From assembly GCA_040757575.1 (NCBI GenBank), contig JBFLXA010000012.1:4707-68706 (forward strand): DNA of 64,000 bases. Direction: 5' to 3'. This DNA is from Pseudomonadota bacterium. GTDB taxonomy: Bacteria; Pseudomonadota; Gammaproteobacteria; Burkholderiales; Thiobacillaceae. The notes beneath the pieces are model-generated. The model did no database searches. It saw nothing but the letters and a program-made list of their open reading frames with translations, and was not told the DNA's origin. The number at the start of each line of letters is the position of its first letter. Positions within the stretch are counted from its first letter, which is position 1. Below are positions 1 to 64,000 of this stretch, one piece after another. A program made the translations under genes and the position numbers.

Positions 1-470
1 ACTGCCACGGCGACGGCATGAGCGTGGGCCAGTCCATGCCCAGCATCGGCGGCCTGTCCGCCACCTACCTGGAACACGTGATGCAGCAGTGGAAGACCGG
101 CGAACGGTATTCCGCTGTCATGGGCCGACTCATCAAGGGCTATACCGACCAGGAAATTGCTGCCCTGGCCGACTATTTCTCCAAGCAGCCCTGGAAGCCC
201 GCGCCCCAGACCCTGGACGCCAAACTGGTAGCCCACGGCAAGGACGCCGCCGAGCGTTGTTCCAGTTGCCACGGCGACACCGGCGTGCCGGAAGACGACG
301 AAACCCCTCGCCTCACCGGGCAATGGGCCAAATACATGGAACTGGAGTTGATGAAGTACCGGGACGAGGCCGTGACCATGCCCCACAAGAAGATGCGCAC
401 CAACGCCAAGAAGCTGGCGCCCGAAGACGTGGCCGCTGCCACCGCCCATTACGCCAGCCAACAGAAATAA
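1..470 (+). CDS. fccA: c-type cytochrome subunit of flavocytochrome c sulfide dehydrogenase (FccA/SoxE-like); 5' end lies outside the window
   Basis: Frame is open from base 3 (C-H-G-D, the tail of a CxxCH motif at the window edge). A second heme motif CSSCH is present. The gene ends 13 nt before the FccB-like flavoprotein gene. Confidence 0.7.
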
Positions 471-483
471 GAAAGGAGACGCC

Positions 484-1790
484 ATGAGCCTCAAACCTAC
501 CTTTACCCGCCGCGCCTTCATCCAATCCCTGGCGGCCGCCGGCTCCGCCGCCGTGCTCACCGTGCCTCGCACCGCCCACGCCGCCGCCGCCAAGGCCAAG
601 GTGGTGGTCATCGGCGGCGGTTTCGCCGGTTCCACCGCTGCCAAGTACATCAAGACCATGGATCCGGCCATCGATGTCACCCTCATCGAGCCCAACACCA
701 CCTACACGTCCTGCCCCCTGTCCAACGAGGTGCTGTCCGGCCACCGGGACATCAGCACCCTGCAAACCGGCTATGGCGCTGCTGCCAAGCGGGGCATCAA
801 CCTGGTGCACGAACATGTGGGCAGCGTGGACCCGGCCAAAAAGACCGTCACCACCGCCAGCGGCAATACCCTGGCCTACGATGCCCTGGTGATGGCCCCC
901 GGTATTTCGTTCCAATACGAGGCCGTGGAGGGCTACTCGAAGGAGGCTGCCCAGTTGCTGCCCCATGCCTATAAGGCCGGCGAACAGACCCTGCTGTTGA
1001 AGAAGCAACTGGAGGCCATGCCCGACGGCGGCACCTTCATCATCTCCGTGCCCACCAAGCCCTTCCGCTGCCCGCCCGGGCCCTATGAGCGGGCCGCCCA
1101 GGTGGCCAGCTACCTGAAGCACCACGGCAAGGCCAAGTCCAAGGTGGTGATCCTGGACGCCAACGATTCCTTCTCCAAGAAAGGGTTGTTCGAGCAGGGC
1201 TGGAAGGCCCTCTACCCGGGAATGATCGAGTGGGTGGCCGGGGCCGCTGGCGGCAAGGTCACCAAGGTGGACGCCGCCACCCGTACCGCCTACACCGACT
1301 TCCACGAGATGAAGGCGGACGTGCTGAACCTGATCCCACCCCACGTGGCGGGAAAGATCGCCCAGCAGACCGGGCTGACCAACGCCAACGGCTGGTGCGA
1401 GGTGGTACCCATGACCATGGAATCCACGGTGCACAAGGACATCTATCCGGTGGGGGATGCCTGCATCGCCGGGGAACTGCCGGTGTTCGACATGCCCAAA
1501 TCCGCCCACATGGCCATCACCCAGGCCAAGGTGGCGGCGGCGCCATCGTCGCCAGGCTGAACGGTCTGCCCACCCCCCAGCCCTGGTACGTGAACACCTG
1601 CTTCAGCACCCTGGCGCCGGATTACGGCATCTCCGTGGTGCACGTCTACCGGGTTACGGACAACCAGTTCGTGTATGTGAAGGAAGCAGGAGGCATCTCT
1701 CCCCTGGATGCGCCTCCGATTCAACGAAAACTTGAAGCGGAGTACTGCGTGGGCTGGTTCAACAACGTCATGGCGGATGCCTTCGCCTAG
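484..1790 (+). pseudogene. fccB: flavocytochrome c sulfide dehydrogenase flavoprotein subunit (FccB); frame broken by an apparent 1-nt deletion near 1531-1545
   Basis: ORF 484..1560 has a Tat-type signal (TRRAFIQ) and the GGGFAG FAD fold. An FccB-like C-terminus (YVNTCFS, GWFNNVMADAF) continues in the frame of ORF 1230..1790. The two frames join at QAKVAAA|AIVARLNG inside a GGCGGCGGCG run. Confidence 0.7.
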
Positions 1791-1807
1791 GGCACCGGCT
1801 TCATCCA

Positions 1808-1895
1808 CCCGGGTTCCCCCATCCCCGGCCCTTCCCCCGCGGGGGAAGGGAGTACATCCCCCTATCCCCCCGGGAGAGGGTAGGTGTGAGGGAGC
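1808..1895. repeat. REP-like element, family A (C5/G5 hairpin)
   Basis: Perfect palindrome CCCTTCCCCCGCGGGGGAAGGG at 1829-1850, plus a second imperfect hairpin. Related copies occur at seven other loci in the window. Confidence 0.75.
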
Positions 1896-1935
1896 ACCGT
1901 ATCCATAGCCTTAACCCTTCATTCCAGGAGGCACC

Positions 1936-3432
1936 ATGTCCCTCTTTCGCACCCGGCTGATGCTTGTCATCGGCCTGTTCGGCGGCCTGGCCGCCAGCAT
2001 GATGTATTCCGCCAACGCGGTGACCCCGCCGGAGCCCGCCCAGTTGGTGGAAGGCCCCACGGCGGCCTGCAAACCGTCCAACCTGGCCATCAAGGATGAC
2101 CGCAAGCTCAAGGCCGAGGACTTCGAGGAGCCCAAGGCCTGCGGCAAGTGTCATGAGCGCCAGTACAAGGGTTGGAACGGTTCCATGCACTCCCTCGCCT
2201 TCAAGGACCCGGTGTTCCAGGCGGAGTGGGCCCTGGCCTTCAAGGCCACGGATGGCCATGCCCTGAACGACTGCGGTGGCTGCCACACCCCCATCGGCGT
2301 GGCTACCGGCACGGTCAAGTTCGACCCCACGCTCGGCAAGCACGGCGGTTTTACCGCCCCCAAGGTGGCGGAGCATGGAGTGTCCTGTGACGTGTGCCAC
2401 TCGGTATCCGGCTCCACGGCGAAAAAGACCTTCAATGGTCAGCCGGGCAATGCCTCCATTGAGCTGAACCCGGGGGAGACCAAGTACGGCCCCTTCAAGG
2501 ATGCCAAGTCCGGCTACCACGAGACGGAGTATTCGGAACTGCACACCAAGGCCGAGTTCTGCGGCAGTTGCCACAACATCTTCCACTCCCAGAACCAGTT
2601 CCCCATCGAGCATACTTACGACGAATGGAAGAACTCCGCCTACGGCCAGGCCGGCATTCCCTGTCAGGACTGCCACATGGTGCCGGTGGACGTGGCCATC
2701 CAGGTGGCGGACCGCATGATCCGCGCCAAGGACGTGCCCAACCACGGCCTGGGGGGCATCGCCGCCAAGGGCTCCAAGAAGGAACGGGAGCTGGTCCATG
2801 ACCACGGCTTCGTGGGGGGCAACACGGTGATTGCCGCTGCCCTGGGAGTGCCTGGCGCCGAGGAGAACAAGGCCGAGGCCGTCAAGCGCCTGCAGAACGC
2901 TGCCGACATGGACATGGAGGTGAGGAAAGGCAAAGGCGGCGCCAACGAGTTGCGCATCAAGGTCACCAACGTGCGCGCTGGCCACCATCTGCCCACCAGC
3001 CTCACTTTCATCCGTCGCATCTGGTTGGACGTGACCATCACCGACGACCAGGGCCGCGTCATCCTGCGTTCTGGCGAGCTTGACGAGCACAACCGGGTGG
3101 ACAAGGACACGGTGATCTTCGGCAACCATTCCGTGGACAAACACGGCAAGCCCACGGTGAACCCCTGGGAGATCGCCGGCTTCGATGAGCTCAACACCAT
3201 CCCGCCCAAGGGCCACCGCTACGGCATCTATGCCTTCCAGCTGCCGGCCGATGCCCAGGGCTTCAAGGTGGTGGCCAAGCTCAACTACCAGTCCTACGAC
3301 CAGAAGGTGGCGGACAAGCTCCTGGGGGACAAGGCCATCAAGGTGCCTACCGTGGAGATGAAGGCCCTGAACCGGACCTATGACACCAGTCTCAAGCAGG
3401 TGACCACCCCGGAAAAGGTGGCTGCCCGCTGA
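1936..3432 (+). CDS. secreted pentaheme c-type cytochrome with a non-heme C-terminal domain
   Basis: N-terminal signal/anchor. Five CxxCH motifs (CGKCH, CGGCH, CDVCH, CGSCH, CQDCH). GGAGG RBS upstream of the ATG. The last ~200 aa have no heme motif. Confidence 0.8.
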   Translation: MSLFRTRLMLVIGLFGGLAASMMYSANAVTPPEPAQLVEGPTAACKPSNLAIKDDRKLKAEDFEEPKACGKCHERQYKGWNGSMHSLAFKDPVFQAEWALAFKATDGHALNDCGGCHTPIGVATGTVKFDPTLGKHGGFTAPKVAEHGVSCDVCHSVSGSTAKKTFNGQPGNASIELNPGETKYGPFKDAKSGYHETEYSELHTKAEFCGSCHNIFHSQNQFPIEHTYDEWKNSAYGQAGIPCQDCHMVPVDVAIQVADRMIRAKDVPNHGLGGIAAKGSKKERELVHDHGFVGGNTVIAAALGVPGAEENKAEAVKRLQNAADMDMEVRKGKGGANELRIKVTNVRAGHHLPTSLTFIRRIWLDVTITDDQGRVILRSGELDEHNRVDKDTVIFGNHSVDKHGKPTVNPWEIAGFDELNTIPPKGHRYGIYAFQLPADAQGFKVVAKLNYQSYDQKVADKLLGDKAIKVPTVEMKALNRTYDTSLKQVTTPEKVAAR

Positions 3433-3515
3433 AAACCGCTCCTCCAGCCCGACGGTTCGCCGTCGGCTTTCGCCGGCGCCGGCAACGGCGTCGGTTTTTT
3501 TACTGGATTCCCGCC

Positions 3516-4565
3516 ATGAACAAGACCCTGATCCTGATCGGGGCGGCAAGCCTGGCCAGTTCCGTAGGTGCCGCCCCTCCGGAGTTGCGCGCAGCCTATG
3601 TGCCCCTGTCGGCCGCTGCCCCTGTCCCGGCGGACAACCCCATGACGGCGGAGAAGATCGAGCTGGGCAAGCAGCTGTTCTTCGATCCCCGTTTTTCTTC
3701 CACGGGCACCGTGTCCTGCAACACCTGTCACAACCTCATGTTGGGGGGTGACGACGGCCGCCCCACCTCCATGGGCGTGCATGGCCTGACCGGTCCCCGC
3801 AATGCCCCCACGGTCTGGAACGCTGCCTTCCATGCCAGCCAGTTCTGGGACGGCCGTGCCGCCAGCCTTGAAGAACAGGCCCAGGGGCCCGTGGTGGCCG
3901 CCGTGGAAATGGGTATGAAGGACCTGGACGACGCCATTGGCCGGGTGCGGGCCATCCCTGGCTACCGGACGGCCTTCGCCCGGGTGTTTCCGGGCTCGGG
4001 TCCAGACCACGAGCCTGTCACCGTGGCCAATGCTGCCAAGGCGGTGGCCGCCTTCGAGCGCACCCTCATCACCCCGGACAGTCCCTATGACCGCTGGGCG
4101 GCGGGGGATGCTGCCGCCCTGAGCGCCCAGCAGATACGCGGCCTGGAAACCTTCGACCGGCTGGGCTGCGCAGGCTGCCACCAGCCGCCCACCTTCGCCG
4201 GCCCGGCTAAGCCCCGGGGGCATTTTGCCCAGTTTCCCTTCCACGACACGCCCTATGTGGATGCTTACCAGTTGAAGGACGACCCGGGGCGCCAGGCGGT
4301 CACCGGCCGGGAGCGGGACCGGCACAAATACAAGATCCCAACCCTGCGCAATGTGGCCCTTACGGCGCCCTATTTCCACAATGGTGCCGTGAGTACCCTG
4401 GACGAGGCGGTGCGGGTCATGGCCAAGTCCCAGTTGAATGCCAGTCTGTCGGCACCGGAAGTGGCGGACATCGTTGCCTTCCTGGAAGCCCTGTCCGGCG
4501 GTTTTCCCCCCATGGCTCTGCCCCGGCTGCCGTCCACTCCGGGCAGCAGCCTGCTGGCGCCATGA
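3516..4565 (+). CDS. di-heme cytochrome c peroxidase (CcpA/MauG family)
   Basis: Signal peptide. Heme motifs CNTCH and CAGCH. Conserved CCP blocks PRNAPTVWNAAF, FWDGRA and PTLRNVALTAPYFHNG. Confidence 0.85.
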   Translation: MNKTLILIGAASLASSVGAAPPELRAAYVPLSAAAPVPADNPMTAEKIELGKQLFFDPRFSSTGTVSCNTCHNLMLGGDDGRPTSMGVHGLTGPRNAPTVWNAAFHASQFWDGRAASLEEQAQGPVVAAVEMGMKDLDDAIGRVRAIPGYRTAFARVFPGSGPDHEPVTVANAAKAVAAFERTLITPDSPYDRWAAGDAAALSAQQIRGLETFDRLGCAGCHQPPTFAGPAKPRGHFAQFPFHDTPYVDAYQLKDDPGRQAVTGRERDRHKYKIPTLRNVALTAPYFHNGAVSTLDEAVRVMAKSQLNASLSAPEVADIVAFLEALSGGFPPMALPRLPSTPGSSLLAP

Positions 4566-5083
4566 GCCAGACAGCCAGTGTGGGCAGTGCCAGTTTGAGG
4601 GTGCTGCTGGCGGTGCCCAACGATTTCATCCGCTTGCCCCTGGCAAGGCTCCTGACTGAAACCCTGGGCCACCAGGTGACGGCCTGTGGTCAGGGCCATG
4701 AGGTCATGGCGGGGCTGGATCTGGCCCAGCCCCAGGTGGTCATTGCCGATTGGTCGATGCCTGGCCTGGACGGGGCCGCCCTGTGCCACGCCGTACGTGG
4801 CGCGGAATGGGGGCAGGGCACCTACTGCCTGCTGTTGTTTTCCCTGGCCAGCGAGATCAGTCTGGCGGAGGCCTTCCGGGCCGGGGCCGACGATTATCTG
4901 ATCAAGCCTGTCCATGCCCGGGATCTACGGCTACGTCTACAGGCTGCGGCCCGCAAGCTGGAAACCTACGTGGCCTGGGAACTGGATCGGGCCCGTCTCA
5001 AGGCTGTCGAAGCGGAACTGGTCCGCTGCTGTCCAGGGGCCTTGCAGCCGTGTTTGTCAGCAGCGGGGCAGGGGGGCGCATAA
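4562..5083 (+). CDS. stand-alone response-regulator receiver protein
   Basis: Phospho-acceptor context VVIADWSMPGLDG and conserved Lys in DYLIKP. The start overlaps the ccp stop (ATGA). Confidence 0.7.
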   Translation: MSQTASVGSASLRVLLAVPNDFIRLPLARLLTETLGHQVTACGQGHEVMAGLDLAQPQVVIADWSMPGLDGAALCHAVRGAEWGQGTYCLLLFSLASEISLAEAFRAGADDYLIKPVHARDLRLRLQAAARKLETYVAWELDRARLKAVEAELVRCCPGALQPCLSAAGQGGA

Positions 5084-5109
5084 GTCCGGGTTTACAAGCC
5101 AGGCCGGTC

Positions 5110-6996
5110 TTAGCCGGCTGCCTTCGACTCCAGTTCCTCCCAGCGGGCCAGCAGGCCCAGCAGAGCATCCTCGATCTCCGTTGCCCGGGCGTTGAGGGCG
5201 GCGGCCTGGACGTGGTCGGCGTAGATGGCCGGGTCTGCCAGTTTGCCGGCCAGTTCGGCCTGTTCCGTTTCCAGGGCTTCGATCTGGCCGGGCAGGGCTT
5301 CCAATTCCTTCTGTTCCTTGTAGCTCAGGCCGCTCTTCCTGGGCTTGGTCGCAGCAGGCGGGGCTTTGGCGGCGGCGGGTTTGGCATCCGGGGCCGTTTC
5401 AGCCGGCCAGCGGCGCCGCCAGTCCTGCCAGTCGGCGTAGCCGCCGGGCAGTTCCAGCAGCCTGCCCGGGGTGTGTGCATCCCCGGCAAAGACGATGCTT
5501 TGCGTCACCACGTTGTCCAGGAAGGCCCGGTCGTGGGACACGAGGATCACCGTGCCCGGGTAGTCCTGGAGCAGTTGTTCCAGCAGTTCCAGGGTGTCGA
5601 TGTCCAGGTCGTTGGTGGGCTCGTCCAGCACCAGCAGGTTGGCGGGGCGGGCGAACAGGCGGGCCAGCAGCAGGCGGTTGCGCTCGCCACCGGACAGGGC
5701 GGAGACCTTGGCCCGGGCCCGTTCGGCGGGGAAGAGGAACTCTTCCAGGTAGCCGATGACGTGCTTCTTCTGGCCGCCGATCTCCACGTAATCCGAACCC
5801 GGGGAGATGGTGTCGATGAGGGTGGCGTTGTCGTCCAGCTGGTTGCGGAACTGGTCGAAGTAGGCCACTTCCTGGCGGGTGCCCCGCTTGATGCGGCCTG
5901 CGTCCGGTTCCAGTTCCCCCAGGATGAGCTTGATGAGGGTGGTCTTGCCGGCGCCATTGGGACCGATGAGCCCCAGTTTGTCGCCCCGGATGATGCGGGT
6001 GGAGAAGTCCTTGATCAGGGTCCGGCCGGCGAAGCCGTGGCTGACGTTGAAGAACTCGGCGATCATCTGGCCGGAACGTTCTCCGGCATCCAGGGCAAAG
6101 CCCATCTGGCCCAGGCGCGCCTGGCGGGCGGCCCGGTCCCGGCGTAATTGTTCCAGGCGCCGCACCCGGCCCTCGTTGCGGGTCCGCCGGGCCTCTATGC
6201 CCTTGCGGATCCATACCTCTTCCTGCTTCCAGAACTTGTCGAACTTGCGGTTCTGCTGGGCTTCCACCTCCAGCTGGTCCGCCTTGCGGGCCTGGTAGGC
6301 GGCGAAATTCCCCTGGTAGGCCCGCAGGATGCCCCGGTCCAGTTCCACGATGCGGTTGGCCACCCGGTCCAGGAAGGCCCGGTCGTGGGTGACGAACAGC
6401 AGGGCGCCGGGGAACTCCGCCAGCAGCCCTTCCAGCCACTCGATGGCGGTGAAATCCAGGTGGTTGGTGGGCTCGTCCAGCAGCAGCAATTCAGGTTCGG
6501 AGGCCAGGGCCCGGGCCAGGGCCACCCGCTTCTTGGTGCCGCCGGACAGGGTGTCCACTACGGCATCCGCGTCCAGTTCCAGACGGGCGATGGTTTCCTC
6601 CACCCGGCTGTTCAGGCGCCAGGCGTCATGGACTTCCAGTTCGTGGGACAGGCGTTCCATTTCCGCCATGTCGCCCCCGTGGGTGGCGGCGTGGTAGGCC
6701 TCCAGCAGGCCATGGGCGGGGCCGGCCCCGGCGGCTACCGCCTGGAAGACTGTGTGGCCCGGCGTGAATTCCGGCTCCTGGGGCACAAAGGCCAGGCGCA
6801 GGTCCGGCTTCCTCCAGACCACGCCGTCGTCAGGCTGGACCGCGCCGGAAACGACCTTCAGCAGGCTGGACTTGCCCGCGCCGTTGCGGCCGATGAGGCC
6901 GATGCGCTCGCCCTTGTCGATGACCAGGGCGGCGCCATCCAGCAGGGGCCAGTGGCCGTAGGCGAGGGATACATTGTCAAGGGTCAGGTAAGGCAT
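5110..6996 (-). CDS. uup: ABC-F family ATPase (Uup-like)
   Basis: Two ABC cassettes (Walker A GRNGAGKSS and GPNGAGKTT; signatures LSGGTKKR and LSGGERNR), no TM segments, C-terminal coiled coil. The likely start is MPYLTLDNV, the 13th codon of the track ORF. Confidence 0.85.
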   Translation of the reverse strand: MPYLTLDNVSLAYGHWPLLDGAALVIDKGERIGLIGRNGAGKSSLLKVVSGAVQPDDGVVWRKPDLRLAFVPQEPEFTPGHTVFQAVAAGAGPAHGLLEAYHAATHGGDMAEMERLSHELEVHDAWRLNSRVEETIARLELDADAVVDTLSGGTKKRVALARALASEPELLLLDEPTNHLDFTAIEWLEGLLAEFPGALLFVTHDRAFLDRVANRIVELDRGILRAYQGNFAAYQARKADQLEVEAQQNRKFDKFWKQEEVWIRKGIEARRTRNEGRVRRLEQLRRDRAARQARLGQMGFALDAGERSGQMIAEFFNVSHGFAGRTLIKDFSTRIIRGDKLGLIGPNGAGKTTLIKLILGELEPDAGRIKRGTRQEVAYFDQFRNQLDDNATLIDTISPGSDYVEIGGQKKHVIGYLEEFLFPAERARAKVSALSGGERNRLLLARLFARPANLLVLDEPTNDLDIDTLELLEQLLQDYPGTVILVSHDRAFLDNVVTQSIVFAGDAHTPGRLLELPGGYADWQDWRRRWPAETAPDAKPAAAKAPPAATKPRKSGLSYKEQKELEALPGQIEALETEQAELAGKLADPAIYADHVQAAALNARATEIEDALLGLLARWEELESKAAG

Positions 6997-7137
6997 GGGG
7001 CGCGTCGGGCAATGGCCCTGGCGGCAGGCCACCCGGGCGTGAAAAATGCGAAGCTTACAGGCAACCGGGCCCCGGGCTCCTCCCGCCGCACATCCAATGG
7101 CGCCCAGTCAGGCACTTCAAGATAAAATGCCGCCCTC

Positions 7138-7213
7138 GCCCCCGTAGCTCAGTGGATAGAGCATCCCCCTCCTAAGGGGAGGGTCACACGTTCGATTCGT
7201 GTCGGGGGCGCCA
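7138..7213 (+). tRNA. tRNA-Arg (anticodon CCT)
   Basis: Hand-folded 76-nt cloverleaf: acceptor GCCCCCG/CGGGGGC, D arm GCTC-AGTGGATA-GAGC, anticodon stem TCCCC/GGGGA with loop CTCCTAA, T arm ACACG-TTCGATT-CGTGT, encoded CCA. Confidence 0.9.
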
Positions 7214-7261
7214 ACCATGGCGCGGAATTCGACTATTTCTTTTTCCGCAAGGATCCGCGGT

Positions 7262-7747
7262 TTAACCCAGCAGAGCCTCGATATCCCGGGCAAGGTCAGC
7301 CGGCGCGGTAGTCGGGGCAAAGCGGCGCATCACGCGACCCTGTCGATCGCACAGAAACTTCGTGAAGTTCCACTTGATGGCTTCGCTTCCCAGTAGCCCC
7401 GGGGCAGCCTGGGTCAGGTGTCGGAACAGGGGGTGGGCGTCTGGTCCCTTAACCAGGATTTTGCCGGACAGGGGAAAGGTGACGTCGTAGCGGGTCGTGC
7501 AGAAGGCACGTATCTGGGCGGCTTCGCCGGGTTCCTGATGGCCGAACTGGTCGCAGGGGCAGCCCAGCACCACCAGGCCTTTTTCCCGGTATGTGCGCCA
7601 AAGGCTTTCCAGGCCGGCGTATTGGGGCGTGAAACCGCATTCACTGGCGGTGTTCACTACCAGGAGCACGCGGCCAGCGTAGTCCGCCAAGTTCAGAGTG
7701 CCACCGTCCAGGGCGGGCAGGGTGAAGTCGTGGAGAGTCAGGGACAT
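7262..7747 (-). CDS. glutathione peroxidase (Cys-type, BtuE/Gpx family)
   Basis: Conserved Gpx blocks VVNTASECGFT, LGCPCDQFGHQEPG and WNFTKFL. Confidence 0.9.
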   Translation of the reverse strand: MSLTLHDFTLPALDGGTLNLADYAGRVLLVVNTASECGFTPQYAGLESLWRTYREKGLVVLGCPCDQFGHQEPGEAAQIRAFCTTRYDVTFPLSGKILVKGPDAHPLFRHLTQAAPGLLGSEAIKWNFTKFLCDRQGRVMRRFAPTTAPADLARDIEALLG

Positions 7748-7867
7748 GCGGGGTATCCGGCGTTGAAGCGGTGACTTGCTCGAAGGTGCATGGCTTGAGG
7801 TGCAGGGTCAAGTGGTCTGCCTCAAGCATGTTTATATGCGGGTCAGGGTCATGACCATTGAGCGTTT

Positions 7868-7902
7868 GAAAATCCCTGCCCGCTGTGTCGGGGCGGGCAG
7901 GG
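7868..7902 (-). terminator. rho-independent terminator downstream of the 137-aa ORF
   Basis: 10-bp GC stem CCCTGCCCGC (7874-7883) / GCGGGCAGGG (7893-7902). On the minus strand it is followed by ATTTT. Confidence 0.6.
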
Positions 7903-7911
7903 AGCGGGGCC

Positions 7912-8325
7912 TCAGTATTGATCCGCCATCCACTCGTCCAGGGGAACACAGGCCCGTTCGTTGGGCTGGGTGCGATCTCCAAGCATGGGGGCCAGACAGA
8001 TGTATTCAACGCCATCCTCGGCGACCAGGTTGCGGACAGGCTGCTTGCCGACGGTTTCGTAGCCGGCCGCCTCCATGAGGATGAAATCGAACTTGTCGCC
8101 AACGCTGACTTCCAGACGCCCGCCATTGCCTTCGCCATACTTGGCCCACCAGGATTCCGGATTGATGCCGTCATAGCTATGGGATACGGCATGGGTGTCA
8201 TGCTGATGCCAGGCAATGATGGTGGGATCGCGCATCTGGCTGTCGCAGGCAGCGGCTTTGGCGATGCGACTGGCCAGGGCAAAGGACAGGTCTTGATCGG
8301 GGTGGGCGACGTGAAGGTTTTGCAT
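7912..8325 (-). CDS. hypothetical protein (137 aa), family not recognised
   Basis: Clean ORF with its own terminator hairpin and an upstream palindrome pair. No motif I can name. Confidence 0.55.
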   Translation of the reverse strand: MQNLHVAHPDQDLSFALASRIAKAAACDSQMRDPTIIAWHQHDTHAVSHSYDGINPESWWAKYGEGNGGRLEVSVGDKFDFILMEAAGYETVGKQPVRNLVAEDGVEYICLAPMLGDRTQPNERACVPLDEWMADQY

Positions 8326-8383
8326 GGTCTTCTCCTTGTATGAGGTGGCGTGCGGTGGTCGTTGGATGAACCGCCACCATTAC

Positions 8384-8446
8384 TGTCTAGGACAAAAAAG
8401 CACATTTACAAGGAAAACACGAATAAACGCATAAGTGTCCAGGACA
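8384..8446. promoter_or_regulatory. pair of near-identical palindromic operator-like sites upstream of the 137-aa ORF
   Basis: ACTGTCTAGGACAA (core 8384-8394) and AGTGTCCAGGACAA (core 8436-8446), each an inverted repeat TGTCY-A-GGACA. Centres are 52 bp apart. Extra TGTCC half-sites at 8454 and 8466. Confidence 0.4.
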
Positions 8447-8523
8447 ATTATGCTGTCCACCCCGCTGTCCAAAGGGGTTGCATCCGGTCGTAGCCGTAGC
8501 GCAAATTTGGCGAGCCTCCGTCT

Positions 8524-9303
<780 letters not shown>

Positions 9304-9314
9304 TTATTCCGGGC

Positions 9315-9330
9315 TGGCATGGGCATTGCA
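9315..9330 (+). promoter_or_regulatory. sigma54 -24/-12 promoter of iscA(nif)-nifU-nifS
   Basis: TGGCAT-GGGCA-TTGCA, 41 nt upstream of the ATG at 9371. Confidence 0.75.
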
Positions 9331-9370
9331 CTTGCACACTCGTACAACCGATATCCGAGAGGAGTGCACC

Positions 9371-9694
9371 ATGATCAACCTGACCCCCAAAGCCCAGACT
9401 GCCATCGGCAATTTCATCAAGGGGTCCGCCACGCCCGTGGCCGGCCTGCGCATCGCCATCTCCGGCGGTGGCTGCTCCGGCTTCCAGTACAACATGCGTC
9501 TGGAAGAGGCCAAGGCCGACGACGACATGGTGGTGGAAATCGAAGGCGTGACCCTGCTGGTGGACCCCTTCTCCGCCCCCTTGCTGACCGGGGTGACGGT
9601 GGATTTCGTCGATAGCCTGAACGGTTCGGGCTTCAAGTTCGAGAACCCCAACGCCAGCAGCAGTTGTGCCTGCGGTTCCTCCTTCTCCGCCTGA
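9371..9694 (+). CDS. HesB/IscA-family Fe-S cluster carrier (nif-associated)
   Basis: C-terminal CACGSSF motif and GGGCSGFQY block. GAGAGGAG RBS before the ATG (codon 16 of the track ORF). Confidence 0.85.
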   Translation: MINLTPKAQTAIGNFIKGSATPVAGLRIAISGGGCSGFQYNMRLEEAKADDDMVVEIEGVTLLVDPFSAPLLTGVTVDFVDSLNGSGFKFENPNASSSCACGSSFSA

Positions 9695-9720
9695 TGTGTT
9701 CACGCCGATGAAACGCATTT

Positions 9721-9762
9721 CCCTCTCCCCCAGCCCCTCTCCCGCTTGCGGGCGAGGGGAGC
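9721..9762. repeat. REP-like element, family A
   Basis: CCCTCTCCCCCAGCCCCTCTCCCGCTTGCGGGCGAGGGGAGC in the iscA-nifU spacer. Confidence 0.75.
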
Positions 9763-9783
9763 ACAACCAGTAAGGAGCCCGCC

Positions 9784-10677
9784 ATGTGGGACTACTCTGA
9801 CAAGGTCAAGGAACACTTTTTTAGCCCCCGCAACTCGGGGGCCATGGAAGATGCCAACGCCGTGGGCGACGTGGGCTCCATCAACTGCGGCGACGCCCTG
9901 CGTCTGATGCTGAAGGTGGACCCGGAAACGGAGACCATCCAGGATGCCCGTTTCCAGACCTTTGGTTGCGGCTCCGCCATCGCTTCGAGTTCAGCCCTGA
10001 CCGAGATCATCAAGGGCATGACCCTGGATGCGGCCCTCAAGGTGAGCAACCAGGACATCGCCGACTACCTGGACGGCCTGCCCCCCGAGAAGATGCACTG
10101 CTCGGTCATGGGCCGGGAAGCCCTGCAAGCCGCCGTGGCCAACTATCGCGGCGAGGAATGGAAGGATGATCACGAGGAAGGGGCCCTCATCTGCAAGTGC
10201 TTCGCCATCGACGCCGTGCTCATCGAAGAGACCATCCGCGCCAACAACCTGGCCACGGTGGAAGAGGTGACCAACTACACCAAGGCTGGCGGCGGCTGTT
10301 CCTCCTGCCACGAAGGCATCGAGGAGATCCTGGTGAAGGTGCTGGCAGAGCGGGGCGAAACCTTCAACCCCCTCCCCGTGAAGGCCAAGAAGGCCGATTC
10401 CGAATCCAAGATGACCAATCTCCAGCGCATCAAGCGCATCGAGATGATCCTGGATTCCATCCGGCCCCAGTTGCAGCGGGACCACGGCGACATCGAACTT
10501 GTGGACGTGGACGGCAAGACCATCTACGTGAACATGATCGGCGCCTGCGCCGGCTGCCAGATGGAAGCCATGACCCTGCAAGGCATCCAGCAGCGGCTGA
10601 TGGAAGACCTGGGCGAGTTCGTGAAAGTGGTGCCTTCCCGCACCGGTTCCCTCACCCGCGCGGTGAGCCACGTTTGA
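9784..10677 (+). CDS. nifU: NifU Fe-S cluster scaffold
   Basis: N-terminal IscU-like domain ([28 protein letters not shown]), central [2Fe-2S] Cys motifs, C-terminal NfU domain with CAGCQ. Confidence 0.95.
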
Positions 10678-10684
10678 TACATCG

Positions 10685-10782
10685 TCCCCTCTCCCGCAAG
10701 CGGGAGAGGGCCAGGGCCAGGGCTTCCCATGGGCAATGACCCTCTCCCCCGGCCCCTCCCCCGCTTGCGGGGGAGGGGAGCA
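10685..10782. repeat. REP-like element, family A (two hairpin units)
   Basis: CCCCTCTCCCGCAAGCGGGAGAGGG and GCCCCTCCCCCGCTTGCGGGGGAGGGGAGC in the nifU-nifS spacer. Confidence 0.8.
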
Positions 10783-10799
10783 AACCGAAAGGACTTGAT

Positions 10800-12008
10800 A
10801 TGGACGGCATCTACCTCGACAACAACGCCACCACCCGGGTCGACGACGCCGTGGTGGCCGCCATGTTGCCCTTCTTTACCGAGCAGTTCGGCAACCCTTC
10901 CTCCCTGCACAGCTTCGGCAACAAGGTGGGCCTGGCCCTGAAGAAGGCCCGCATGCAGGTCCAGGAACTGCTGGGCGCCGAGCATGAATCCGAGATCATC
11001 TTCACCTCCTGCGGTACCGAGGCGGATTCCACCGCCATCCTGTCCGCCTGCAAGGCCATGCCGGAGCGCAAGGAGATCATCACCACCAGCATCGAACACC
11101 CGGCCGTGTTGAGCCTGTGCACCCACCTGGAAAAGGAAGGCTACAAGGTCCACTACCTGAAGGTGGACGAGAAAGGCCGCCTGGACCTGGACGAATACAA
11201 ACGCCTGCTCACCGACCAGGTGGCCATCGTTTCCGTCATGTGGGCCAACAATGAAACCGGCACCCTGTTCCCCGTGGAAGAAATGGCGGACCTGGCTTCC
11301 GAGGCCGGCGTCATGTTCCACACCGACGCGGTCCAGGCCGTGGGCAAGGTGCCCATCGACCTGAAGGCCACCAGCATCGACATGCTCTCCCTGTCCGGCC
11401 ACAAGCTCCATGCCCCCAAGGGCGTGGGGGTGCTCTACCTGCGTCGGGGCGTGCGTTTCCGCCCCCTGCTGCGGGGTGGACACCAGGAGCGGGGCCGCCG
11501 GGCCGGCACCGAAAACGCTGCGTCCATCGTCGGCCTGGGCCTGGCCTGTGAGCAGGCCATGCAGCACATGCATTTCGAAAACACGGAAGTGAAGCGCCTG
11601 CGGGACAAACTGGAGGCGGGTATTCTCGCCAAGGTGCCCCGGGCCTTCCCCACCGGCAACCCTGAGAACCGCCTGCCCAACACCAGCAACATCGCCTTCG
11701 AGTTCATTGAGGGAGAGGCCATCCTGCTGCTGCTCAACAAGTTCGGCATCGCCGCCAGCTCGGGCTCGGCCTGCACCTCGGGCAGTCTGGAGCCAAGCCA
11801 TGTCATGCGGGCCATGGGTATTCCCTACACGGCTGCCCACGGCACCATCCGCTTTTCCCTTTCCCGCTATACCACCGAAGCGGAAGTGGACCGGGTGATC
11901 CAGGTGGTGCCGGAGATCGTGGCCCAACTGCGCAAGCTGTCCCCCTACTGGGGCGAGAACGGCCCGGCGGCAGAGCCGGAGAAGGCGTTCGCGCCGGTGT
12001 ATGCCTAG
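10800..12008 (+). CDS. nifS: NifS cysteine desulfurase
   Basis: Class V aminotransferase with PLP-Lys context SLSGHKLHAPKG and active-site SSGSACTSG. Confidence 0.95.
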   Translation: MDGIYLDNNATTRVDDAVVAAMLPFFTEQFGNPSSLHSFGNKVGLALKKARMQVQELLGAEHESEIIFTSCGTEADSTAILSACKAMPERKEIITTSIEHPAVLSLCTHLEKEGYKVHYLKVDEKGRLDLDEYKRLLTDQVAIVSVMWANNETGTLFPVEEMADLASEAGVMFHTDAVQAVGKVPIDLKATSIDMLSLSGHKLHAPKGVGVLYLRRGVRFRPLLRGGHQERGRRAGTENAASIVGLGLACEQAMQHMHFENTEVKRLRDKLEAGILAKVPRAFPTGNPENRLPNTSNIAFEFIEGEAILLLLNKFGIAASSGSACTSGSLEPSHVMRAMGIPYTAAHGTIRFSLSRYTTEAEVDRVIQVVPEIVAQLRKLSPYWGENGPAAEPEKAFAPVYA

Positions 12009-12014
12009 TTGAGG

Positions 12015-12028
12015 TGCCGCATGCGGCA
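12015..12028 (+). terminator. possible weak terminator hairpin after nifS
   Basis: Palindrome TGCCGCATGCGGCA followed by TTTGGTATT. The stem is short, so this is weak. Confidence 0.3.
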
Positions 12029-12066
12029 TTTGGTATTCGGCATTTGCCATTTGCCATTTGCCATTT
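12025..12066. repeat. tandem 7-nt repeat (GSCATTT x6), family B-related
   Basis: GGCATTT GGTATTC GGCATTT GCCATTT GCCATTT GCCATTT read directly from the sequence. Confidence 0.85.
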
Positions 12067-12255
12067 GGCGCCGGGATGTGTTGCTCCGTTCAGGCGCGCA
12101 TCCCCGAGCCGACGTCTCACCACGGTGCCCGGGGTGATCCCGTGATCCCCCCATGTCCTGAAAGTCCCGCGCTAGTCTGTACGGGCGCTTCGAAAAACGC
12201 CAACGTCATGCCGGTGTAAAACTGACCGGTTAAATTGCCTGTTTTTGTCCAGGGC

Positions 12256-13152
12256 ATGAACAGCGACATGAACCCGTGGCTGCGCGCCGCCTTTCTGTTT
12301 TCGGTGGCACTGCTATTGGCCGCCTGCTCCCCCCGTCAGATGGTCATGGGCCATCTTGCCGACGGTCTTGCCTCACAGGGGCAGCAGACCGAAGAGGACC
12401 TGGACCTGGCCCGCGAAGCCAGCGCCTTTTATCTCAAGCTGTCCGAATCGGTACTGCGGGAGCAGCCGGGTCACGCAGCCCTGGCGGAATCCGTGGCTGC
12501 CGGCTTTACCCAGTACGCCTATGCCTTCGTCGCCTTCGAGGCGGACCGGGTGGAGGGACGGGACGTGGCCGAGGCGGAGCGTTTGCGTCAGCGGGCGGCC
12601 CGCTTGTACCGTCGCGCCCACCGGCATGGGATGACGGCCCTGGAACAGGCCCACCCCGGCTTGCGTGGGGCGTTGGCTGGCGACCCCGCCGCCTGGCCTA
12701 AGCTGGACCGGGAGGAAGCTGGGCTGGCCTATTGGACAGCAGCAGCCTGGGGTGGCTGGATTTCCCTCGGCAAGGACAACCCCGAACTGGTGGCCGACCT
12801 GCCCCTGGCGGCACGGCTGACCCGTCTTGCCTGGCAGGCTGATCCTGAATGGGGCCAAGGTAGCCTGACCAGCCTCCTGGCCACCTTCGAAGCGGCACGA
12901 CCCGGCGGTGACCGTAAACAGGTTTTGGCCTGGTTTGATCAGGCCATCACCCAAGCCAATGGCAAATCCGCCGGACCGCTGCTGGCCAAGGCCGAAGGCC
13001 ATGCCTTGCCCATGGGGGACCGGGTGCTGTTCGAGACCCTGTTGCATTCAGCCCTGGCCATCCCCGATGCGGAAGATGGCAATTCCCTGCAAAACCAGGT
13101 TATGCAGAAGCGTGCACGCTGGCTGCTGGAACAATCCCCTGACCTGTTCTGA
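12256..13152 (+). CDS. lipoprotein, probably a TRAP-associated TatT-family helical-repeat protein
   Basis: Lipobox LLLAAC. All-helical Ala/Leu-rich sequence directly upstream of DctP/DctQM genes. Start is uncertain (TTG 12235, ATG 12256 or ATG 12268). Family assignment is from memory. Confidence 0.5.
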   Translation: MNSDMNPWLRAAFLFSVALLLAACSPRQMVMGHLADGLASQGQQTEEDLDLAREASAFYLKLSESVLREQPGHAALAESVAAGFTQYAYAFVAFEADRVEGRDVAEAERLRQRAARLYRRAHRHGMTALEQAHPGLRGALAGDPAAWPKLDREEAGLAYWTAAAWGGWISLGKDNPELVADLPLAARLTRLAWQADPEWGQGSLTSLLATFEAARPGGDRKQVLAWFDQAITQANGKSAGPLLAKAEGHALPMGDRVLFETLLHSALAIPDAEDGNSLQNQVMQKRARWLLEQSPDLF

Positions 13153-13170
13153 CTTCACCGAGGCATTCCC

Positions 13171-14166
13171 ATGCGTTTCTTCCTTGTTCTGCTGGCCGCC
13201 CTCCTGATCGTTGGAGAAGCCCTGGCCGCCAGCCAGTTACGAATCGGCACCCTGGCGCCGAAAAACTCCCTCTATCACCGTCAGCTCATGGAAGTGGGCG
13301 AGGCCTGGCGCAAGGCGGAAGGCGACGGCAAGTATCTCGTCTATCCGGACGGCAGCCAGGGCGGGGAAGTCGACATGGTCCGCCGCATGCGAATTGGTCA
13401 GTTGCAGGGAGGGCTGCTTTCGGTGGCCGGGTTGGAAGCCATCGAACCGTCCATCGCCGCCTTGCAGCTCATGCCCCTGATGTTCCGTGGCTGGGACGAG
13501 GTGGACTACGTCCGGGAAAAACTCCGTGCCGACATGGAAAAACGCTTTCTGGACAAGGGCTTCGTCATCCTGGCCTGGGGTGACGCCGGCTGGGTGCGCT
13601 TCTTCACCAAGCAACCCGCTGCCTCGCCCAAGGACTTTCTGGGCATGAAATTCTTCGCCTGGGGCAGCGAAGCGGCCCAGCAGGAGATCATGAAGGGCCT
13701 GGGCTACACCCCGGTGCCCCTGGAAGTGTCCGACATCCTGCCCGCCATCCAGACCGGCATGATCAATGCAGTGCCGTCTACGCCCTACTTTGCCCTGGCA
13801 ACCCAGATCTACACCAGCGCTCCCTACATGCTGGATCTCAACTGGGCCCCCATCGTCGGTGCCCTGGTGGTAACCCGCAAGGCCTGGGAGTCCATGAGCC
13901 CGGCCGCCCAGACGGCGGTGAAGGAGGCCGGCGCCCGTGCTGGCGACAAGATCCGCGCCCAGGCCCGCAAGGAGGTGGATGAAGCGGTGGCGGCCATGCA
14001 GAAGCGGGGCCTGACCGTGACCCGGCCCACACCCAAGCAACTGCAGGAATGGCAAAAGCTGGCCGATGAACTGCATCCCCGCATCCGGGGCAGGCTGGTT
14101 CCGGAGGAGACCTTCGATGCAGTGGTGGGGCACTTGAAAGCATACCGGGCGAGCAAGGGGAAGTAA
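13171..14166 (+). CDS. TRAP transporter solute-binding protein (DctP family)
   Basis: Signal peptide, typical DctP length, and position upstream of the fused DctQM permease. Confidence 0.8.
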   Translation: MRFFLVLLAALLIVGEALAASQLRIGTLAPKNSLYHRQLMEVGEAWRKAEGDGKYLVYPDGSQGGEVDMVRRMRIGQLQGGLLSVAGLEAIEPSIAALQLMPLMFRGWDEVDYVREKLRADMEKRFLDKGFVILAWGDAGWVRFFTKQPAASPKDFLGMKFFAWGSEAAQQEIMKGLGYTPVPLEVSDILPAIQTGMINAVPSTPYFALATQIYTSAPYMLDLNWAPIVGALVVTRKAWESMSPAAQTAVKEAGARAGDKIRAQARKEVDEAVAAMQKRGLTVTRPTPKQLQEWQKLADELHPRIRGRLVPEETFDAVVGHLKAYRASKGK

Positions 14167-14274
14167 GCCTGGGTAACTCCCCCTGCCCATGGCGATGGTT
14201 GGTAGTCAGTGGGGCAGGGCGCATCGTCAAGTCTGACCGGCCATGAGTACCAAAAACCTATTTCCCGAGCCCCC

Positions 14275-16092
14275 ATGTACACAGCCCTGACCCGCTTCGA
14301 TGCCATCCTCGCCGGTGGCGCCCTGGCCCTCATGCTGATCATCCCCGTGGTGGAGATTGTCCTGCGGCCGCTGTTCGGTCGGGGGATCGAGAACGCCCCG
14401 GTCCTGGTACAGCACCTGGGGCTCGTGCTGGCCATGTTCGGTGCCCTGGTGGCAGAGCGGGGCGGGCATCTGACTTCCCTGGGCGCGGGCCTGGCTGCCG
14501 CCGAGCATCCCCATCTCCGCCGTTTTGCCCAGGTCTTTTCCGGCGCCAGTTCGGCCCTGATCTGCGGCCTGCTGGCCCAGGCAAGCTGGACCTTCGTGGC
14601 CAGCGAAATGGAAGCTCCCCATGCCCTGGCCTACGGCATTCCCGGCTGGATCATCCAGGCGGCAATGCCTGTGGGTTTCATCCTTCTGGGGCTGAAGATC
14701 GGCTCCCGTCTGGCCGAGACGCCCGCCTGGCGCATTCCACCTGCCCTGCTTCTGCCCCTGGCCGGCTGGCTGCTCGCCGGCCATTTTGACGGCGAAATCC
14801 TTCCCCTCTGGCCCTTCGTCATCTGGCTGGTGCTGATCCTGTTCTGCGGCGCCCCTATCTTCGCCGTGCTGGGGGGCCTGGCCCTGGCCCTGTTCTGGCA
14901 GGAAGGCCAACCCCTAGCGGCCGTACCGCTGAGCCACTACCAGATCACCGTAAATCCTTCCCTGCCGGCCCTGCCTCTCTTCACCCTGGCCGGCCTCATC
15001 TTCGCCCGTACCGGGGCGGCGGTTCGGCTCGGCACGCTGTTCACCACCCTGTTCGGCGGCGGTGCCTTGGGCACGGCGGTGGCGGGCGCTGTCCTGTGTT
15101 CCTTCTTCACCGCCCTGACCGGCGGCAGCGGTGTCACCATCCTGGCCCTGGGCGGCCTGCTGCTGCCCTTGCTGACCCGGGCGGGGTTCGCAGAAAAGCG
15201 GGGCATCGGCTTGGTCACCAGCGCCAGCGCCCTGGGGGTGCTGCTGGCCCCCTCCGTGCCCCTCATCATGTACGCCATCATCGCCCGGGTTCCCATCAAC
15301 ACCATGTTCCTGGCCGGCGTCCTGCCGGCCCTGGTCATGGTGGCCTTTCTGCTGTTGGCGGGGGGATTCCTGCGCCGGGACGGCCTGGCGCCAGTCGCGC
15401 TGGCCGAAACGGCGCAACGGTCCTCCCGTCGTGGGGCGGTCTGGGCCGCCAAGTGGGAGTTGCTGGCCCCCGTGGTGGCCATCGGCTCCCTGGTGAGCGG
15501 TCTCGCCACCCCCATGGAAAGCGCCGCCCTCACCGCCGCCTATGCCCTCTTTACCCAGAGCGTGGCCCATCGCGAACTGGATCTCCGGGGCCTGGGGCTC
15601 GCTCTGGTGGAATGCGTCCAGGTCATCGGCGGCATCATGCTCATCCTGGGCATGGCCCTGGGACTGACCAACTTCCTGGTGGATGCCGGCATCCCCGATC
15701 TGGCGGTGGAATGGGTCCAGTCCGTGCTGCCCAATAAATACGCCTTCCTGGTGGCCCTGGTGGTCTTCCTGATCGCCGCCGGCGCCCTCATGGAAATCTA
15801 CGCCGCCATCGTGGTCCTCGTCCCCCTGTTGCTGCCGGTGGCCCTGGCCTACGGCATCGATCCGATCCACTTCGGCATCATCTTCCTGGCCACCCTGGAA
15901 ATCGCCTTCCTCTTCCCCCCGGCGGGACTGAATATCTATTTCGCCTCCGCCATGTTCCGCAAGCCCTTGCGCTACGTAGCTGTCTCCTTGCTGCCGGCGG
16001 TGGGCGCCATGTTCCTGGGAGCGCTGACCATCTCCCTGCTGCCCTTCCTGTCCACCTGGCTGCCCGGGCTGCTCGGTCTTCAGTCGCCGTAA
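14275..16092 (+). CDS. TRAP transporter fused small/large permease (DctQ-DctM)
   Basis: Polytopic membrane protein. N-terminal ~170 aa are DctQ-like and the remainder DctM-like. The ATG at 14275 is codon 23 of the track ORF. Confidence 0.8.
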   Translation: MYTALTRFDAILAGGALALMLIIPVVEIVLRPLFGRGIENAPVLVQHLGLVLAMFGALVAERGGHLTSLGAGLAAAEHPHLRRFAQVFSGASSALICGLLAQASWTFVASEMEAPHALAYGIPGWIIQAAMPVGFILLGLKIGSRLAETPAWRIPPALLLPLAGWLLAGHFDGEILPLWPFVIWLVLILFCGAPIFAVLGGLALALFWQEGQPLAAVPLSHYQITVNPSLPALPLFTLAGLIFARTGAAVRLGTLFTTLFGGGALGTAVAGAVLCSFFTALTGGSGVTILALGGLLLPLLTRAGFAEKRGIGLVTSASALGVLLAPSVPLIMYAIIARVPINTMFLAGVLPALVMVAFLLLAGGFLRRDGLAPVALAETAQRSSRRGAVWAAKWELLAPVVAIGSLVSGLATPMESAALTAAYALFTQSVAHRELDLRGLGLALVECVQVIGGIMLILGMALGLTNFLVDAGIPDLAVEWVQSVLPNKYAFLVALVVFLIAAGALMEIYAAIVVLVPLLLPVALAYGIDPIHFGIIFLATLEIAFLFPPAGLNIYFASAMFRKPLRYVAVSLLPAVGAMFLGALTISLLPFLSTWLPGLLGLQSP

Positions 16093-16279
16093 ACCAGGCC
16101 GGGCAGGGCTGACAAGCCTGTCGCGCTGCGCTCAATGGCCGCAGTTTGCGCACAAGACGGGCGACGAGATTGACGCTATTGCACAGGAAAGGCTCGATGG
16201 TGTCCCAAGGGGAGCAGGAGGCCATCAAGGCGAATACTGATCCCGTCTACCGGTCAACGATAGGGTCCTGACTCTTCTC

Positions 16280-16295
16280 TGTCGCAAACCCCACA
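16280..16295. promoter_or_regulatory. NifA-type UAS (TGT-N10-ACA) upstream of nifV
   Basis: TGTcgcaaaccccACA, about 95 bp upstream of the -24 element. Confidence 0.55.
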
Positions 16296-16389
16296 AACCC
16301 ATCTCCCCGTGTATTTCTATACAGCAAGGACATTGGGTGTTCCCGGGGCTATTCCAATTAAAACAATGGGTTGATTCATGTCTGGCGAG

Positions 16390-16405
16390 TGGCATGGCGC
16401 TTGCA
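16390..16405 (+). promoter_or_regulatory. sigma54 -24/-12 promoter of nifV-cysE-orf-nifWZM
   Basis: TGGCAT-GGCGC-TTGCA, 41 nt upstream of the nifV ATG. Confidence 0.75.
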
Positions 16406-16445
16406 AACAGACCTGCATATCGACTAACCGGGGTGCATCGCCACC

Positions 16446-17591
16446 ATGACTGCCACCATCACCATCGACGACACCACCCTGCGGGATGGGGAGCAGTCTG
16501 CCGGCGTGGCCTTCAGCCTGGAGGAAAAGCTGGATATCGCCCGCCGGCTGGACGCCCTGGGGGTGCCGGAACTGGAAGTGGGCATTCCGGCCATGGGGGA
16601 CGGGGAGTGCGACAGCATCCGCGCCGTGGCGGCCCTGGGGCTGGATGCACGACTCATCGTCTGGAGCCGCATGCATGGCGGGGACCTGGAAGCCTGCCGC
16701 AACATGCGGGTGGACATGGTGGACCTGTCCATTCCCGTCTCTGACATCCACATCCAAAAGAAGCTGAAGCGGGACCGGGCCTGGGTGCTGAAGACCATTG
16801 CCGACCTGGTACCCCGGGCCCAGGACATGGGCCTGGAGGTGATCGTCGGCGGCGAGGATGCCTCCCGGGCGGACCTGGAGTTCCTCATGCTGGTGGTGGA
16901 TGCCGCCCAGAACGCCGGCGCCCGGCGCTTCCGCTTTGCAGACACCCTGGGGGTCATGGAACCCTTCGGCGTCCACGACACGATCCGCAGCCTGCGCTCG
17001 ATCACCGATCTGGAGATCGAGATGCATGCCCACGACGACCTGGGCCTGGCCACCGCCAACACCCTGGCGGCCTGCCGGGCCGGTGCCACCCACGTGAACA
17101 CCACGGTCAACGGCTTGGGGGAACGGGCGGGCAACGCAGCCCTGGAGGAGGTGGCCCTGGGCCTGAAAAAACTCTATGGCCTGGATACGGGTGTGGACCT
17201 GACGGCTTTCCCCGCCTTGTCGGAACGGGTGGCCCGGGCCTCCGGCCGTCCGGTGTCCTGGCAGAAGAGCATCGTCGGGGAAGGGGTGTTTACCCACGAG
17301 GCGGGCATCCATGTGGATGGTTTGTTGAAAGACCCGGACAACTACCAGGGTTTCGATCCCCGGGAAGTGGGCCGGGATCATCGCCTGGTGGTGGGCAAGC
17401 ATTCCGGTTCCAAGGGCATCGTGGCGGCCTACGCCCATCTTGGTCTGGCCCTGACGGAGGCCCAGGCCCGGGCCCTGCTGCCGGATATCCGCGCCTTTGC
17501 CGAGCAGGCCAAGCGGGCTCCAGTGGACCAGGAGTTGGAGTGCCTTTATCGGCAACATGTGGCCTCACGACCCTCCGGCCTGGCCCATTGA
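16446..17591 (+). CDS. nifV: homocitrate synthase NifV
   Basis: DTTLRDGEQ and [16 protein letters not shown]-like motifs; nif context. Confidence 0.9.
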
Positions 17592-17600
17592 GTCGTTGCC

Positions 17601-18386
17601 ATGAAACCGGCCGCCAATATTCCCCTTCATGCCCGCGCAAGTGAGGCTGATATTGCGGAACCGGGGCTGTTCTCCTTGCTCAAGGAAGACATCGATTGCG
17701 TCTTCCAGCGGGACCCGGCAGCCCGGTCCCGGTTCGAGGTCATCACCACCTATCCCGGCGTCCATGCCGTGCTCTGGCAGCGTATTGCCCACCGTATGTG
17801 GCACCGGGGACTGCGTTATCCGGCCCGGTTCATCTCCTGGTTTGCCCGTCTGGTCACCAATATCGACATCCACCCGGGGGCCACCCTGGGCCGGCGCTTC
17901 TTCATCGACCACGGCGCCGGCGTGGTGATCGGCGAGACCGCCGAGATCGGCGACGACGTGACCCTGTATCACGGCGTCACCCTGGGGGGCACCACCTGGA
18001 ACAAGGGCAAGCGCCACCCCACCCTGGGCAACGGCGTGGTCATCGGCGCCGGGGCCAAGATCCTGGGGGCCATCACCCTGGGGGACCAGGTGCGGGTGGG
18101 GGCCAATTCCGTGGTGGTGAAAGACGTACCCGCCCACAAGACCGTGGTGGGCATCCCCGGCAAGGTGGTCACCCGCCTGGAGTCCGCCGGAGAAAACGGT
18201 ATCAATCTGGACCACCACCTGATTCCCGACCCCGTAGGCAAGGCCATCGCCTGCCTGATGGAGCGCATCGAGGTGCTGGAACGAACCCTCCAGGCCCGGG
18301 GGGAAGCGGTGGACGGACAGTGCTCCACCTGCGAGGCCGACGACCTGTGCGGTGCGGAAGCAACAAGAAAAATGAAGAGAGGATGA
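17601..18386 (+). CDS. cysE: serine O-acetyltransferase (nif-linked CysE/NifP)
   Basis: SATase N-domain and hexapeptide repeats ([31 protein letters not shown]). Confidence 0.9.
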
Positions 18387-18391
18387 GGTAA

Positions 18392-18907
18392 ATGGACCTG
18401 TTGGATTTCGACCAGCCCAGCCTGTACTACGACGAGCCCCTGCCGGAAGGCGTCGACGCGCTCATCGTCGAGGCGGGCCGCTGCTACGGCGAGGCGGCGG
18501 CGGAGGCCAGCCTGCTGCGGGCCTATTTCCTGGCCCCGGAAGCCCTGGTGGTGCTGGTGGCCCTGTACCGCTACTACTTCTACCAGCATCGCCTGGAAGA
18601 CGCCCTGATCGTTGCCGACCGGGCCATGGCCCTCGTCGCCCGGCGTCTGGAGCTGCCGGCAGACTGGCGGCGCATCAACCTGGACCACGTGGGCAGTGCG
18701 GTGCTGCGTTCCATGGGCCTGCTGCGCTTCTACCTGCACGTGCTCAAGGCGGCGGGCTACATCAACCTGCGTCTGGAACGCATCCAGACGGGCCGGGCCA
18801 TGCTGGAGAAACTCATGGAACTGGACACCCACGACCGCATGGGGGCCAAGGTCCTCCTGGACGTGGTGACCCAGGCGGTGGCCAGCCGCCTGGAAGAAGC
18901 GGCATGA
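18392..18907 (+). CDS. nif-cluster hypothetical protein (171 aa, helical)
   Basis: ORF 5 nt after the cysE stop, in the same operon, with a GAGG RBS. No family recognised. Confidence 0.6.
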   Translation: MDLLDFDQPSLYYDEPLPEGVDALIVEAGRCYGEAAAEASLLRAYFLAPEALVVLVALYRYYFYQHRLEDALIVADRAMALVARRLELPADWRRINLDHVGSAVLRSMGLLRFYLHVLKAAGYINLRLERIQTGRAMLEKLMELDTHDRMGAKVLLDVVTQAVASRLEEAA

Positions 18908-18913
18908 ATTCCC

Positions 18914-18995
18914 GGGAATGGGTAATGGGGAATGAGGGAAGGGGCACCCCCCTTCCTCCCCATCCCCCATCCCCCATCCCCCCTCACCCATCCCC
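18914..18995. repeat. family B hairpin built from 7-nt G-rich/C-rich units
   Basis: G-arm GGGAATGGGTAATGGGGAATGAGGGAAGGGG faces C-arm CCCCTTCCTCCCCATCCCCCATCCCCCATCCCC. The element ends immediately before the GGAG RBS of nifW. Confidence 0.8.
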
Positions 18996-19007
18996 TGGAG
19001 TAAGAAA

Positions 19008-19436
19008 ATGGACGACCTGACCCTGGAAGAAGCAATGGAAGACATGGAGTCCGCCGAGGACTTCCTGAACTACTTCGGTGTGGCCTACGAGCCGGCCGTG
19101 GTGCACGTGAACCGTCTGCACATCCTGCAACGCTTCCATGACTACATCACCAAGGCCGGCCCCCTGCCGACGGAAGAGGCCGCCCTCCGGACCCTGTATA
19201 CCGATCTGCTGGAACAGGCCTATGAAGACTTCGTGCTGTCCGACGCCCTCACCGAAAAGGTGTTCAAGGTCTTCCATATGCACGAACCCCAGACCGCCTT
19301 CGTGCCCCTGACAGCCATCAGTGTCGTGAAGCGTGATGCGGAGCCCATGGCCTTCCATGAAGTCTCGGCAGGGGGTGGCTGTGGCTGTGGCAACCAGGGC
19401 CCCTGTCATGGGTCCGAGCAGGCTTTGAGAAGCTGA
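19008..19436 (+). CDS. nifW: NifW nitrogenase-stabilising protein
   Basis: N-terminal SAEDFLNYFGVAYEPAVVHVNRLHILQRF block typical of NifW. Confidence 0.9.
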   Translation: MDDLTLEEAMEDMESAEDFLNYFGVAYEPAVVHVNRLHILQRFHDYITKAGPLPTEEAALRTLYTDLLEQAYEDFVLSDALTEKVFKVFHMHEPQTAFVPLTAISVVKRDAEPMAFHEVSAGGGCGCGNQGPCHGSEQALRS

Positions 19437-19452
19437 AAGGCAGGGCAGGGCC

Positions 19453-19923
19453 ATGCAGACCCGCTTCGACTACGGCGACCAGGTGCGCATCACCCGCAAT
19501 GTGCGCAATGACGGTACCTATCCGGGCATGGACGTGGGCAACCTGCTGGTGCGCCGGGGCTCCATCGGCTTTGTCATGAACGTGGGCACCTTCCTCCAGG
19601 ACCAGATCATCTACACGGTGAACTTCATGGAGTTGAACCGCATCGTCGGCTGCCGGGAGGAAGAACTCATCGGTGCCGACGAGCCCTGGACCCCCAGTCG
19701 TTTCGAAACCCGGGAGAAGGTGCGCGTCACCCTCAGCCTGTCGGTGGACGGCGAAGTGCGGGTGCCCCAGGGGACGGAAGGGGAGGTGATGAAGGTGGTG
19801 CGGGAAGCGGAGGGGGGCGTGCAATACCACGTCCACTTCCCCGGCAATGTCCTGCAGGTGCCTGAGAAATACCTGGCGCCCCTGGTGCCGGTGGCAGAGC
19901 CCCCGGAGGGAGACGCCCCATGA
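19453..19923 (+). CDS. nifZ: NifZ
   Basis: FDYGDQVRITRNVRNDGTYPG NifZ signature and a second NifZ-like half. Confidence 0.9.
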   Translation: MQTRFDYGDQVRITRNVRNDGTYPGMDVGNLLVRRGSIGFVMNVGTFLQDQIIYTVNFMELNRIVGCREEELIGADEPWTPSRFETREKVRVTLSLSVDGEVRVPQGTEGEVMKVVREAEGGVQYHVHFPGNVLQVPEKYLAPLVPVAEPPEGDAP

Positions 19924-20750
19924 ACGTGGCCTACCTGGTGCTGAAGACCGCCCACAGCCTGTTCGGCAAGAACCCCGGTGCCCTGGATCAGGAAGAACTG
20001 CGCAAGGTGGAACGCCTGGCCGCCCGCCAGTTCGACCTGGAAGCCCGGGTGCTGGCCAGCACCGAGGCCCGGGACGTGGTGGTGCCCGGCGCCACCCTGG
20101 AAGCGGCCCTGGAAGAAGTGCGCAGCCGTTACCCGGACCTGGACACCTTTCGCGACGACCTGGCCGGCAATGGCCTGAGCATCGAGGTCTACGAGCAGTC
20201 CCTGGTGCGGGAACTGCGGGTGCAGGCGGTGCTGGATAAGGTGGGCAGCCGGGCCGCCAAGGTGAGCGACATCGACGTGGAGTTGTACTACCACTACCAC
20301 CCGGAGCAGTTCCACCGGCCGGAGCTGCGCCGGGCCCGCCATATCCTGGTGACGGTCAATGAAACCCTGCCGGACAACACGGCCGACCTGGCCCGGGCCC
20401 GCATCGACGCCATCGCCCAGCGCCTGGCCAAGGACCCCAAGCGTTTCGAGGAACAGGCCCTGAAGCATTCGGAATGCCCCACGGCCATGCAGGGCGGCCT
20501 GCTGGGGGATGCGAAACCGGGCCAGTTGTTCCCGGCCCTGGACGCCGCCCTGTTTGCCATGGCCCCCATGGAAATCAGCCCGGTGCTGGAATCTCCCCTG
20601 GGCTTTCACCTGCTGCGCTGCGACGAGATCCTGCCGGCCCGGGTACTGCATCTGCCGGAAGTGAAGGAACAGATCCGCGAACGGCTCTACGAAAGCCGCA
20701 AGAAGGTCTGCCTGAATGCCTGGCTGAAACGGGCCCGGGAAGCGGCCTGA
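19920..20750 (+). CDS. nifM: NifM parvulin-type peptidyl-prolyl isomerase
   Basis: C-terminal parvulin domain (ARHILV, SECPTAMQGGLLG). The start overlaps the nifZ stop (ATGA). Confidence 0.85.
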   Translation: MNVAYLVLKTAHSLFGKNPGALDQEELRKVERLAARQFDLEARVLASTEARDVVVPGATLEAALEEVRSRYPDLDTFRDDLAGNGLSIEVYEQSLVRELRVQAVLDKVGSRAAKVSDIDVELYYHYHPEQFHRPELRRARHILVTVNETLPDNTADLARARIDAIAQRLAKDPKRFEEQALKHSECPTAMQGGLLGDAKPGQLFPALDAALFAMAPMEISPVLESPLGFHLLRCDEILPARVLHLPEVKEQIRERLYESRKKVCLNAWLKRAREAA

Positions 20751-20765
20751 TTCGGCATATGTTTA

Positions 20766-20806
20766 CCCCTCCCGCGCAAGCGGGGGAGGGGCTAGGGGAG
20801 AGGGAC
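20766..20806. repeat. REP-like element, family A (inverted orientation)
   Basis: CCCCTCCCGCGCAAGCGGGGGAGGGGCTAGGGGAGAGGG between nifM and the hemerythrin gene. Confidence 0.75.
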
Positions 20807-20820
20807 AGTCTTCAAACCCT

Positions 20821-21219
20821 CTAAACGCTGGCCATGCTGCGTGAGAAATGGGCCGCCAGGGCCCGGTCCATGGTGGCCAGGTGCAGGCCGAACCACTCCG
20901 GCAGGCCTTCCCGCACGTAGGCCCGGGCCAGGGGCATGAGCCGCCCCACCCGGACGTTACGGTTGAACTGGAGCAGGTCCCCCAGGATGCGGGTGTGTTC
21001 GCCTTCGTGTTCCCCCAGGGCGGGGAACTTGCTCAGGCGCATGAGCCGGCCTTCTTCGGCGAAGTGCAGCCGGGTGTGGTCCACCAGCTGCTGGAACAGG
21101 ACCGGAAAGTCTGCATCCCCGGCCTGGCCCAGGGCGTCCACCAGGGCGCAGAACTCCCGGTGTTTGCTGTCCATCTCTTCCAGCCCCAGGCCGTGCTGGG
21201 TGTCGGTCCATTTCAGCAT
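20821..21219 (-). CDS. bacteriohemerythrin-like protein
   Basis: His/Glu pattern of the hemerythrin four-helix bundle (MDSKHREF, DHTRLHFAEEGRLM, GEHEGEHTRI). The ATG at 21219 is codon 23 of the track ORF. Confidence 0.8.
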   Translation of the reverse strand: MLKWTDTQHGLGLEEMDSKHREFCALVDALGQAGDADFPVLFQQLVDHTRLHFAEEGRLMRLSKFPALGEHEGEHTRILGDLLQFNRNVRVGRLMPLARAYVREGLPEWFGLHLATMDRALAAHFSRSMASV

Positions 21220-21232
21220 CGTGGCTGCCTCA

Positions 21233-22099
21233 TCAGGCCAGGGCCGGTTCGGCCTGCTGGGCAGCAGCCAGGAGTTCCGCCACACCCGCCGGCACCAGTT
21301 CGATGCCCAGCTTGTCCAGGAAGCGTTTTTCCTTGTCGTTGGCCTCGGGCATCAGGGCCCAGCCGGCGGGCTGGGCGGCGCCGAACCGGATGTCCGCCAG
21401 CACCATGCGTTCCGTATCCCGGTTCAGGCGCAAGCCCAGCAGCAGGTAGCGGCGGCCCTGGCGCATGCGCTTCAGGAAACCGGGAATGGCAAAGCCCCCC
21501 ATCAGCTCGGTGATGTAGTCCACAAAGTCTGCATCCGAGGCGATGTAGTTGGATTGGGGCAGGGGGGTGCCCAGGGGTTTGAACAACACCGGCAGGGTGG
21601 TGTCCACCGCGTCCTGCTCCACCTCCCGGTAGGCGGCGCCGTCGTAGTGGTACACCTTGAACCGGTAGGCCGTGCCGGCGATGCGGGCCACGCCCACGAT
21701 CAGGGTGTGGGGACGGCCGGCGTAGGCGGTCTGCAACAGGGTGTCCCGGTTCACGTCCACCACATAGGGCAGGCCCAGATCGGCCAGCCAGGTGTGCAGG
21801 GGGGAGGGGCTCCAGACCGTGTCCCGGTAGGTGCGGTCGAGAAACTTGGTGAGGGTGGAGCGGCCTTTCTTCAGTTCCACGTTCATGGCCGCCCGGGGGA
21901 ATTCATACATCAGCTTGGGGGCCATGGGCTGGCCGTTGTTCATGGCCAGGATCAGGCTGTCGCTGTCGGCGGGAATGGCCTGGCCCGTGGCCGGGTTGGT
22001 CACCCCGGCCAGGGCGCCGGCCCCCAGGTAGGGCACCAGATTGCCTTCACCCAGGGCGGAGAGGATGGCATCGAGTTGTTGGGAAACAGGGGTGGACAT
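21233..22099 (-). CDS. SIR2_2-like (SIR2 superfamily) protein, possibly catalytically divergent
   Basis: LVPYLGAGAL glycine-rich N-terminus, a DVNRDTLL block and FKPLG...DADFVDY resemble SIR2_2 proteins. GGAG RBS before the ATG at 22099 (codon 89 of the track ORF). Confidence 0.5.
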   Translation of the reverse strand: MSTPVSQQLDAILSALGEGNLVPYLGAGALAGVTNPATGQAIPADSDSLILAMNNGQPMAPKLMYEFPRAAMNVELKKGRSTLTKFLDRTYRDTVWSPSPLHTWLADLGLPYVVDVNRDTLLQTAYAGRPHTLIVGVARIAGTAYRFKVYHYDGAAYREVEQDAVDTTLPVLFKPLGTPLPQSNYIASDADFVDYITELMGGFAIPGFLKRMRQGRRYLLLGLRLNRDTERMVLADIRFGAAQPAGWALMPEANDKEKRFLDKLGIELVPAGVAELLAAAQQAEPALA

Positions 22100-22131
22100 C
22101 GCAGGCTCCATGAAAAGGGTGCCATGGGTTC

Positions 22132-22147
22132 TGCAAGTTGTAGGCCA
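22132..22147 (-). promoter_or_regulatory. sigma54 -24/-12 element for the SIR2-like/hemerythrin operon
   Basis: Minus strand reads TGGCCT-ACAAC-TTGCA, about 33 nt upstream of the ATG at 22099. Confidence 0.6.
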
Positions 22148-22154
22148 GACGACA
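22139..22154. promoter_or_regulatory. TGT-N10-ACA motif (possible NifA UAS for the plus-strand promoter)
   Basis: TGTaggccagacgACA. It overlaps the minus-strand -24 box and lies about 180 bp upstream of the plus-strand -24 box. Confidence 0.3.
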
Positions 22155-22325
22155 ATTCCCGTAGCCATCGGGCCTGGCGGTCCACGGCCTGTGTAGGGAA
22201 TCTGCCAAATCCGGAATTTTTGTTGCGCTTGGGCCTTGTCCAGGGCGGGCGGGCTTGGGTGGGGGACTCGTGCCGGGGCCATGGCCATGCGGTTTTGGCA
22301 GGCATCAGGGGCCCATGCGCCCGGT

Positions 22326-22341
22326 TGGCCTGCAACTTGCA
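22326..22341 (+). promoter_or_regulatory. sigma54 -24/-12 element for the 186-aa unknown gene
   Basis: TGGCCT-GCAAC-TTGCA, 40 nt upstream of the ATG at 22381. It differs at 1 of 16 positions from the divergent promoter. Confidence 0.65.
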
Positions 22342-22380
22342 CCAGCAATAGGGTTATCCACATCGACCAAGGGGTTACCC

Positions 22381-22941
22381 ATGCTGCTCGACCGCTACGA
22401 AAGCGAACAACAACTGTACAACGTCAACTTCAAGGAAGCTTCCGGCACCGGCTACTACGCCTACCGGGGGGACCTGGTGATCATCGACGGCGAGATCGCC
22501 GATGCCCAGGGCCGCCGCAAGCCGCCCCTGGCCGGCATGCTGGGGGGCGTACTGCTCACCGACGCCGACAAGATCAAGCTCCTGGCCGGCTCCATCGATG
22601 ACATGGCCCTCATCCCGCCCCTGCTGGAGAAATACCAGGCAGACTTTGCCCCGGACATGAAGGCCCTGATCTACGTGGTGAACATCGCCAAGCCCATGGT
22701 CACCGAACTGGGGGGCGTGAAGACCGTGCTCATCCCCATGACCGACGGCATGGTCTGGAACGAGATGATGGATGAACTGGCCCTGGAGAAAAGCGACTTC
22801 AAGGGCCAGAGCAGCGCCGAGAAGATCATCACCGTGCGGGGCGCGTTTGATGGCTACAAGCCCAAGTACGAGGAAGTCCCCCTGGAGGTGGCCATGACCC
22901 GCACCACAGACGCCAAACGGGAATCCCGGGGCCCGGTGTAA
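22381..22941 (+). CDS. hypothetical protein (186 aa), sigma54-driven
   Basis: The ATG at 22381 is codon 43 of the track ORF and follows a sigma54-type promoter. No family recognised. Confidence 0.6.
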   Translation: MLLDRYESEQQLYNVNFKEASGTGYYAYRGDLVIIDGEIADAQGRRKPPLAGMLGGVLLTDADKIKLLAGSIDDMALIPPLLEKYQADFAPDMKALIYVVNIAKPMVTELGGVKTVLIPMTDGMVWNEMMDELALEKSDFKGQSSAEKIITVRGAFDGYKPKYEEVPLEVAMTRTTDAKRESRGPV

Positions 22942-23388
22942 GGCCGGCTGCCGGCGGGCGGGGGCAGACATGCCTGCCCTGCCAGCCGGTTCTTCCAAAG
23001 CAAGCAAGCCATCACGCTCCTGGATTCCTGCTTGCGCGGGATGACGGATCGCGCGTGCCTTATCAAGCGGGCGCTTCAGTTGGGGAATCGCGAGGCATTG
23101 ACCGATCTATCTCAGGCCAATGACCTGCTCCGTCACGAAGCTCGATGGTCCGTACCGAACCTACAGCAGTGGCTTCCAGAAAGTGGCCACTTGAACGGCG
23201 GGTATTCGGCCTTTGCTGCCATTAGCACTCGGCGGTACGAATGTCCATTAATGAACGGTTACCTGCCACCCGCGTATAGAACATTTGATAATTCTCTGAA
23301 GATAGTCAGGTGCGGGTAGTGGCGAGTAAAAGCCCAGTCATCATCTGCAAGGGCTATCTAACAAGCCCATCTTTGTCTTTCCAACACG

Positions 23389-26289
23389 TTGCGGGACAAT
23401 CGGCGAAACTCCAACAACAATCAGGCAGTGATTTCCAGCTACCACACCAAATATCTCGCCTACGAGCTAACCCGCCGCTGCCCGCCTGACAGCGTCGAGA
23501 AGCTTGCTGGCGCTTTGGTCGATGCCCAGGTGGACCTCAACCCGCATCAGGTCGATGCCGCGCTCTTCGCCTTTCAGTCGCCGCTATCCAAGGGCGCCCT
23601 GCTGGCCGACGAAGTTGGCCTTGGCAAGACCATCGAAGCAGGCCTGGTTCTCTCCCAGAAATGGGCCGAACGCAAACGCCGCATCCTGATCATCACGCCT
23701 TCCAACCTACGCAAGCAGTGGTATCAGGAACTGGCCGAGAAATTCTTCCTGCCCTGCCGCATCCTCGAAGCGAAGTCCTACAACGCCGCCATTCGCCAGG
23801 GGCAATTCCGTCCCTTCGAGGCGCCCGAAATCGTCATCTGCTCTTACCAGTTCGCCAAGAGCAAGGCCGGCGACGTGCATGCCGTACCGTGGGACTTGGT
23901 GGTCATCGACGAAGCGCATCGGCTGCGCAACGTCTACAAGCCGTCCAACGTCATTGCCAACACGCTCAAGCTGGCGCTCGCTGGCAAGCACAAGCTGCTG
24001 CTCACTGCCACGCCGTTACAGAACTCGCTGCTGGAATTGTTCGGTCTGGTGAGCTTCATCGACGAACACACCTTTGGCGACCTGAAGAGTTTCCGCGAGC
24101 AGTTCGCCAACCTGGAGCAGGAACGGGTATTCCAAACGCTCAAGGCCCGCCTCAAGCCCGTCTGCCACCGCACGCTTCGCCGCCAGGTCACCGCCTACAT
24201 TCCCTATACCAAGCGCCTGCCGCTGGTGGAGGAGTTCACCCCGGAAGAAAGCGAAGACCGGCTCTACCATCTTGTTTCGGAGTACCTGCAACGGGACAAC
24301 CTTCAAGCCCTGCCGGCGGGCCAGCGTTCCCTGATGACGCTGGTGCTGCGCAAGCTCATGGCCTCGTCCACCTTTGCCATTGCTGGCGCGCTCACCTCCA
24401 TTTCCAACCGGCTCAAGGCCAAGCTGCGCAAGCAGGAACCTACGGAATCCCTCGAAGATGAGCTGGACCAGGACTACGAAGCCCTGGATGAGACCGCCGA
24501 GGAATGGACCGAAGACGATGCCGGCGAGTATCTGAGCGAGGCCGACCGCCAGGCCATCGAGCGTGAAATCGCCGACCTCGACGCATTCGCGCAACTGGCA
24601 GCCTCTATCGAATCCAACGCCAAGGGCAAGGCCCTGCTGAAGGCCCTGCGCATCGCTTTCGCCAAGGCGGAGGAAATCGGCGCGGCGCAGAAGGCCATCA
24701 TCTTCACCGAATCCCGCCGCACCCAGAACTACCTGCTGCGCGTACTGGCGGACAGCCCCTTCGCCGAGGGCGTCGTCCTGTTCAACGGCTCCAACACAGA
24801 TGAAGGCTCCAAGCTCATCTACAGCCAGTGGCTGGAACGCCATCAGGGCAGCGACCGGGTCACCGGCTCGCGCACTGCCGACATGCGCTCGGCCCTGGTG
24901 GACTACTTCCGCGAGCAGGGCCGCATCATGATTGCCACCGAGGCGGGTGCCGAAGGCATCAACCTCCAATTCTGCTCGCTGGTGGTCAATTACGATCTGC
25001 CCTGGAACCCCCAGCGTATCGAGCAGCGCATTGGCCGCTGCCATCGCTATAGCCAGAAGCACGACGTGGTGGTGGTCAATTTCCTCAACCGCAAGAACGC
25101 TGCCGATCAGCGCGTCTTTGAACTGCTGCGCGACAAGTTCCAGCTCTTCGAGGGCGTCTTCGGTGCCAGCGACGAAGTGCTGGGTGCCATCGAATCCGGC
25201 GTCGATTTCGAGAAACGCATCGCCGCCATCTACCAGACCTGCCGCAAGCCCGACGAGATAGCCACCGCATTCAACCAGCTCCAGCTCGAACTGAGCCTGG
25301 AAATCAACGAATCCATGACCCGTACACGGCAGAAGCTGCTGGAAAACTTCGACGACGAAGTCCGCGAAAAGCTCAAGGTGCGCGATGAAACCTCCAAGGC
25401 GTACCTGAACCGCTATGAACGCCTGCTTATGCAGCTCACCCGGCATGAGCTGGAGGGCCAGGCCGAGTTTCTGGGCGATGCCTCGTTCCGCCTTACAACC
25501 AACCCCTTCCCCGAACAGGCTGGTGCCATCCCCCTGGGCTTGTACGAACTTCCGCGCCGAACCGGCGAAGCACATCTCTACCGCCTCAATCACCCCCTGG
25601 CCGAGGCCATCGTCACCCAGGCGAAGAGGCGAGACCTGCCCGTTGCGGAAATCCGCTTCGATTACGGCAGGCATGATGGCAAGGTCACGACGCTTGAGCC
25701 GCTCATCGGCAAGTCTGGCTGGTTGGCCCTGACTCAGTTCAGCGTGGAATCCCTGGATCAGGCGGAAGACCACTTGATCTTTTCCGCCATCACCGATGAA
25801 GGCCAGATGCTGGAGGAGGAAATCGCGCAGCGGCTGTTGACGCTGCCTTGTGCTTCCACTCCCCAACCGTGCGTGGTAGAGGCGGGGATAAACGAATCCC
25901 TCGGCCGGCATGCCCAGAACCGCCAGACCGCCATCCAGCGCACCATCTCCGAACGCAATGCCCGCATTTTCGAGGCCGAAGCCGACAAACTCGACGGCTG
26001 GGCCGACGACCTGAAAGTTGGCCTGGAGCGGGAAATCAAGGAAATTGACCGCCAGATCAAGGAAGCCCGCCGTGCCGCCACCACGGCACTGACCCTGGAG
26101 GAAAAGCTCTCCGGTCAGAAGCAGATCAAGGCACTGGAGGCCCAGCGCAACCAGAAGCGCCACTCCCTGTTCGATGCCCAGGATCAGGTGGACAGGCAGC
26201 GGGAGGAGTTGATTTCCGCCATCGAGGGCAAACTAAATCAAGTTACCAGCTTGCAGTCCCTGTTTCTGCTGCGTTGGACGCTGGGCTGA
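23389..26289 (+). CDS. SNF2-family helicase/translocase with a ~330-aa C-terminal extension
   Basis: SNF2 motifs LADEVGLGKTIEAG (I), DLVVIDEAHRLRN (II), LLLTATPLQNS (III), ATEAGAEGINLQ and WNPQRIEQRIGRCHRYSQ (V/VI). Coiled-coil tail. TTG start. Confidence 0.9.
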   Translation: MRDNRRNSNNNQAVISSYHTKYLAYELTRRCPPDSVEKLAGALVDAQVDLNPHQVDAALFAFQSPLSKGALLADEVGLGKTIEAGLVLSQKWAERKRRILIITPSNLRKQWYQELAEKFFLPCRILEAKSYNAAIRQGQFRPFEAPEIVICSYQFAKSKAGDVHAVPWDLVVIDEAHRLRNVYKPSNVIANTLKLALAGKHKLLLTATPLQNSLLELFGLVSFIDEHTFGDLKSFREQFANLEQERVFQTLKARLKPVCHRTLRRQVTAYIPYTKRLPLVEEFTPEESEDRLYHLVSEYLQRDNLQALPAGQRSLMTLVLRKLMASSTFAIAGALTSISNRLKAKLRKQEPTESLEDELDQDYEALDETAEEWTEDDAGEYLSEADRQAIEREIADLDAFAQLAASIESNAKGKALLKALRIAFAKAEEIGAAQKAIIFTESRRTQNYLLRVLADSPFAEGVVLFNGSNTDEGSKLIYSQWLERHQGSDRVTGSRTADMRSALVDYFREQGRIMIATEAGAEGINLQFCSLVVNYDLPWNPQRIEQRIGRCHRYSQKHDVVVVNFLNRKNAADQRVFELLRDKFQLFEGVFGASDEVLGAIESGVDFEKRIAAIYQTCRKPDEIATAFNQLQLELSLEINESMTRTRQKLLENFDDEVREKLKVRDETSKAYLNRYERLLMQLTRHELEGQAEFLGDASFRLTTNPFPEQAGAIPLGLYELPRRTGEAHLYRLNHPLAEAIVTQAKRRDLPVAEIRFDYGRHDGKVTTLEPLIGKSGWLALTQFSVESLDQAEDHLIFSAITDEGQMLEEEIAQRLLTLPCASTPQPCVVEAGINESLGRHAQNRQTAIQRTISERNARIFEAEADKLDGWADDLKVGLEREIKEIDRQIKEARRAATTALTLEEKLSGQKQIKALEAQRNQKRHSLFDAQDQVDRQREELISAIEGKLNQVTSLQSLFLLRWTLG

Positions 26290-26293
26290 GACC

Positions 26294-28069
26294 ATGCCGA
26301 CCAGAGAGGAAAAAATCGCCCAACTCGAAGCCGCATTGCGAGGCCGCTTCTTTGCTAGCGTCCCCAAAATCGTGAAAGCCGGGCGCGAAAACTGGGCCGA
26401 TGACCAACACAATCTGGATCGTCTGACTCGCTCGCTCGCGGCCTACGCCGTGGTCGGATACTGCGAGATCGATGACACCACGGCGGTCGGCGCGATTACC
26501 GACGGTAGCGACGACGGTGGTATCGACGCCCTGTATTTTGATCGGCCCGGCAGTCGCTTGGTCTTCGTGCAGTCGAAGTTCAAGCCCGGTGGTACGGCCC
26601 CCTCCCAAGCGGAAGTCCAGAAGACCATCAACGGCATCAAGGCCATTCAAGCCAGACAGTTCAACGGTTTCAACGAAGCCATCCGCAACCGCCTGGATGA
26701 CATCGAAGAAGCACTCGACACCCCCGGCGTCAAACTGATGTTGCTGCTACCCTTCCTGGGCGACGCCATCGGGCCGCACGCCACCAACGACCTGAACGCT
26801 TTCAGGGATAGCCTGAATCAATTTTCCGAGGTCATGCAGTGGCAAGCCGTAAACCTGGATACGGCCTACGGCTGGCTGGTCGTGGAACAGGCACCGGCAA
26901 CCGTAGATGACCAAGTCGTTCTGGAAAACTGGTACGGAGTCCCTGGCCCGCGCAAAGCCTTCTATGGCCAGATCACGGCGGCGAACCTCGCCAAGCTGGT
27001 GGAAGACCACGGCAGGGCATTATTCGAGCGCAATATCCGGCATTACCTGGGTTCCGTCGGCGTGAACACCGCCATCGAGCGAACCGTGCGCACGCGGCCG
27101 GGCGATTTCTTCTACCTCAACAACGGCATCACCGCGATTGCCGACATCATCACCCAGGCGGCCGGAACCCATCAGAAGTGCGCCTTTGGCTGTACCAGGC
27201 TGTCCATCGTCAACGGCGCCCAGACGGCCGGGGCAATCTTCAACGCCACCCAGGTTGGGCAAATTTCTCCGGACGCCAAGTTGTTGCTGACCCTCATCGA
27301 GATCGGCGACGACGCAGACGACATCGGCCTGAAAATCACCCGCGCGCGCAACCACCAGAATGTCGTGCGCGGCGTTGATTTCGCCGCCCTCGATCCCAAC
27401 CAGGAGCGGCTGCGGCAAGAGCTTTCGGCGGCGAGTATCACCTATCACTACCGGCCTTCTGCGGAAGCGCGGGTACGGCGCGAGGATGCCTTTACCCTGG
27501 AGGAGGCCGCCATTGCCGTGGCCTGCCTGAACTTCAAGGTCAGGAACGCCGCCGAATTGCTACAGCACCCCAGGCCGACTAACGCCATCGACTTCACGGT
27601 GACCGCCAAGAAGGAAATCGGCCGCTTGTGGGAACAGGACGGCACACTCTACGACCTGCTTTTTCCAACCAACCTGTCCGGGCTGCGCCTTTGCCGGCTC
27701 GTGCGCATCTATCGCTTCGTCGACGCCATTCTTGCCGCTACCGAAAGATCGGAAGCCCAGTACAGCCGGCGCATGTTCTTCCGCCATGGCCGCTACTTCA
27801 TCATGGCTTTCGTCGCGCTCCGTTCCGCCGACGTACTCGGGAAACCACGGTTCGAACTTGCCGATGAAGACCGGACCCTTCTGTCCCAGCGCACCAACGA
27901 GATTTCCGAATTGATCTACGCAGCCTCGGTCCCGTATCAAGCAATGCGGGGTTATCTAGCAATCTTTCGCAACCTCACGGATTCCCAGCCGCTGGCCTAC
28001 AACGTTTTGCAACGATTGGCTGAACAAGATGCCCAACATGAGCAACCAGCACCGCCCATAGGCACCTGA
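26294..28069 (+). CDS. AIPR-family (abortive infection phage resistance) protein
   Basis: N-terminal nuclease-like DGSDDGGIDALYFD...VFVQSKF. AIPR core ERNIRHYLGSVGVN, FFYLNNGITAIA and IVNGAQT. The start is 4 nt after the SNF2 stop. Confidence 0.85.
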   Translation: MPTREEKIAQLEAALRGRFFASVPKIVKAGRENWADDQHNLDRLTRSLAAYAVVGYCEIDDTTAVGAITDGSDDGGIDALYFDRPGSRLVFVQSKFKPGGTAPSQAEVQKTINGIKAIQARQFNGFNEAIRNRLDDIEEALDTPGVKLMLLLPFLGDAIGPHATNDLNAFRDSLNQFSEVMQWQAVNLDTAYGWLVVEQAPATVDDQVVLENWYGVPGPRKAFYGQITAANLAKLVEDHGRALFERNIRHYLGSVGVNTAIERTVRTRPGDFFYLNNGITAIADIITQAAGTHQKCAFGCTRLSIVNGAQTAGAIFNATQVGQISPDAKLLLTLIEIGDDADDIGLKITRARNHQNVVRGVDFAALDPNQERLRQELSAASITYHYRPSAEARVRREDAFTLEEAAIAVACLNFKVRNAAELLQHPRPTNAIDFTVTAKKEIGRLWEQDGTLYDLLFPTNLSGLRLCRLVRIYRFVDAILAATERSEAQYSRRMFFRHGRYFIMAFVALRSADVLGKPRFELADEDRTLLSQRTNEISELIYAASVPYQAMRGYLAIFRNLTDSQPLAYNVLQRLAEQDAQHEQPAPPIGT

Positions 28070-28272
28070 CCGGCCAATGACGGGAAAACTATGATAAAGG
28101 AGTTACATCCCATGCCCCCAACGATTGGCAAGCTGGAGCCACCATAGGGTGAGGCTCACGCTATGAGCTTGATCACTGGAATCATTAGGCAGTGGGCGTA
28201 GCCGTGGTAAATGGCTTTGGTAATCCATCTTTTCGTGGCGCGATAACAATAGGGCACTGTAAGGAGTTGGAC

Positions 28273-28407
28273 ATGATGAGCAGCAAGGTGTTTAAGGAAT
28301 GCAGTAACTCCTTGGCTGGGAGAGGTGCGGAAAAATGTCTGCACCCACTTCAAGATTCTCTGCTTCGACCTGGAAGAGTTCATGCACCTACAGGTTGGAC
28401 GTTCTGA
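28273..28407 (+). CDS. candidate small protein (44 aa) in the AT-richer spacer
   Basis: Strong RBS AAGGAG 6 nt before the ATG. No homology recognised. It could equally be a leader or regulatory region. Confidence 0.25.
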   Translation: MMSSKVFKECSNSLAGRGAEKCLHPLQDSLLRPGRVHAPTGWTF

Positions 28408-28428
28408 GCGCTAATTTACGCATACGCC

Positions 28429-29175
28429 ATGTCACAAACCAGCCGTATCGAGTGGACTGAAGCGACCTGGAACCCGACCGTGGGTTGCAGCAAGATTTCC
28501 GCTGGCTGTAAGCACTGCTATGCGGAGGCCATGGCCAAGCGGCTCAAGGCCATGGGAACGCCCGGCTACGAGAACGGTTTCCAGCTGACACTCTTGCCGA
28601 ACAGATTGTCGGAACCGATCAATCGAAAAAAACCCGCCGTCTATTTTGTTAACTCAATGTCGGACCTTTTCCATAAGAAGGTTAGCGACACCTACATCGA
28701 ACAGGTCTTCGATGTCATTGAGCGTTGCCCTCAACATACTTTCCAGATACTCACCAAACGTGCGGAGCGGCTGGTCTCGTATTTCAGGCCTCGTACCGTG
28801 CCATCCAATGCATGGATTGGCGTGACAGTTGAAGACAAATTGAGTGGCCTAGCGCGAATCGATTGCCTAAGGAAAGTGGAAGCGCGCATACGCTTCCTAT
28901 CGATTGAGCCGCTACTAGAAGATCTGGGCAAGCTAAATCTTGACGGCATCCACTGGGTAATCGTGGGAGGGGAATCAGGGCCGAAGGCCAGGCCGATGAA
29001 GGTCGAATGGGTGGAAAATATCCGCCAGCAATGCGAAGCACAGAAAGTGCAGTTCTTTTTCAAACAATGGGGAGGGTGGGGGGCCGATGGCAAGCGGCGC
29101 TCCAAGAAAGCCAATGGACGGCTACTCGCAGGCCGTACTTGGGATGACATGCCCGCAGTATCCGCCTTGCCTTGA
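28429..29175 (+). CDS. DUF5131 / phage Gp37-Gp68 family protein (three-Cys motif)
   Basis: Family hallmarks IEWTEATWNPTVGCSKISAGCKHCYAE (C-x6-C-x2-C), FVNSMSDLFH, FQILTKR, FLSIEPLL, WVIVGGESG and FFFKQWGG. Confidence 0.9.
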   Translation: MSQTSRIEWTEATWNPTVGCSKISAGCKHCYAEAMAKRLKAMGTPGYENGFQLTLLPNRLSEPINRKKPAVYFVNSMSDLFHKKVSDTYIEQVFDVIERCPQHTFQILTKRAERLVSYFRPRTVPSNAWIGVTVEDKLSGLARIDCLRKVEARIRFLSIEPLLEDLGKLNLDGIHWVIVGGESGPKARPMKVEWVENIRQQCEAQKVQFFFKQWGGWGADGKRRSKKANGRLLAGRTWDDMPAVSALP

Positions 29176-29183
29176 AGGAAGTT

Positions 29184-30455
29184 ATGTCTCGCAAGCCATA
29201 CAACTGGAAAAATGGGCCCGATCTCATACAACCGCATAGTATTGCCAAACACCGGATACTGCAGTCGTATCTGGCCGCGTATTTCCAGACCTTGGTCAGC
29301 TCGCCCAATCAGGATGTTCTTCGACTCACACTTGTGGATGGTTTCGCCGGTGGTGGTCAATACGTCCACAGCGATACCGGTGAACTCGTCAAGGGTTCCC
29401 CCTTCATCTTTCTCGATGCTACCCGCGAGGCGGATTTTCTGATCAACCAGGGGCGCAGGAAGCCCGTTGACCTGAAGGTTGACTATTTTTTCATCGAAGC
29501 CGATCGTTATGCTCACGCGCATCTCGACAAGGTGTTGCGGGAAGAAGGACATGGCGGTCATATCGGAAACAACATCCAGCTCCGCCATGCCAAATTTCAG
29601 GACGAAGCTGACGACATCATCGATTTCATTAAACGGAAAAGCCCAAAAAATGGCCGGTCGATCTTCGCACTGGATCAATATGGTTACAAAGACATACCGG
29701 CTCCACTGGTCCGAAAGATCTTTGCCCAATTACCAAGCGCCGAAGTCATCCTGACTTTCGGCGTCGACTCATTCCTGAATTTCGCCGGCGTAGGCGAACT
29801 CACGCAGTCGTTGCTTGATGAAATCGGCATACCGGACATCCTGCAAGGCCGCTCTATCGATGAGATCAAAAACTCCGAAAAAGACTGGCGTCTGTTCATA
29901 CAAAGCGGACTTTACCGCTCATTGGTAAATCGATGTGGTGCCAAGTACTACACGCCCTTTTTCATCCGGAACAAGAAAGGGCATGGCGATTACTGGCTTA
30001 TCCACCTTTCGCAGCATCACCGGGCACGCGACGTCATGACCGAGGTGCACTGGAATAACAACAATTACTTTATCCACTATGGTGGTCCAGGGTTGGAGAT
30101 GTTCCAGATGGTCGGCTACGACCCGGATCATGACGATGAACGCAAGGGCCAAACCTGTTTGGGGTTCGAGTTCGACGATGTCGCCCGCAAAGCCAGCATT
30201 GCCGCTTTGAATGAACAGATACCCCGCCTTGTTTATGCCAATGCTGAAGGCCTCAGCTTTGGTGAGTTGTTTGCCACGACCTGCAATGAGTCGCCAGCTT
30301 CGGCGATTATTTATCGGGACTCCTTGGGGCAACAGCTTGAGGGGAGAGTGGTTGAGATCATCAGTCCGGAGGGGGTGAAACGCCGTTCGGCCCAGCAAAT
30401 AAAATCGAGCGATCAAATTATTGCGCCGCCCCAGCGGTCACTATTTTTCCCATGA
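29184..30455 (+). CDS. tcmP: three-Cys-motif partner protein TcmP-like
   Basis: N-terminal HSIAKHRILQSYLAAYF...LTLVDGFAGGGQY matches my memory of the TcmP family. Position immediately after a DUF5131 gene is the defining context. AAGGA RBS; the alternative TTG at 29172 overlaps the upstream stop. Confidence 0.75.
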   Translation: MSRKPYNWKNGPDLIQPHSIAKHRILQSYLAAYFQTLVSSPNQDVLRLTLVDGFAGGGQYVHSDTGELVKGSPFIFLDATREADFLINQGRRKPVDLKVDYFFIEADRYAHAHLDKVLREEGHGGHIGNNIQLRHAKFQDEADDIIDFIKRKSPKNGRSIFALDQYGYKDIPAPLVRKIFAQLPSAEVILTFGVDSFLNFAGVGELTQSLLDEIGIPDILQGRSIDEIKNSEKDWRLFIQSGLYRSLVNRCGAKYYTPFFIRNKKGHGDYWLIHLSQHHRARDVMTEVHWNNNNYFIHYGGPGLEMFQMVGYDPDHDDERKGQTCLGFEFDDVARKASIAALNEQIPRLVYANAEGLSFGELFATTCNESPASAIIYRDSLGQQLEGRVVEIISPEGVKRRSAQQIKSSDQIIAPPQRSLFFP

Positions 30456-32134
30456 AAAACAAGCAAAAACTCGAACTCACCTGGATCGGCAAGGAGAACC
30501 GGCCCCGGCTTGAGCCGCGCATTTTGCTGGAAGACCCGGGGCGGAGTTATCACGCCGGGCATCGGGTGAGTGATGCGGACATCTTCGACAACCGGCTGAT
30601 CTTCGGCGACAACCTGCTGGCCTTGAAGGCGCTGGAGGCGGAGTTCGCGGGGCGGGTGAAGTGCGTGTTCATCGACCCGCCCTACAACACCGGCAGCGCC
30701 TTCACCCATTACGACGATGGGGTGGAGCATTCCCTGTGGCTGTCCCTGATGCGCGACCGGCTGGAGGTCATCCGGCGGTTGTTGTCGGAGGATGGGTCGC
30801 TGTGGGTCACCATCGACGACAACGAATGCCATTACCTCAAGGTGTTGTGCGATGAGGTGTTTGGGCGGGCGAATTTCGTAGCGAATGTGGTTTGGCAGAA
30901 AAAATATGCCGTAGCCAATGATCACAAGACAATTGCCCCAATGCACGACCATCTACTGGTCTATCGGAAAACAGATAGTTGGCAGAGGAATTTGATTCCT
31001 CGCACCGAGGAGAAAGATCGCCAGTACAAATTCGAGGATGAAAAAGGGGTTTTTCGGAACAGTGACTACACCTGTAGCAAGTCATTTGAGGAGCGTCCGA
31101 ATCTCTACTACCCAATTATTCAACCGAATACAGGTGAAGAGATTTGGCCCAGCAAGACACGTGTTTGGGCTTATTCCAGAGACGAACACCTACGGCATGT
31201 CGCAGAGGGATTCATCTACTGGGGCAAGGATGGACTTGGTAAGACGCCCTCATTTAAGCGATACAAACACTTGCTGCGCAATCAAGGCGTGGTACCGCAA
31301 ACGCTTTGGTCTCACGAATATGCCAGCCACACGGATGCCGCGAGAAAAGAAGTGCGTGCAGTACTGGGGAGCTTGTCTCTTGCAGATGATTTCATTACTC
31401 CAAAGCCAGAGGGCTTGATACAGCGTGTACTCGAAATCGCCACCAACCCCGGCGACCTCGTCCTCGACTCCTTCGCCGGTTCCGGTACCACCGGCGCGGT
31501 GGCCCACAAGATGGGCCGGCGCTGGATCATGGTGGAGCTGGGCGAGCACTGCCACACCCATATCATCCCGCGCCTGAAGAAGGTCATTGACGGCGCGGAC
31601 CCCGGCGGCATCACCGAGGCCGTCGGCTGGAAGGGCGGCGGCGGTTTCCGCTATTACCGGCTGGCGCCTTCGCTGCTGGAAAAGGACAAGTGGGGCAACT
31701 GGGTCATCCACCGGGACTACAACGCCGCCATGCTGGCCGAGGCGCTGTGCAAGCTGGAAGGCTTCACCTATGCGCCTTCCGACGCGGTGTATTGGCAGCA
31801 CGGCCATTCCACCGAGCGGGATTTCCTCTACGTCACCACCGCCACTTTGTCCCACGAACAGTTGCAGCAGCTGGCCGACGAGGTGGGGCCGGAGCGTACG
31901 CTGCTGGTGCTGTGCCCGGCCTTCCGCAGCAGGGGCGATTTCGCCAACCTGACGGTGAAGAAGATTCCGAAGCAGGTGCTGTCCCGTTGCGAGTGGGGAC
32001 ATGACGATTATTCCTTGCGAGTGGAGAACTTGCCGGCGGCGCCGGAGCCCTCTCCCCCGGCCCCTCCCCCGCTTGCGGGGGAGGGGAGACAGACTGCCGC
32101 CCAACAGAACCTGTTCGACGGGGAACCATCATGA
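30452..32134 (+). CDS. mod: Type III restriction-modification DNA methyltransferase (Mod, N6-A/N4-C beta class)
   Basis: Motif IV FIDPPYNTG precedes motif I LDSFAGSGTTGAVA, with a variable central region between them. The start overlaps the tcmP stop (ATGA). The last ~30 codons are REP-derived. Confidence 0.9.
   Translation: MKNKQKLELTWIGKENRPRLEPRILLEDPGRSYHAGHRVSDADIFDNRLIFGDNLLALKALEAEFAGRVKCVFIDPPYNTGSAFTHYDDGVEHSLWLSLMRDRLEVIRRLLSEDGSLWVTIDDNECHYLKVLCDEVFGRANFVANVVWQKKYAVANDHKTIAPMHDHLLVYRKTDSWQRNLIPRTEEKDRQYKFEDEKGVFRNSDYTCSKSFEERPNLYYPIIQPNTGEEIWPSKTRVWAYSRDEHLRHVAEGFIYWGKDGLGKTPSFKRYKHLLRNQGVVPQTLWSHEYASHTDAARKEVRAVLGSLSLADDFITPKPEGLIQRVLEIATNPGDLVLDSFAGSGTTGAVAHKMGRRWIMVELGEHCHTHIIPRLKKVIDGADPGGITEAVGWKGGGGFRYYRLAPSLLEKDKWGNWVIHRDYNAAMLAEALCKLEGFTYAPSDAVYWQHGHSTERDFLYVTTATLSHEQLQQLADEVGPERTLLVLCPAFRSRGDFANLTVKKIPKQVLSRCEWGHDDYSLRVENLPAAPEPSPPAPPPLAGEGRQTAAQQNLFDGEPS
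32048..32088. repeat. REP-like element, family A, lying inside the 3' end of mod
   Basis: CCCTCTCCCCCGGCCCCTCCCCCGCTTGCGGGGGAGGGGAG. It is translated in frame as PSPPAPPPLAGEG. Confidence 0.8.
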
Positions 32135-33216
32135 GCGGCAAGGGGCGTACCCCGCCGCCGGCACAGACTGCCGGCGCACTGAACGGCGGCGAATTTCTGC
32201 TGTACCAGACCGAGGATGCCCAGACCCGCGTGCAGTTGCGGGTGTCCGAGGGCACCGTCTGGATGACCCAGAAGCAGCTCGCCGAGCTGTATCAGGTGAG
32301 CGTGCCGGCCATTGCCCAGCACATCCGCAATATCTACTCGGAGCGGGAGCTGGCCCCGGAGGCAACTGTTAAAGATTACTTAATAGTTGCCCCGGAAGCC
32401 GCGCGGACAGTGGAACGGCGCATCGCCCACTACCGGCTGGAGATGGTGCTGGCCATCGGCTACCGGGTGCGTTCCCATCGCGGCACCCAGTTCCGCCGCT
32501 GGGCGACGGAGCAGCTCAAGAGCTATCTGGTGAAGGGCTTCGTGCTGGACGACGAGCGCTTCAAACGCGGGGACGACACCTATTTCGACGAGTTGCTGGC
32601 CCGCATCCGGGACATCCGCTCCTCGGAGAAGGTGTTCTGGAAGAAGGTGCTGGATATCTATGCCACCAGCATCGATTACGACCCCTCGGCGGAAGCCTCG
32701 CAACGCTTCTTCGCCACGGTGCAGAACAAGATGCACTGGGCGGCCCATGGCCATACGGCGGCGGAATTGGTTGTACTGCGCGCGGATGCGCATGCGCCCA
32801 ACATGGGCATGACCAATTGGCCCGGCGCAGCCAAAGGAGGTGCGATCCGCAAGGCGGATGCCGGTGTGGCCAAGAACTATCTCAACGAAGCGGAACTGGA
32901 GACGCTGAACCGGATCGTGAACGCCTACCTGGAATTCGCCGAGTTGCAGGCCCAGGCCCGGCGGGAAATGACCATGGCCACCTGGATTGGCAAGCTGGAC
33001 GACTTCCTGCGTCTATCGGACCGGGAGGTGTTGACCCATGCCGGCAAGATCACGGCGGAACTGGCGCAGGCCAAGGCGGAGGCGGAATTTCGGGTTTTCC
33101 AGCAGCGCCAGCTCGCCGCTCCTAGCAGGGTGGAACAGGATTTCGAGGCAGCCATCGAGGTGGAGGTGAAGCTGTTGGAGAAAACCACCAAGAAGAACAA
33201 GGGGAAAAAGGGATGA
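32131..33216 (+). CDS. RhuM-family protein (COG3943) inserted between mod and res
   Basis: Characteristic blocks VWMTQKQLAELYQVS, AIGYRVRSHRGTQFRRWATEQLK, DYFDELLARIRDIRSSEK and KMHWAAHGHTAAEL. ATGA overlaps on both sides. Confidence 0.85.
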   Translation: MSGKGRTPPPAQTAGALNGGEFLLYQTEDAQTRVQLRVSEGTVWMTQKQLAELYQVSVPAIAQHIRNIYSERELAPEATVKDYLIVAPEAARTVERRIAHYRLEMVLAIGYRVRSHRGTQFRRWATEQLKSYLVKGFVLDDERFKRGDDTYFDELLARIRDIRSSEKVFWKKVLDIYATSIDYDPSAEASQRFFATVQNKMHWAAHGHTAAELVVLRADAHAPNMGMTNWPGAAKGGAIRKADAGVAKNYLNEAELETLNRIVNAYLEFAELQAQARREMTMATWIGKLDDFLRLSDREVLTHAGKITAELAQAKAEAEFRVFQQRQLAAPSRVEQDFEAAIEVEVKLLEKTTKKNKGKKG

Positions 33217-35903
33217 ACCGCCACGTCAACGCCATCGCCGGCCGCCTGAGCCTGCGCCATCCGCAACGCCGCTCGCTGGAAATCCTGGACCGCATCACCG
33301 AGATCGCCCCGCCAAGCAAGGACGTGGACCTGGCGGCGGTGCTGGAGACCATCAAGAGCGAGTTTCCGTCGGTGACGGACTTCGAGCGGGAGTTTCCGTC
33401 CCTATGCTTTGCCCTGGCCACAGGGGTGGGCAAAACACGCCTCATGGGTGCCTTCATCAGTTATCTGCATCTGGCCCACGGCATCAACAACTTCTTTGTG
33501 CTGGCGCCCAACCTGACCATCTACAACAAGCTGATTGCCGATTTCAGCGACCGCAACCATCCCAAGTATGTGTTCCGGGGCATCGCCGAGTTCGCCATCG
33601 ACGCGCCGTCGATCATCACCGGCGACAACTACGACCAGCGCGATCCCATGAGCGGCACGCTGTTCGGCGGGGTGAGGATCAACATCTTCAACATCTCCAA
33701 GATCAATTCGGAAGTGCGCGGCGGCAAGTCGCCCCGCATCAAGCGGCTGTCGGAATACATCGGCGAGAGCTATTTCGACTATCTGGCTGGCTTGCCGGAT
33801 CTGGTCATGCTGATGGATGAATCGCATCGCTATCGAGCCAGTGCCGGCATTCGCGCCATCAACGAATTGAAGCCGATCCTGGGGCTGGAGCTGACGGCCA
33901 CGCCCTTCGTGGAGACCACGCGGGGTGCTACGGCCTTCAAGAACGTGATTGTTGACTACCCCCTGGGCCGGGCAATGGCCGATGGCTTCGTCAAGGAACC
34001 GGCGGTGGTGACGCGGAAGAATTTCAACCCGGCGGGCATGTCGGTGGAGGAGATCGAGCGGCTGAAACTGGAAGACGGTGTGCGTCTGCATGAGTCCGTG
34101 AAGGTGGAGCTGGAGACCTATGCCCGCGAGAGCGAGAACCCGATCGTCAAGCCGTTCCTGCTGGTGATTGCCCGTGATACCACCCACGCCGGGCAACTGA
34201 CCGAGCTGATCAAGTCCGACAAATTCTTTGAGGGGCGCTATCGGGACAAGGTCATCCAGGTGGATTCGAGCAAGACCGGCGCGGAAGAAGAGGAGATGAT
34301 CGGCCGACTGCTCAAGGTGGAGCACACCGACGAGCCGACGGAGATCGTGATTCACGTCAACATGCTCAAGGAGGGCTGGGACGTGACCAATCTCTACACC
34401 ATCGTGCCGCTGCGTGCCGCCAATGCCCGCATCCTCATCGAGCAATCCATCGGGCGCGGTCTGCGCCTGCCCTATGGCAAGCGCACCGGCGTCATGGCAG
34501 TGGACCGGCTGAATATCGTTGCCCACGACAAATTCCAGGAGATCATCTCCGAGGCCAACAAGCCGGATTCGGCGATTCACTTGCAGGCCGTGGTGCTGGA
34601 CTCAGAAGACCTGGGCCAGAAGACCGCCACGGTGGTGTCGCAATCTCAATTGGCCTCGAAGCTGGGGCTGAAACCCGCCCAGGTGACCAGCAACACGGTG
34701 GTGGCGGGTGGCGAAACTGTGCCGGTTTTCACCAAGCCCGAAGAGCAGAAGGTGGCCCAGATCACCTTTGATGTCATCCGCAAGCTGGAAAACCAGCCGC
34801 AGACGCTGCCTACCGTCGAATACCTGAAGAAGCCGGAGATACAGGCCGCCATCATCAAGGCTGTAGAAGAACAGCACCAGCCGGCGCAGTTGGAACTGGA
34901 AGGGGTGGCGGAGAAGCCTGACATTGCTGCCGTGGTGGCGAAGACGGTGGAACTGGTCACGCAACAGACCATCGATATCCCGCGCATTCTGGTGGTGCCC
35001 AAAGGTGAGGTGAAATCAGGCTTCAAACCGTTCACCCTGGACCTGACCACGCTGAAATATCCGGCAGTATCCGATGAGCTTTGGATTCAGCACCTGCGCA
35101 CGAATCAGCTTGAAGTTGTTGCCCTCGGCCGGGGCGGCATCGAGGAAGCCCGGCTGGAAGATTATGTGGTCAGCGGTCTGGTGGACTTCGACGACATTTC
35201 CTACGACCACCACTCCGACTTGCTCTATGACTTGGCAACGCAGACCGTGGCGCACTTCCGGACCTATCTTGCCGAAGACGACGCGCGCAAGGTGTTGCGA
35301 TGCTACCAGCGCGACATCGCCCGTTTTATCCACGCCCAGATGCAGGCCCATTACTGGGAGGATGTGGCCGGCTACGAGGTGAAGATCAACAAGGGCTTCA
35401 CCGAGCTGAAGCAGAGTGCCTACACCTATTCGGTACAGGAACCGCCCGCCAGTTACCGGGTGGAACCGGCGGACAAAAGCAACATGGCGAAGTACCTCTT
35501 CGGCGGCTTCGAGAAATGCCTGTACCCAGTGCAGAAGTTCGATTCGGACTCCGAACGCAAACTGGCGGTGATTCTGGAGCGGGACGCCCTCAAGTGGTTC
35601 AAGCCTGCGAAGGGACAGTTCCAGATTTATTACCGGGATGGGGCAGATCATCGGGAATATCAGCCGGATTTCATTGCCGAGACGACCGACGCAATTTATA
35701 TGCTGGAACCCAAGAAGCGCACGGAGCTGGATGACCCCATTGTTCAGGCCAAGAAGGAGGTGGCTGTGCAGTGGTGCGCGAATGCTTCAGATCATGCGGC
35801 GAGTTACAGCGGCAAGCCGTGGCGCTATGTGCTGATTCCCCATGATGAGATTGCTGAGAACATGACGCTTGAGGGCGTGGCGGCGCGGTTTGGTTGCACT
35901 TGA
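33213..35903 (+). CDS. res: Type III restriction endonuclease Res subunit (SF2 helicase + PD-ExK nuclease)
   Basis: Helicase motifs LATGVGKT, LMDESHRY, LELTATPF and EGWDVTN...QSIGRGLR. C-terminal nuclease motif YQPDF-x12-EPKK. Confidence 0.9.
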   Translation: MNRHVNAIAGRLSLRHPQRRSLEILDRITEIAPPSKDVDLAAVLETIKSEFPSVTDFEREFPSLCFALATGVGKTRLMGAFISYLHLAHGINNFFVLAPNLTIYNKLIADFSDRNHPKYVFRGIAEFAIDAPSIITGDNYDQRDPMSGTLFGGVRINIFNISKINSEVRGGKSPRIKRLSEYIGESYFDYLAGLPDLVMLMDESHRYRASAGIRAINELKPILGLELTATPFVETTRGATAFKNVIVDYPLGRAMADGFVKEPAVVTRKNFNPAGMSVEEIERLKLEDGVRLHESVKVELETYARESENPIVKPFLLVIARDTTHAGQLTELIKSDKFFEGRYRDKVIQVDSSKTGAEEEEMIGRLLKVEHTDEPTEIVIHVNMLKEGWDVTNLYTIVPLRAANARILIEQSIGRGLRLPYGKRTGVMAVDRLNIVAHDKFQEIISEANKPDSAIHLQAVVLDSEDLGQKTATVVSQSQLASKLGLKPAQVTSNTVVAGGETVPVFTKPEEQKVAQITFDVIRKLENQPQTLPTVEYLKKPEIQAAIIKAVEEQHQPAQLELEGVAEKPDIAAVVAKTVELVTQQTIDIPRILVVPKGEVKSGFKPFTLDLTTLKYPAVSDELWIQHLRTNQLEVVALGRGGIEEARLEDYVVSGLVDFDDISYDHHSDLLYDLATQTVAHFRTYLAEDDARKVLRCYQRDIARFIHAQMQAHYWEDVAGYEVKINKGFTELKQSAYTYSVQEPPASYRVEPADKSNMAKYLFGGFEKCLYPVQKFDSDSERKLAVILERDALKWFKPAKGQFQIYYRDGADHREYQPDFIAETTDAIYMLEPKKRTELDDPIVQAKKEVAVQWCANASDHAASYSGKPWRYVLIPHDEIAENMTLEGVAARFGCT

Positions 35904-36221
35904 TAAATCGTCTGCGCTGATCATAGTTTGTGGCCGAAAGACTGCTAAGCGATGTATTGCAGGCCAATTCAGACCGTAGACTCAAGGTCGGCAACGGCCG
36001 ATGAGCACTCAGTGGACTGGCGTCCCAAGGGACCACTGCTCACAGATACTTGCCATTGGAGCCCCGAGAACCGTTTTTCCGTAACGAGGTGACTGCGCCT
36101 GAGCGACTCCGATGGAACAGTCATTCACTTGGACATCGACTTGTCTGTCCCGGGTCAAGTGCAATGTGATTCATGGTCGGGTGATGCGCGATCCAGCAGT
36201 CACGTGGGCCGGTAACCCGCA

Positions 36222-36905
36222 TCAGTCTCCGCCACAGCCCCCGCCGCCGTCGCTACCTCCCCCGTCGCTGTCGCCAAAACCATCGGTGCCGCCATCTGGA
36301 TCGGTGCTGGAGAAATCCCCGCCGCAGTAAGGGCTGCCTGACCCACCCCCGGTGTTGTCCCTGTCCAGGGCCTTGCAGTCCGGCACGTAGTGAAACCCGT
36401 CGGTAATGCCCAGCTTGGCGTCTATGGCAAACAACAGGGGCAGGCGGGCGGGGTTGCGGGGATCGATGTCCTCTTCCTTGCAGGCGTGCCACCAGACCCG
36501 GCGCAGGCCCGCGTTGGTCTGGCGGTTGGCGCTCAGCACCACGGCCGGGGTGTGGTGCAGAAATCGACCGAAGGCTTGTTTGCAGAAGGCATCGTAGTGA
36601 CGGGTGTAGAGGATGAACTCATGCCACAGGTCGTCCACCACCTGGGAAGGCATGGATACCGGCTCCAGCCGGCCGTTCAGATAGGCCAGGAAAAACTTGC
36701 GCAGGGCCCGCATCACCAGATAACGATCCTTCTCCGCCAGGCCGGGGCGTCGGGCGGCCAGCTTGTCCAGCAAGCCCGGTGGAAACCTGTAGGTGCGGAT
36801 GAACTGGGCCTGGGCCAGCCGCCGCCAGCGGTGCCATAGCGCCAGACTGATGCCCAGGGTGGCCAGAAACAGGACGAAGAACAGGGGGGCGAGGGCGGCG
36901 CTCAT
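36222..36905 (-). CDS. membrane-anchored protein with Gly/Asp/Cys-rich C-terminal tail
   Basis: One N-terminal TM helix, a conserved-looking core (DDLWHEFILYTRHYDAFC) and the tail GGGSGSPYCGGD...GGGSDGGGGCGGD. It occupies the position just downstream of draT. Confidence 0.6.
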   Translation of the reverse strand: MSAALAPLFFVLFLATLGISLALWHRWRRLAQAQFIRTYRFPPGLLDKLAARRPGLAEKDRYLVMRALRKFFLAYLNGRLEPVSMPSQVVDDLWHEFILYTRHYDAFCKQAFGRFLHHTPAVVLSANRQTNAGLRRVWWHACKEEDIDPRNPARLPLLFAIDAKLGITDGFHYVPDCKALDRDNTGGGSGSPYCGGDFSSTDPDGGTDGFGDSDGGGSDGGGGCGGD

Positions 36906-36930
36906 GGGGTTGGGGTCTCAGGTTGTCGCG

Positions 36931-37866
36931 TCAGGTTGTTGCATATTCCACTTCATACACCCCGCCGATTACCGCGTATTCATCCTCTCCCGCCAGCCGG
37001 CCCGGCAGCAGGCCATGGAAGAAAGCCACCTTGGCCAGGGGCACTTCCACTTCCAGGATGAAGTCGCCGAACTCCCCGGCCCGCTCCCGGTTGCGGGTGA
37101 AGGAGGACAGGCTGTTGAGCAGTACCACCCGGCGGGGTTTGTCGCGGAGGTTGTCTGCGGGGTGGGCCATCTCGTACAGGGTTTCGTGGTCCCCCATGTG
37201 GTTCACGCCCCGGTAAAGGGTGATATGGGTCTGGCCCAGGCGCTGGCGGCCCAGTTCGTACTGGCAGTAGGTGTAGAGCAGGTCCAGCTGGGCTTCCAGG
37301 GCGTTGGTGCCGTACAGGCCCCGGGAACGTTGTTCCAGGTAGGCCCGGTAGGGCAGGGCGGAGAAATCCCGGATGGGGCCGCCGTGGTGGCGGGGCAGCA
37401 GGCCAAAGCAGGATTCCACCCAGCCCTTGAGCACGGCGCCTTCCTGGCCGTCGCTGTCGAAGGCCCAGCCCCGCAGCAGGCGCAGGTAGTGGGCCTTGGC
37501 CCGGGCATGGCGGGCGTTGTCCCGCCAGCCCGCTTCTTCCGGGCTGTCCAGGCTGAAGGCGGCGGCCATGTGGTTCTGGAACAGGCGGGCGCGTTCAGCG
37601 GGGTCGGCAAGACGATCCAGGGCCATGAACAGGGGCTTGTGGAGTTCCAGCACGCCGTCCAGGGCCAGGGCCACGGGGCGTTTCTGGTAGGCCAGGCTGC
37701 CCAGCAGCACCGCCGGCAGGCTGCACCGGTTGATGGGCAGGCGGGCCTGGCGGGGCAGGCTGGCACGGTCCCGGTCTGCGGTGGTGTGTGTTGTAGGCAG
37801 CGCGACAAAGTTTTGCGTTTTGTCGTGTGCCACTCCCGTATCAGGATCGTTATGTCCTGTTTTCAT
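36931..37866 (-). CDS. draT: NAD+-dinitrogenase reductase ADP-ribosyltransferase DraT
   Basis: DraT blocks EGAVLKGWVES, LEAQLDLLYTYCQYEL, LYRGVN and GEDEYAVIGG. Divergent from nifH. Confidence 0.88.
   Translation of the reverse strand: MKTGHNDPDTGVAHDKTQNFVALPTTHTTADRDRASLPRQARLPINRCSLPAVLLGSLAYQKRPVALALDGVLELHKPLFMALDRLADPAERARLFQNHMAAAFSLDSPEEAGWRDNARHARAKAHYLRLLRGWAFDSDGQEGAVLKGWVESCFGLLPRHHGGPIRDFSALPYRAYLEQRSRGLYGTNALEAQLDLLYTYCQYELGRQRLGQTHITLYRGVNHMGDHETLYEMAHPADNLRDKPRRVVLLNSLSSFTRNRERAGEFGDFILEVEVPLAKVAFFHGLLPGRLAGEDEYAVIGGVYEVEYATT
37792..37807. promoter_or_regulatory. NifA-type UAS (TGT-N10-ACA) upstream of nifH
   Basis: TGTaggcagcgcgACA, about 100 bp upstream of the -24 box and inside the 5' end of draT. 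Confidence 0.6.
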
Positions 37867-37883
37867 GTCTTTATATTCAATGA

Positions 37884-38873
<990 letters not shown>

Positions 38874-38880
38874 TGTTGAA

Positions 38881-38975
38881 GCCCCTCCCCCGCCGGGGGA
38901 GGGGTTGGGGAGAGGGTGGGTTCGCCAACGCGACTTTCCCTCACCCCCGGCCCCTCTCCCGGTGGGAGAGGGGAG
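38881..38975. repeat. REP-like element, family A (two units in opposite orientations)
   Basis: GCCCCTCCCCCGCCGGGGGAGGGG...GGGGAGAGGG and CCCTCACCCCCGGCCCCTCTCCCGGTGGGAGAGGGGAG in the nifH-nifD spacer. Confidence 0.8.
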
Positions 38976-39029
38976 TGACCAACCCAACATGCTGTCCACA
39001 GATTGGTGGCAGCGTGAAAGGAGAAAGAA

Positions 39030-40505
39030 ATGTCTAACCTGACTCGCGAAGAAACCGAAGCCCTCATCGCCGAGGTGCTGGAGGTATATCCCGACAAGGC
39101 CAAGAAGGACCGTGCCAAGCACCTGGCCGTCAACGACCAGAGCATCGAACAATCCAAGAAGTGCATCACCTCCAACCGCAAGTCCCTGCCCGGTGTCATG
39201 ACCATCCGCGGCTGTGCCTATGCCGGTTCCCGGGGTGTGGTGTGGGGTCCCATCAAGGACATGATCCACATTTCCCACGGCCCCGTGGGCTGCGGCCAGT
39301 ATTCCCGCGCCGGGCGCCGTAACTACTACGTCGGCACCACCGGCGTGAACACCTTTGCCGAGATGAACTTCACCTCCGACTTCCAGGAGAAGGACATCGT
39401 CTTCGGTGGCGACAAGAAACTGGCCAAGATCATTGAAGAGATCGAGGGCCTGTTCCCCCTGCACAAGGGCATCTCCGTGCAATCCGAGTGCCCCATCGGC
39501 CTGATCGGTGACGACATCGAAGCCGTGTCCAAGAAGGGCGCTGCCACCATCAACAAACCCGTGGTGCCCGTGCGCTGCGAGGGCTTCCGGGGCGTGTCCC
39601 AGTCCCTGGGCCACCACATCGCCAACGATGCCATCCGTGACTGGGTGCTGGACCGCCGCGACAACGTCGCCTTCGAATCCACCCCCTACGACGTGACCAT
39701 CATCGGTGACTACAACATCGGCGGCGACGCCTGGTCCTCCCGCATCCTGCTGGAAGAAATGGGTCTTCGGGTCATCGCCCAGTGGTCCGGCGACGGCACC
39801 CTGGCCGAAATGGAAAACACCCCCAAGGCCAAGCTGAACCTGCTGCACTGCTACCGTTCCATGAACTACATCAGCCGGCACATGGAAGAGAAGTACGGTA
39901 TTCCCTGGATGGAATACAACTTCTTTGGCCCCACCAAGATCGAGGAATCCCTGCGCAGGATCGCCGCCTTCTTTGATGACAGCATCAAGCAGAAGTGCGA
40001 GGAAGTGATCGCCAAGTACCGCCCCATGGTGGATGCCGTGATCGAGAAGTACAAGCCCCGCCTCACCGGCAAGCGGGTCATGCTGTACGTGGGCGGCCTG
40101 CGTCCCCGGCACGTGATCGGTTCCTACGAGGACCTGGGCATGGAAGTGGTGGGCACCGGCTACGAGTTCGCCCACGGCGACGACTACGACCGCACCATCA
40201 AGGAAATGGGTAACGCCACCCTGCTGTACGACGACGTCACCGGCTTCGAATTCGAGGAATTCGTGAAGAAGGTGAAGCCTGACCTGGTGGGCTCCGGCAT
40301 CAAGGAAAAGTACATCTTCCAGAAGATGGGCATCCCCTTCCGCCAGATGCACAGCTGGGACTACTCCGGCCCCTACCACGGCTACGACGGCTTCGCCATC
40401 TTCGCCCGGGACATGGACATGACCCTGAACAACCCCTGCTGGGGCAAGCTGGTGCCGCCCTGGAAGAAGGTTGAAGAAGCCCAGGAACTGGCCAAGGCAG
40501 CCTGA
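39030..40505 (+). CDS. nifD: nitrogenase MoFe protein alpha chain NifD
   Basis: Typical NifD sequence ([62 protein letters not shown]). Confidence 0.98.
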
Positions 40506-40510
40506 TGCAA

Positions 40511-40540
40511 GCCCCTCCCCCGCAAGCGGGGGAGGGGAGT
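40511..40540. repeat. REP-like element, family A (single hairpin)
   Basis: GCCCCTCCCCCGCAAGCGGGGGAGGGGAG in the nifD-nifK spacer. Confidence 0.8.
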
Positions 40541-40599
40541 GAAACCGATCAACCTTTTGCCGGTATCCACAGATGGGTGGTGCCGGTAAGGAGATGAAC

Positions 40600-42168
40600 A
40601 TGCAAGTCGTTGAAAAAATCGTCCCTTCGTATCCCTTGTTCCGTCAGCCCGAATACAAGGAATCCCTGAAGAACAAACAGGAAATGTTTGAAGAGAAGGT
40701 GCCCGACGCGAAGATCAGCGAGGTCTTCCAGTGGACCACCACCCTGGAGTACCAGGATCTGAACTTCAAGCGCGAGGCCCTCACCGTCAACCCCGCCAAG
40801 GCCTGCCAGCCCCTGGGTGCCGTGCTCTGCGCCCTGGGCTTCGAGAAGACCCTGCCCTACGTGCACGGCTCCCAAGGTTGCGTGGCCTACTTCCGCACCT
40901 ACTTCAACCGTCACTTCAAGGAGCCCATCTCCTGCGTGTCCGATTCCATGACGGAAGATGCGGCGGTGTTCGGTGGCCAGAAGAACATGTTCGACGGTCT
41001 GGAAAACGCCAAGGCCCTGTACAAGCCCGACATGATCGCCGTGTCCACCACCTGCATGGCGGAAGTCATCGGTGACGACCTGAACGCCTTCATCAACAAC
41101 GCCAAGAAGGCCGGCCACATCGAGCAGGAATTCCCCACCCCCTACGCCCACACCCCCTCCTTCGTGGGCAGCCATGTCACCGGCTGGGACAACATGTTCG
41201 AAGGCATCATCCGCTACTTCACGCTGAACCACATGGAAGGCAAGGAAGTGGGCAGCAATGGCAAGATCAACATCGTGCCGGGCTTCGAGACCTACCTGGG
41301 CAACTACAAGGTCATCAAGCGCATGCTCACCGAGATGGGCGTACCCTTCACCTTCTTGGCGGACCCCACGGAAGTGCTGGATACCCCCGCTGACGGCCAG
41401 TTCCGCATGTATGCCGGCGGCACCACCCAGGCTGAAGTGAAGGATGCCCCCAACGCCAAGACCACCTTCCTGCTGCAACCCATGCAACTGGAAAAGACCA
41501 AGAAGTTCGCCGAGACCACCTGGCAGCATGAAGTGCCCAAGCTCAACATCCCCATGGGCCTGGAGTGGACCGACGAGTGGCTGATGAAGGTGTCCGAGGT
41601 GTCCGGCATGCCCATCCCCGAATCCCTGGCCAAGGAGCGGGGCCGTCTGGTGGACATGATGACCGACAGCCACACCTGGCTGCACGGCAAGAAGTTCGCC
41701 CTCTACGGCGACCCGGACTTCGTCATGGGCATGACCAAGTTCCTGCTGGAACTGGGTGCCGAGCCCATCCACATCGTCTGCCACAACGGCAGCAAGAAGT
41801 GGGACAAGGCCATGAAGAAGCTCCTGGCGGATTCTCCCTACGGCGTGAACTGCAAGACCTACCCCGGCGCCGACCTGTGGCACCTGCGCAGCCTGCTGTT
41901 CACCGACAAGCCGGACTTCCTCATCGGCAACAGTTACGGCAAGTACCTGCAGCGGGACACGGTGCACAAGGGCCCCGAGTTCGAAGTGCCCCTGATCCGC
42001 CTGGGCTTCCCCATCTTCGACCGCCACCACCTGCACCGCCAGACCACCCTGGGTTATGAGGGCGCCATGCAGATGCTCACCACCCTGGTGAACGAAGTGC
42101 TGGCGCGCCTGGATGACGACACCCGGGGCATGGGTACCACGGACTACAACTACGACCTGGTCCGCTAA
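40600..42168 (+). CDS. nifK: nitrogenase MoFe protein beta chain NifK
   Basis: FQWTTTLEYQDLNFKREALTVNPAKACQPLGAV and GSQGCVAYFR. AAGGAG lies 6 nt before the ATG at 40600 (codon 10 of the track ORF). Confidence 0.97.
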   Translation: MQVVEKIVPSYPLFRQPEYKESLKNKQEMFEEKVPDAKISEVFQWTTTLEYQDLNFKREALTVNPAKACQPLGAVLCALGFEKTLPYVHGSQGCVAYFRTYFNRHFKEPISCVSDSMTEDAAVFGGQKNMFDGLENAKALYKPDMIAVSTTCMAEVIGDDLNAFINNAKKAGHIEQEFPTPYAHTPSFVGSHVTGWDNMFEGIIRYFTLNHMEGKEVGSNGKINIVPGFETYLGNYKVIKRMLTEMGVPFTFLADPTEVLDTPADGQFRMYAGGTTQAEVKDAPNAKTTFLLQPMQLEKTKKFAETTWQHEVPKLNIPMGLEWTDEWLMKVSEVSGMPIPESLAKERGRLVDMMTDSHTWLHGKKFALYGDPDFVMGMTKFLLELGAEPIHIVCHNGSKKWDKAMKKLLADSPYGVNCKTYPGADLWHLRSLLFTDKPDFLIGNSYGKYLQRDTVHKGPEFEVPLIRLGFPIFDRHHLHRQTTLGYEGAMQMLTTLVNEVLARLDDDTRGMGTTDYNYDLVR

Positions 42169-42171
42169 GGC

Positions 42172-42253
42172 GGGAATGGGGGATGGGGAAAGGGAAATGG
42201 GGAAAACCCCAATTCCTACCCCCCCCATCACCCATCCCCCATCCCCCATCACC
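42172..42253. repeat. family B hairpin built from 7-nt units
   Basis: G-arm GGGAATGGGGGATGGGGAAAGGGAAATGGGG faces C-arm CCCCCCCATCACCCATCCCCCATCCCCCATCACC. The nifT RBS GGAG follows directly. Confidence 0.8.
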
Positions 42254-42263
42254 GGAGTTAAAA

Positions 42264-42488
42264 ATGGCCAACATCATGATCCGGCAAGGCGACAAGGGCG
42301 AATACGTGTTCTACCTGCCCAAGCGCGATCTCGAGGACACCATCACCTCGATGGAGTTCGACACCCCTGAAAAGTGGGGTGGCGAGATCAAGCTCAACAA
42401 CGGCGGCGCGTATTTCATCGAACCCCAGTCCAAGCCCGAACGGCTGCCCTATTCCGTGCGCGCCAAGCGCCTGGATGCGGCGGAATGA
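42264..42488 (+). CDS. nifT: NifT/FixU
   Basis: MANIMIRQGDKGEYVFYLPKRDLEDTITSMEFDTPEKWGGE matches the NifT pattern. Position is after nifK. Confidence 0.9.
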   Translation: MANIMIRQGDKGEYVFYLPKRDLEDTITSMEFDTPEKWGGEIKLNNGGAYFIEPQSKPERLPYSVRAKRLDAAE

Positions 42489-42495
42489 TTGTTAT

Positions 42496-42576
42496 GGGGA
42501 AACGGGAAATGGGAAAAGTGAAACGCAAGAGCAAATGCGCTCCCCACGTTTCCCGTTTCTCGTTTCTCGTTTCCCG
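42496..42576. repeat. family B hairpin built from 7-nt units (GGGAAAC type)
   Basis: GGGGAAACGGGAAATGGGAAAAGTGAAACG ... CGTTTCCCGTTTCTCGTTTCTCGTTTCCCG. Confidence 0.8.
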
Positions 42577-42595
42577 AATCTGAAAGGAATTCATC

Positions 42596-42796
42596 ATGGC
42601 ACTGAAGATTGTTGCCGACCTGTGTACTGCCTGTGGGGATTGCGAACCGGAATGCCCCACCGAGTCCATCAAGGCCAAGAAGGGTGTTTATGTCATCGAC
42701 GCGGAGACCTGCACGGAATGCGAAGGGGATTTCAAGAAGCCCCAGTGCGTGAAGATCTGTCCCGTGGACGACTGCATCATCCCCCTGGCCGCTTGA
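42596..42796 (+). CDS. small 2x[4Fe-4S]-type ferredoxin
   Basis: [12 protein letters not shown] and CTECEGD...CVKICP cluster motifs; 66 aa; nif operon context. Confidence 0.85.
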
Positions 42797-42798
42797 AG

Positions 42799-42879
42799 GT
42801 GGGAATGAGTGATGGGGGGTGGGGGATGAGAATCCCCTGACGCATTGATCCCATTTCCCATTACTCATTCCCCATCACC
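42799..42879. repeat. family B hairpin built from 7-nt units
   Basis: GGTGGGAATGAGTGATGGGGGGTGGGGGATGAGAATCCCC ... GATCCCATTTCCCATTACTCATTCCCCATCACC. The nifY RBS GGAG follows directly. Confidence 0.8.
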
Positions 42880-42890
42880 GGAGTCATGAA

Positions 42891-43592
42891 ATGACGACAA
42901 TCACCAAAGGCGCTGCCCTGCGCATGGCCCTGGCGGCGAAAACGCTGGAAGGGGTGGATGCCCGGGCCTTTACCATCAAGCTGGCCGAGCACCTGGGTTT
43001 GCCGATCACCGAAGAGAAACTGGCCGCCTTCACCGTGGCGGACCTGAAGGCCCTGCTCACCGGCGAGGAAAGCATCGAGCCGGACGTGGACATGGCCAGC
43101 ATCAAGCTGGCGGTGCGCTACCTGTGGGGCGAAAACGGTGACGATGCCTCCATTCCCAAACCCGAGGCTTACACGGAAGGCGATATCCCCGACAGCCTGC
43201 GAGTGGCCGTAGCCTCCAACACGGCCGACAACCTGGACGGGCATTTCGGCTCCGCCCCCCGTTTCCTGGTCTACCAGGTAGGCAAGAGCGCCATCCGGCT
43301 GGTGGACGTGCGCCCCACCCTCATCGCCGACGAGGCCGAAGACAAGAACGTAGCCCGTTCCGAACTGATCAACGATTGCCAGATGGTCTATGTCCAGTCC
43401 ATCGGTGGTCCGGCGGCCGCCAAGGTGGTGCGCGCCGGCCTGCATCCGGTGAAGGTGCCTACCCCGGCCCCGGCCGTGGAAGTGCTGGCCCGCCTGCAAG
43501 CCGTGCTGGACGCCCCCCCGCCCTGGCTGGCCAAGATCATGGGCGTGGAAGCCCGGAGCCTGGCCCGGTTTGCCGAGGAGGAAGAAACATGA
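42891..43592 (+). CDS. nifY: NifY/NafY-family FeMo-cofactor binding protein (NifX-like C-terminal domain)
   Basis: C-terminal dinitrogenase FeMo-co biosynthesis domain (RVAVASNTADNLDGHFGSAPRFLVYQV, VYVQSIGGPAAAKV). nifHDKT-Y gene order. Confidence 0.75.
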   Translation: MTTITKGAALRMALAAKTLEGVDARAFTIKLAEHLGLPITEEKLAAFTVADLKALLTGEESIEPDVDMASIKLAVRYLWGENGDDASIPKPEAYTEGDIPDSLRVAVASNTADNLDGHFGSAPRFLVYQVGKSAIRLVDVRPTLIADEAEDKNVARSELINDCQMVYVQSIGGPAAAKVVRAGLHPVKVPTPAPAVEVLARLQAVLDAPPPWLAKIMGVEARSLARFAEEEET

Positions 43593-43861
43593 TCACCCCG
43601 GAAACCCTGGCCCTGGTGACTGCCAGGGCCGGCGAAGTGGGTCTGACCGAAAACGGCCTGGCCCATCTGCGCCAGGCCTGGCCGGACATCCATTTCACCT
43701 TCTGTTCTGAAGACGATGTGCCGGCCCGATTGAGCCCGGCCGCCACGGCTGAAGGATTCGCCGTTTATCTCGTCAGCGGCGCCCAGCATTGCGTGGGCTT
43801 CACCAACCATCTGGAAGCGGCCACCGGCCTGGTGCTGGCGGCGATCTCTGACGAAGACTGA
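43589..43861 (+). CDS. nif-cluster hypothetical protein (90 aa)
   Basis: The start overlaps the nifY stop (ATGA). The true ATG lies internal to track ORF 43376..43861. Family not recognised. Confidence 0.55.
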   Translation: MITPETLALVTARAGEVGLTENGLAHLRQAWPDIHFTFCSEDDVPARLSPAATAEGFAVYLVSGAQHCVGFTNHLEAATGLVLAAISDED

Positions 43862-43878
43862 CCCCGGAGTGAATTGAT

Positions 43879-45533
<1,655 letters not shown>

Positions 45534-45540
45534 GTGATCC

Positions 45541-46224
45541 ATGGACCTGGGATTTACCGACGCTGACTGGGGCGCCATCTGGCTGACCCTGAAACTGGCC
45601 ACCGTCACCACGGGCCTGCTGCTGCTCATCGGCACCCCCATCGCCTGGCGCCTGGCCCGTACCCGGGCCTGGTGGAAGGGGCCGGTAGCGGCGGTGGTGG
45701 CCCTGCCCCTGGTGTTGCCGCCCACGGTGCTGGGGTTCTACCTGCTGGTGGCCCTGGGGCCCAACGGGCCGGTGGGAAGCCTTACCCAGTCCCTGGGCCT
45801 GGGGGTGCTGCCCTTCACCTTCTGGGGCCTGGTGGTGGCCTCGGTGTTCTACTCCATGCCCTTCGTGGTGCAGCCCCTGCAGAACGCCTTCGAGGCCATC
45901 GGTGATCGCCCCCTGGAAGTGGCCGCCACCCTGCGGGCGGGCCTCTGGGATACCTTCTTCACGGTGATCCTGCCCCTGGCCCGGCCGGGCTTTCTCACCG
46001 CCGCCATCCTGGGCTTTGCCCATACCGTGGGGGAATTCGGCGTGGTGCTCATGATCGGCGGCAACATCCCGGACGAGACCCGGGTGGTGTCGGTGCAGAT
46101 CTACGACCACGTGGAGGCCATGGACTACGCCGCCGCCCACGGCCTGGCCCTGGGCATGGTGGTGTTCTCCTTCCTGGTGTTGTGGGCCCTGTACCACTTC
46201 AACCCCACACGGCCACGCAAATGA
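45541..46224 (+). CDS. modB: molybdate ABC transporter permease ModB
   Basis: Five to six TM segments and the EAA-like loop [26 protein letters not shown]. Confidence 0.9.
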
Positions 46225-47312
46225 CCGGGCCCGCCATGAACAACAGCATCCACGCCCGATTCAAGCTCCCTTTTCCCGGCTTCACCCTGGATGTGGACCT
46301 GGACCTGCCCGGCCGGGGGGTGACCGCCCTGTTCGGCCATTCCGGTTCCGGCAAGACCACCCTGCTGCGCTGTATTGCCGGTCTGGAGCGGGTGCCGGGC
46401 GGCACCCTCAAGGTGGGTGACGGGGTCTGGCAGGACGGCACGGCCTTCCTGCCGGTTCATCAGCGGCCCATCGGCTATGTGTTCCAGGAAGCCAGCCTCT
46501 TTCCCCACCTCACGGTGCGTCGCAACCTGGAATACGGGCTCAAGCGGGTGCCCTCCGGCGAGCGCCGGGTCTCCCTGGACCAGGCGGTGGCCTTGCTGGG
46601 CATCGGCGCCTTGCTGGATCGCCTGCCGGAACGCCTGTCCGGGGGTGAGAAGCAGCGGGTGGCCATTGCCCGGGCCCTGGCGGTGAGCCCCCGCCTCCTG
46701 CTCATGGACGAACCCCTGGCGGCCCTGGACCTGGCCCGCAAGCAGGAGATCCTGCCCTACCTGGAACGGCTCCACGACGAACTGGAAATCCCCCTGCTGT
46801 ATGTCAGCCATGCCCCGGATGAGGTGGCCCGCATTGCCGACCACATCGTCGTCATGGACGCCGGCCGGGCGGTGGCCTCCGGCCCCCTGACTGAAACCCT
46901 GGCCCGTCTGGACCTGCCCATCCGCCTCGGGGAAGATGCCGGGGTGGTGCTGGATGCCACCGTGGCGGAGCGGGATGCGGAATGGGGCCTGGTGCGGGTG
47001 GCCTTTGACGGCGGCGCCCTGTGGGCCCGGGATGGGGGCCATGCCCTGGGCCAGCGGGTGCGGGTGCGCATCCTGGCCCGGGACGTGAGCCTGGCCTCAA
47101 CCCGTCATGACGGCACCAGCATTCTCAACATCCTGCCGGGGGTGGTGGAAGCCATGGTGGAGGACGGCCACCCGGCCCTGGTGCTGGCGCGCCTGAACGT
47201 GGGGGGGGCGCCGATCCTGGCCCGCCTCACCCGCCGTTCCGCCCAGAACCTGGGGCTCTCGCCGGGCCGGCTGGTGTATGCACAGATTAAGGCCGTGGCA
47301 CTGGTGGGGTGA
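46221..47312 (+). CDS. modC: molybdate ABC transporter ATPase ModC with C-terminal Mop/TOBE domain
   Basis: Walker [10 protein letters not shown], signature [10 protein letters not shown]-terminal TOBE domain. ATGA overlap with modB. Confidence 0.9.
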
Positions 47313-47318
47313 GGGCCG

Positions 47319-47409
47319 GGATGGGGAATGGGAAACGGGGAATGGGGAATGGGGAATGGGGAATGGGGAATGGGGAATGGGGGATGGGGGATGGGGGATG
47401 GGGAATGGG
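47319..47409 (+). repeat. tandem array of ~13 seven-nt units (GGGGAAT/GGGGGAT), single-armed family B
   Basis: Read directly: GGGATGG GGAATGG GAAACGG (GGAATGG)x5 (GGGATGG)x3 GGAATGG. Lies between the modC stop and the GNAT start. Confidence 0.9.
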
Positions 47410-47859
47410 ATAAGTATTGAGTTTGCCCGGGGGGCGGACCTGGAGGCCATGGCAGGCCTGCTGGCCGAACTGTTCACCCTGGAAAGCGATTTCCTGCCCG
47501 ACCGCGAAAAACAGCGGTCAGGCCTGAAGCTCATCCTGGACAACCCGGCCCTGGGGCGGTTGTTCGTGGTCAGGGCGGGGGAGCGGGTGGTGGGCATGGC
47601 CAACGCCCTGATCACGGTCAGCACCGCCGAGGGGGCGCGGGTGTTATTGCTGGAGGACGTGGTCCTGCATCGGGACCATCGCGGCGGCGGCCTGGGACGC
47701 CGGCTGGTGGAACACGTGCTGGCCTGGGCAGCAGCGGAGGGCATGGGACGTGTGACCCTGCTGGCGGACAAGGACAATGCCCCGGCCCTGGGCTTCTACC
47801 GGAAACTGGGCTTTGCAAATTCCAATATGACGGTCCTGCGGCGGCAACTGCCGGGCTAG
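47398..47859 (+). CDS. GNAT-family N-acetyltransferase
   Basis: Acetyl-CoA motif HRDHRGGGLGRRLVEHVLAWA and GFYRKLGF. The start is uncertain because several in-frame ATGs lie inside the heptamer array. The stop overlaps the convergent gene's stop (CTAG). Confidence 0.7.
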   Translation: MGNGISIEFARGADLEAMAGLLAELFTLESDFLPDREKQRSGLKLILDNPALGRLFVVRAGERVVGMANALITVSTAEGARVLLLEDVVLHRDHRGGGLGRRLVEHVLAWAAAEGMGRVTLLADKDNAPALGFYRKLGFANSNMTVLRRQLPG

Positions 47860-49073
47860 CCCGGGCCGGCCGGGTGCCAGCCCACCAGGGCCAGCATGAT
47901 GAAGAAGCCCACCCCATAGCCCAGGGGCACATGCCAGCCGTTCCTCAGCCAGCCCCCCACGGATCTGGCCTCGGGGAACAGATTGGACAAGGCGACCCCG
48001 GCGGAAGAGCCGAACCAGATCATGGAACCGCCAAAACCCACGGCAAAGGCCAGCACACCCCAGTCGTAGCCCCCCTGGGCCAGGGCCAGGGCGGTGAGGG
48101 GGATGTTGTCGAACACGGCGGAGACGAAGCCCAGGCCGAAGGCCGTCTCCCAGGAAGCGGCCGGCAGCTTTTCCACCGGCATCATGGAAGCGCACATCAC
48201 CAGGGAAAGCAGGAAGATACTGCCCTTGGCCGCATCCGGCAGCAGGCTCCACTCCGGTTTGCGCAGCAGCGCACCTACCAGAATGGCCACCCACACGGCG
48301 GCGCCCAGGAAGGGGAAGCTGTCCGCGTACTGGGGGAACAGGGAGTTGACCGTGACGTTGGTGGCTACGGCGGCTACAAGGATCCAGGCGACGATGGCCA
48401 ACCGGGCCCAGTCCACATGGGCGTGGCTGGAGGCATCCTTCTGGATGGGCTGGTAGGCCTGCTGCTGTCGGGCGGCGATGAGACCAAAGACCAGCAGCGC
48501 GGGCACGGCGGCGGTGTAGGCGGAGATCACCTCCATGGGCGGAATGCCGTCGATCCACATCATGGTGGTGGTGGTGTCCCCCACCACGGAGCCGGCGCCG
48601 CCGGCATTGGATGCGGCGACGATGGCCGCCAGGTAGCCGATGTGCACCCGGCGGCGGAACACACCGGCGGCCACGGTGCCGCCGATGAGGGCGGCGGCGA
48701 TGTTGTCCAGGAAGGCGGACATGACGAACACCAGCACCAGCAGCACGAAGGCGCCTTTCCAGTCGTCCGGCAGATAGCGGGGCAGGACATGGGGCAGGTG
48801 GCTGTCCTCGAAATGCCGGGCCAGCAGGGCAAAGCCCAGCAACAGGCCCAGCAGGTTGGTGAGCACCACCCATTCGTGTTCCAGATGTACGATCCAGCCC
48901 GTGAACCCGGGGCCTTCCTGGAAACCGGTGAAGCCGATCTTGTACAGGGAGATCACCGCCAGGCCGGTAAGGGCTACTTGCAGGGTGCGGTGGTGGAACA
49001 GTGCTACCCCAAGCAGGGTGGCGGCGAACAGGATGAAGTCGACGGGGATGCCGAACAGGCTGGGTGAAACCAT
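47856..49073 (-). CDS. ArsB/NhaD-superfamily ion transporter (NhaD/citrate-transporter-like)
   Basis: About 11-12 TM helices, FLDNIAAALIGG and FDNIPLTALAL motifs. Confidence 0.7.
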   Translation of the reverse strand: MVSPSLFGIPVDFILFAATLLGVALFHHRTLQVALTGLAVISLYKIGFTGFQEGPGFTGWIVHLEHEWVVLTNLLGLLLGFALLARHFEDSHLPHVLPRYLPDDWKGAFVLLVLVFVMSAFLDNIAAALIGGTVAAGVFRRRVHIGYLAAIVAASNAGGAGSVVGDTTTTMMWIDGIPPMEVISAYTAAVPALLVFGLIAARQQQAYQPIQKDASSHAHVDWARLAIVAWILVAAVATNVTVNSLFPQYADSFPFLGAAVWVAILVGALLRKPEWSLLPDAAKGSIFLLSLVMCASMMPVEKLPAASWETAFGLGFVSAVFDNIPLTALALAQGGYDWGVLAFAVGFGGSMIWFGSSAGVALSNLFPEARSVGGWLRNGWHVPLGYGVGFFIMLALVGWHPAGPG

Positions 49074-49081
49074 GATGGGGC

Positions 49082-49510
49082 TTACTTCACCAACGTGACG
49101 GGAATTTCAGAGAGATGCAGCACTTTCATTGCTACGGACCCCAGCAACAACCCCCCCAGGGCGGTGCGGCCGTGGCTGCCCATGATGATCTGGTCGCAGC
49201 CCAGGTCCTTGGCAAGGGCGGTGATACCGGGTGCCACCTCTCCCTGGATGATGTGTTCCGTGACGCATAAGCCGGCTTCATGAAGCACGGTGCGGGCTGG
49301 TGAGAGGGAGGCTTCCCCCCAGTCCCGTTCCAGGGTTGCCAGTTCCTCCGGCTTCAGCAGGCGGCGCACCATCCAGTCGTCCCCCGGGGCCTGGACGTTG
49401 ACCAGGTGGATATCCAGACCGGGCACCGAAGCGGCGATGCCGGCCACGTGGCGGGCAGCCCGCACGGACCCCTCTGAACCATCAACAGGTAGCAGGATTT
49501 TGCAGGGCAT
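49082..49510 (-). CDS. universal stress protein (UspA family)
   Basis: ILLPVDGS N-terminus and C-terminal GSHGRTALGGLLLGSVAMKV ATP-binding motif. Confidence 0.85.
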   Translation of the reverse strand: MPCKILLPVDGSEGSVRAARHVAGIAASVPGLDIHLVNVQAPGDDWMVRRLLKPEELATLERDWGEASLSPARTVLHEAGLCVTEHIIQGEVAPGITALAKDLGCDQIIMGSHGRTALGGLLLGSVAMKVLHLSEIPVTLVK

Positions 49511-49534
49511 GGTGAGGCCTCTTATGCGGATGGG

Positions 49535-50035
49535 CTAGACGCCGCCGCTATGGACGGTTTCGTAATATATCTTTTCCAGTTCCAGCTTGTGTTTGGTTTC
49601 CTCGCTGGCCAGGTACTGGAACAGTTCCTGGATGGGGCCGGCCGGGGTGGTCCGGGCGAGTTCGCCATAGTGGCTCATGGCCGCGTGCTCCCGCCCCATG
49701 GCATAGCGCAGCACCGTCTGGTCGTCCGGGTTGTCGCCCAGGTCCGGCAGGTGCAGGCAGTCGGAGAACTTGCTGTCGCTGGCCGGGCGCTGGATTTCCG
49801 CCTTCACCTGGTCGGCGATGTCCGTGCGTCGGGCCAGGGCGCCGAACAGGTCGTAGTGCCGCTGCTCCTCCTCGGCCAGCTCCTCCACCAGATAGCGGAT
49901 GCGCTTGCTGACCTTGGGAATCAGGGCCGTGTAGAAATCCCGGGCGGTTTCCTCGAAATGGGTGGCGACCTCGAGGATCTCCTTCAGGCTGGTCTTGCCG
50001 CGCAGGCGTTCGATGCCATGGCTACCTTCTGTCAT
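49535..50035 (-). CDS. rubrerythrin/ferritin-like di-iron protein
   Basis: Two ExxH motifs (EEEQRH, SEETKH) in a four-helix-type sequence. The start overlaps the upstream stop (ATGA). The ATG lies internal to track ORF 49535..50203. Confidence 0.75.
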   Translation of the reverse strand: MTEGSHGIERLRGKTSLKEILEVATHFEETARDFYTALIPKVSKRIRYLVEELAEEEQRHYDLFGALARRTDIADQVKAEIQRPASDSKFSDCLHLPDLGDNPDDQTVLRYAMGREHAAMSHYGELARTTPAGPIQELFQYLASEETKHKLELEKIYYETVHSGGV

Positions 50036-51831
50036 GCGTTTGCCTCCTGTGGAACCAATACCGCGTGGATGCTGGCAGCGATGCGATGGCCGTCCGCCAC
50101 CGCGTGCACCACATCCGGCCCGGCCACGCAGTCTCCGCCTGCCCAGAGCCAGGGCTCGGAGGTGCGGCCGTCGGCGTCGATCCGGATGCGGCCCCGGTTC
50201 CATTCCAGTCGTTCAGTCAGGGCGTCCCCCAGCAAGGACGTGTCGGCGAACTGGCCAATGGCCTCGATCACCGTGTCGCAGGCATGGATGGTTTCGTCGC
50301 CATCGTCATAGCGGGGGGCAAAGCGCCTGTTCTCGTCGAAGATGGACAACACCTTCCAGGTCTTCAGCCCCACCAGTTTTCCCTGGGGGTCGATTACGCA
50401 GCCCTGGGGGCCGCAACGGTCCCGGATGACCACGCCTTCCTCCAGGGCCTCCTTGATCTCGTCCGGGTCCGCCAGGAAGTGTTCCTGGTCTTCCAGGGCG
50501 GTCACCACCACGTCCACCTGGCCGTACTGCACCTTCTGCATGCGGGCCAGGGAGCGGGCGATGTCCATGGCCACGTTGCCACCGCCGATGACCACGGCGC
50601 AGTGGGGCAGCTCGAAGTCTTCGTTGGCGGTGATCCGGTGCAGCAGGTCCACGGCCCGGTAGACCTTCTCGTGCTCCGAGTTGGGGATGCGGGTCTGGCG
50701 GCCCTGTTGCAGGCCGATGGCCAGGACCACGGCGTCGTGGTCCTGGCGAAGCTGGTCCAGGGATACATCCACGCCGATGCGGCAGTTGTAGCGGATATCC
50801 ACCCCCATGGAAACGATGACCGCCACGTCCTGGTCCAGGGCGCTGTAGGGCAGGCGGTATTCCGGGATGCCGTAGCGGGTCATGCCGCCAGCGTGGGCGC
50901 TGGCCTCGAACACGGTGACGGCGTGGCCCAGGCGGGCCAGGTCGAAGGCGGCGGTGAGGCCCGCCGGGCCGGCGCCGATGATGGCCACCCGCTTGCCCGT
51001 GGCCGGGGCGGGGCCGCCGATGAGGTCCGGGATTCGGTCGAAGGGCACCTGGTCCACGATGTGCCGCTTCAGCCAGCGGATGGCGATGGGGTCCCCCTCG
51101 TGGCGGGCGGCACAGGCGTCCTCGCACTTGTGGGTGCAGACCCGGCCGCACACCTGGGAGAAGGGGTTGGTCTCGTAGAGCAGCTTCAGGCCCCGCTCAT
51201 AGTCGCCGTCGCGAATCGCGGCGATGTACTGGGGCACCGCCATGTGGGTGGGGCAGGTGGCCACGCACAGGCCACAGGCCACGCAACGGTCCGCCTCCAG
51301 GGCCGCCTGCTCCCGGGTGTAGCCGTGCACGATCTCCTTGAAGTTGTCGATGCGGTCCTGTGGATGCATCTCGCCCATGGGGATGCGGTACTGGCCCGTG
51401 AGGCGATGGTCTTCCGGGCGGCGGTAGCCCAGGGGCAGGGTGTTCCACTCCAGCTTGTCCACCCCGGGGGTGAAGCGGAAGGCGTCCGGGTCGCTTTCCA
51501 CCCACTGGTAGGCGTTGGACATGGTGAGGGACTGGGTCATGCACACGTCCACGCACAGGGCGCACCAGCAGCAACGGCCGTAGTCGATGCGGGGCCGCAG
51601 GCCCGAGTCGCCGGACTTGGTCTCGATGCCCGCCACCGGCAGCATGTCGATGGCCCCGTTCTGGCAGATGGTCTCGCAGGTGCCGCAGCCGATGCACTTG
51701 GCGATGTCGTTCTGGTGGAAGCCCCGGTAGCGGGGGGCCGCCTGGCGGTTCAGGGGGTCTTCAATGCTGACCGGGTCCCGGAACAGGTGCTTCCAGGCGG
51801 TGAAGGGGGAGAGGAGGTCCTTGACGCTCAT
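50032..51831 (-). CDS. fusion protein: NuoI/HycF/MbxN-like 2x[4Fe-4S] subunit + GltD-type NAD(P)H-dependent FAD oxidoreductase
   Basis: N-terminus has CIGCGTCETIC and CCWCALCVDVC (NuoI-like). Then the GltD N-domain (RCVACGLCVATCP, NPFSQVCGRVCTHKCEDAC), FAD fold RVAIIGAGPAGLTAA and a second Rossmann fold VVIGGGNVAMDIA. The true ATG at 51831 lies internal to the 912-aa track ORF. Confidence 0.85.
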   Translation of the reverse strand: MSVKDLLSPFTAWKHLFRDPVSIEDPLNRQAAPRYRGFHQNDIAKCIGCGTCETICQNGAIDMLPVAGIETKSGDSGLRPRIDYGRCCWCALCVDVCMTQSLTMSNAYQWVESDPDAFRFTPGVDKLEWNTLPLGYRRPEDHRLTGQYRIPMGEMHPQDRIDNFKEIVHGYTREQAALEADRCVACGLCVATCPTHMAVPQYIAAIRDGDYERGLKLLYETNPFSQVCGRVCTHKCEDACAARHEGDPIAIRWLKRHIVDQVPFDRIPDLIGGPAPATGKRVAIIGAGPAGLTAAFDLARLGHAVTVFEASAHAGGMTRYGIPEYRLPYSALDQDVAVIVSMGVDIRYNCRIGVDVSLDQLRQDHDAVVLAIGLQQGRQTRIPNSEHEKVYRAVDLLHRITANEDFELPHCAVVIGGGNVAMDIARSLARMQKVQYGQVDVVVTALEDQEHFLADPDEIKEALEEGVVIRDRCGPQGCVIDPQGKLVGLKTWKVLSIFDENRRFAPRYDDGDETIHACDTVIEAIGQFADTSLLGDALTERLEWNRGRIRIDADGRTSEPWLWAGGDCVAGPDVVHAVADGHRIAASIHAVLVPQEANA

Positions 51832-51833
51832 GG

Positions 51834-53009
51834 CTATCTCTCTATCTCCGGCGGATAGGTATGCAGGGACACCATCAGCGCAGCCACATCCGAGATGTTG
51901 AGCCCCACGATCATGCGTTCCAGCAGGGCCATGGCGTGGGTGTAGGAGGGCCCCCGCACGTTGACCCGTCTGGGGTAACCTGAGCCGTCCGTCACCAGGT
52001 AGTAGCCGTACTCCCCCCGGGAGCATTCGCCCCGCACGTAGGTCTCGCCCCGGGGGATCTTCCAGTGCAGCATGCTGGGCATGGGGGCCATGACCGGGCC
52101 GTCCTTGGGCATCCTGCTCAAAATCTGGCGGATCAGGTCCACGGACACCAGGATGTCCCGGCGGCGCACGTCGGCCCGGGTGTAGATGTCCGAGTCCTGG
52201 CCGATGACGGGTTCCCAGTCCAGTTGGTCGTAGACCAGGTAGGGGGCGTCCCGGCGCACGTCCTTCGCCACCCCTGCGGCCCGGGCGTTGGGGCCGGTGA
52301 TGCCGTACTGGTCCAGCCAGGCGGGGTCGATGACCCCCAGGCCCACGGTGCGCCGTTTGAACACGGCGTTGCAGAACATCACGTCCCACACGTCCTTGAG
52401 GGTGCGCTCCACCTCCAGCAGGGTTTCCTCCATGCGGCCGGCGAAGCCGTCGGGCAACTGGTCCCGCACGCCGCCGGGCATGATGAACATGTGGTAGATG
52501 CGGGCGCCGGTCATCTCCTCGAAGCGGTCCAGCATCAGGTCCCGGGCATAGGTGGTCCACTGGCCGATGACCCCCTGGCCGATGGCGCCGGCCTGGCCGC
52601 CCAGGTACATGAGATAGCTGTTGATGCGGCCCATCTCCAGGATCAGGGCGCGGATCCAGTTCGCCTTCTCGGGGACTTCCACCCCGGCCAGTTCCTCCAC
52701 GGCGGCGGCATAGCAGTATTCGTTGAAGTCCGGTTCCGGCACGCAGATGCGGCAGACGATGGGAAAGCACTGGATGAAGGTGCGCCGCTCCATGAGCTTT
52801 TCGAAGCCCCGGTGCAGGTAGCCCACATGGGTCTTGCCCTCCACCACCTCGTCGCCGCAGACGGTGAGTTCCACCGACATGTTGCCGGTGATGCCCGGGT
52901 GGTTGGGGCCCTGCCAGAGCTTCAGGTATTTGCCCGAGGTGAGGTCGATGTCCAGGCTGCCGTCAGGCTTCATCGCCGGGTACTGGGAGCGGTCGGGGGT
53001 GTAGGTCAT
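51834..53009 (-). CDS. NuoD/HycE/MbxL-like large subunit lacking most NiFe-ligand cysteines
   Basis: GPNHPGITG, GYLHRGFEKL and other NuoD/group-4 blocks. The N-terminal site reads CRICVPE instead of RxCGxC. The C-terminus reads YPPEIER instead of DPCxxC. Confidence 0.85.
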   Translation of the reverse strand: MTYTPDRSQYPAMKPDGSLDIDLTSGKYLKLWQGPNHPGITGNMSVELTVCGDEVVEGKTHVGYLHRGFEKLMERRTFIQCFPIVCRICVPEPDFNEYCYAAAVEELAGVEVPEKANWIRALILEMGRINSYLMYLGGQAGAIGQGVIGQWTTYARDLMLDRFEEMTGARIYHMFIMPGGVRDQLPDGFAGRMEETLLEVERTLKDVWDVMFCNAVFKRRTVGLGVIDPAWLDQYGITGPNARAAGVAKDVRRDAPYLVYDQLDWEPVIGQDSDIYTRADVRRRDILVSVDLIRQILSRMPKDGPVMAPMPSMLHWKIPRGETYVRGECSRGEYGYYLVTDGSGYPRRVNVRGPSYTHAMALLERMIVGLNISDVAALMVSLHTYPPEIER

Positions 53010-53030
53010 GGGCGGCGCTCCGCGCAACGC

Positions 53031-53150
53031 TTCCCCTCCCCCCCGGGGGGAGGGGCCAGGGGAGAGGGAGAGTCGGTGGCATGGTGTGAGGACTGTCGTG
53101 GCGCAACCGTCTTGCCCTCTCCCCAGCCCTCCCCCAGAGGGGGAGGGAGC
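53031..53150. repeat. REP-like element, family A (two units) inside the operon
   Basis: CCCCTCCCCCCCGGGGGGAGGGGCCAGGGGAGAGGG and CCCTCTCCCCAGCCCTCCCCCAGAGGGGGAGGGAG between the NuoC-like and NuoD-like genes. Confidence 0.8.
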
Positions 53151-53183
53151 GTGGTGCCGCGTCTGGTGATGGCTGGGTTCATG

Positions 53184-53726
53184 TCACGCTTTCCCGGGAT
53201 AGAGCTGCTGCTTCATGTAGGTCTCCGGGTCCCGGGTCTCCCGGCCGGGCCGCTGGGCGTAGCTTTCCCGGGCGTACTTCAGGGTGTCGAAGTCGCGGCG
53301 GTAGGGGGGAATGTCGTTCCAGCCCTCCAGGATGAATTCCTCCTCCACCCGGGGGCTGCCTGGGAAGGCGATGCCGAACATCTCCCGCAGTTCCCGCTGG
53401 TAGGTGGCGGCCGTGGGCCACAGGTCGTGGATGCTCTCCATGGTGGTGTCGACCCGGGGCAGCAGCACCCGCAGGCCGATGTCCTGGTTCGCCGTGCGAT
53501 TGTTCAGCAGGTAGGTCAACTGGAACTGGCCGTCTTCAAGCCAGTCCACCGCCGTCAGCAGCACCAGATGTGTAAACCCCTCCAGGTCCCGCAGGTGCAG
53601 CAAGGCCTGGCGCAGGTATTCCGCCGGCAGGGTGACGAAGACCAGATTGGCGCGCTTCTCGGTCATCTCGCCGAGCGGGAAAAGAGCCTTCAGGCGGTCG
53701 TGGAGGTCATGCATGCCGTTATTCAC
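53184..53726 (-). CDS. NuoC/MbxK-like subunit
   Basis: NuoC 30-kDa-type blocks (LLTAVDW, WPTAATYQRELREMFGIAF). Confidence 0.85.
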   Translation of the reverse strand: MNNGMHDLHDRLKALFPLGEMTEKRANLVFVTLPAEYLRQALLHLRDLEGFTHLVLLTAVDWLEDGQFQLTYLLNNRTANQDIGLRVLLPRVDTTMESIHDLWPTAATYQRELREMFGIAFPGSPRVEEEFILEGWNDIPPYRRDFDTLKYARESYAQRPGRETRDPETYMKQQLYPGKA

Positions 53727-53736
53727 GTCGTCCTCG

Positions 53737-54402
53737 TCACCAGTTGTAATCCGGCATGTCCCAGTCGTGGATCACCTGCTTCTGGTTGGCCTTGTACCAG
53801 GCGAACTTCTCCGCGTACTGGTTGGCGCCTTCCGCCTTGCCGGCCCGGATCAGCTTCTTCAGGTCTTCGAAGCCCAGCAGCAGGGCCTCGGGGCGGGGCA
53901 TGCAGCCGGTGATGTAGAGGTCCACGGGCATGTACTGGTCCAGGCACTTGATGGTGTTGTAGGAATCCCAGTACATGCCGCCGTTGATGGTGCAGGAGCC
54001 CAGGCCCACCACGTACTTGGGGTTCTGCATCTGCTCGTAGGCGCGGATGGCCCGCTTCAGGGTCTTGGTGGACAGGTAGCCGGAGATGACCAATAAATTT
54101 GCCTGGCGGGCCGTGGGCCGCCACTGGATGCCGTAGCGGTAGGCGTCGAAGCGGGGGGTCATGAGGGGGCGCATCTCGATGGCGCCGCAGCCTGTACCGA
54201 AGCCCAATATCCACAGGGAATTGGCCCGGGCCCAGTTGAAGAAGTCCTCGACGATCTTCAGGTAGGCGCCGTGCTGCACCGTGGGGGGCGCGTCGCAGAA
54301 GTAGTCCTTGAGGGGCTCCACTTCGAATTCCACCCCGTCCGGCCCCTTCACCTTGCGGGGCATCAGCTCGGGTTTGATGAAATGCATCGGGTCGCGCTTC
54401 AT
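53737..54402 (-). CDS. NuoB/MbxJ-like small subunit with ~55-aa N-terminal extension
   Basis: GFGTGCGAIEM, GLGSCTINGG and ITGCMPRPE correspond to NuoB cluster-N2 motifs. Only one Cys is present where NuoB has CC. Confidence 0.85.
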   Translation of the reverse strand: MKRDPMHFIKPELMPRKVKGPDGVEFEVEPLKDYFCDAPPTVQHGAYLKIVEDFFNWARANSLWILGFGTGCGAIEMRPLMTPRFDAYRYGIQWRPTARQANLLVISGYLSTKTLKRAIRAYEQMQNPKYVVGLGSCTINGGMYWDSYNTIKCLDQYMPVDLYITGCMPRPEALLLGFEDLKKLIRAGKAEGANQYAEKFAWYKANQKQVIHDWDMPDYNW

Positions 54403-54412
54403 TTTCTCGTCC

Positions 54413-55318
54413 TCACACCAAGACTATGGCCAATACGCCCAGGGGCAGGCCCCAGATCATGAACCAGCGGATGGACTGCTCCACCCGGAAGCGGGGAAAC
54501 ACCACACCCACGAACACCGACACCATGTAGATGCAGAACACCTTCAGGAAGAACACCGGCCAGCTGGCCGCGCCGCCGAAGAACAGGTTCATGTAGATGA
54601 CGATCTTGGCAATCGGGAAGATGGCCCGGTTGGTCTGCATCAGGGCCAGGTAGGAGGAGTGGTACTCCGTGGGGGGGCCGATGGGGATTTCCTGGGGGGC
54701 GAGCACCACGTCGAAGGGGGGACGCATCATGGACCCCAGGAAGCCGATCATGGCCGCCGCCACTGCCACCGGGTTGGTGAACAGGGTCCAGTTTTCCACG
54801 CCTCCCTGCTGGGCGGCGACGATGTCCGTCACCGACAGGGTCTGGTATTGCAGGGCCACGGCGAACACTGCCAGGGCGAAGGGCAGTTCCGCCATGCTTA
54901 CTTGCGACAGGCCCCGGGTGATGCCGATGGCAGAATGGGGATGGCCGGATTCCGCCGCCCCCAGGGCCATGCCCAGGGTGCCGAAGAAGACGAAGTACAG
55001 GGCCAGGATCAGGTCGCCGGCAAAGGACAGGTTGGAGAACATTTCCGAGCCGTAGATCGTCGGCACGAACAGCAGCAGCCCCACGCCGCCGGTAAGGCGG
55101 AACACCGGTCCCAGGTAGAACATGGCGCCGTGGGTGATGGAGGTGCGCAGGCCGTAGTTCTTGATCAGGTCCGCGTAGTTCTGCCAGATGGGAATGCCGT
55201 GGCGCCGCCCCACCCGGGCGCCGATCTTCTGGATGAAGGCCCCCAGCAGCATGCCGTAGTTCACCACGATGAACAGGGTCAGCAGGGCGTAGGGAATCTG
55301 GATCCACTGGAATTCCAT
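54413..55318 (-). CDS. NuoH/HycD/MbxM-like membrane subunit
   Basis: About 8 TM helices and the conserved loop RPPFDVVLAPQEIPIGPPTEY. Confidence 0.8.
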   Translation of the reverse strand: MEFQWIQIPYALLTLFIVVNYGMLLGAFIQKIGARVGRRHGIPIWQNYADLIKNYGLRTSITHGAMFYLGPVFRLTGGVGLLLFVPTIYGSEMFSNLSFAGDLILALYFVFFGTLGMALGAAESGHPHSAIGITRGLSQVSMAELPFALAVFAVALQYQTLSVTDIVAAQQGGVENWTLFTNPVAVAAAMIGFLGSMMRPPFDVVLAPQEIPIGPPTEYHSSYLALMQTNRAIFPIAKIVIYMNLFFGGAASWPVFFLKVFCIYMVSVFVGVVFPRFRVEQSIRWFMIWGLPLGVLAIVLV

Positions 55319-55321
55319 GGT

Positions 55322-58300
55322 TTAGAACCCCACGAAGAAAACGATGACCACGAAGGCCAGGAAATGGAAGGCGTAGTGCTGGCCGTTGCCGTCGTAAAGA
55401 CGCCGGCCCAGGTCGCCGGCGGTGTGCAGCAGGTCGGTGACGGTGCCCCAGAAGCGGGTGACGAAGGGCTGGGTGAGAAAGCCCATGGCCTTGCGGTAAG
55501 GGGCGTAGAAGTTCCAGGCGAAGTGGGTGGTCTCGGGCCGGTAGGGACGCTCGGCGGAGAAGACGATGTTGAACTGCTTCACCATCTGGGCGCGGCGGTT
55601 CACGAACAGCAGCCAGGCGAACAGGGTGGCGAAGATGACGCCGACGATGATCATGATGGCTACCGGGTTCCAGTAGCCATACTGGCTGGTGATGAGCCCG
55701 CCCTCCCATTGCAGGGCGCCGGTGGGGAAGAAGGTGCTGATGTAGGCGTCCACCTGGCGCAGGGCCAGGCCGGGCACCACGGCGAACACCAGCAGCATCA
55801 CCACGAACAGCATTTGCGGCACCACGATCCAGAAGGGGGCTTCCTTCACCCGGCGAAGTTCGTCCTTCAACTGGCCCAGAAAGATGGTGTGGATGAGGCG
55901 GAACAGGTACAGGAAGGCGATGGGCCCGGCCATGAACAGGATCACCATGGGCAGGCGGCTGTCGTGGTCCATGATGGCGTTGTAGAAGATCCAGCGGCCG
56001 CCAAAGCCGGACAGGGGCGGCACCCCGGACATGGCGATGATGCCGATCAATACGGCGATGAAGGACAGGGGCATGAGCTTGATGAGGCCCCCCATGCGGT
56101 ACATCTCCCGGGTGCCGGTACGCTTGGCCACGCCGCCCACCGCCAGGAAGAGCATGGACTTGTAGATGAAATGGTTGATGACGAACAGCAGGGCCATGAG
56201 CCAGCCCAGGTGGTTCATCAACGCCAGACCGAACAGGGCATAGCCCATCTGGCCGATGGAGGAATAGGCCAGGAGGCGTTTCGCGTCCTCCTGGAAGATG
56301 GCGAGCAGGTTGCCCAGGAGGGCGGTCAAGGCCCCCACCCAGAGCAGGGCATGGGTCAGGTCCACGCCATACAGGGTCTGGGGGCCCAGGGTCATGAGCA
56401 GCACGAACAGGCCGAACAGCCCGGCCTTCAGCAGGATGCCGGACACCAGGGGCGATACGTCGGTCTCCGCCTCGGCGTGGGCGCCGGGCAGCCAGATGTG
56501 CAGGCCGATGGCGGCGGTCTTGGTCATGAATCCCAGGGCGAGGAGCAGGAACACCCAGGGGGCGATGGGCTCCACCAGGTCCACCAGGTCCACCAGATAC
56601 AGGTTGGGCACCCCGGCACCGGCCGCCGCCAGGGCAAACCCCGCCAGGATGAGGAAGGCCCCGCCCAGGGAGAACACCATGTAGGACAGGGCGTGGGGTT
56701 CGGATTCCTTGCCCCGCAGGATGAGGAAGTAGGACCCCAGGGTGAGCAGTTCCCAGGCGGCGAAGAAATGGAAGGCGTCCTGGGCCTGCACCAGCATCAC
56801 CAGGCCGGCGAACATGAGCAGGGTGGCGGGGTAGAAGCCGATGCGCCGGCCGTGGGCGTGGTAGCTGGCCAGCAGGGTGATGGCCCCGCCCAGGGTGAAG
56901 ATCAGGGCGAAGATCAGCCGCAGGGGGTCGTAGTCGTCCCAGGTCAGCAAGAAGAAGCCCACCAGGCCGCCAATGGCCAGGGTGTTCTTCACCCAGGCGG
57001 GCAGCCAGTCCAGCAGCAGGAAACCCAGGGCAAAGAGCAGGGGCAGGGCCAGCAGCAGGTTGCTCCGGCCGAACAGGCCGGCCGACAGGTCGCCCCACAG
57101 CCAGGCCAGGGCCCAGGCCGCGGCCAGGGCAGCGAGGACGGGGAGGGCCTTGTGGGCCGGGCAGGTCGGCGATGTTGCCGGGGCCTCCCGCTTCAGGGCA
57201 TAGCCGAACCAGCGGAACAGGTAGCCCGCCTCGATGAGGGCCCCCAGCAGCACCAGGGCCAGGAGGGCCAGGCGGCCTTCCCGGGCCAGCACCTGGGCCA
57301 GTTCCCACTTGGCGTAGAAGCCGGGGAAGGGGGGCAGGCCGGCCAGCAGGGCAATGAAACAGGCGAAGGCGAACAGGAGCAGGGGACGCTTGGCCAGGGC
57401 GGCCCAGTCCGTGAGCTGCCGGCCCGCCACCAGGCCGGATAGCCAGAACAGGCCGGCCTTGGCCACGGCGTGGGAGACCAGGATGCCGAAGGCGATGAAG
57501 GGGGTGGCTTCCCCCAGGATGTCCCGCTGGCCCAGCACCGCCAGCACCAGGCCGGTCTGGGCGATGGAGGAATAACCCAGCAGGCGCCGGTCATTCTTCT
57601 GGGGCAGGGCCAGGATGTTGGCCGCCACGAAGGTGGTGATGCCGATGCCCGTGGCCAGGGGCAGCCAGGCGCTGCCGCCCACCAGCAGCAGCTTGTCCAC
57701 GGCGTACAGGGCGGCGGCACCGGTGGCGGCAGAGAACAGGGCCGAGAAGCCGGGATGGGCGGATTCGTAGATATCCAGGGCCCAGCCGTTGGCGGGGAAG
57801 GGCTTCAACTCCGCCACCAGGGCCAGGAAGATGAAGAAGAAGGCCAGGCTGCCCCCCTGGGTCAGGCCCAGGTTGGCCGCGGCCATGCCGTCGATGTTGA
57901 GGGTGCCGGTGGCGTGGTAGGCGAAGATGATGCCCACCAGCAGCAGCACGGAAATGAACTGGGACACCAGCAGATACTTGAAGCCGGCCCCCAGGGCCCG
58001 CTCGTCCCGGGACAACAGCACCAGGCCGGCGGTGGAGATGACCGCCAGCTCGAAGAACACGAACAGGTTGAACAGGTCCCGGGTGAGGAGGATGCCGCCC
58101 AGGGCCATGACCGCCACCAGCAGCACCGCCATGGCCCGGCGACCCTGGCCCAGAAGGGCGTCCTTCAGGTGCAGGGCGGTGAACAGGCCGGTCAGGTTCA
58201 CCAGCAGGGCCAGGGCGGCTTCCTCCAGGCCGAACCGCAGGTTGATGGCGAAGGGGGGCGGCGTGCCGGCGGTGAAGATCTCCTGGGGCGGGGCGCCTTC

Positions 58301-58477
58301 CTGGACGAAGGCCCACAGCCAGCGGGCGGGAATCCAGACCATCCAGGCCAGGACCCCCAGGGTCAGGCCGTAGGCCGTGCGGGCACGGTCTCCCAGCAGC
58401 CCCAGCAGGAAAGCCCCGCCCAGTCCCAGGGCCAGGAGGAGGATGGGATGCAGGAACAGGCTGTCCACGGCCGTCAT
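55322..58477 (-). CDS. fused double antiporter-like subunit (two MrpD/NuoM/N-type modules, MbxH-MbxH' equivalent)
   Basis: 1051 aa, about 28 TM helices, with two successive proton-conducting-transporter cores. The start overlaps the MrpC-like stop (ATGA). Confidence 0.85.
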   Translation of the reverse strand: MTAVDSLFLHPILLLALGLGGAFLLGLLGDRARTAYGLTLGVLAWMVWIPARWLWAFVQEGAPPQEIFTAGTPPPFAINLRFGLEEAALALLVNLTGLFTALHLKDALLGQGRRAMAVLLVAVMALGGILLTRDLFNLFVFFELAVISTAGLVLLSRDERALGAGFKYLLVSQFISVLLLVGIIFAYHATGTLNIDGMAAANLGLTQGGSLAFFFIFLALVAELKPFPANGWALDIYESAHPGFSALFSAATGAAALYAVDKLLLVGGSAWLPLATGIGITTFVAANILALPQKNDRRLLGYSSIAQTGLVLAVLGQRDILGEATPFIAFGILVSHAVAKAGLFWLSGLVAGRQLTDWAALAKRPLLLFAFACFIALLAGLPPFPGFYAKWELAQVLAREGRLALLALVLLGALIEAGYLFRWFGYALKREAPATSPTCPAHKALPVLAALAAAWALAWLWGDLSAGLFGRSNLLLALPLLFALGFLLLDWLPAWVKNTLAIGGLVGFFLLTWDDYDPLRLIFALIFTLGGAITLLASYHAHGRRIGFYPATLLMFAGLVMLVQAQDAFHFFAAWELLTLGSYFLILRGKESEPHALSYMVFSLGGAFLILAGFALAAAGAGVPNLYLVDLVDLVEPIAPWVFLLLALGFMTKTAAIGLHIWLPGAHAEAETDVSPLVSGILLKAGLFGLFVLLMTLGPQTLYGVDLTHALLWVGALTALLGNLLAIFQEDAKRLLAYSSIGQMGYALFGLALMNHLGWLMALLFVINHFIYKSMLFLAVGGVAKRTGTREMYRMGGLIKLMPLSFIAVLIGIIAMSGVPPLSGFGGRWIFYNAIMDHDSRLPMVILFMAGPIAFLYLFRLIHTIFLGQLKDELRRVKEAPFWIVVPQMLFVVMLLVFAVVPGLALRQVDAYISTFFPTGALQWEGGLITSQYGYWNPVAIMIIVGVIFATLFAWLLFVNRRAQMVKQFNIVFSAERPYRPETTHFAWNFYAPYRKAMGFLTQPFVTRFWGTVTDLLHTAGDLGRRLYDGNGQHYAFHFLAFVVIVFFVGF

Positions 58478-58839
58478 CCCTTCAGCTCCGTGAACTGGCG
58501 GATGTCCAGGCTGCGTTTCCGGTCATGGAGCCGCAGGGCGTAGGCCAGCATGAGGGCCGTCACCCCCACGCCGATGACGATGGCGGTGAGCACCAGGGCC
58601 TGGGGCAGGGGGTCGATGATGCGGGCCACGGCCTGGGCGGCCGGCACCGTGGCATCCAGGATGGGGGCGGTGCGTCCGCCCATGTAGCCGATGGCGACGA
58701 TGACGGTGTTCACCCCCGTGCCCGCCAGGGTGAAGGCCACGATCATGCGCAGCAGGTTACGGTGGGTGAGGGCGCCGTAGAAGCCGATGAGGATCAGCAG
58801 GAAGCCGGTGGCCAGGGCCATCTGGGCGATGTCGGGCAT
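58474..58839 (-). CDS. MrpC/MnhC/NuoK-like subunit
   Basis: Three TM helices, LTHRNLLRMIVAF and ALVLTAIVIG blocks. Confidence 0.85.
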   Translation of the reverse strand: MPDIAQMALATGFLLILIGFYGALTHRNLLRMIVAFTLAGTGVNTVIVAIGYMGGRTAPILDATVPAAQAVARIIDPLPQALVLTAIVIGVGVTALMLAYALRLHDRKRSLDIRQFTELKG

Positions 58840-59558
58840 CAGGGCGCCTCCCCGTCATGGGCTCGGGACTTCTCCTCCGCCAGACCCGCCAGCAGGGAAG
58901 ACAGTTCCGCCCCCACCTTCAGGCCGATGAGGGAATAGATGAGGGGGATGGCCCCGGCGGAGAACAGGGCCCCCAAGGTGCCGGTGGGCAGGATGCGGTT
59001 GTCCAGGAAGCCCCCGGCCAGCACCAGGCCCAGCAGGCCGATGAGCACGTAGAACGTGCCGGACAGGGCTTCGATGGCGCCGATGAGCCGATGGCTGAAG
59101 GTCTTGAAGGGATCGGCCAGCAGCATCAGCAAGGCCCCGGAAGCGATGATGGCGCCGCCCTGGAAGCCGCCGCCCGGTGTCAGGTGGCCGTTGACGAAGA
59201 CATAGACCCCCAACAGCAGGATCAGGGGGGCCAGGTAGCGGCTGCCGGTGGCCAGCAGTTCCCCCACGGGGGGCCGGGGGGCGCCGGATTTCTCCGCCTG
59301 CCCCCCCAGGGCCAGCACCAGGCCCACCACGGCGGCGGCCAGGAACAGCACCGTCACTTCCCCCAGGGTATCCAGGCCCCGGTAGGTGACGATGATGGCG
59401 GTGACGATGTTGGCGGCCCCCAGGTCCGGGGCGGTGCGCTCGGCGTAGTAGCGGGCGGTCTGGTTCAGCTCCGGGTCCGGGCTGTAGCCCGCCAGCAGGG
59501 CAGAGAACAGGCCTCCCAGGGCGAGCACCAGGGCCAGGGCGATGAAGCGCTTAACCAT
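58839..59558 (-). CDS. MrpB/MnhB-domain subunit (MbhE/F-like)
   Basis: NIVTAIIVTYRGLDTLGEVTVL and GGFQGG blocks typical of the MnhB domain. Confidence 0.8.
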   Translation of the reverse strand: MVKRFIALALVLALGGLFSALLAGYSPDPELNQTARYYAERTAPDLGAANIVTAIIVTYRGLDTLGEVTVLFLAAAVVGLVLALGGQAEKSGAPRPPVGELLATGSRYLAPLILLLGVYVFVNGHLTPGGGFQGGAIIASGALLMLLADPFKTFSHRLIGAIEALSGTFYVLIGLLGLVLAGGFLDNRILPTGTLGALFSAGAIPLIYSLIGLKVGAELSSLLAGLAEEKSRAHDGEAP

Positions 59559-59874
59559 GTTCCGTCTCCCGCTCGCGCCGGCTGCGGATGCGGGCCAGCA
59601 CGAAGAAGAACAGGAAGGTGGTGAGGCCGCTGCCGATGGCCGCCTCGGTCATGGCCACGTCCGGCGCCGCCAGGATGAGATACAGGATGGACGCCATCAG
59701 GCCCACCAGGCCGGCGGCCAGGATGGCGCCGGGCAGGGCCCGGATTTCCGCCGCCTCGTCGTCATCGCTTGCCTTGCCCGGCGTCCGGGCCACGGCCAGC
59801 AGGGCGGCGCCGAGCATGGCCAGGCAGAGCAGGGCGGCCAGGGCGGTGGTCAGGATATCCATGGAGGCGTCCAT
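59551..59874 (-). CDS. small membrane subunit, DUF4040/MrpA C-terminal-like (MbhD-like)
   Basis: Three TM helices, APDVAMTEAAIG block, and position between MrpG and MrpB homologues. Confidence 0.65.
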   Translation of the reverse strand: MDASMDILTTALAALLCLAMLGAALLAVARTPGKASDDDEAAEIRALPGAILAAGLVGLMASILYLILAAPDVAMTEAAIGSGLTTFLFFFVLARIRSRRERETEHG

Positions 59875-60221
59875 CAGACTTCTCCCCGGTCTTCCGACAA
59901 CCGGTCCACCCGGGTCAGGGCGGTCTTGTGGCTGCCCGCCCGGTGGGCTGCCCGGGCCAGCACCTGGGAGGAGATGGGGTTGGTGAACAGGATGAACAGG
60001 CCGATGAGCAGGAGTTTCAGGGCCCAGTCCGGATGCAGGCAGGCCACCCCGGCCAGGCTCAGCAGGGTGCCCAGGGTGGTGGCCTTGGTGCCCGCCTGGA
60101 TGCGGGTGAACAGGTCCGGCATGCGCACCAGGCCCAGGCCCCCCAGCAGCAGGAAGGCCGCCCCGCCCACCAGCAGCAGGCCGCCCAGCAGGTTCAGGGG
60201 GGTGTCCGCCAGGGGTATCAC
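59874..60221 (-). CDS. MrpG/MnhG subunit
   Basis: GLVRMPDLFTRIQAGTKATTLG hallmark. Confidence 0.85.
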   Translation of the reverse strand: MIPLADTPLNLLGGLLLVGGAAFLLLGGLGLVRMPDLFTRIQAGTKATTLGTLLSLAGVACLHPDWALKLLLIGLFILFTNPISSQVLARAAHRAGSHKTALTRVDRLSEDRGEV

Positions 60222-60478
60222 AGGCCCCGCTCCAGGTAACGGGCGACGACGATTACCCCCAGGAAGGACAGCAGGGCGTACACCAGGGCCACGTCCAGGT
60301 AGATGCCCCGGCCGGCCGCCAGGGCCACCAGCACGATGGCCGTGATGCCGACGATGGTGAGCACGTCGAAGGCCACCACCCGGTCGGCGGTGTCCGGGCC
60401 CCGCAGGAAGCGGACCAGGGCCAGCACCAGGGCCAGGCCGGTGAGCAGGGCGGCCAGCAGCACCAGGGTTTCAGCCAT
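60218..60478 (-). CDS. MrpF/MnhF subunit
   Basis: RFLRGPDTADRVVAFDVL hallmark. Confidence 0.85.
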   Translation of the reverse strand: MAETLVLLAALLTGLALVLALVRFLRGPDTADRVVAFDVLTIVGITAIVLVALAAGRGIYLDVALVYALLSFLGVIVVARYLERGL

Positions 60479-60971
60479 ACATCACCTCCAGATAGCGCTC
60501 GAAACCGGCGACGATTTCGGCGGTGGCGGCTTCGATATCCTCGGCTTCCACCGTCACCCAGTGGACGTAGAGCCACTCCCCGTCCAGTTCCACGCTGAGG
60601 GTGCCGGGGGTGAGGGTGATGGAATTGGCCAGCAGCAAGCGGCCCATGGGACTCTTCAGCCGGGTGCGTACCTTGACGATGCCCGGGTTGATGGGCAGGG
60701 CGGGGGACAGGACGATGCGGGCCAGGCGCAGGTTGGACTGCACCAGGGCCTTGAGAAAGTAGAGCCCATAGGCCGGTGCCGTCAACAGGGCGGGGACGTT
60801 GAAGCGGAACTGGGCCGCCACCGACAGGCCCTGGCGGAACAGCAGGGTGATGACCCCGGCCGCCACGCCGCCCACCAGCCACACATCGGCGGCCAGGGAG
60901 CCGTTCAGCAGCAGCCAGAAACCCAGCAGGGTGGCGAACATCAGGGTCATGGATCTGGCCTGGGCAATCAT
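60471..60971 (-). CDS. MrpE/MnhE subunit (first gene of the operon)
   Basis: LLANSITLTPGTLSV hallmark. An alternative start is at 60950. Confidence 0.8.
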   Translation of the reverse strand: MIAQARSMTLMFATLLGFWLLLNGSLAADVWLVGGVAAGVITLLFRQGLSVAAQFRFNVPALLTAPAYGLYFLKALVQSNLRLARIVLSPALPINPGIVKVRTRLKSPMGRLLLANSITLTPGTLSVELDGEWLYVHWVTVEAEDIEAATAEIVAGFERYLEVMYG

Positions 60972-61293
60972 GGACGTGCCTTCGGGCTGGCGCAGGGAGC
61001 CGAATTCGGGAACGAGGCCGGCAGGGTTTTCACAGGGGACTCTCTTCGTACATGGGCATCTTTTAGCACGAACCGCACCAGCTCGTGCTGGCAGGGGTTA
61101 CATCCTCCTGATACAAGAAAATTTACCTAGACCCGGGGGATTCTCGGGCGATACACGGGGGGACGCGCCACTGCTTGGCAACGTCCGAGGATGGCGGACA
61201 AGCATGACGACATGATGACCCGGGTTCCGCTGCACCAGTCTGGACCGGCATGCCCCGAAATCATACGTCACGGCCGGGGCATGGGGGCAGGGC

Positions 61294-61791
61294 TTACATC
61301 ATTTCCACCACCCAGCGGGTGACCGTGGCCGTGGCCAGTGCGCATTGCTGCCCCCGGGCATCGCTGAAGGCTTGGTATTCCTGCGGGTTCCACATGTCCC
61401 AGGTGCGGCCGGTGAAGGCCTGCTGCAATTCCTCGCAGGTGATGCCGCCGAATTCGGACCGGAAGCGGTCCACCAGATCCCGGCCTTTCTGGAAGTTGCC
61501 GATGAAACGGCCCCGATCCAGCTTGTCCCGGTCCCGGCCCCGCTTGGCGGAGAGGGCCATGAGTCCGCCGGTGAGGGCCCCGCAGGCCCCCTGGCCGCAG
61601 AGCCCGCCCCCGCCTGACAGGCCGTGGCTGGCCTTGATGGTGGCATCGTCGATGATGCCCACCGTTTCCTGCACCGCCGCCAGCACGCACTGGGGGCAGC
61701 AGCCGTAGTCGAGCTCGTAGCGCAGGGCCTTTTCATAGGCCTGTTGGGCGACCTGGGTTTTGTCCGGGCTGGTCATGGGGTGTCCGTGCAT
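61294..61791 (-). CDS. C_GCAxxG_C_C family redox protein
   Basis: CCPQCV ... GGGGLCGQGACGALTGG ... CEEL ... C pattern. An alternative ATG is at 61776. Confidence 0.75.
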   Translation of the reverse strand: MHGHPMTSPDKTQVAQQAYEKALRYELDYGCCPQCVLAAVQETVGIIDDATIKASHGLSGGGGLCGQGACGALTGGLMALSAKRGRDRDKLDRGRFIGNFQKGRDLVDRFRSEFGGITCEELQQAFTGRTWDMWNPQEYQAFSDARGQQCALATATVTRWVVEMM

Positions 61792-61881
61792 TAGAAAACT
61801 CTAATGTTTATAGCACGGCTTGCGTGTTGAGCCGTATCCGTAGGAGACAACTCCGCTAGATCTTTCTGCGTAATGGTCACC

Positions 61882-62295
61882 TCACTGCGTACCGACAGTT
61901 TGATGAGGCTTGGCCCCCTGAGCTTCCAGCAGGTATTTGCGCCCATCCTGGGTGGTGCAGCTGCCGTGGACCTCGGGCAGGTGGCTGACCCACTCGCAGG
62001 TCATGCGGGCGCCGTCCGGGGTCACCAGTTCGGCGTGTCCCCGGCGGATATGTCGCCGGTGGATGCGGGGCACATTGCGGTACACGCCGCGGCAGATATC
62101 GGTGTAACAACGGGTGCTGGTCCACTTGCCCTCGTAACGCAGGCCATCCAGGTCCACTTGCATGGAGTTGGCGGCAAGCCAGGTCAGGTAAAGGGTGCCG
62201 ACGCCGGGTGTGGTGGCATCAGGCCCGGTTAGGCCAATCGGGGTGGTGCAGGCACCGATCAGGGGCAGAAGGGAGAGAAGCAGCCAGTTCTTCAT
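61882..62295 (-). CDS. hypothetical lipoprotein
   Basis: Signal peptide with lipobox LIGAC, several Cys residues, no recognised family. Confidence 0.55.
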   Translation of the reverse strand: MKNWLLLSLLPLIGACTTPIGLTGPDATTPGVGTLYLTWLAANSMQVDLDGLRYEGKWTSTRCYTDICRGVYRNVPRIHRRHIRRGHAELVTPDGARMTCEWVSHLPEVHGSCTTQDGRKYLLEAQGAKPHQTVGTQ

Positions 62296-62335
62296 GGGAT
62301 TTTCCTAGTGGTTGTTCAAGATGGATGCCAGGGCT

Positions 62336-63604
62336 TCAGTGATGGTCACTGTCAGCGCCCAAAGGCCAGAGTTGATGGGCATCCAGCAGGAGGCGGGCGA
62401 TGGCCTCGTTGGCGGCCAGACGGGCCTGGCCGGCGGCCAGTTGGGCCTCCAGGGCGGTGCGCTGGGCCAACAGGGTTTCAGACAGGCCCAGTTCACCCAG
62501 TTCATGGGCGCGGCGGGATAGAGCGGCGTGGCTGGTCACGGCCTGGGCGGCCTCGTCCAGACGTTGCCAGCTTGCCACGCCGGCGGCGACCCGCTGCCAG
62601 TTGGCGGCGGATTCGGCGGCCAGGCGGCGGCGGGTTGCCGCCTCCATCTCCGCCAAGGCTTCGGCCTGGGCCAGTTGCACTCGGGCCTGGGAGCGTCGTG
62701 CCTGACCCGGAAGGGGGATGGATACGCTCACGCCGATGATCTTGTCGTTGCCGCCCTGCTCACTGGCCATGTGCAGGCCCAGGATGGGATCGGGCAGGCG
62801 GTTGGCCTCGGCGCGGCGGGTCTGCAGGCGGGCCTTTTCCAAGGCACGTTGCGCCGCCATCAGTTCATGGTTGTGTTCCAGGGTGCGGCTCAGCCAGAGG
62901 GCCTCGTCGCCCTCGGGGATGGTGGGGGCAGCCACCTGGTCATCCGGCGGGGGCAGCTCCGGGAAGCGGGCCCTGAGTTCCGCCAGGGCGGTCTGTTCAC
63001 GGGCCTCGGCCGCCACTGCCTGGGATTGGGCCTGGGCCTGGGCGGCCTCCGCCTGGAGCACGTCCAGGCGGGCGGCATCGCCCCGTTTCATCCGCGTCTG
63101 GACGATGCGCAGCTGTTCCTTCAGCACATCTGCCTGCCTGCGCCACAGGTCGGCTTCGCCTCCGGCCTGCTTGGCGGCATACCAGAGCCCCAGCAGTTGC
63201 CGGGCGATTTCGTGGCGGGCGTCGCCAATGCGTTCTTCCGCCGCCAGCACGCTTTGGGCGCCAATGCGATCATCCAGGGCAGCCTTGCCCGGCAGGCGCA
63301 GGCCCCGCTCGATACCCAGGCCCCACTCCGTGTAGTCCGCGCCGCCGCTGACGCTACGGCGCTGGGTGGACAGGCTCAGGCCGAACTCATGTTCCCCGGC
63401 CTTGAGCAGATTGTGTTCCGCCTGGGCGCCCCGCACCTCGGCCTGGGCCGCCCGCACCAGGGGCTGGGTGGACAGGGCCTGCTCCACCGCCGCCAGGGGG
63501 GGCAGGTCCGCGGGGGGTATCATGCCCGCGGCCAGAACCCCGGTGGTCCAGAGGGCGCAGGCCGTGGCCACGCCCAGACAGCAACTTGCCAACTGCTTGT
63601 TCAT
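62336..63604 (-). CDS. czcC: TolC-family outer-membrane efflux protein (CzcC-like)
   Basis: Signal peptide. Ala/Gln/Leu-rich two-repeat coiled-coil architecture. Sits downstream of an RND pump. The ATG at 63604 lies internal to track ORF 62336..63826. Confidence 0.75.
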   Translation of the reverse strand: MNKQLASCCLGVATACALWTTGVLAAGMIPPADLPPLAAVEQALSTQPLVRAAQAEVRGAQAEHNLLKAGEHEFGLSLSTQRRSVSGGADYTEWGLGIERGLRLPGKAALDDRIGAQSVLAAEERIGDARHEIARQLLGLWYAAKQAGGEADLWRRQADVLKEQLRIVQTRMKRGDAARLDVLQAEAAQAQAQSQAVAAEAREQTALAELRARFPELPPPDDQVAAPTIPEGDEALWLSRTLEHNHELMAAQRALEKARLQTRRAEANRLPDPILGLHMASEQGGNDKIIGVSVSIPLPGQARRSQARVQLAQAEALAEMEAATRRRLAAESAANWQRVAAGVASWQRLDEAAQAVTSHAALSRRAHELGELGLSETLLAQRTALEAQLAAGQARLAANEAIARLLLDAHQLWPLGADSDHH

Positions 63605-63921
63605 GCCAATCTCCCGAAGTCGATGACCGGTTCCAGCCACCAGGCCACATCCCGCTTGGGGAACCGGTTTTTCAGATGGGCCAGCAGGGCCTGGGCGTTG
63701 TCCGCCTCCAGGACGATCTGGACCAACATGCGTTGTGTGCGCCCCCGCACCAGTTCCTGGACGCTGAGCGCTTCGTGATGGCGGCTGTAGCCTTCCGCTT
63801 TGAAGAGGGTGAAGCCGGAGGCCCACTCGGGACGCTCCAGGAATTGCTCCACCAGTTCCTCTTCCAGGTACAGGGGTGCCGCCAGGGAAAGCTTCACCAG
63901 GGTCGTGGTGTTTTGAGTCAT
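63601..63921 (-). CDS. DUF3240-like small protein of heavy-metal RND operons
   Basis: About 106 aa between the RND pump and the OMF gene. ATGA overlap with czcC. Family assignment is from memory. Confidence 0.6.
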   Translation of the reverse strand: MTQNTTTLVKLSLAAPLYLEEELVEQFLERPEWASGFTLFKAEGYSRHHEALSVQELVRGRTQRMLVQIVLEADNAQALLAHLKNRFPKRDVAWWLEPVIDFGRLA

Positions 63922-63922
63922 C

Positions 63923-64000
63923 TCATTGCCCTTTCAGAATGAAGCGTCGATACAGCACGGGTAGCATCAGCAGGGTCAGGGCGGTGGAGCTGAACAGGCC
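63923..64000 (-). CDS. 3' end of an RND (CzcA/CusA-type) efflux pump; the rest lies outside the window
   Basis: Minus-strand translation GLFSSTALTLLMLPVLYRRFILKGQ-stop resembles the last TM helix of HME-RND pumps. Confidence 0.55.
   Translation of the reverse strand, partial: GLFSSTALTLLMLPVLYRRFILKGQ

Follow-up and report, generated by a model that had tools for sequence, protein, structure and literature searches.

A NuoI/MbsN-type domain fused to an NfnB-type flavoprotein module in a conserved Mrp-linked operon of a Thiobacillaceae bacterium

One long open reading frame in the genome of a Thiobacillaceae bacterium joins a NuoI-type iron-sulfur domain to a GltD-like flavoprotein. Three questions are raised by this arrangement: whether the two halves are really one gene, to which membrane complex the product belongs, and which electrons it handles. 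The frame resides in the window, the whole 64,000-nucleotide stretch of contig JBFLXA010000012.1 that was analysed. It is encoded by the minus strand, a detail absent from the earlier note on this DNA.

Read on the minus strand, positions 50032–51831 form 599 codons, closed by a stop and interrupted by none. The longest in-frame extension in the list of open reading frames reaches upstream to a GTG at 52770, the extra stretch overlapping the nuoD-like gene; in the family alignment, fusion homologs start at the position equivalent to the ATG at 51831. The gene begins 2 nt past the stop of the nuoD-like gene, and its own stop codon overlaps the ATG of the rubrerythrin-like gene (ATGA). The earlier note had described one 599-aa frame carrying all the domains discussed below, as confirmed by the uninterrupted translation and by Pfam and NCBIfam matches; the motifs quoted there (CIGCGTCETIC, CCWCALCVDVC, RCVACGLCVATCP, CGRVCTHKCEDAC, IIGAGPAGLTAA, VIGGGNVAMDIA) are all found in the translation. 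A frameshift or missed stop between the halves, which would have split the frame into two genes, was looked for, and none was seen. Full-length fusions of about 600 aa make up 119 of the 120 best database homologs, and the gene is one unbroken frame at 41 independent genome loci, as well as in isolate genomes of Thermosipho melanesiensis, Magnetovirga frankeli, Endothiovibrio diazotrophicus and Parasulfuritortus cantonensis. The linker between the modules is modelled at lower AlphaFold confidence (pLDDT about 61–76), and can be aligned across homologs without stops or frame breaks. Loci, isolates and linker together rule out, for all practical purposes, an assembly or sequencing artefact merging two neighbouring genes; no evidence favouring such an artefact was found, and its probability is negligible. 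The fusion gene is real and widely conserved.

The N-terminal domain is of the NuoI/MbsN type. Pfam Fer4_7 covers residues 45–100 (E 5.6e-12). The ligands of the first cluster motif, CIGCGTCETIC (C46–C56), are C46, C49, C52 and C56; those of the second, CCWCALCVDVC (C87–C97), are C87, C90, C93 and C97. The best PDB match of the domain is MbsN (6u8y_N, E 2.7e-21), followed by NuoI/NdhI chains; on the NCBIfam NuoI model TIGR01971 the fusion scores 80.4 bits, below the cut-off of 113. The C-terminal module opens with a Fer4_20 domain (PF14691, residues 160–261, E 4e-29), the ligands of which are C183, C186, C189, C193 in RCVACGLCVATCP (residues 182–194) and C228, C232, C236, C240 in CGRVCTHKCEDAC (residues 228–240). 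These motifs line up with the N-terminal domain of NfnB (4ylf_B). All 16 cluster cysteines, eight in the CxxCxxCxxxC motifs of the NuoI/MbsN-type domain and eight in Fer4_20, are invariant in an alignment of 24 homologs, at identities down to 34%. Pyr_redox_2 (Pfam, E 1.8e-28) spans residues 281–577, and includes the GAGPAG motif (286–291) within IIGAGPAGLTAA (residues 284–295) and the GGGNVA motif (416–421) within VIGGGNVAMDIA (residues 414–425), both invariant or nearly so in the family alignment.

An NfnB-type unit is present in full in the C-terminal module, which aligns to residues 5–460 of the 468-residue NfnB of T. maritima. Residues about 149–593 of the fusion match the NfnB/SudA/NfnI large subunits (4YLF_B, 5JCA_L) over their full length, including both [4Fe-4S] motifs and the folds for FAD and NAD(P). 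In the AlphaFold model of the fusion (mean pLDDT 86.5, pTM 0.83), the predicted structure resembles these subunits at target-normalised TM values of 0.87–0.88; the NfnI large subunit 5jca_L was ranked first by Foldseek (TM 0.87, rmsd 2.6 A). PDB matches in the NfnB/SudA branch score about 220–270 bits, versus about 150 bits for true glutamate-synthase small subunits. The GltD-type label of the earlier note is thus correct as a family and domain reading, but the module is nearer to NfnB/SudA than to true glutamate-synthase small subunits.

The strand following the NAD(P)-fold GGGNVAMD ends in Thr-Ala-Leu-Glu, where NADPH-type modules have Tyr-Arg-Arg. The latter is conserved in the five best PDB matches, all NADPH-type modules, and an x-Leu-Glu type motif takes its place in 119 of the 120 closest homologs. 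Tyr-Arg-Arg is retained in a minority branch of fusion homologs (Spirochaetes, Hydrothermae, P0127, P0141). Relative to NADPH-type modules, an inserted LQKxxYG segment precedes the Ala-Leu-Glu of the fusion. Because Tyr-Arg-Arg is replaced, the donor is probably NADH; this preference follows a sequence rule of thumb. The loss of Tyr-Arg-Arg touches cofactor preference, not fold membership.

The fusion is the 12th gene of a 13-gene operon (49535–60971, minus strand; Table 1), ordered mrpEFG, mbhD-like, mrpB, mrpC, fused mbsH-H', M, J, K, L, fusion, rubrerythrin-like. The window thus encodes a complete set of Mrp E, F, G, B(D/E) and C subunits, two antiporter-like subunits, and M, J, K, L and N. 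The order is kept at 41 of 42 related genome loci, distributed among Beta-, Gamma- and Alphaproteobacteria, Spirochaetota and Mcinerneyibacteriota. The Thermosipho melanesiensis operon has the same order, with H and H' as separate genes. A rubrerythrin-like gene follows the fusion gene in 34 loci, and also in Thermosipho.

Table 1. Operon genes and segments of the fusion protein in the window.
Feature	Positions	Strand	Basis
MrpE-like subunit, first gene of operon	60471..60971	-	Pfam MNHE, E 4.1e-38
MrpF-like subunit, 86 aa	60218..60478	-	ORF list; tblastn conservation across loci
MrpG-like subunit	59874..60221	-	NCBIfam
MbhD/DUF4040-like subunit	59551..59874	-	NCBIfam; Pfam MbhD in Thermosipho counterpart
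MrpB/MbhE-like subunit	58839..59558	-	NCBIfam
MrpC-like subunit	58474..58839	-	NCBIfam
Fused MbsH-MbsH' antiporter-like subunits, one 1051-aa ORF	55322..58477	-	NCBIfam and PDB matches
NuoH/MbsM-like membrane anchor	54413..55318	-	PDB match 6u8y_M
NuoB/MbsJ-like subunit carrying proximal [4Fe-4S] cluster	53737..54402	-	PDB match 6u8y_J
NuoC/MbsK-like subunit	53184..53726	-	NCBIfam NuoC models
NuoD/MbsL-like subunit	51834..53027	-	PDB match 6u8y_L
Fusion gene, 599 aa, MbsN/NuoI-like domain and NfnB/SudA/GltD-like flavoprotein module	50032..51831	-	Uninterrupted ORF, Pfam and NCBIfam matches, full-length homologs
NuoI/MbsN-type domain, two [4Fe-4S] sites, residues 1-115	51487..51831	-	Fer4_7, PDB match MbsN
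Linker between the two modules, residues 116-150	51382..51486	-	Alignable across homologs, no stop or frame break
Fer4_20 helical domain, two further [4Fe-4S] sites, residues 160-261	51049..51354	-	Pfam PF14691 and NfnB alignment
FAD-binding fold (GAGPAG) and NAD(P)-binding fold (GGGNVAMD), residues 281-577	50101..50991	-	Pyr_redox_2, PDB and family alignments
Rubrerythrin-like di-iron four-helix protein, 166 aa, last gene of operon	49535..50035	-	Pfam Rubrerythrin, E 2.9e-12

Six subunits (H/H', M, J, L, N) were searched against the PDB, and the best match of each is the P. furiosus MBS (6U8Y). The NuoD/MbsL-like subunit matches 6u8y_L at E 3.4e-90, and MbhL much more weakly (E 1.5e-37); the NuoB/MbsJ-like subunit matches 6u8y_J (E 1.9e-60), the NuoH/MbsM-like subunit 6u8y_M (E 3.9e-37). 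In the fused antiporter frame, aa 13–266 match 6u8y_H (E 9.2e-42) and aa 476–1046 match 6u8y_X (H', E 9.2e-56). Residues equivalent to the quinone-binding His38 and Tyr87 of Nqo4 are Thr and Val in the NuoD-like subunit, which keeps RICVPEPD and ends in SLHTYPPEIER. C-terminal CxxC-type NiFe cysteines are missing from this subunit, a single vestigial Cys being left in RICV. The NuoB-like subunit features GTGCG, with one Cys where complex I has Cys-Cys; a single Cys stands there in all 36 loci with a readable motif. Both features, missing His38/Tyr87 and single Cys, have been tied to cluster-catalysed polysulfide reduction in the MBS structure paper (PMC7684303). Canonical ligand positions of the proximal cluster are filled by C72, C137 and C167 only. 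Cys36, located in an N-terminal extension and conserved throughout the subtype to which the window belongs, could be a fourth ligand, which would weaken the analogy with the open iron site of MBS; the equivalent of MbsL Cys385 is lost in the same subtype. By its subunit sequences the complex is MBS-like, neither hydrogenase-like nor quinone-reducing complex-I-like. Membership in the group 4 membrane-bound [NiFe] hydrogenases (Mbh/Ech) was rejected, as just the vestigial Cys is left of the four NiFe ligands (N-terminal RxCGxC, C-terminal DPCxxC) and the MbhL match is weak; so was membership among quinone-reducing complex I/NDH-1 enzymes, given the changes in NuoB and NuoD.

The fusion is rather likely to be the pyridine-nucleotide-binding entry or exit subunit of a 13-gene, Mrp-linked, ion-translocating oxidoreductase of the MBS/Mbx type. 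The position of the gene, directly after the nuoD/mbsL-like gene of a complete Mrp-Mbx/MBS-type operon, and the match of its N-terminal domain to MbsN fit the proposal of the earlier note that the fusion ties a pyridine-nucleotide module firmly to the peripheral arm, in the role of NuoEFG. As to substrate, ion coupling and electron direction, we infer the following route. The FAD of the NfnB/GltD-like module would accept a hydride from NAD(P)H, here most likely NADH. Single electrons would then move through the two [4Fe-4S] clusters of this module, next through the two of the fused MbsN/NuoI-like domain, and then to the proximal cluster of the MbsJ/NuoB-like subunit, at the chamber that this subunit builds together with the MbsL- and MbsM-like ones. 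A non-quinone substrate would be reduced there, with sulfane sulfur (polysulfide or persulfide) the likeliest candidate in view of Pyrococcus MBS, and the reaction would be coupled to H+/Na+ movement via the Mrp-like membrane arm. The substrate assignment is drawn from homology to that single archaeal enzyme.

Electrons following the same path might instead reduce ubiquinone or menaquinone in the chamber, the flavoprotein being a compact stand-in for NuoEFG in what would be an NAD(P)H:quinone oxidoreductase of non-canonical type. Respiration and quinones are characteristic of most of the proteobacterial carriers, and the energy available from NADH to quinone, judged from redox potentials, would suffice for the full pump set, as that from NADH to polysulfide would not. 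The MBS chamber, moreover, equals that of complex I in width and is hydrophobic (PMC7684303). Against this, His38 and Tyr87 are replaced, the complex I Cys-Cys is missing in every one of the 36 readable loci, and all the subunits searched are nearer to MBS than to any complex I/NDH-1. The same operon also resides in the strictly fermentative Thermotogae, which are generally regarded as lacking respiratory quinones. Quinone reduction is therefore considered unlikely. The original Mbx model, an ion-translocating ferredoxin:NAD(P)+ oxidoreductase in which electrons enter the Fe-S chain from reduced ferredoxin and leave by way of the GltD-like module to reduce NAD(P)+, is the reading of Degli Esposti 2016 (PMC4758237) and of several genome papers, and NfnB-type modules do link ferredoxin and NADP(H), as their PDB matches illustrate. 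Later work, however, established that Mbx is MBS, a reductase of sulfane sulfur (PMC7684303). Moreover, electrons passing from ferredoxin to FAD would bypass the J/L/M chamber coupling redox to the membrane arm, so that no known coupling mechanism would apply, and the active-site signatures of MbsJ and MbsL are strictly conserved, as would not be expected of an idle site. This model is considered improbable.

Flavin-based electron bifurcation, as in Nfn, is less probable still, and would have the FAD split the electron pair of NAD(P)H, one electron entering the low-potential Fe-S chain, the other going to a partner of high potential. The rubrerythrin-like di-iron protein, co-transcribed with the fusion, might fill this role in place of NfnA. 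The closest structures (NfnI, NfnABC, StnABC) do bifurcate. The rubrerythrin-like gene stays with the fusion in lineages as far apart as Thermosipho and Betaproteobacteria, and here the two are translationally coupled; the P. furiosus mbs operon, in which MbsN is unfused, is described with 13 subunits, A to N. Yet GltD and DPD share the fold without bifurcating, and there is no sign of the di-iron protein binding the flavoprotein. In contrast to NfnB, SudA and NfnI, the fusion is joined to a membrane-complex subunit and has Ala-Leu-Glu in place of Tyr-Arg-Arg, and the operon encodes no NfnA-like [2Fe-2S]/FAD partner.

The preferred reading, NAD(P)H-linked sulfane-sulfur chemistry at the chamber, has its own energetic constraints. 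The NADH couple lies at -320 mV and the polysulfide/sulfide couple at about -260 to -270 mV. As the two are nearly isopotential, the reaction is expected to be readily reversible, and the ion gradient and the NADH/NAD+ ratio would decide which way it runs in vivo. The energy yield quoted for MBS is 42 kJ per 2 e- (PMC8165549), of which about 160 mV, roughly 31 kJ per 2 e-, are forfeited when NADH replaces ferredoxin. Forward polysulfide reduction would therefore be hardly able to drive two pump modules and the antiporter module, which argues for reverse operation or for an acceptor of higher potential. Autotrophs that oxidise sulfur and iron, this Thiobacillaceae bacterium among them, might run the complex backwards, a proton or sodium gradient pushing electrons from sulfide/polysulfide (about -270 mV) onto NAD+ (-320 mV); this proposal is speculative and, on present judgement, unlikely to hold. 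If true, it would provide a short and cheap route to NADH for the fixation of CO2 (here also of N2), skipping the quinone pool and complex I. The same complex could work forwards as an NADH:stored-sulfur reductase in dark, anoxic metabolism.

P. furiosus MBS shares with the complex encoded here the Mrp-derived subunit set and gene order, the MbsL-type RICVPEPD lacking the quinone-binding His/Tyr, and the single Cys of the MbsJ-like TGCG. In contrast, its ferredoxin-accepting MbsN is a stand-alone protein of 208 aa, whereas here the MbsN-like domain bears a roughly 450-aa NfnB-like FAD/NAD(P) module, which would make a pyridine nucleotide the donor. Here, furthermore, H and H' are fused, a rubrerythrin-like gene is added, the equivalents of MbsJ Cys25 and MbsL Cys385 are lost, and J has gained the N-terminal extension with a conserved Cys. 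The likeness to NuoE/NuoF/NuoG of complex I is a functional analogy only, a flavin and Fe-S chain feeding NADH electrons to NuoI-NuoB clusters. The folds are unrelated, with FMN in NuoF versus FAD in a GltD-type module with two dinucleotide folds, three subunits correspond to one fused polypeptide, and no homology of the fusion to the N-module was detected in Pfam, NCBIfam and PDB searches.

The earlier note took the fusion to be undescribed, which proved mistaken. The NCBIfam model NF010590 (PRK13984, 'putative oxidoreductase') spans the fused architecture, aligning fusion residues 2–593 to profile positions 7–607 of 611 (E 5.8e-256). Despite this end-to-end alignment the score, 850.5 bits, is below the curated cut-off of 946, marking the window protein as a divergent proteobacterial branch. 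Thousands of homologs are deposited in databases. The fusion is common, and comparative-genomic work was already reporting it a decade ago. In the 2016 survey (PMC4758237), mbx-like operons were reported from Thermotoga and proteobacteria that, as here, end in a rubrerythrin gene and carry a flavoprotein related to gltD where NuoI would stand; the survey spoke of a substitution of NuoI and assumed a ferredoxin:NADP+ function, whereas the fusion retains the NuoI domain. In the SudA-linked, 'dehydrogenase-linked' MBX operons of Desulfurococcaceae (Spring 2010, PMC3035292; Anderson 2009, PMC2678158), a SudA/GltD-like NAD(P)H module is likewise genetically attached to an Mbh/Mbx-type complex, and a role as NADPH dehydrogenase was proposed for it. 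By description, these differ in having a separate SudA gene and a Q-module more hydrogenase- or FHL-like. In the literature searched, no biochemical data were found on any fused member, nor a purified or assayed MBS-type complex with a built-in NAD(P)H module.

Carriers of the complex include sulfur-oxidising symbionts (Thiodiazotropha), Thiobacillus, Gallionellaceae, purple sulfur bacteria, marine Rhodobacteraceae, Thermotogae and WOR-3. Its thermodynamic setting is unusual: with the couples of NADH and sulfane sulfur at almost the same potential, the enzyme could reversibly link sulfur pool, pyridine-nucleotide pool and membrane potential. Such a link would bear on NADH supply in chemolithoautotrophs and on the survival of sulfur-storing bacteria in anoxia, and metabolic models of Thermotoga and of symbionts featuring ferredoxin as Mbx donor would need correction. 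Expression data from two relatives are in line with the proposed function: S0 induces T. maritima mbxA 4.4-fold (PMC9431562), and in the symbiont Endoriftia, for which a putative Mrp-Mbx has been reported, the genes of this complex are expressed together with those for rTCA and hydrogenase (PMC11636981).

The fusion gene consists of 599 codons and a stop, and its translation contains no internal stops. All motifs quoted in the earlier note were found in the protein: CIGCGTCETIC (C46-C56) and CCWCALCVDVC (C87-C97), followed by RCVACGLCVATCP (residues 182-194), CGRVCTHKCEDAC (228-240), IIGAGPAGLTAA (284-295) and VIGGGNVAMDIA (414-425). Concordant Pfam matches are a two-cluster ferredoxin domain (residues 45-100, E 5.6e-12), the Fer4_20 domain of the GltD/DPD family (160-261, E 4e-29) and Pyr_redox_2 (281-577, E 1.8e-28). 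The NCBIfam model NF010590 (PRK13984, 'putative oxidoreductase', 611 positions) aligns end to end with residues 2-593, scoring 850.5 bits versus a cut-off of 946. The mechanical ORF runs upstream to a GTG at 52770, the extra part overlapping the upstream gene; in the alignment, homologs start at the ATG, not at this GTG. A merger of two genes by a hidden frameshift is ruled out by the closest database proteins, 119 of 120 of which are full-length (about 600 aa) and include both halves, as by the presence of the same continuous protein in 41 independent genome loci.

Fused proteins are widespread. Searches returned at least 7989 matches at E <= 1e-10 among 8000 candidates scored, and identity to the window protein is 71-92% in the best 120 of these. 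The nearest relatives (91% identity) are encoded by Thiobacillaceae MAGs, and the window is probably derived from the same family. Clustering at 50% leaves about a dozen full-length fused representatives, from Thermosipho, WOR-3, Hydrothermae and Spirochaetaceae, with identity down to 35%. The gene is the twelfth of 13 tightly packed minus-strand genes (see table), and gene order is identical in 41 of the 42 loci found in a genome scan, a count which takes in the genes lying on each contig. The Thermosipho melanesiensis operon is the same, rubrerythrin-like last gene included, but features MbsH and MbsH' as separate genes of 450 and 614 aa (3743-6940 in the Thermosipho locus L043), which in the window are fused.

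Features of the window in the operon, its flanks and the nitrogenase/molybdate cluster
Feature	Position	Strand	Remark
nifH	37887-38873	+	
nifD	39030-40505	+	
nifK	40573-42168	+	
NafY/NifX-like	42891-43592	+	
modE	43879-44739	+	
modABC	44553-47312	+	
CitMHS/ArsB-superfamily permease	47856-49073	-	8-nt gap after Usp
Universal stress protein (Usp)	49082-49510	-	24-nt gap after operon
Rubrerythrin-like di-iron protein	49535-50035	-	operon
Fusion gene	50032-51831	-	operon
nuoD-like	51834-53027	-	operon
nuoC-like	53184-53726	-	operon
nuoB-like	53737-54402	-	operon
nuoH-like	54413-55318	-	operon
Two antiporter-like subunits (MbsH + MbsH')	55322-58477	-	operon; one 1051-aa ORF
mrpC	58474-58839	-	operon
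mrpB-like	58839-59558	-	operon
mbhD/DUF4040-like	59551-59874	-	operon
mrpG	59874-60221	-	operon
mrpF	60218-60478	-	operon
mrpE	60471-60971	-	operon
C_GCAxxG_C_C putative redox-active protein	61294-61791	-	just upstream of mrpE
TolC/OEP-type outer-membrane protein	62336-63826	-	just upstream of mrpE

Given this spread and the NF010590 alignment, the architecture is neither rare nor undescribed; in the earlier note it had been taken as possibly undescribed. Operons of the same kind, with a gltD-related flavoprotein and a terminal rubrerythrin, were reported in a 2016 survey of mbx-like operons in Thermotoga and proteobacteria, in which an older ferredoxin:NADP+ function was assumed; the NuoI domain, substituted according to that paper, is retained in the window protein (PMC4758237). 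SudA-linked MBX operons are mentioned in the Thermosphaera and Staphylothermus genome papers (PMC3035292, PMC2678158). A study of the Riftia symbiont lists a putative Mrp-Mbx complex, its direction not known, whose expression goes along with that of the rTCA cycle and hydrogenases (PMC11636981). The mbxA gene of T. maritima is induced by S0, and ferredoxin was taken as the donor by the authors (PMC9431562). The terms GltD and Thermotoga are absent from a 2021 review of complex-I-like enzymes (PMC8165549), and a literature search of incomplete coverage retrieved no biochemical or structural study of any fused member. The window fusion falls into a proteobacterial subtype, slightly derived, of a complex type already known though biochemically uncharacterised, and its architecture would not surprise a specialist.

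The C-terminal module had been called GltD-type. The fold family is correct, but the label 'NfnB/SudA-type' is more exact, because Nfn/Stn-type modules score 220-270 bits and true glutamate-synthase small subunits about 150, and the large subunit of P. furiosus NfnI is the top Foldseek match of the fusion model (target-normalised TM 0.87, rmsd 2.6 A). The module aligns to residues 5-460 of the 468 of T. maritima NfnB, as well as to P. furiosus NfnI and Xfn. With 21 sequences as input, AlphaFold2 gave a confident model (mean pLDDT 86.5, pTM 0.83), values being lower at residues 1-40 and in the linker 110-150; none of the Foldseek matches is a solved structure spanning both halves.

By the usual rule for Rossmann folds, NAD is favoured by an acidic residue following the second strand of the NAD(P) fold, and NADP by basic residues. 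Tyr-Arg-Arg occupies this position in the five best PDB matches, all NADPH-using modules. The window protein carries Thr-Ala-Leu-Glu there, after an inserted 'LQKxxYG' segment, and motifs of the x-L-E type are found in 119 of the 120 closest homologs. As an acidic Glu replaces Tyr-Arg-Arg, the residues at this site point to NADH as the preferred cofactor. In the family alignment (window residues 432-452), fused proteins form two branches, one featuring x-L-E and the insert, the other, a minority, retaining Y-R-R and devoid of the insert. The latter includes the protein of the Salinispira locus L037 and homologs P0123, P0127, P0129 and P0141. The pattern suggests that NADH- and NADPH-specific versions of one complex may exist.

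The sulfane-sulfur reductase MBS of Pyrococcus furiosus (PDB 6U8Y) is the best PDB match of all six subunits compared. E values are 3.4e-90 for the L subunit (versus 1.2e-63 for Thermus Nqo4 and 1.5e-37 for MbhL), 1.9e-60 for J, 9.2e-56 for H', 9.2e-42 for H, 3.9e-37 for M, and 2.7e-21 for the N domain of the fusion. Judging from sequence, the fusion is probably the subunit through which electrons enter from, or leave to, pyridine nucleotides in an ion-translocating oxidoreductase of the MBS type, and the functional reading of the earlier note, a pyridine-nucleotide module on the peripheral arm, is reasonable. NADH would donate a hydride to FAD, from which electrons would move through the two NfnB-type and the two MbsN-type clusters to the proximal cluster of the J subunit. 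A non-quinone substrate, most likely sulfane sulfur, would then be reduced in the J/L/M chamber.

The standard potential of NAD+/NADH is -320 mV, and that for reduction of polysulfide or S0 to sulfide about -260 to -270 mV; the NADH/sulfane-sulfur couple is therefore nearly isopotential. With NADH instead of ferredoxin as donor, the yield given for MBS, 42 kJ per 2 e- (PMC8165549), falls by about 31 kJ. This small yield is the chief weak point of the sulfur assignment, and the enzyme either works near equilibrium and is reversible, or uses an acceptor of higher potential in these bacteria. The same energetics are the basis of two other readings: reverse electron flow from sulfide or polysulfide to NAD+, driven by the ion gradient, and a non-canonical NAD(P)H:quinone oxidoreductase, reducing quinone in place of sulfane sulfur. 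The low yield of the NADH-to-sulfur reaction speaks for the quinone, which we nevertheless regard as an improbable substrate. The chemistry of MBS has been tied to the absence of the quinone-binding residues His38 and Tyr87 of Nqo4, and to a proximal [4Fe-4S] cluster with three Cys ligands, not four (PMC7684303; PMC8165549). In the window nuoD-like subunit, His38 is changed to Thr and Tyr87 to Val, and the NuoB-like (J) subunit features GTGCG in place of the complex I Cys-Cys pair. The single-Cys motif is found in all 36 loci in which it is readable.

Operons have been sorted into two types. Type B operons (Thiodiazotropha, Sedimenticolaceae, Parasulfuritortus, Mcinerneyibacteria, Thermosipho) retain equivalents of MbsJ Cys25 and MbsL Cys385. 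Both are lost in type A operons, to which that of the window belongs (Thiobacillaceae, Gallionellaceae, Thiothrix, Thiocapsa, Rhodobacteraceae and other Alphaproteobacteria, Salinispira), and H and H' are fused. Since the H-H' match is one unbroken stretch in most window-type loci, the data suggest that the fusion is common to them. Type A J subunits are extended at the N-terminus by about 48 residues, among which Cys36 is conserved. This residue ('DY[FY]Cxxxx', J-subunit residues 1-48) is found in every locus without the Cys25 equivalent, and the extension is missing wherever Cys25 is retained. The pattern resembles covariation and suggests that Cys36 may be a replacement, possibly the fourth ligand of the proximal cluster; in type A this cluster may thus have either three Cys ligands, as in MBS, or four. 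Cys153 of the NuoB-like subunit was rejected as fourth ligand because it is confined to the closest Thiobacillaceae.

Stop and start codon overlap (ATGA) where the rubrerythrin-like gene follows the fusion gene, and the two are translationally coupled in the window. The product, devoid of a rubredoxin domain here and in Thermosipho (L043 11853-12356), is encoded by the last operon gene from Thermotogae to Betaproteobacteria, and may serve as a subunit, as a guard against peroxide or oxygen, or as a redox partner. A 209-aa ORF at 60253-60882, off-frame and with a translation rich in Trp, Pro and Cys, is spurious, the true genes there being mrpE and mrpF. Promoter and terminator scans gave no matches at either operon end and are thus uninformative.

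When 206 flank ORFs from 25 loci were compared all against all, no gene outside the 13-gene unit proved common to several clades. The nitrogenase/molybdate cluster (37887-47312, +) lies 7 kb from the operon, and the organism is likely a diazotroph. No nif or mod genes reside within 10 kb of the operon in the 42 related loci, bar a weak 36% ModC-like match in one (L019); since the adjacency is not repeated, it is taken as incidental, and a functional tie to nitrogen fixation was rejected. The Usp and permease genes may be co-transcribed with the operon in the window; they were discarded as system members, their position not being conserved even where the fusion protein is 91% identical. The C_GCAxxG_C_C protein has no counterpart beside the operon in other loci. 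Downstream of the operon, the two closest Thiobacillaceae genomes (L002 16731-19389, L009 13004-15641) carry genes for SQR-like flavoprotein, truncated-globin-like and rhodanese-like proteins, names read off the sequences by eye. The SQR-like and rhodanese-like genes are restricted to these relatives, and thus not recurrent neighbours; in these genomes they weakly hint at a sulfur context. A defence-type island (23389-35903, +), in which no ORF passes the codon-bias filter between 28069 and 30452, has a G+C content down to 0.52 versus about 0.64 elsewhere, and encodes an SNF2-family helicase, an AIPR abortive-infection protein, an N6/N4 DNA methylase, a RhuM-family protein and a type III restriction helicase subunit.
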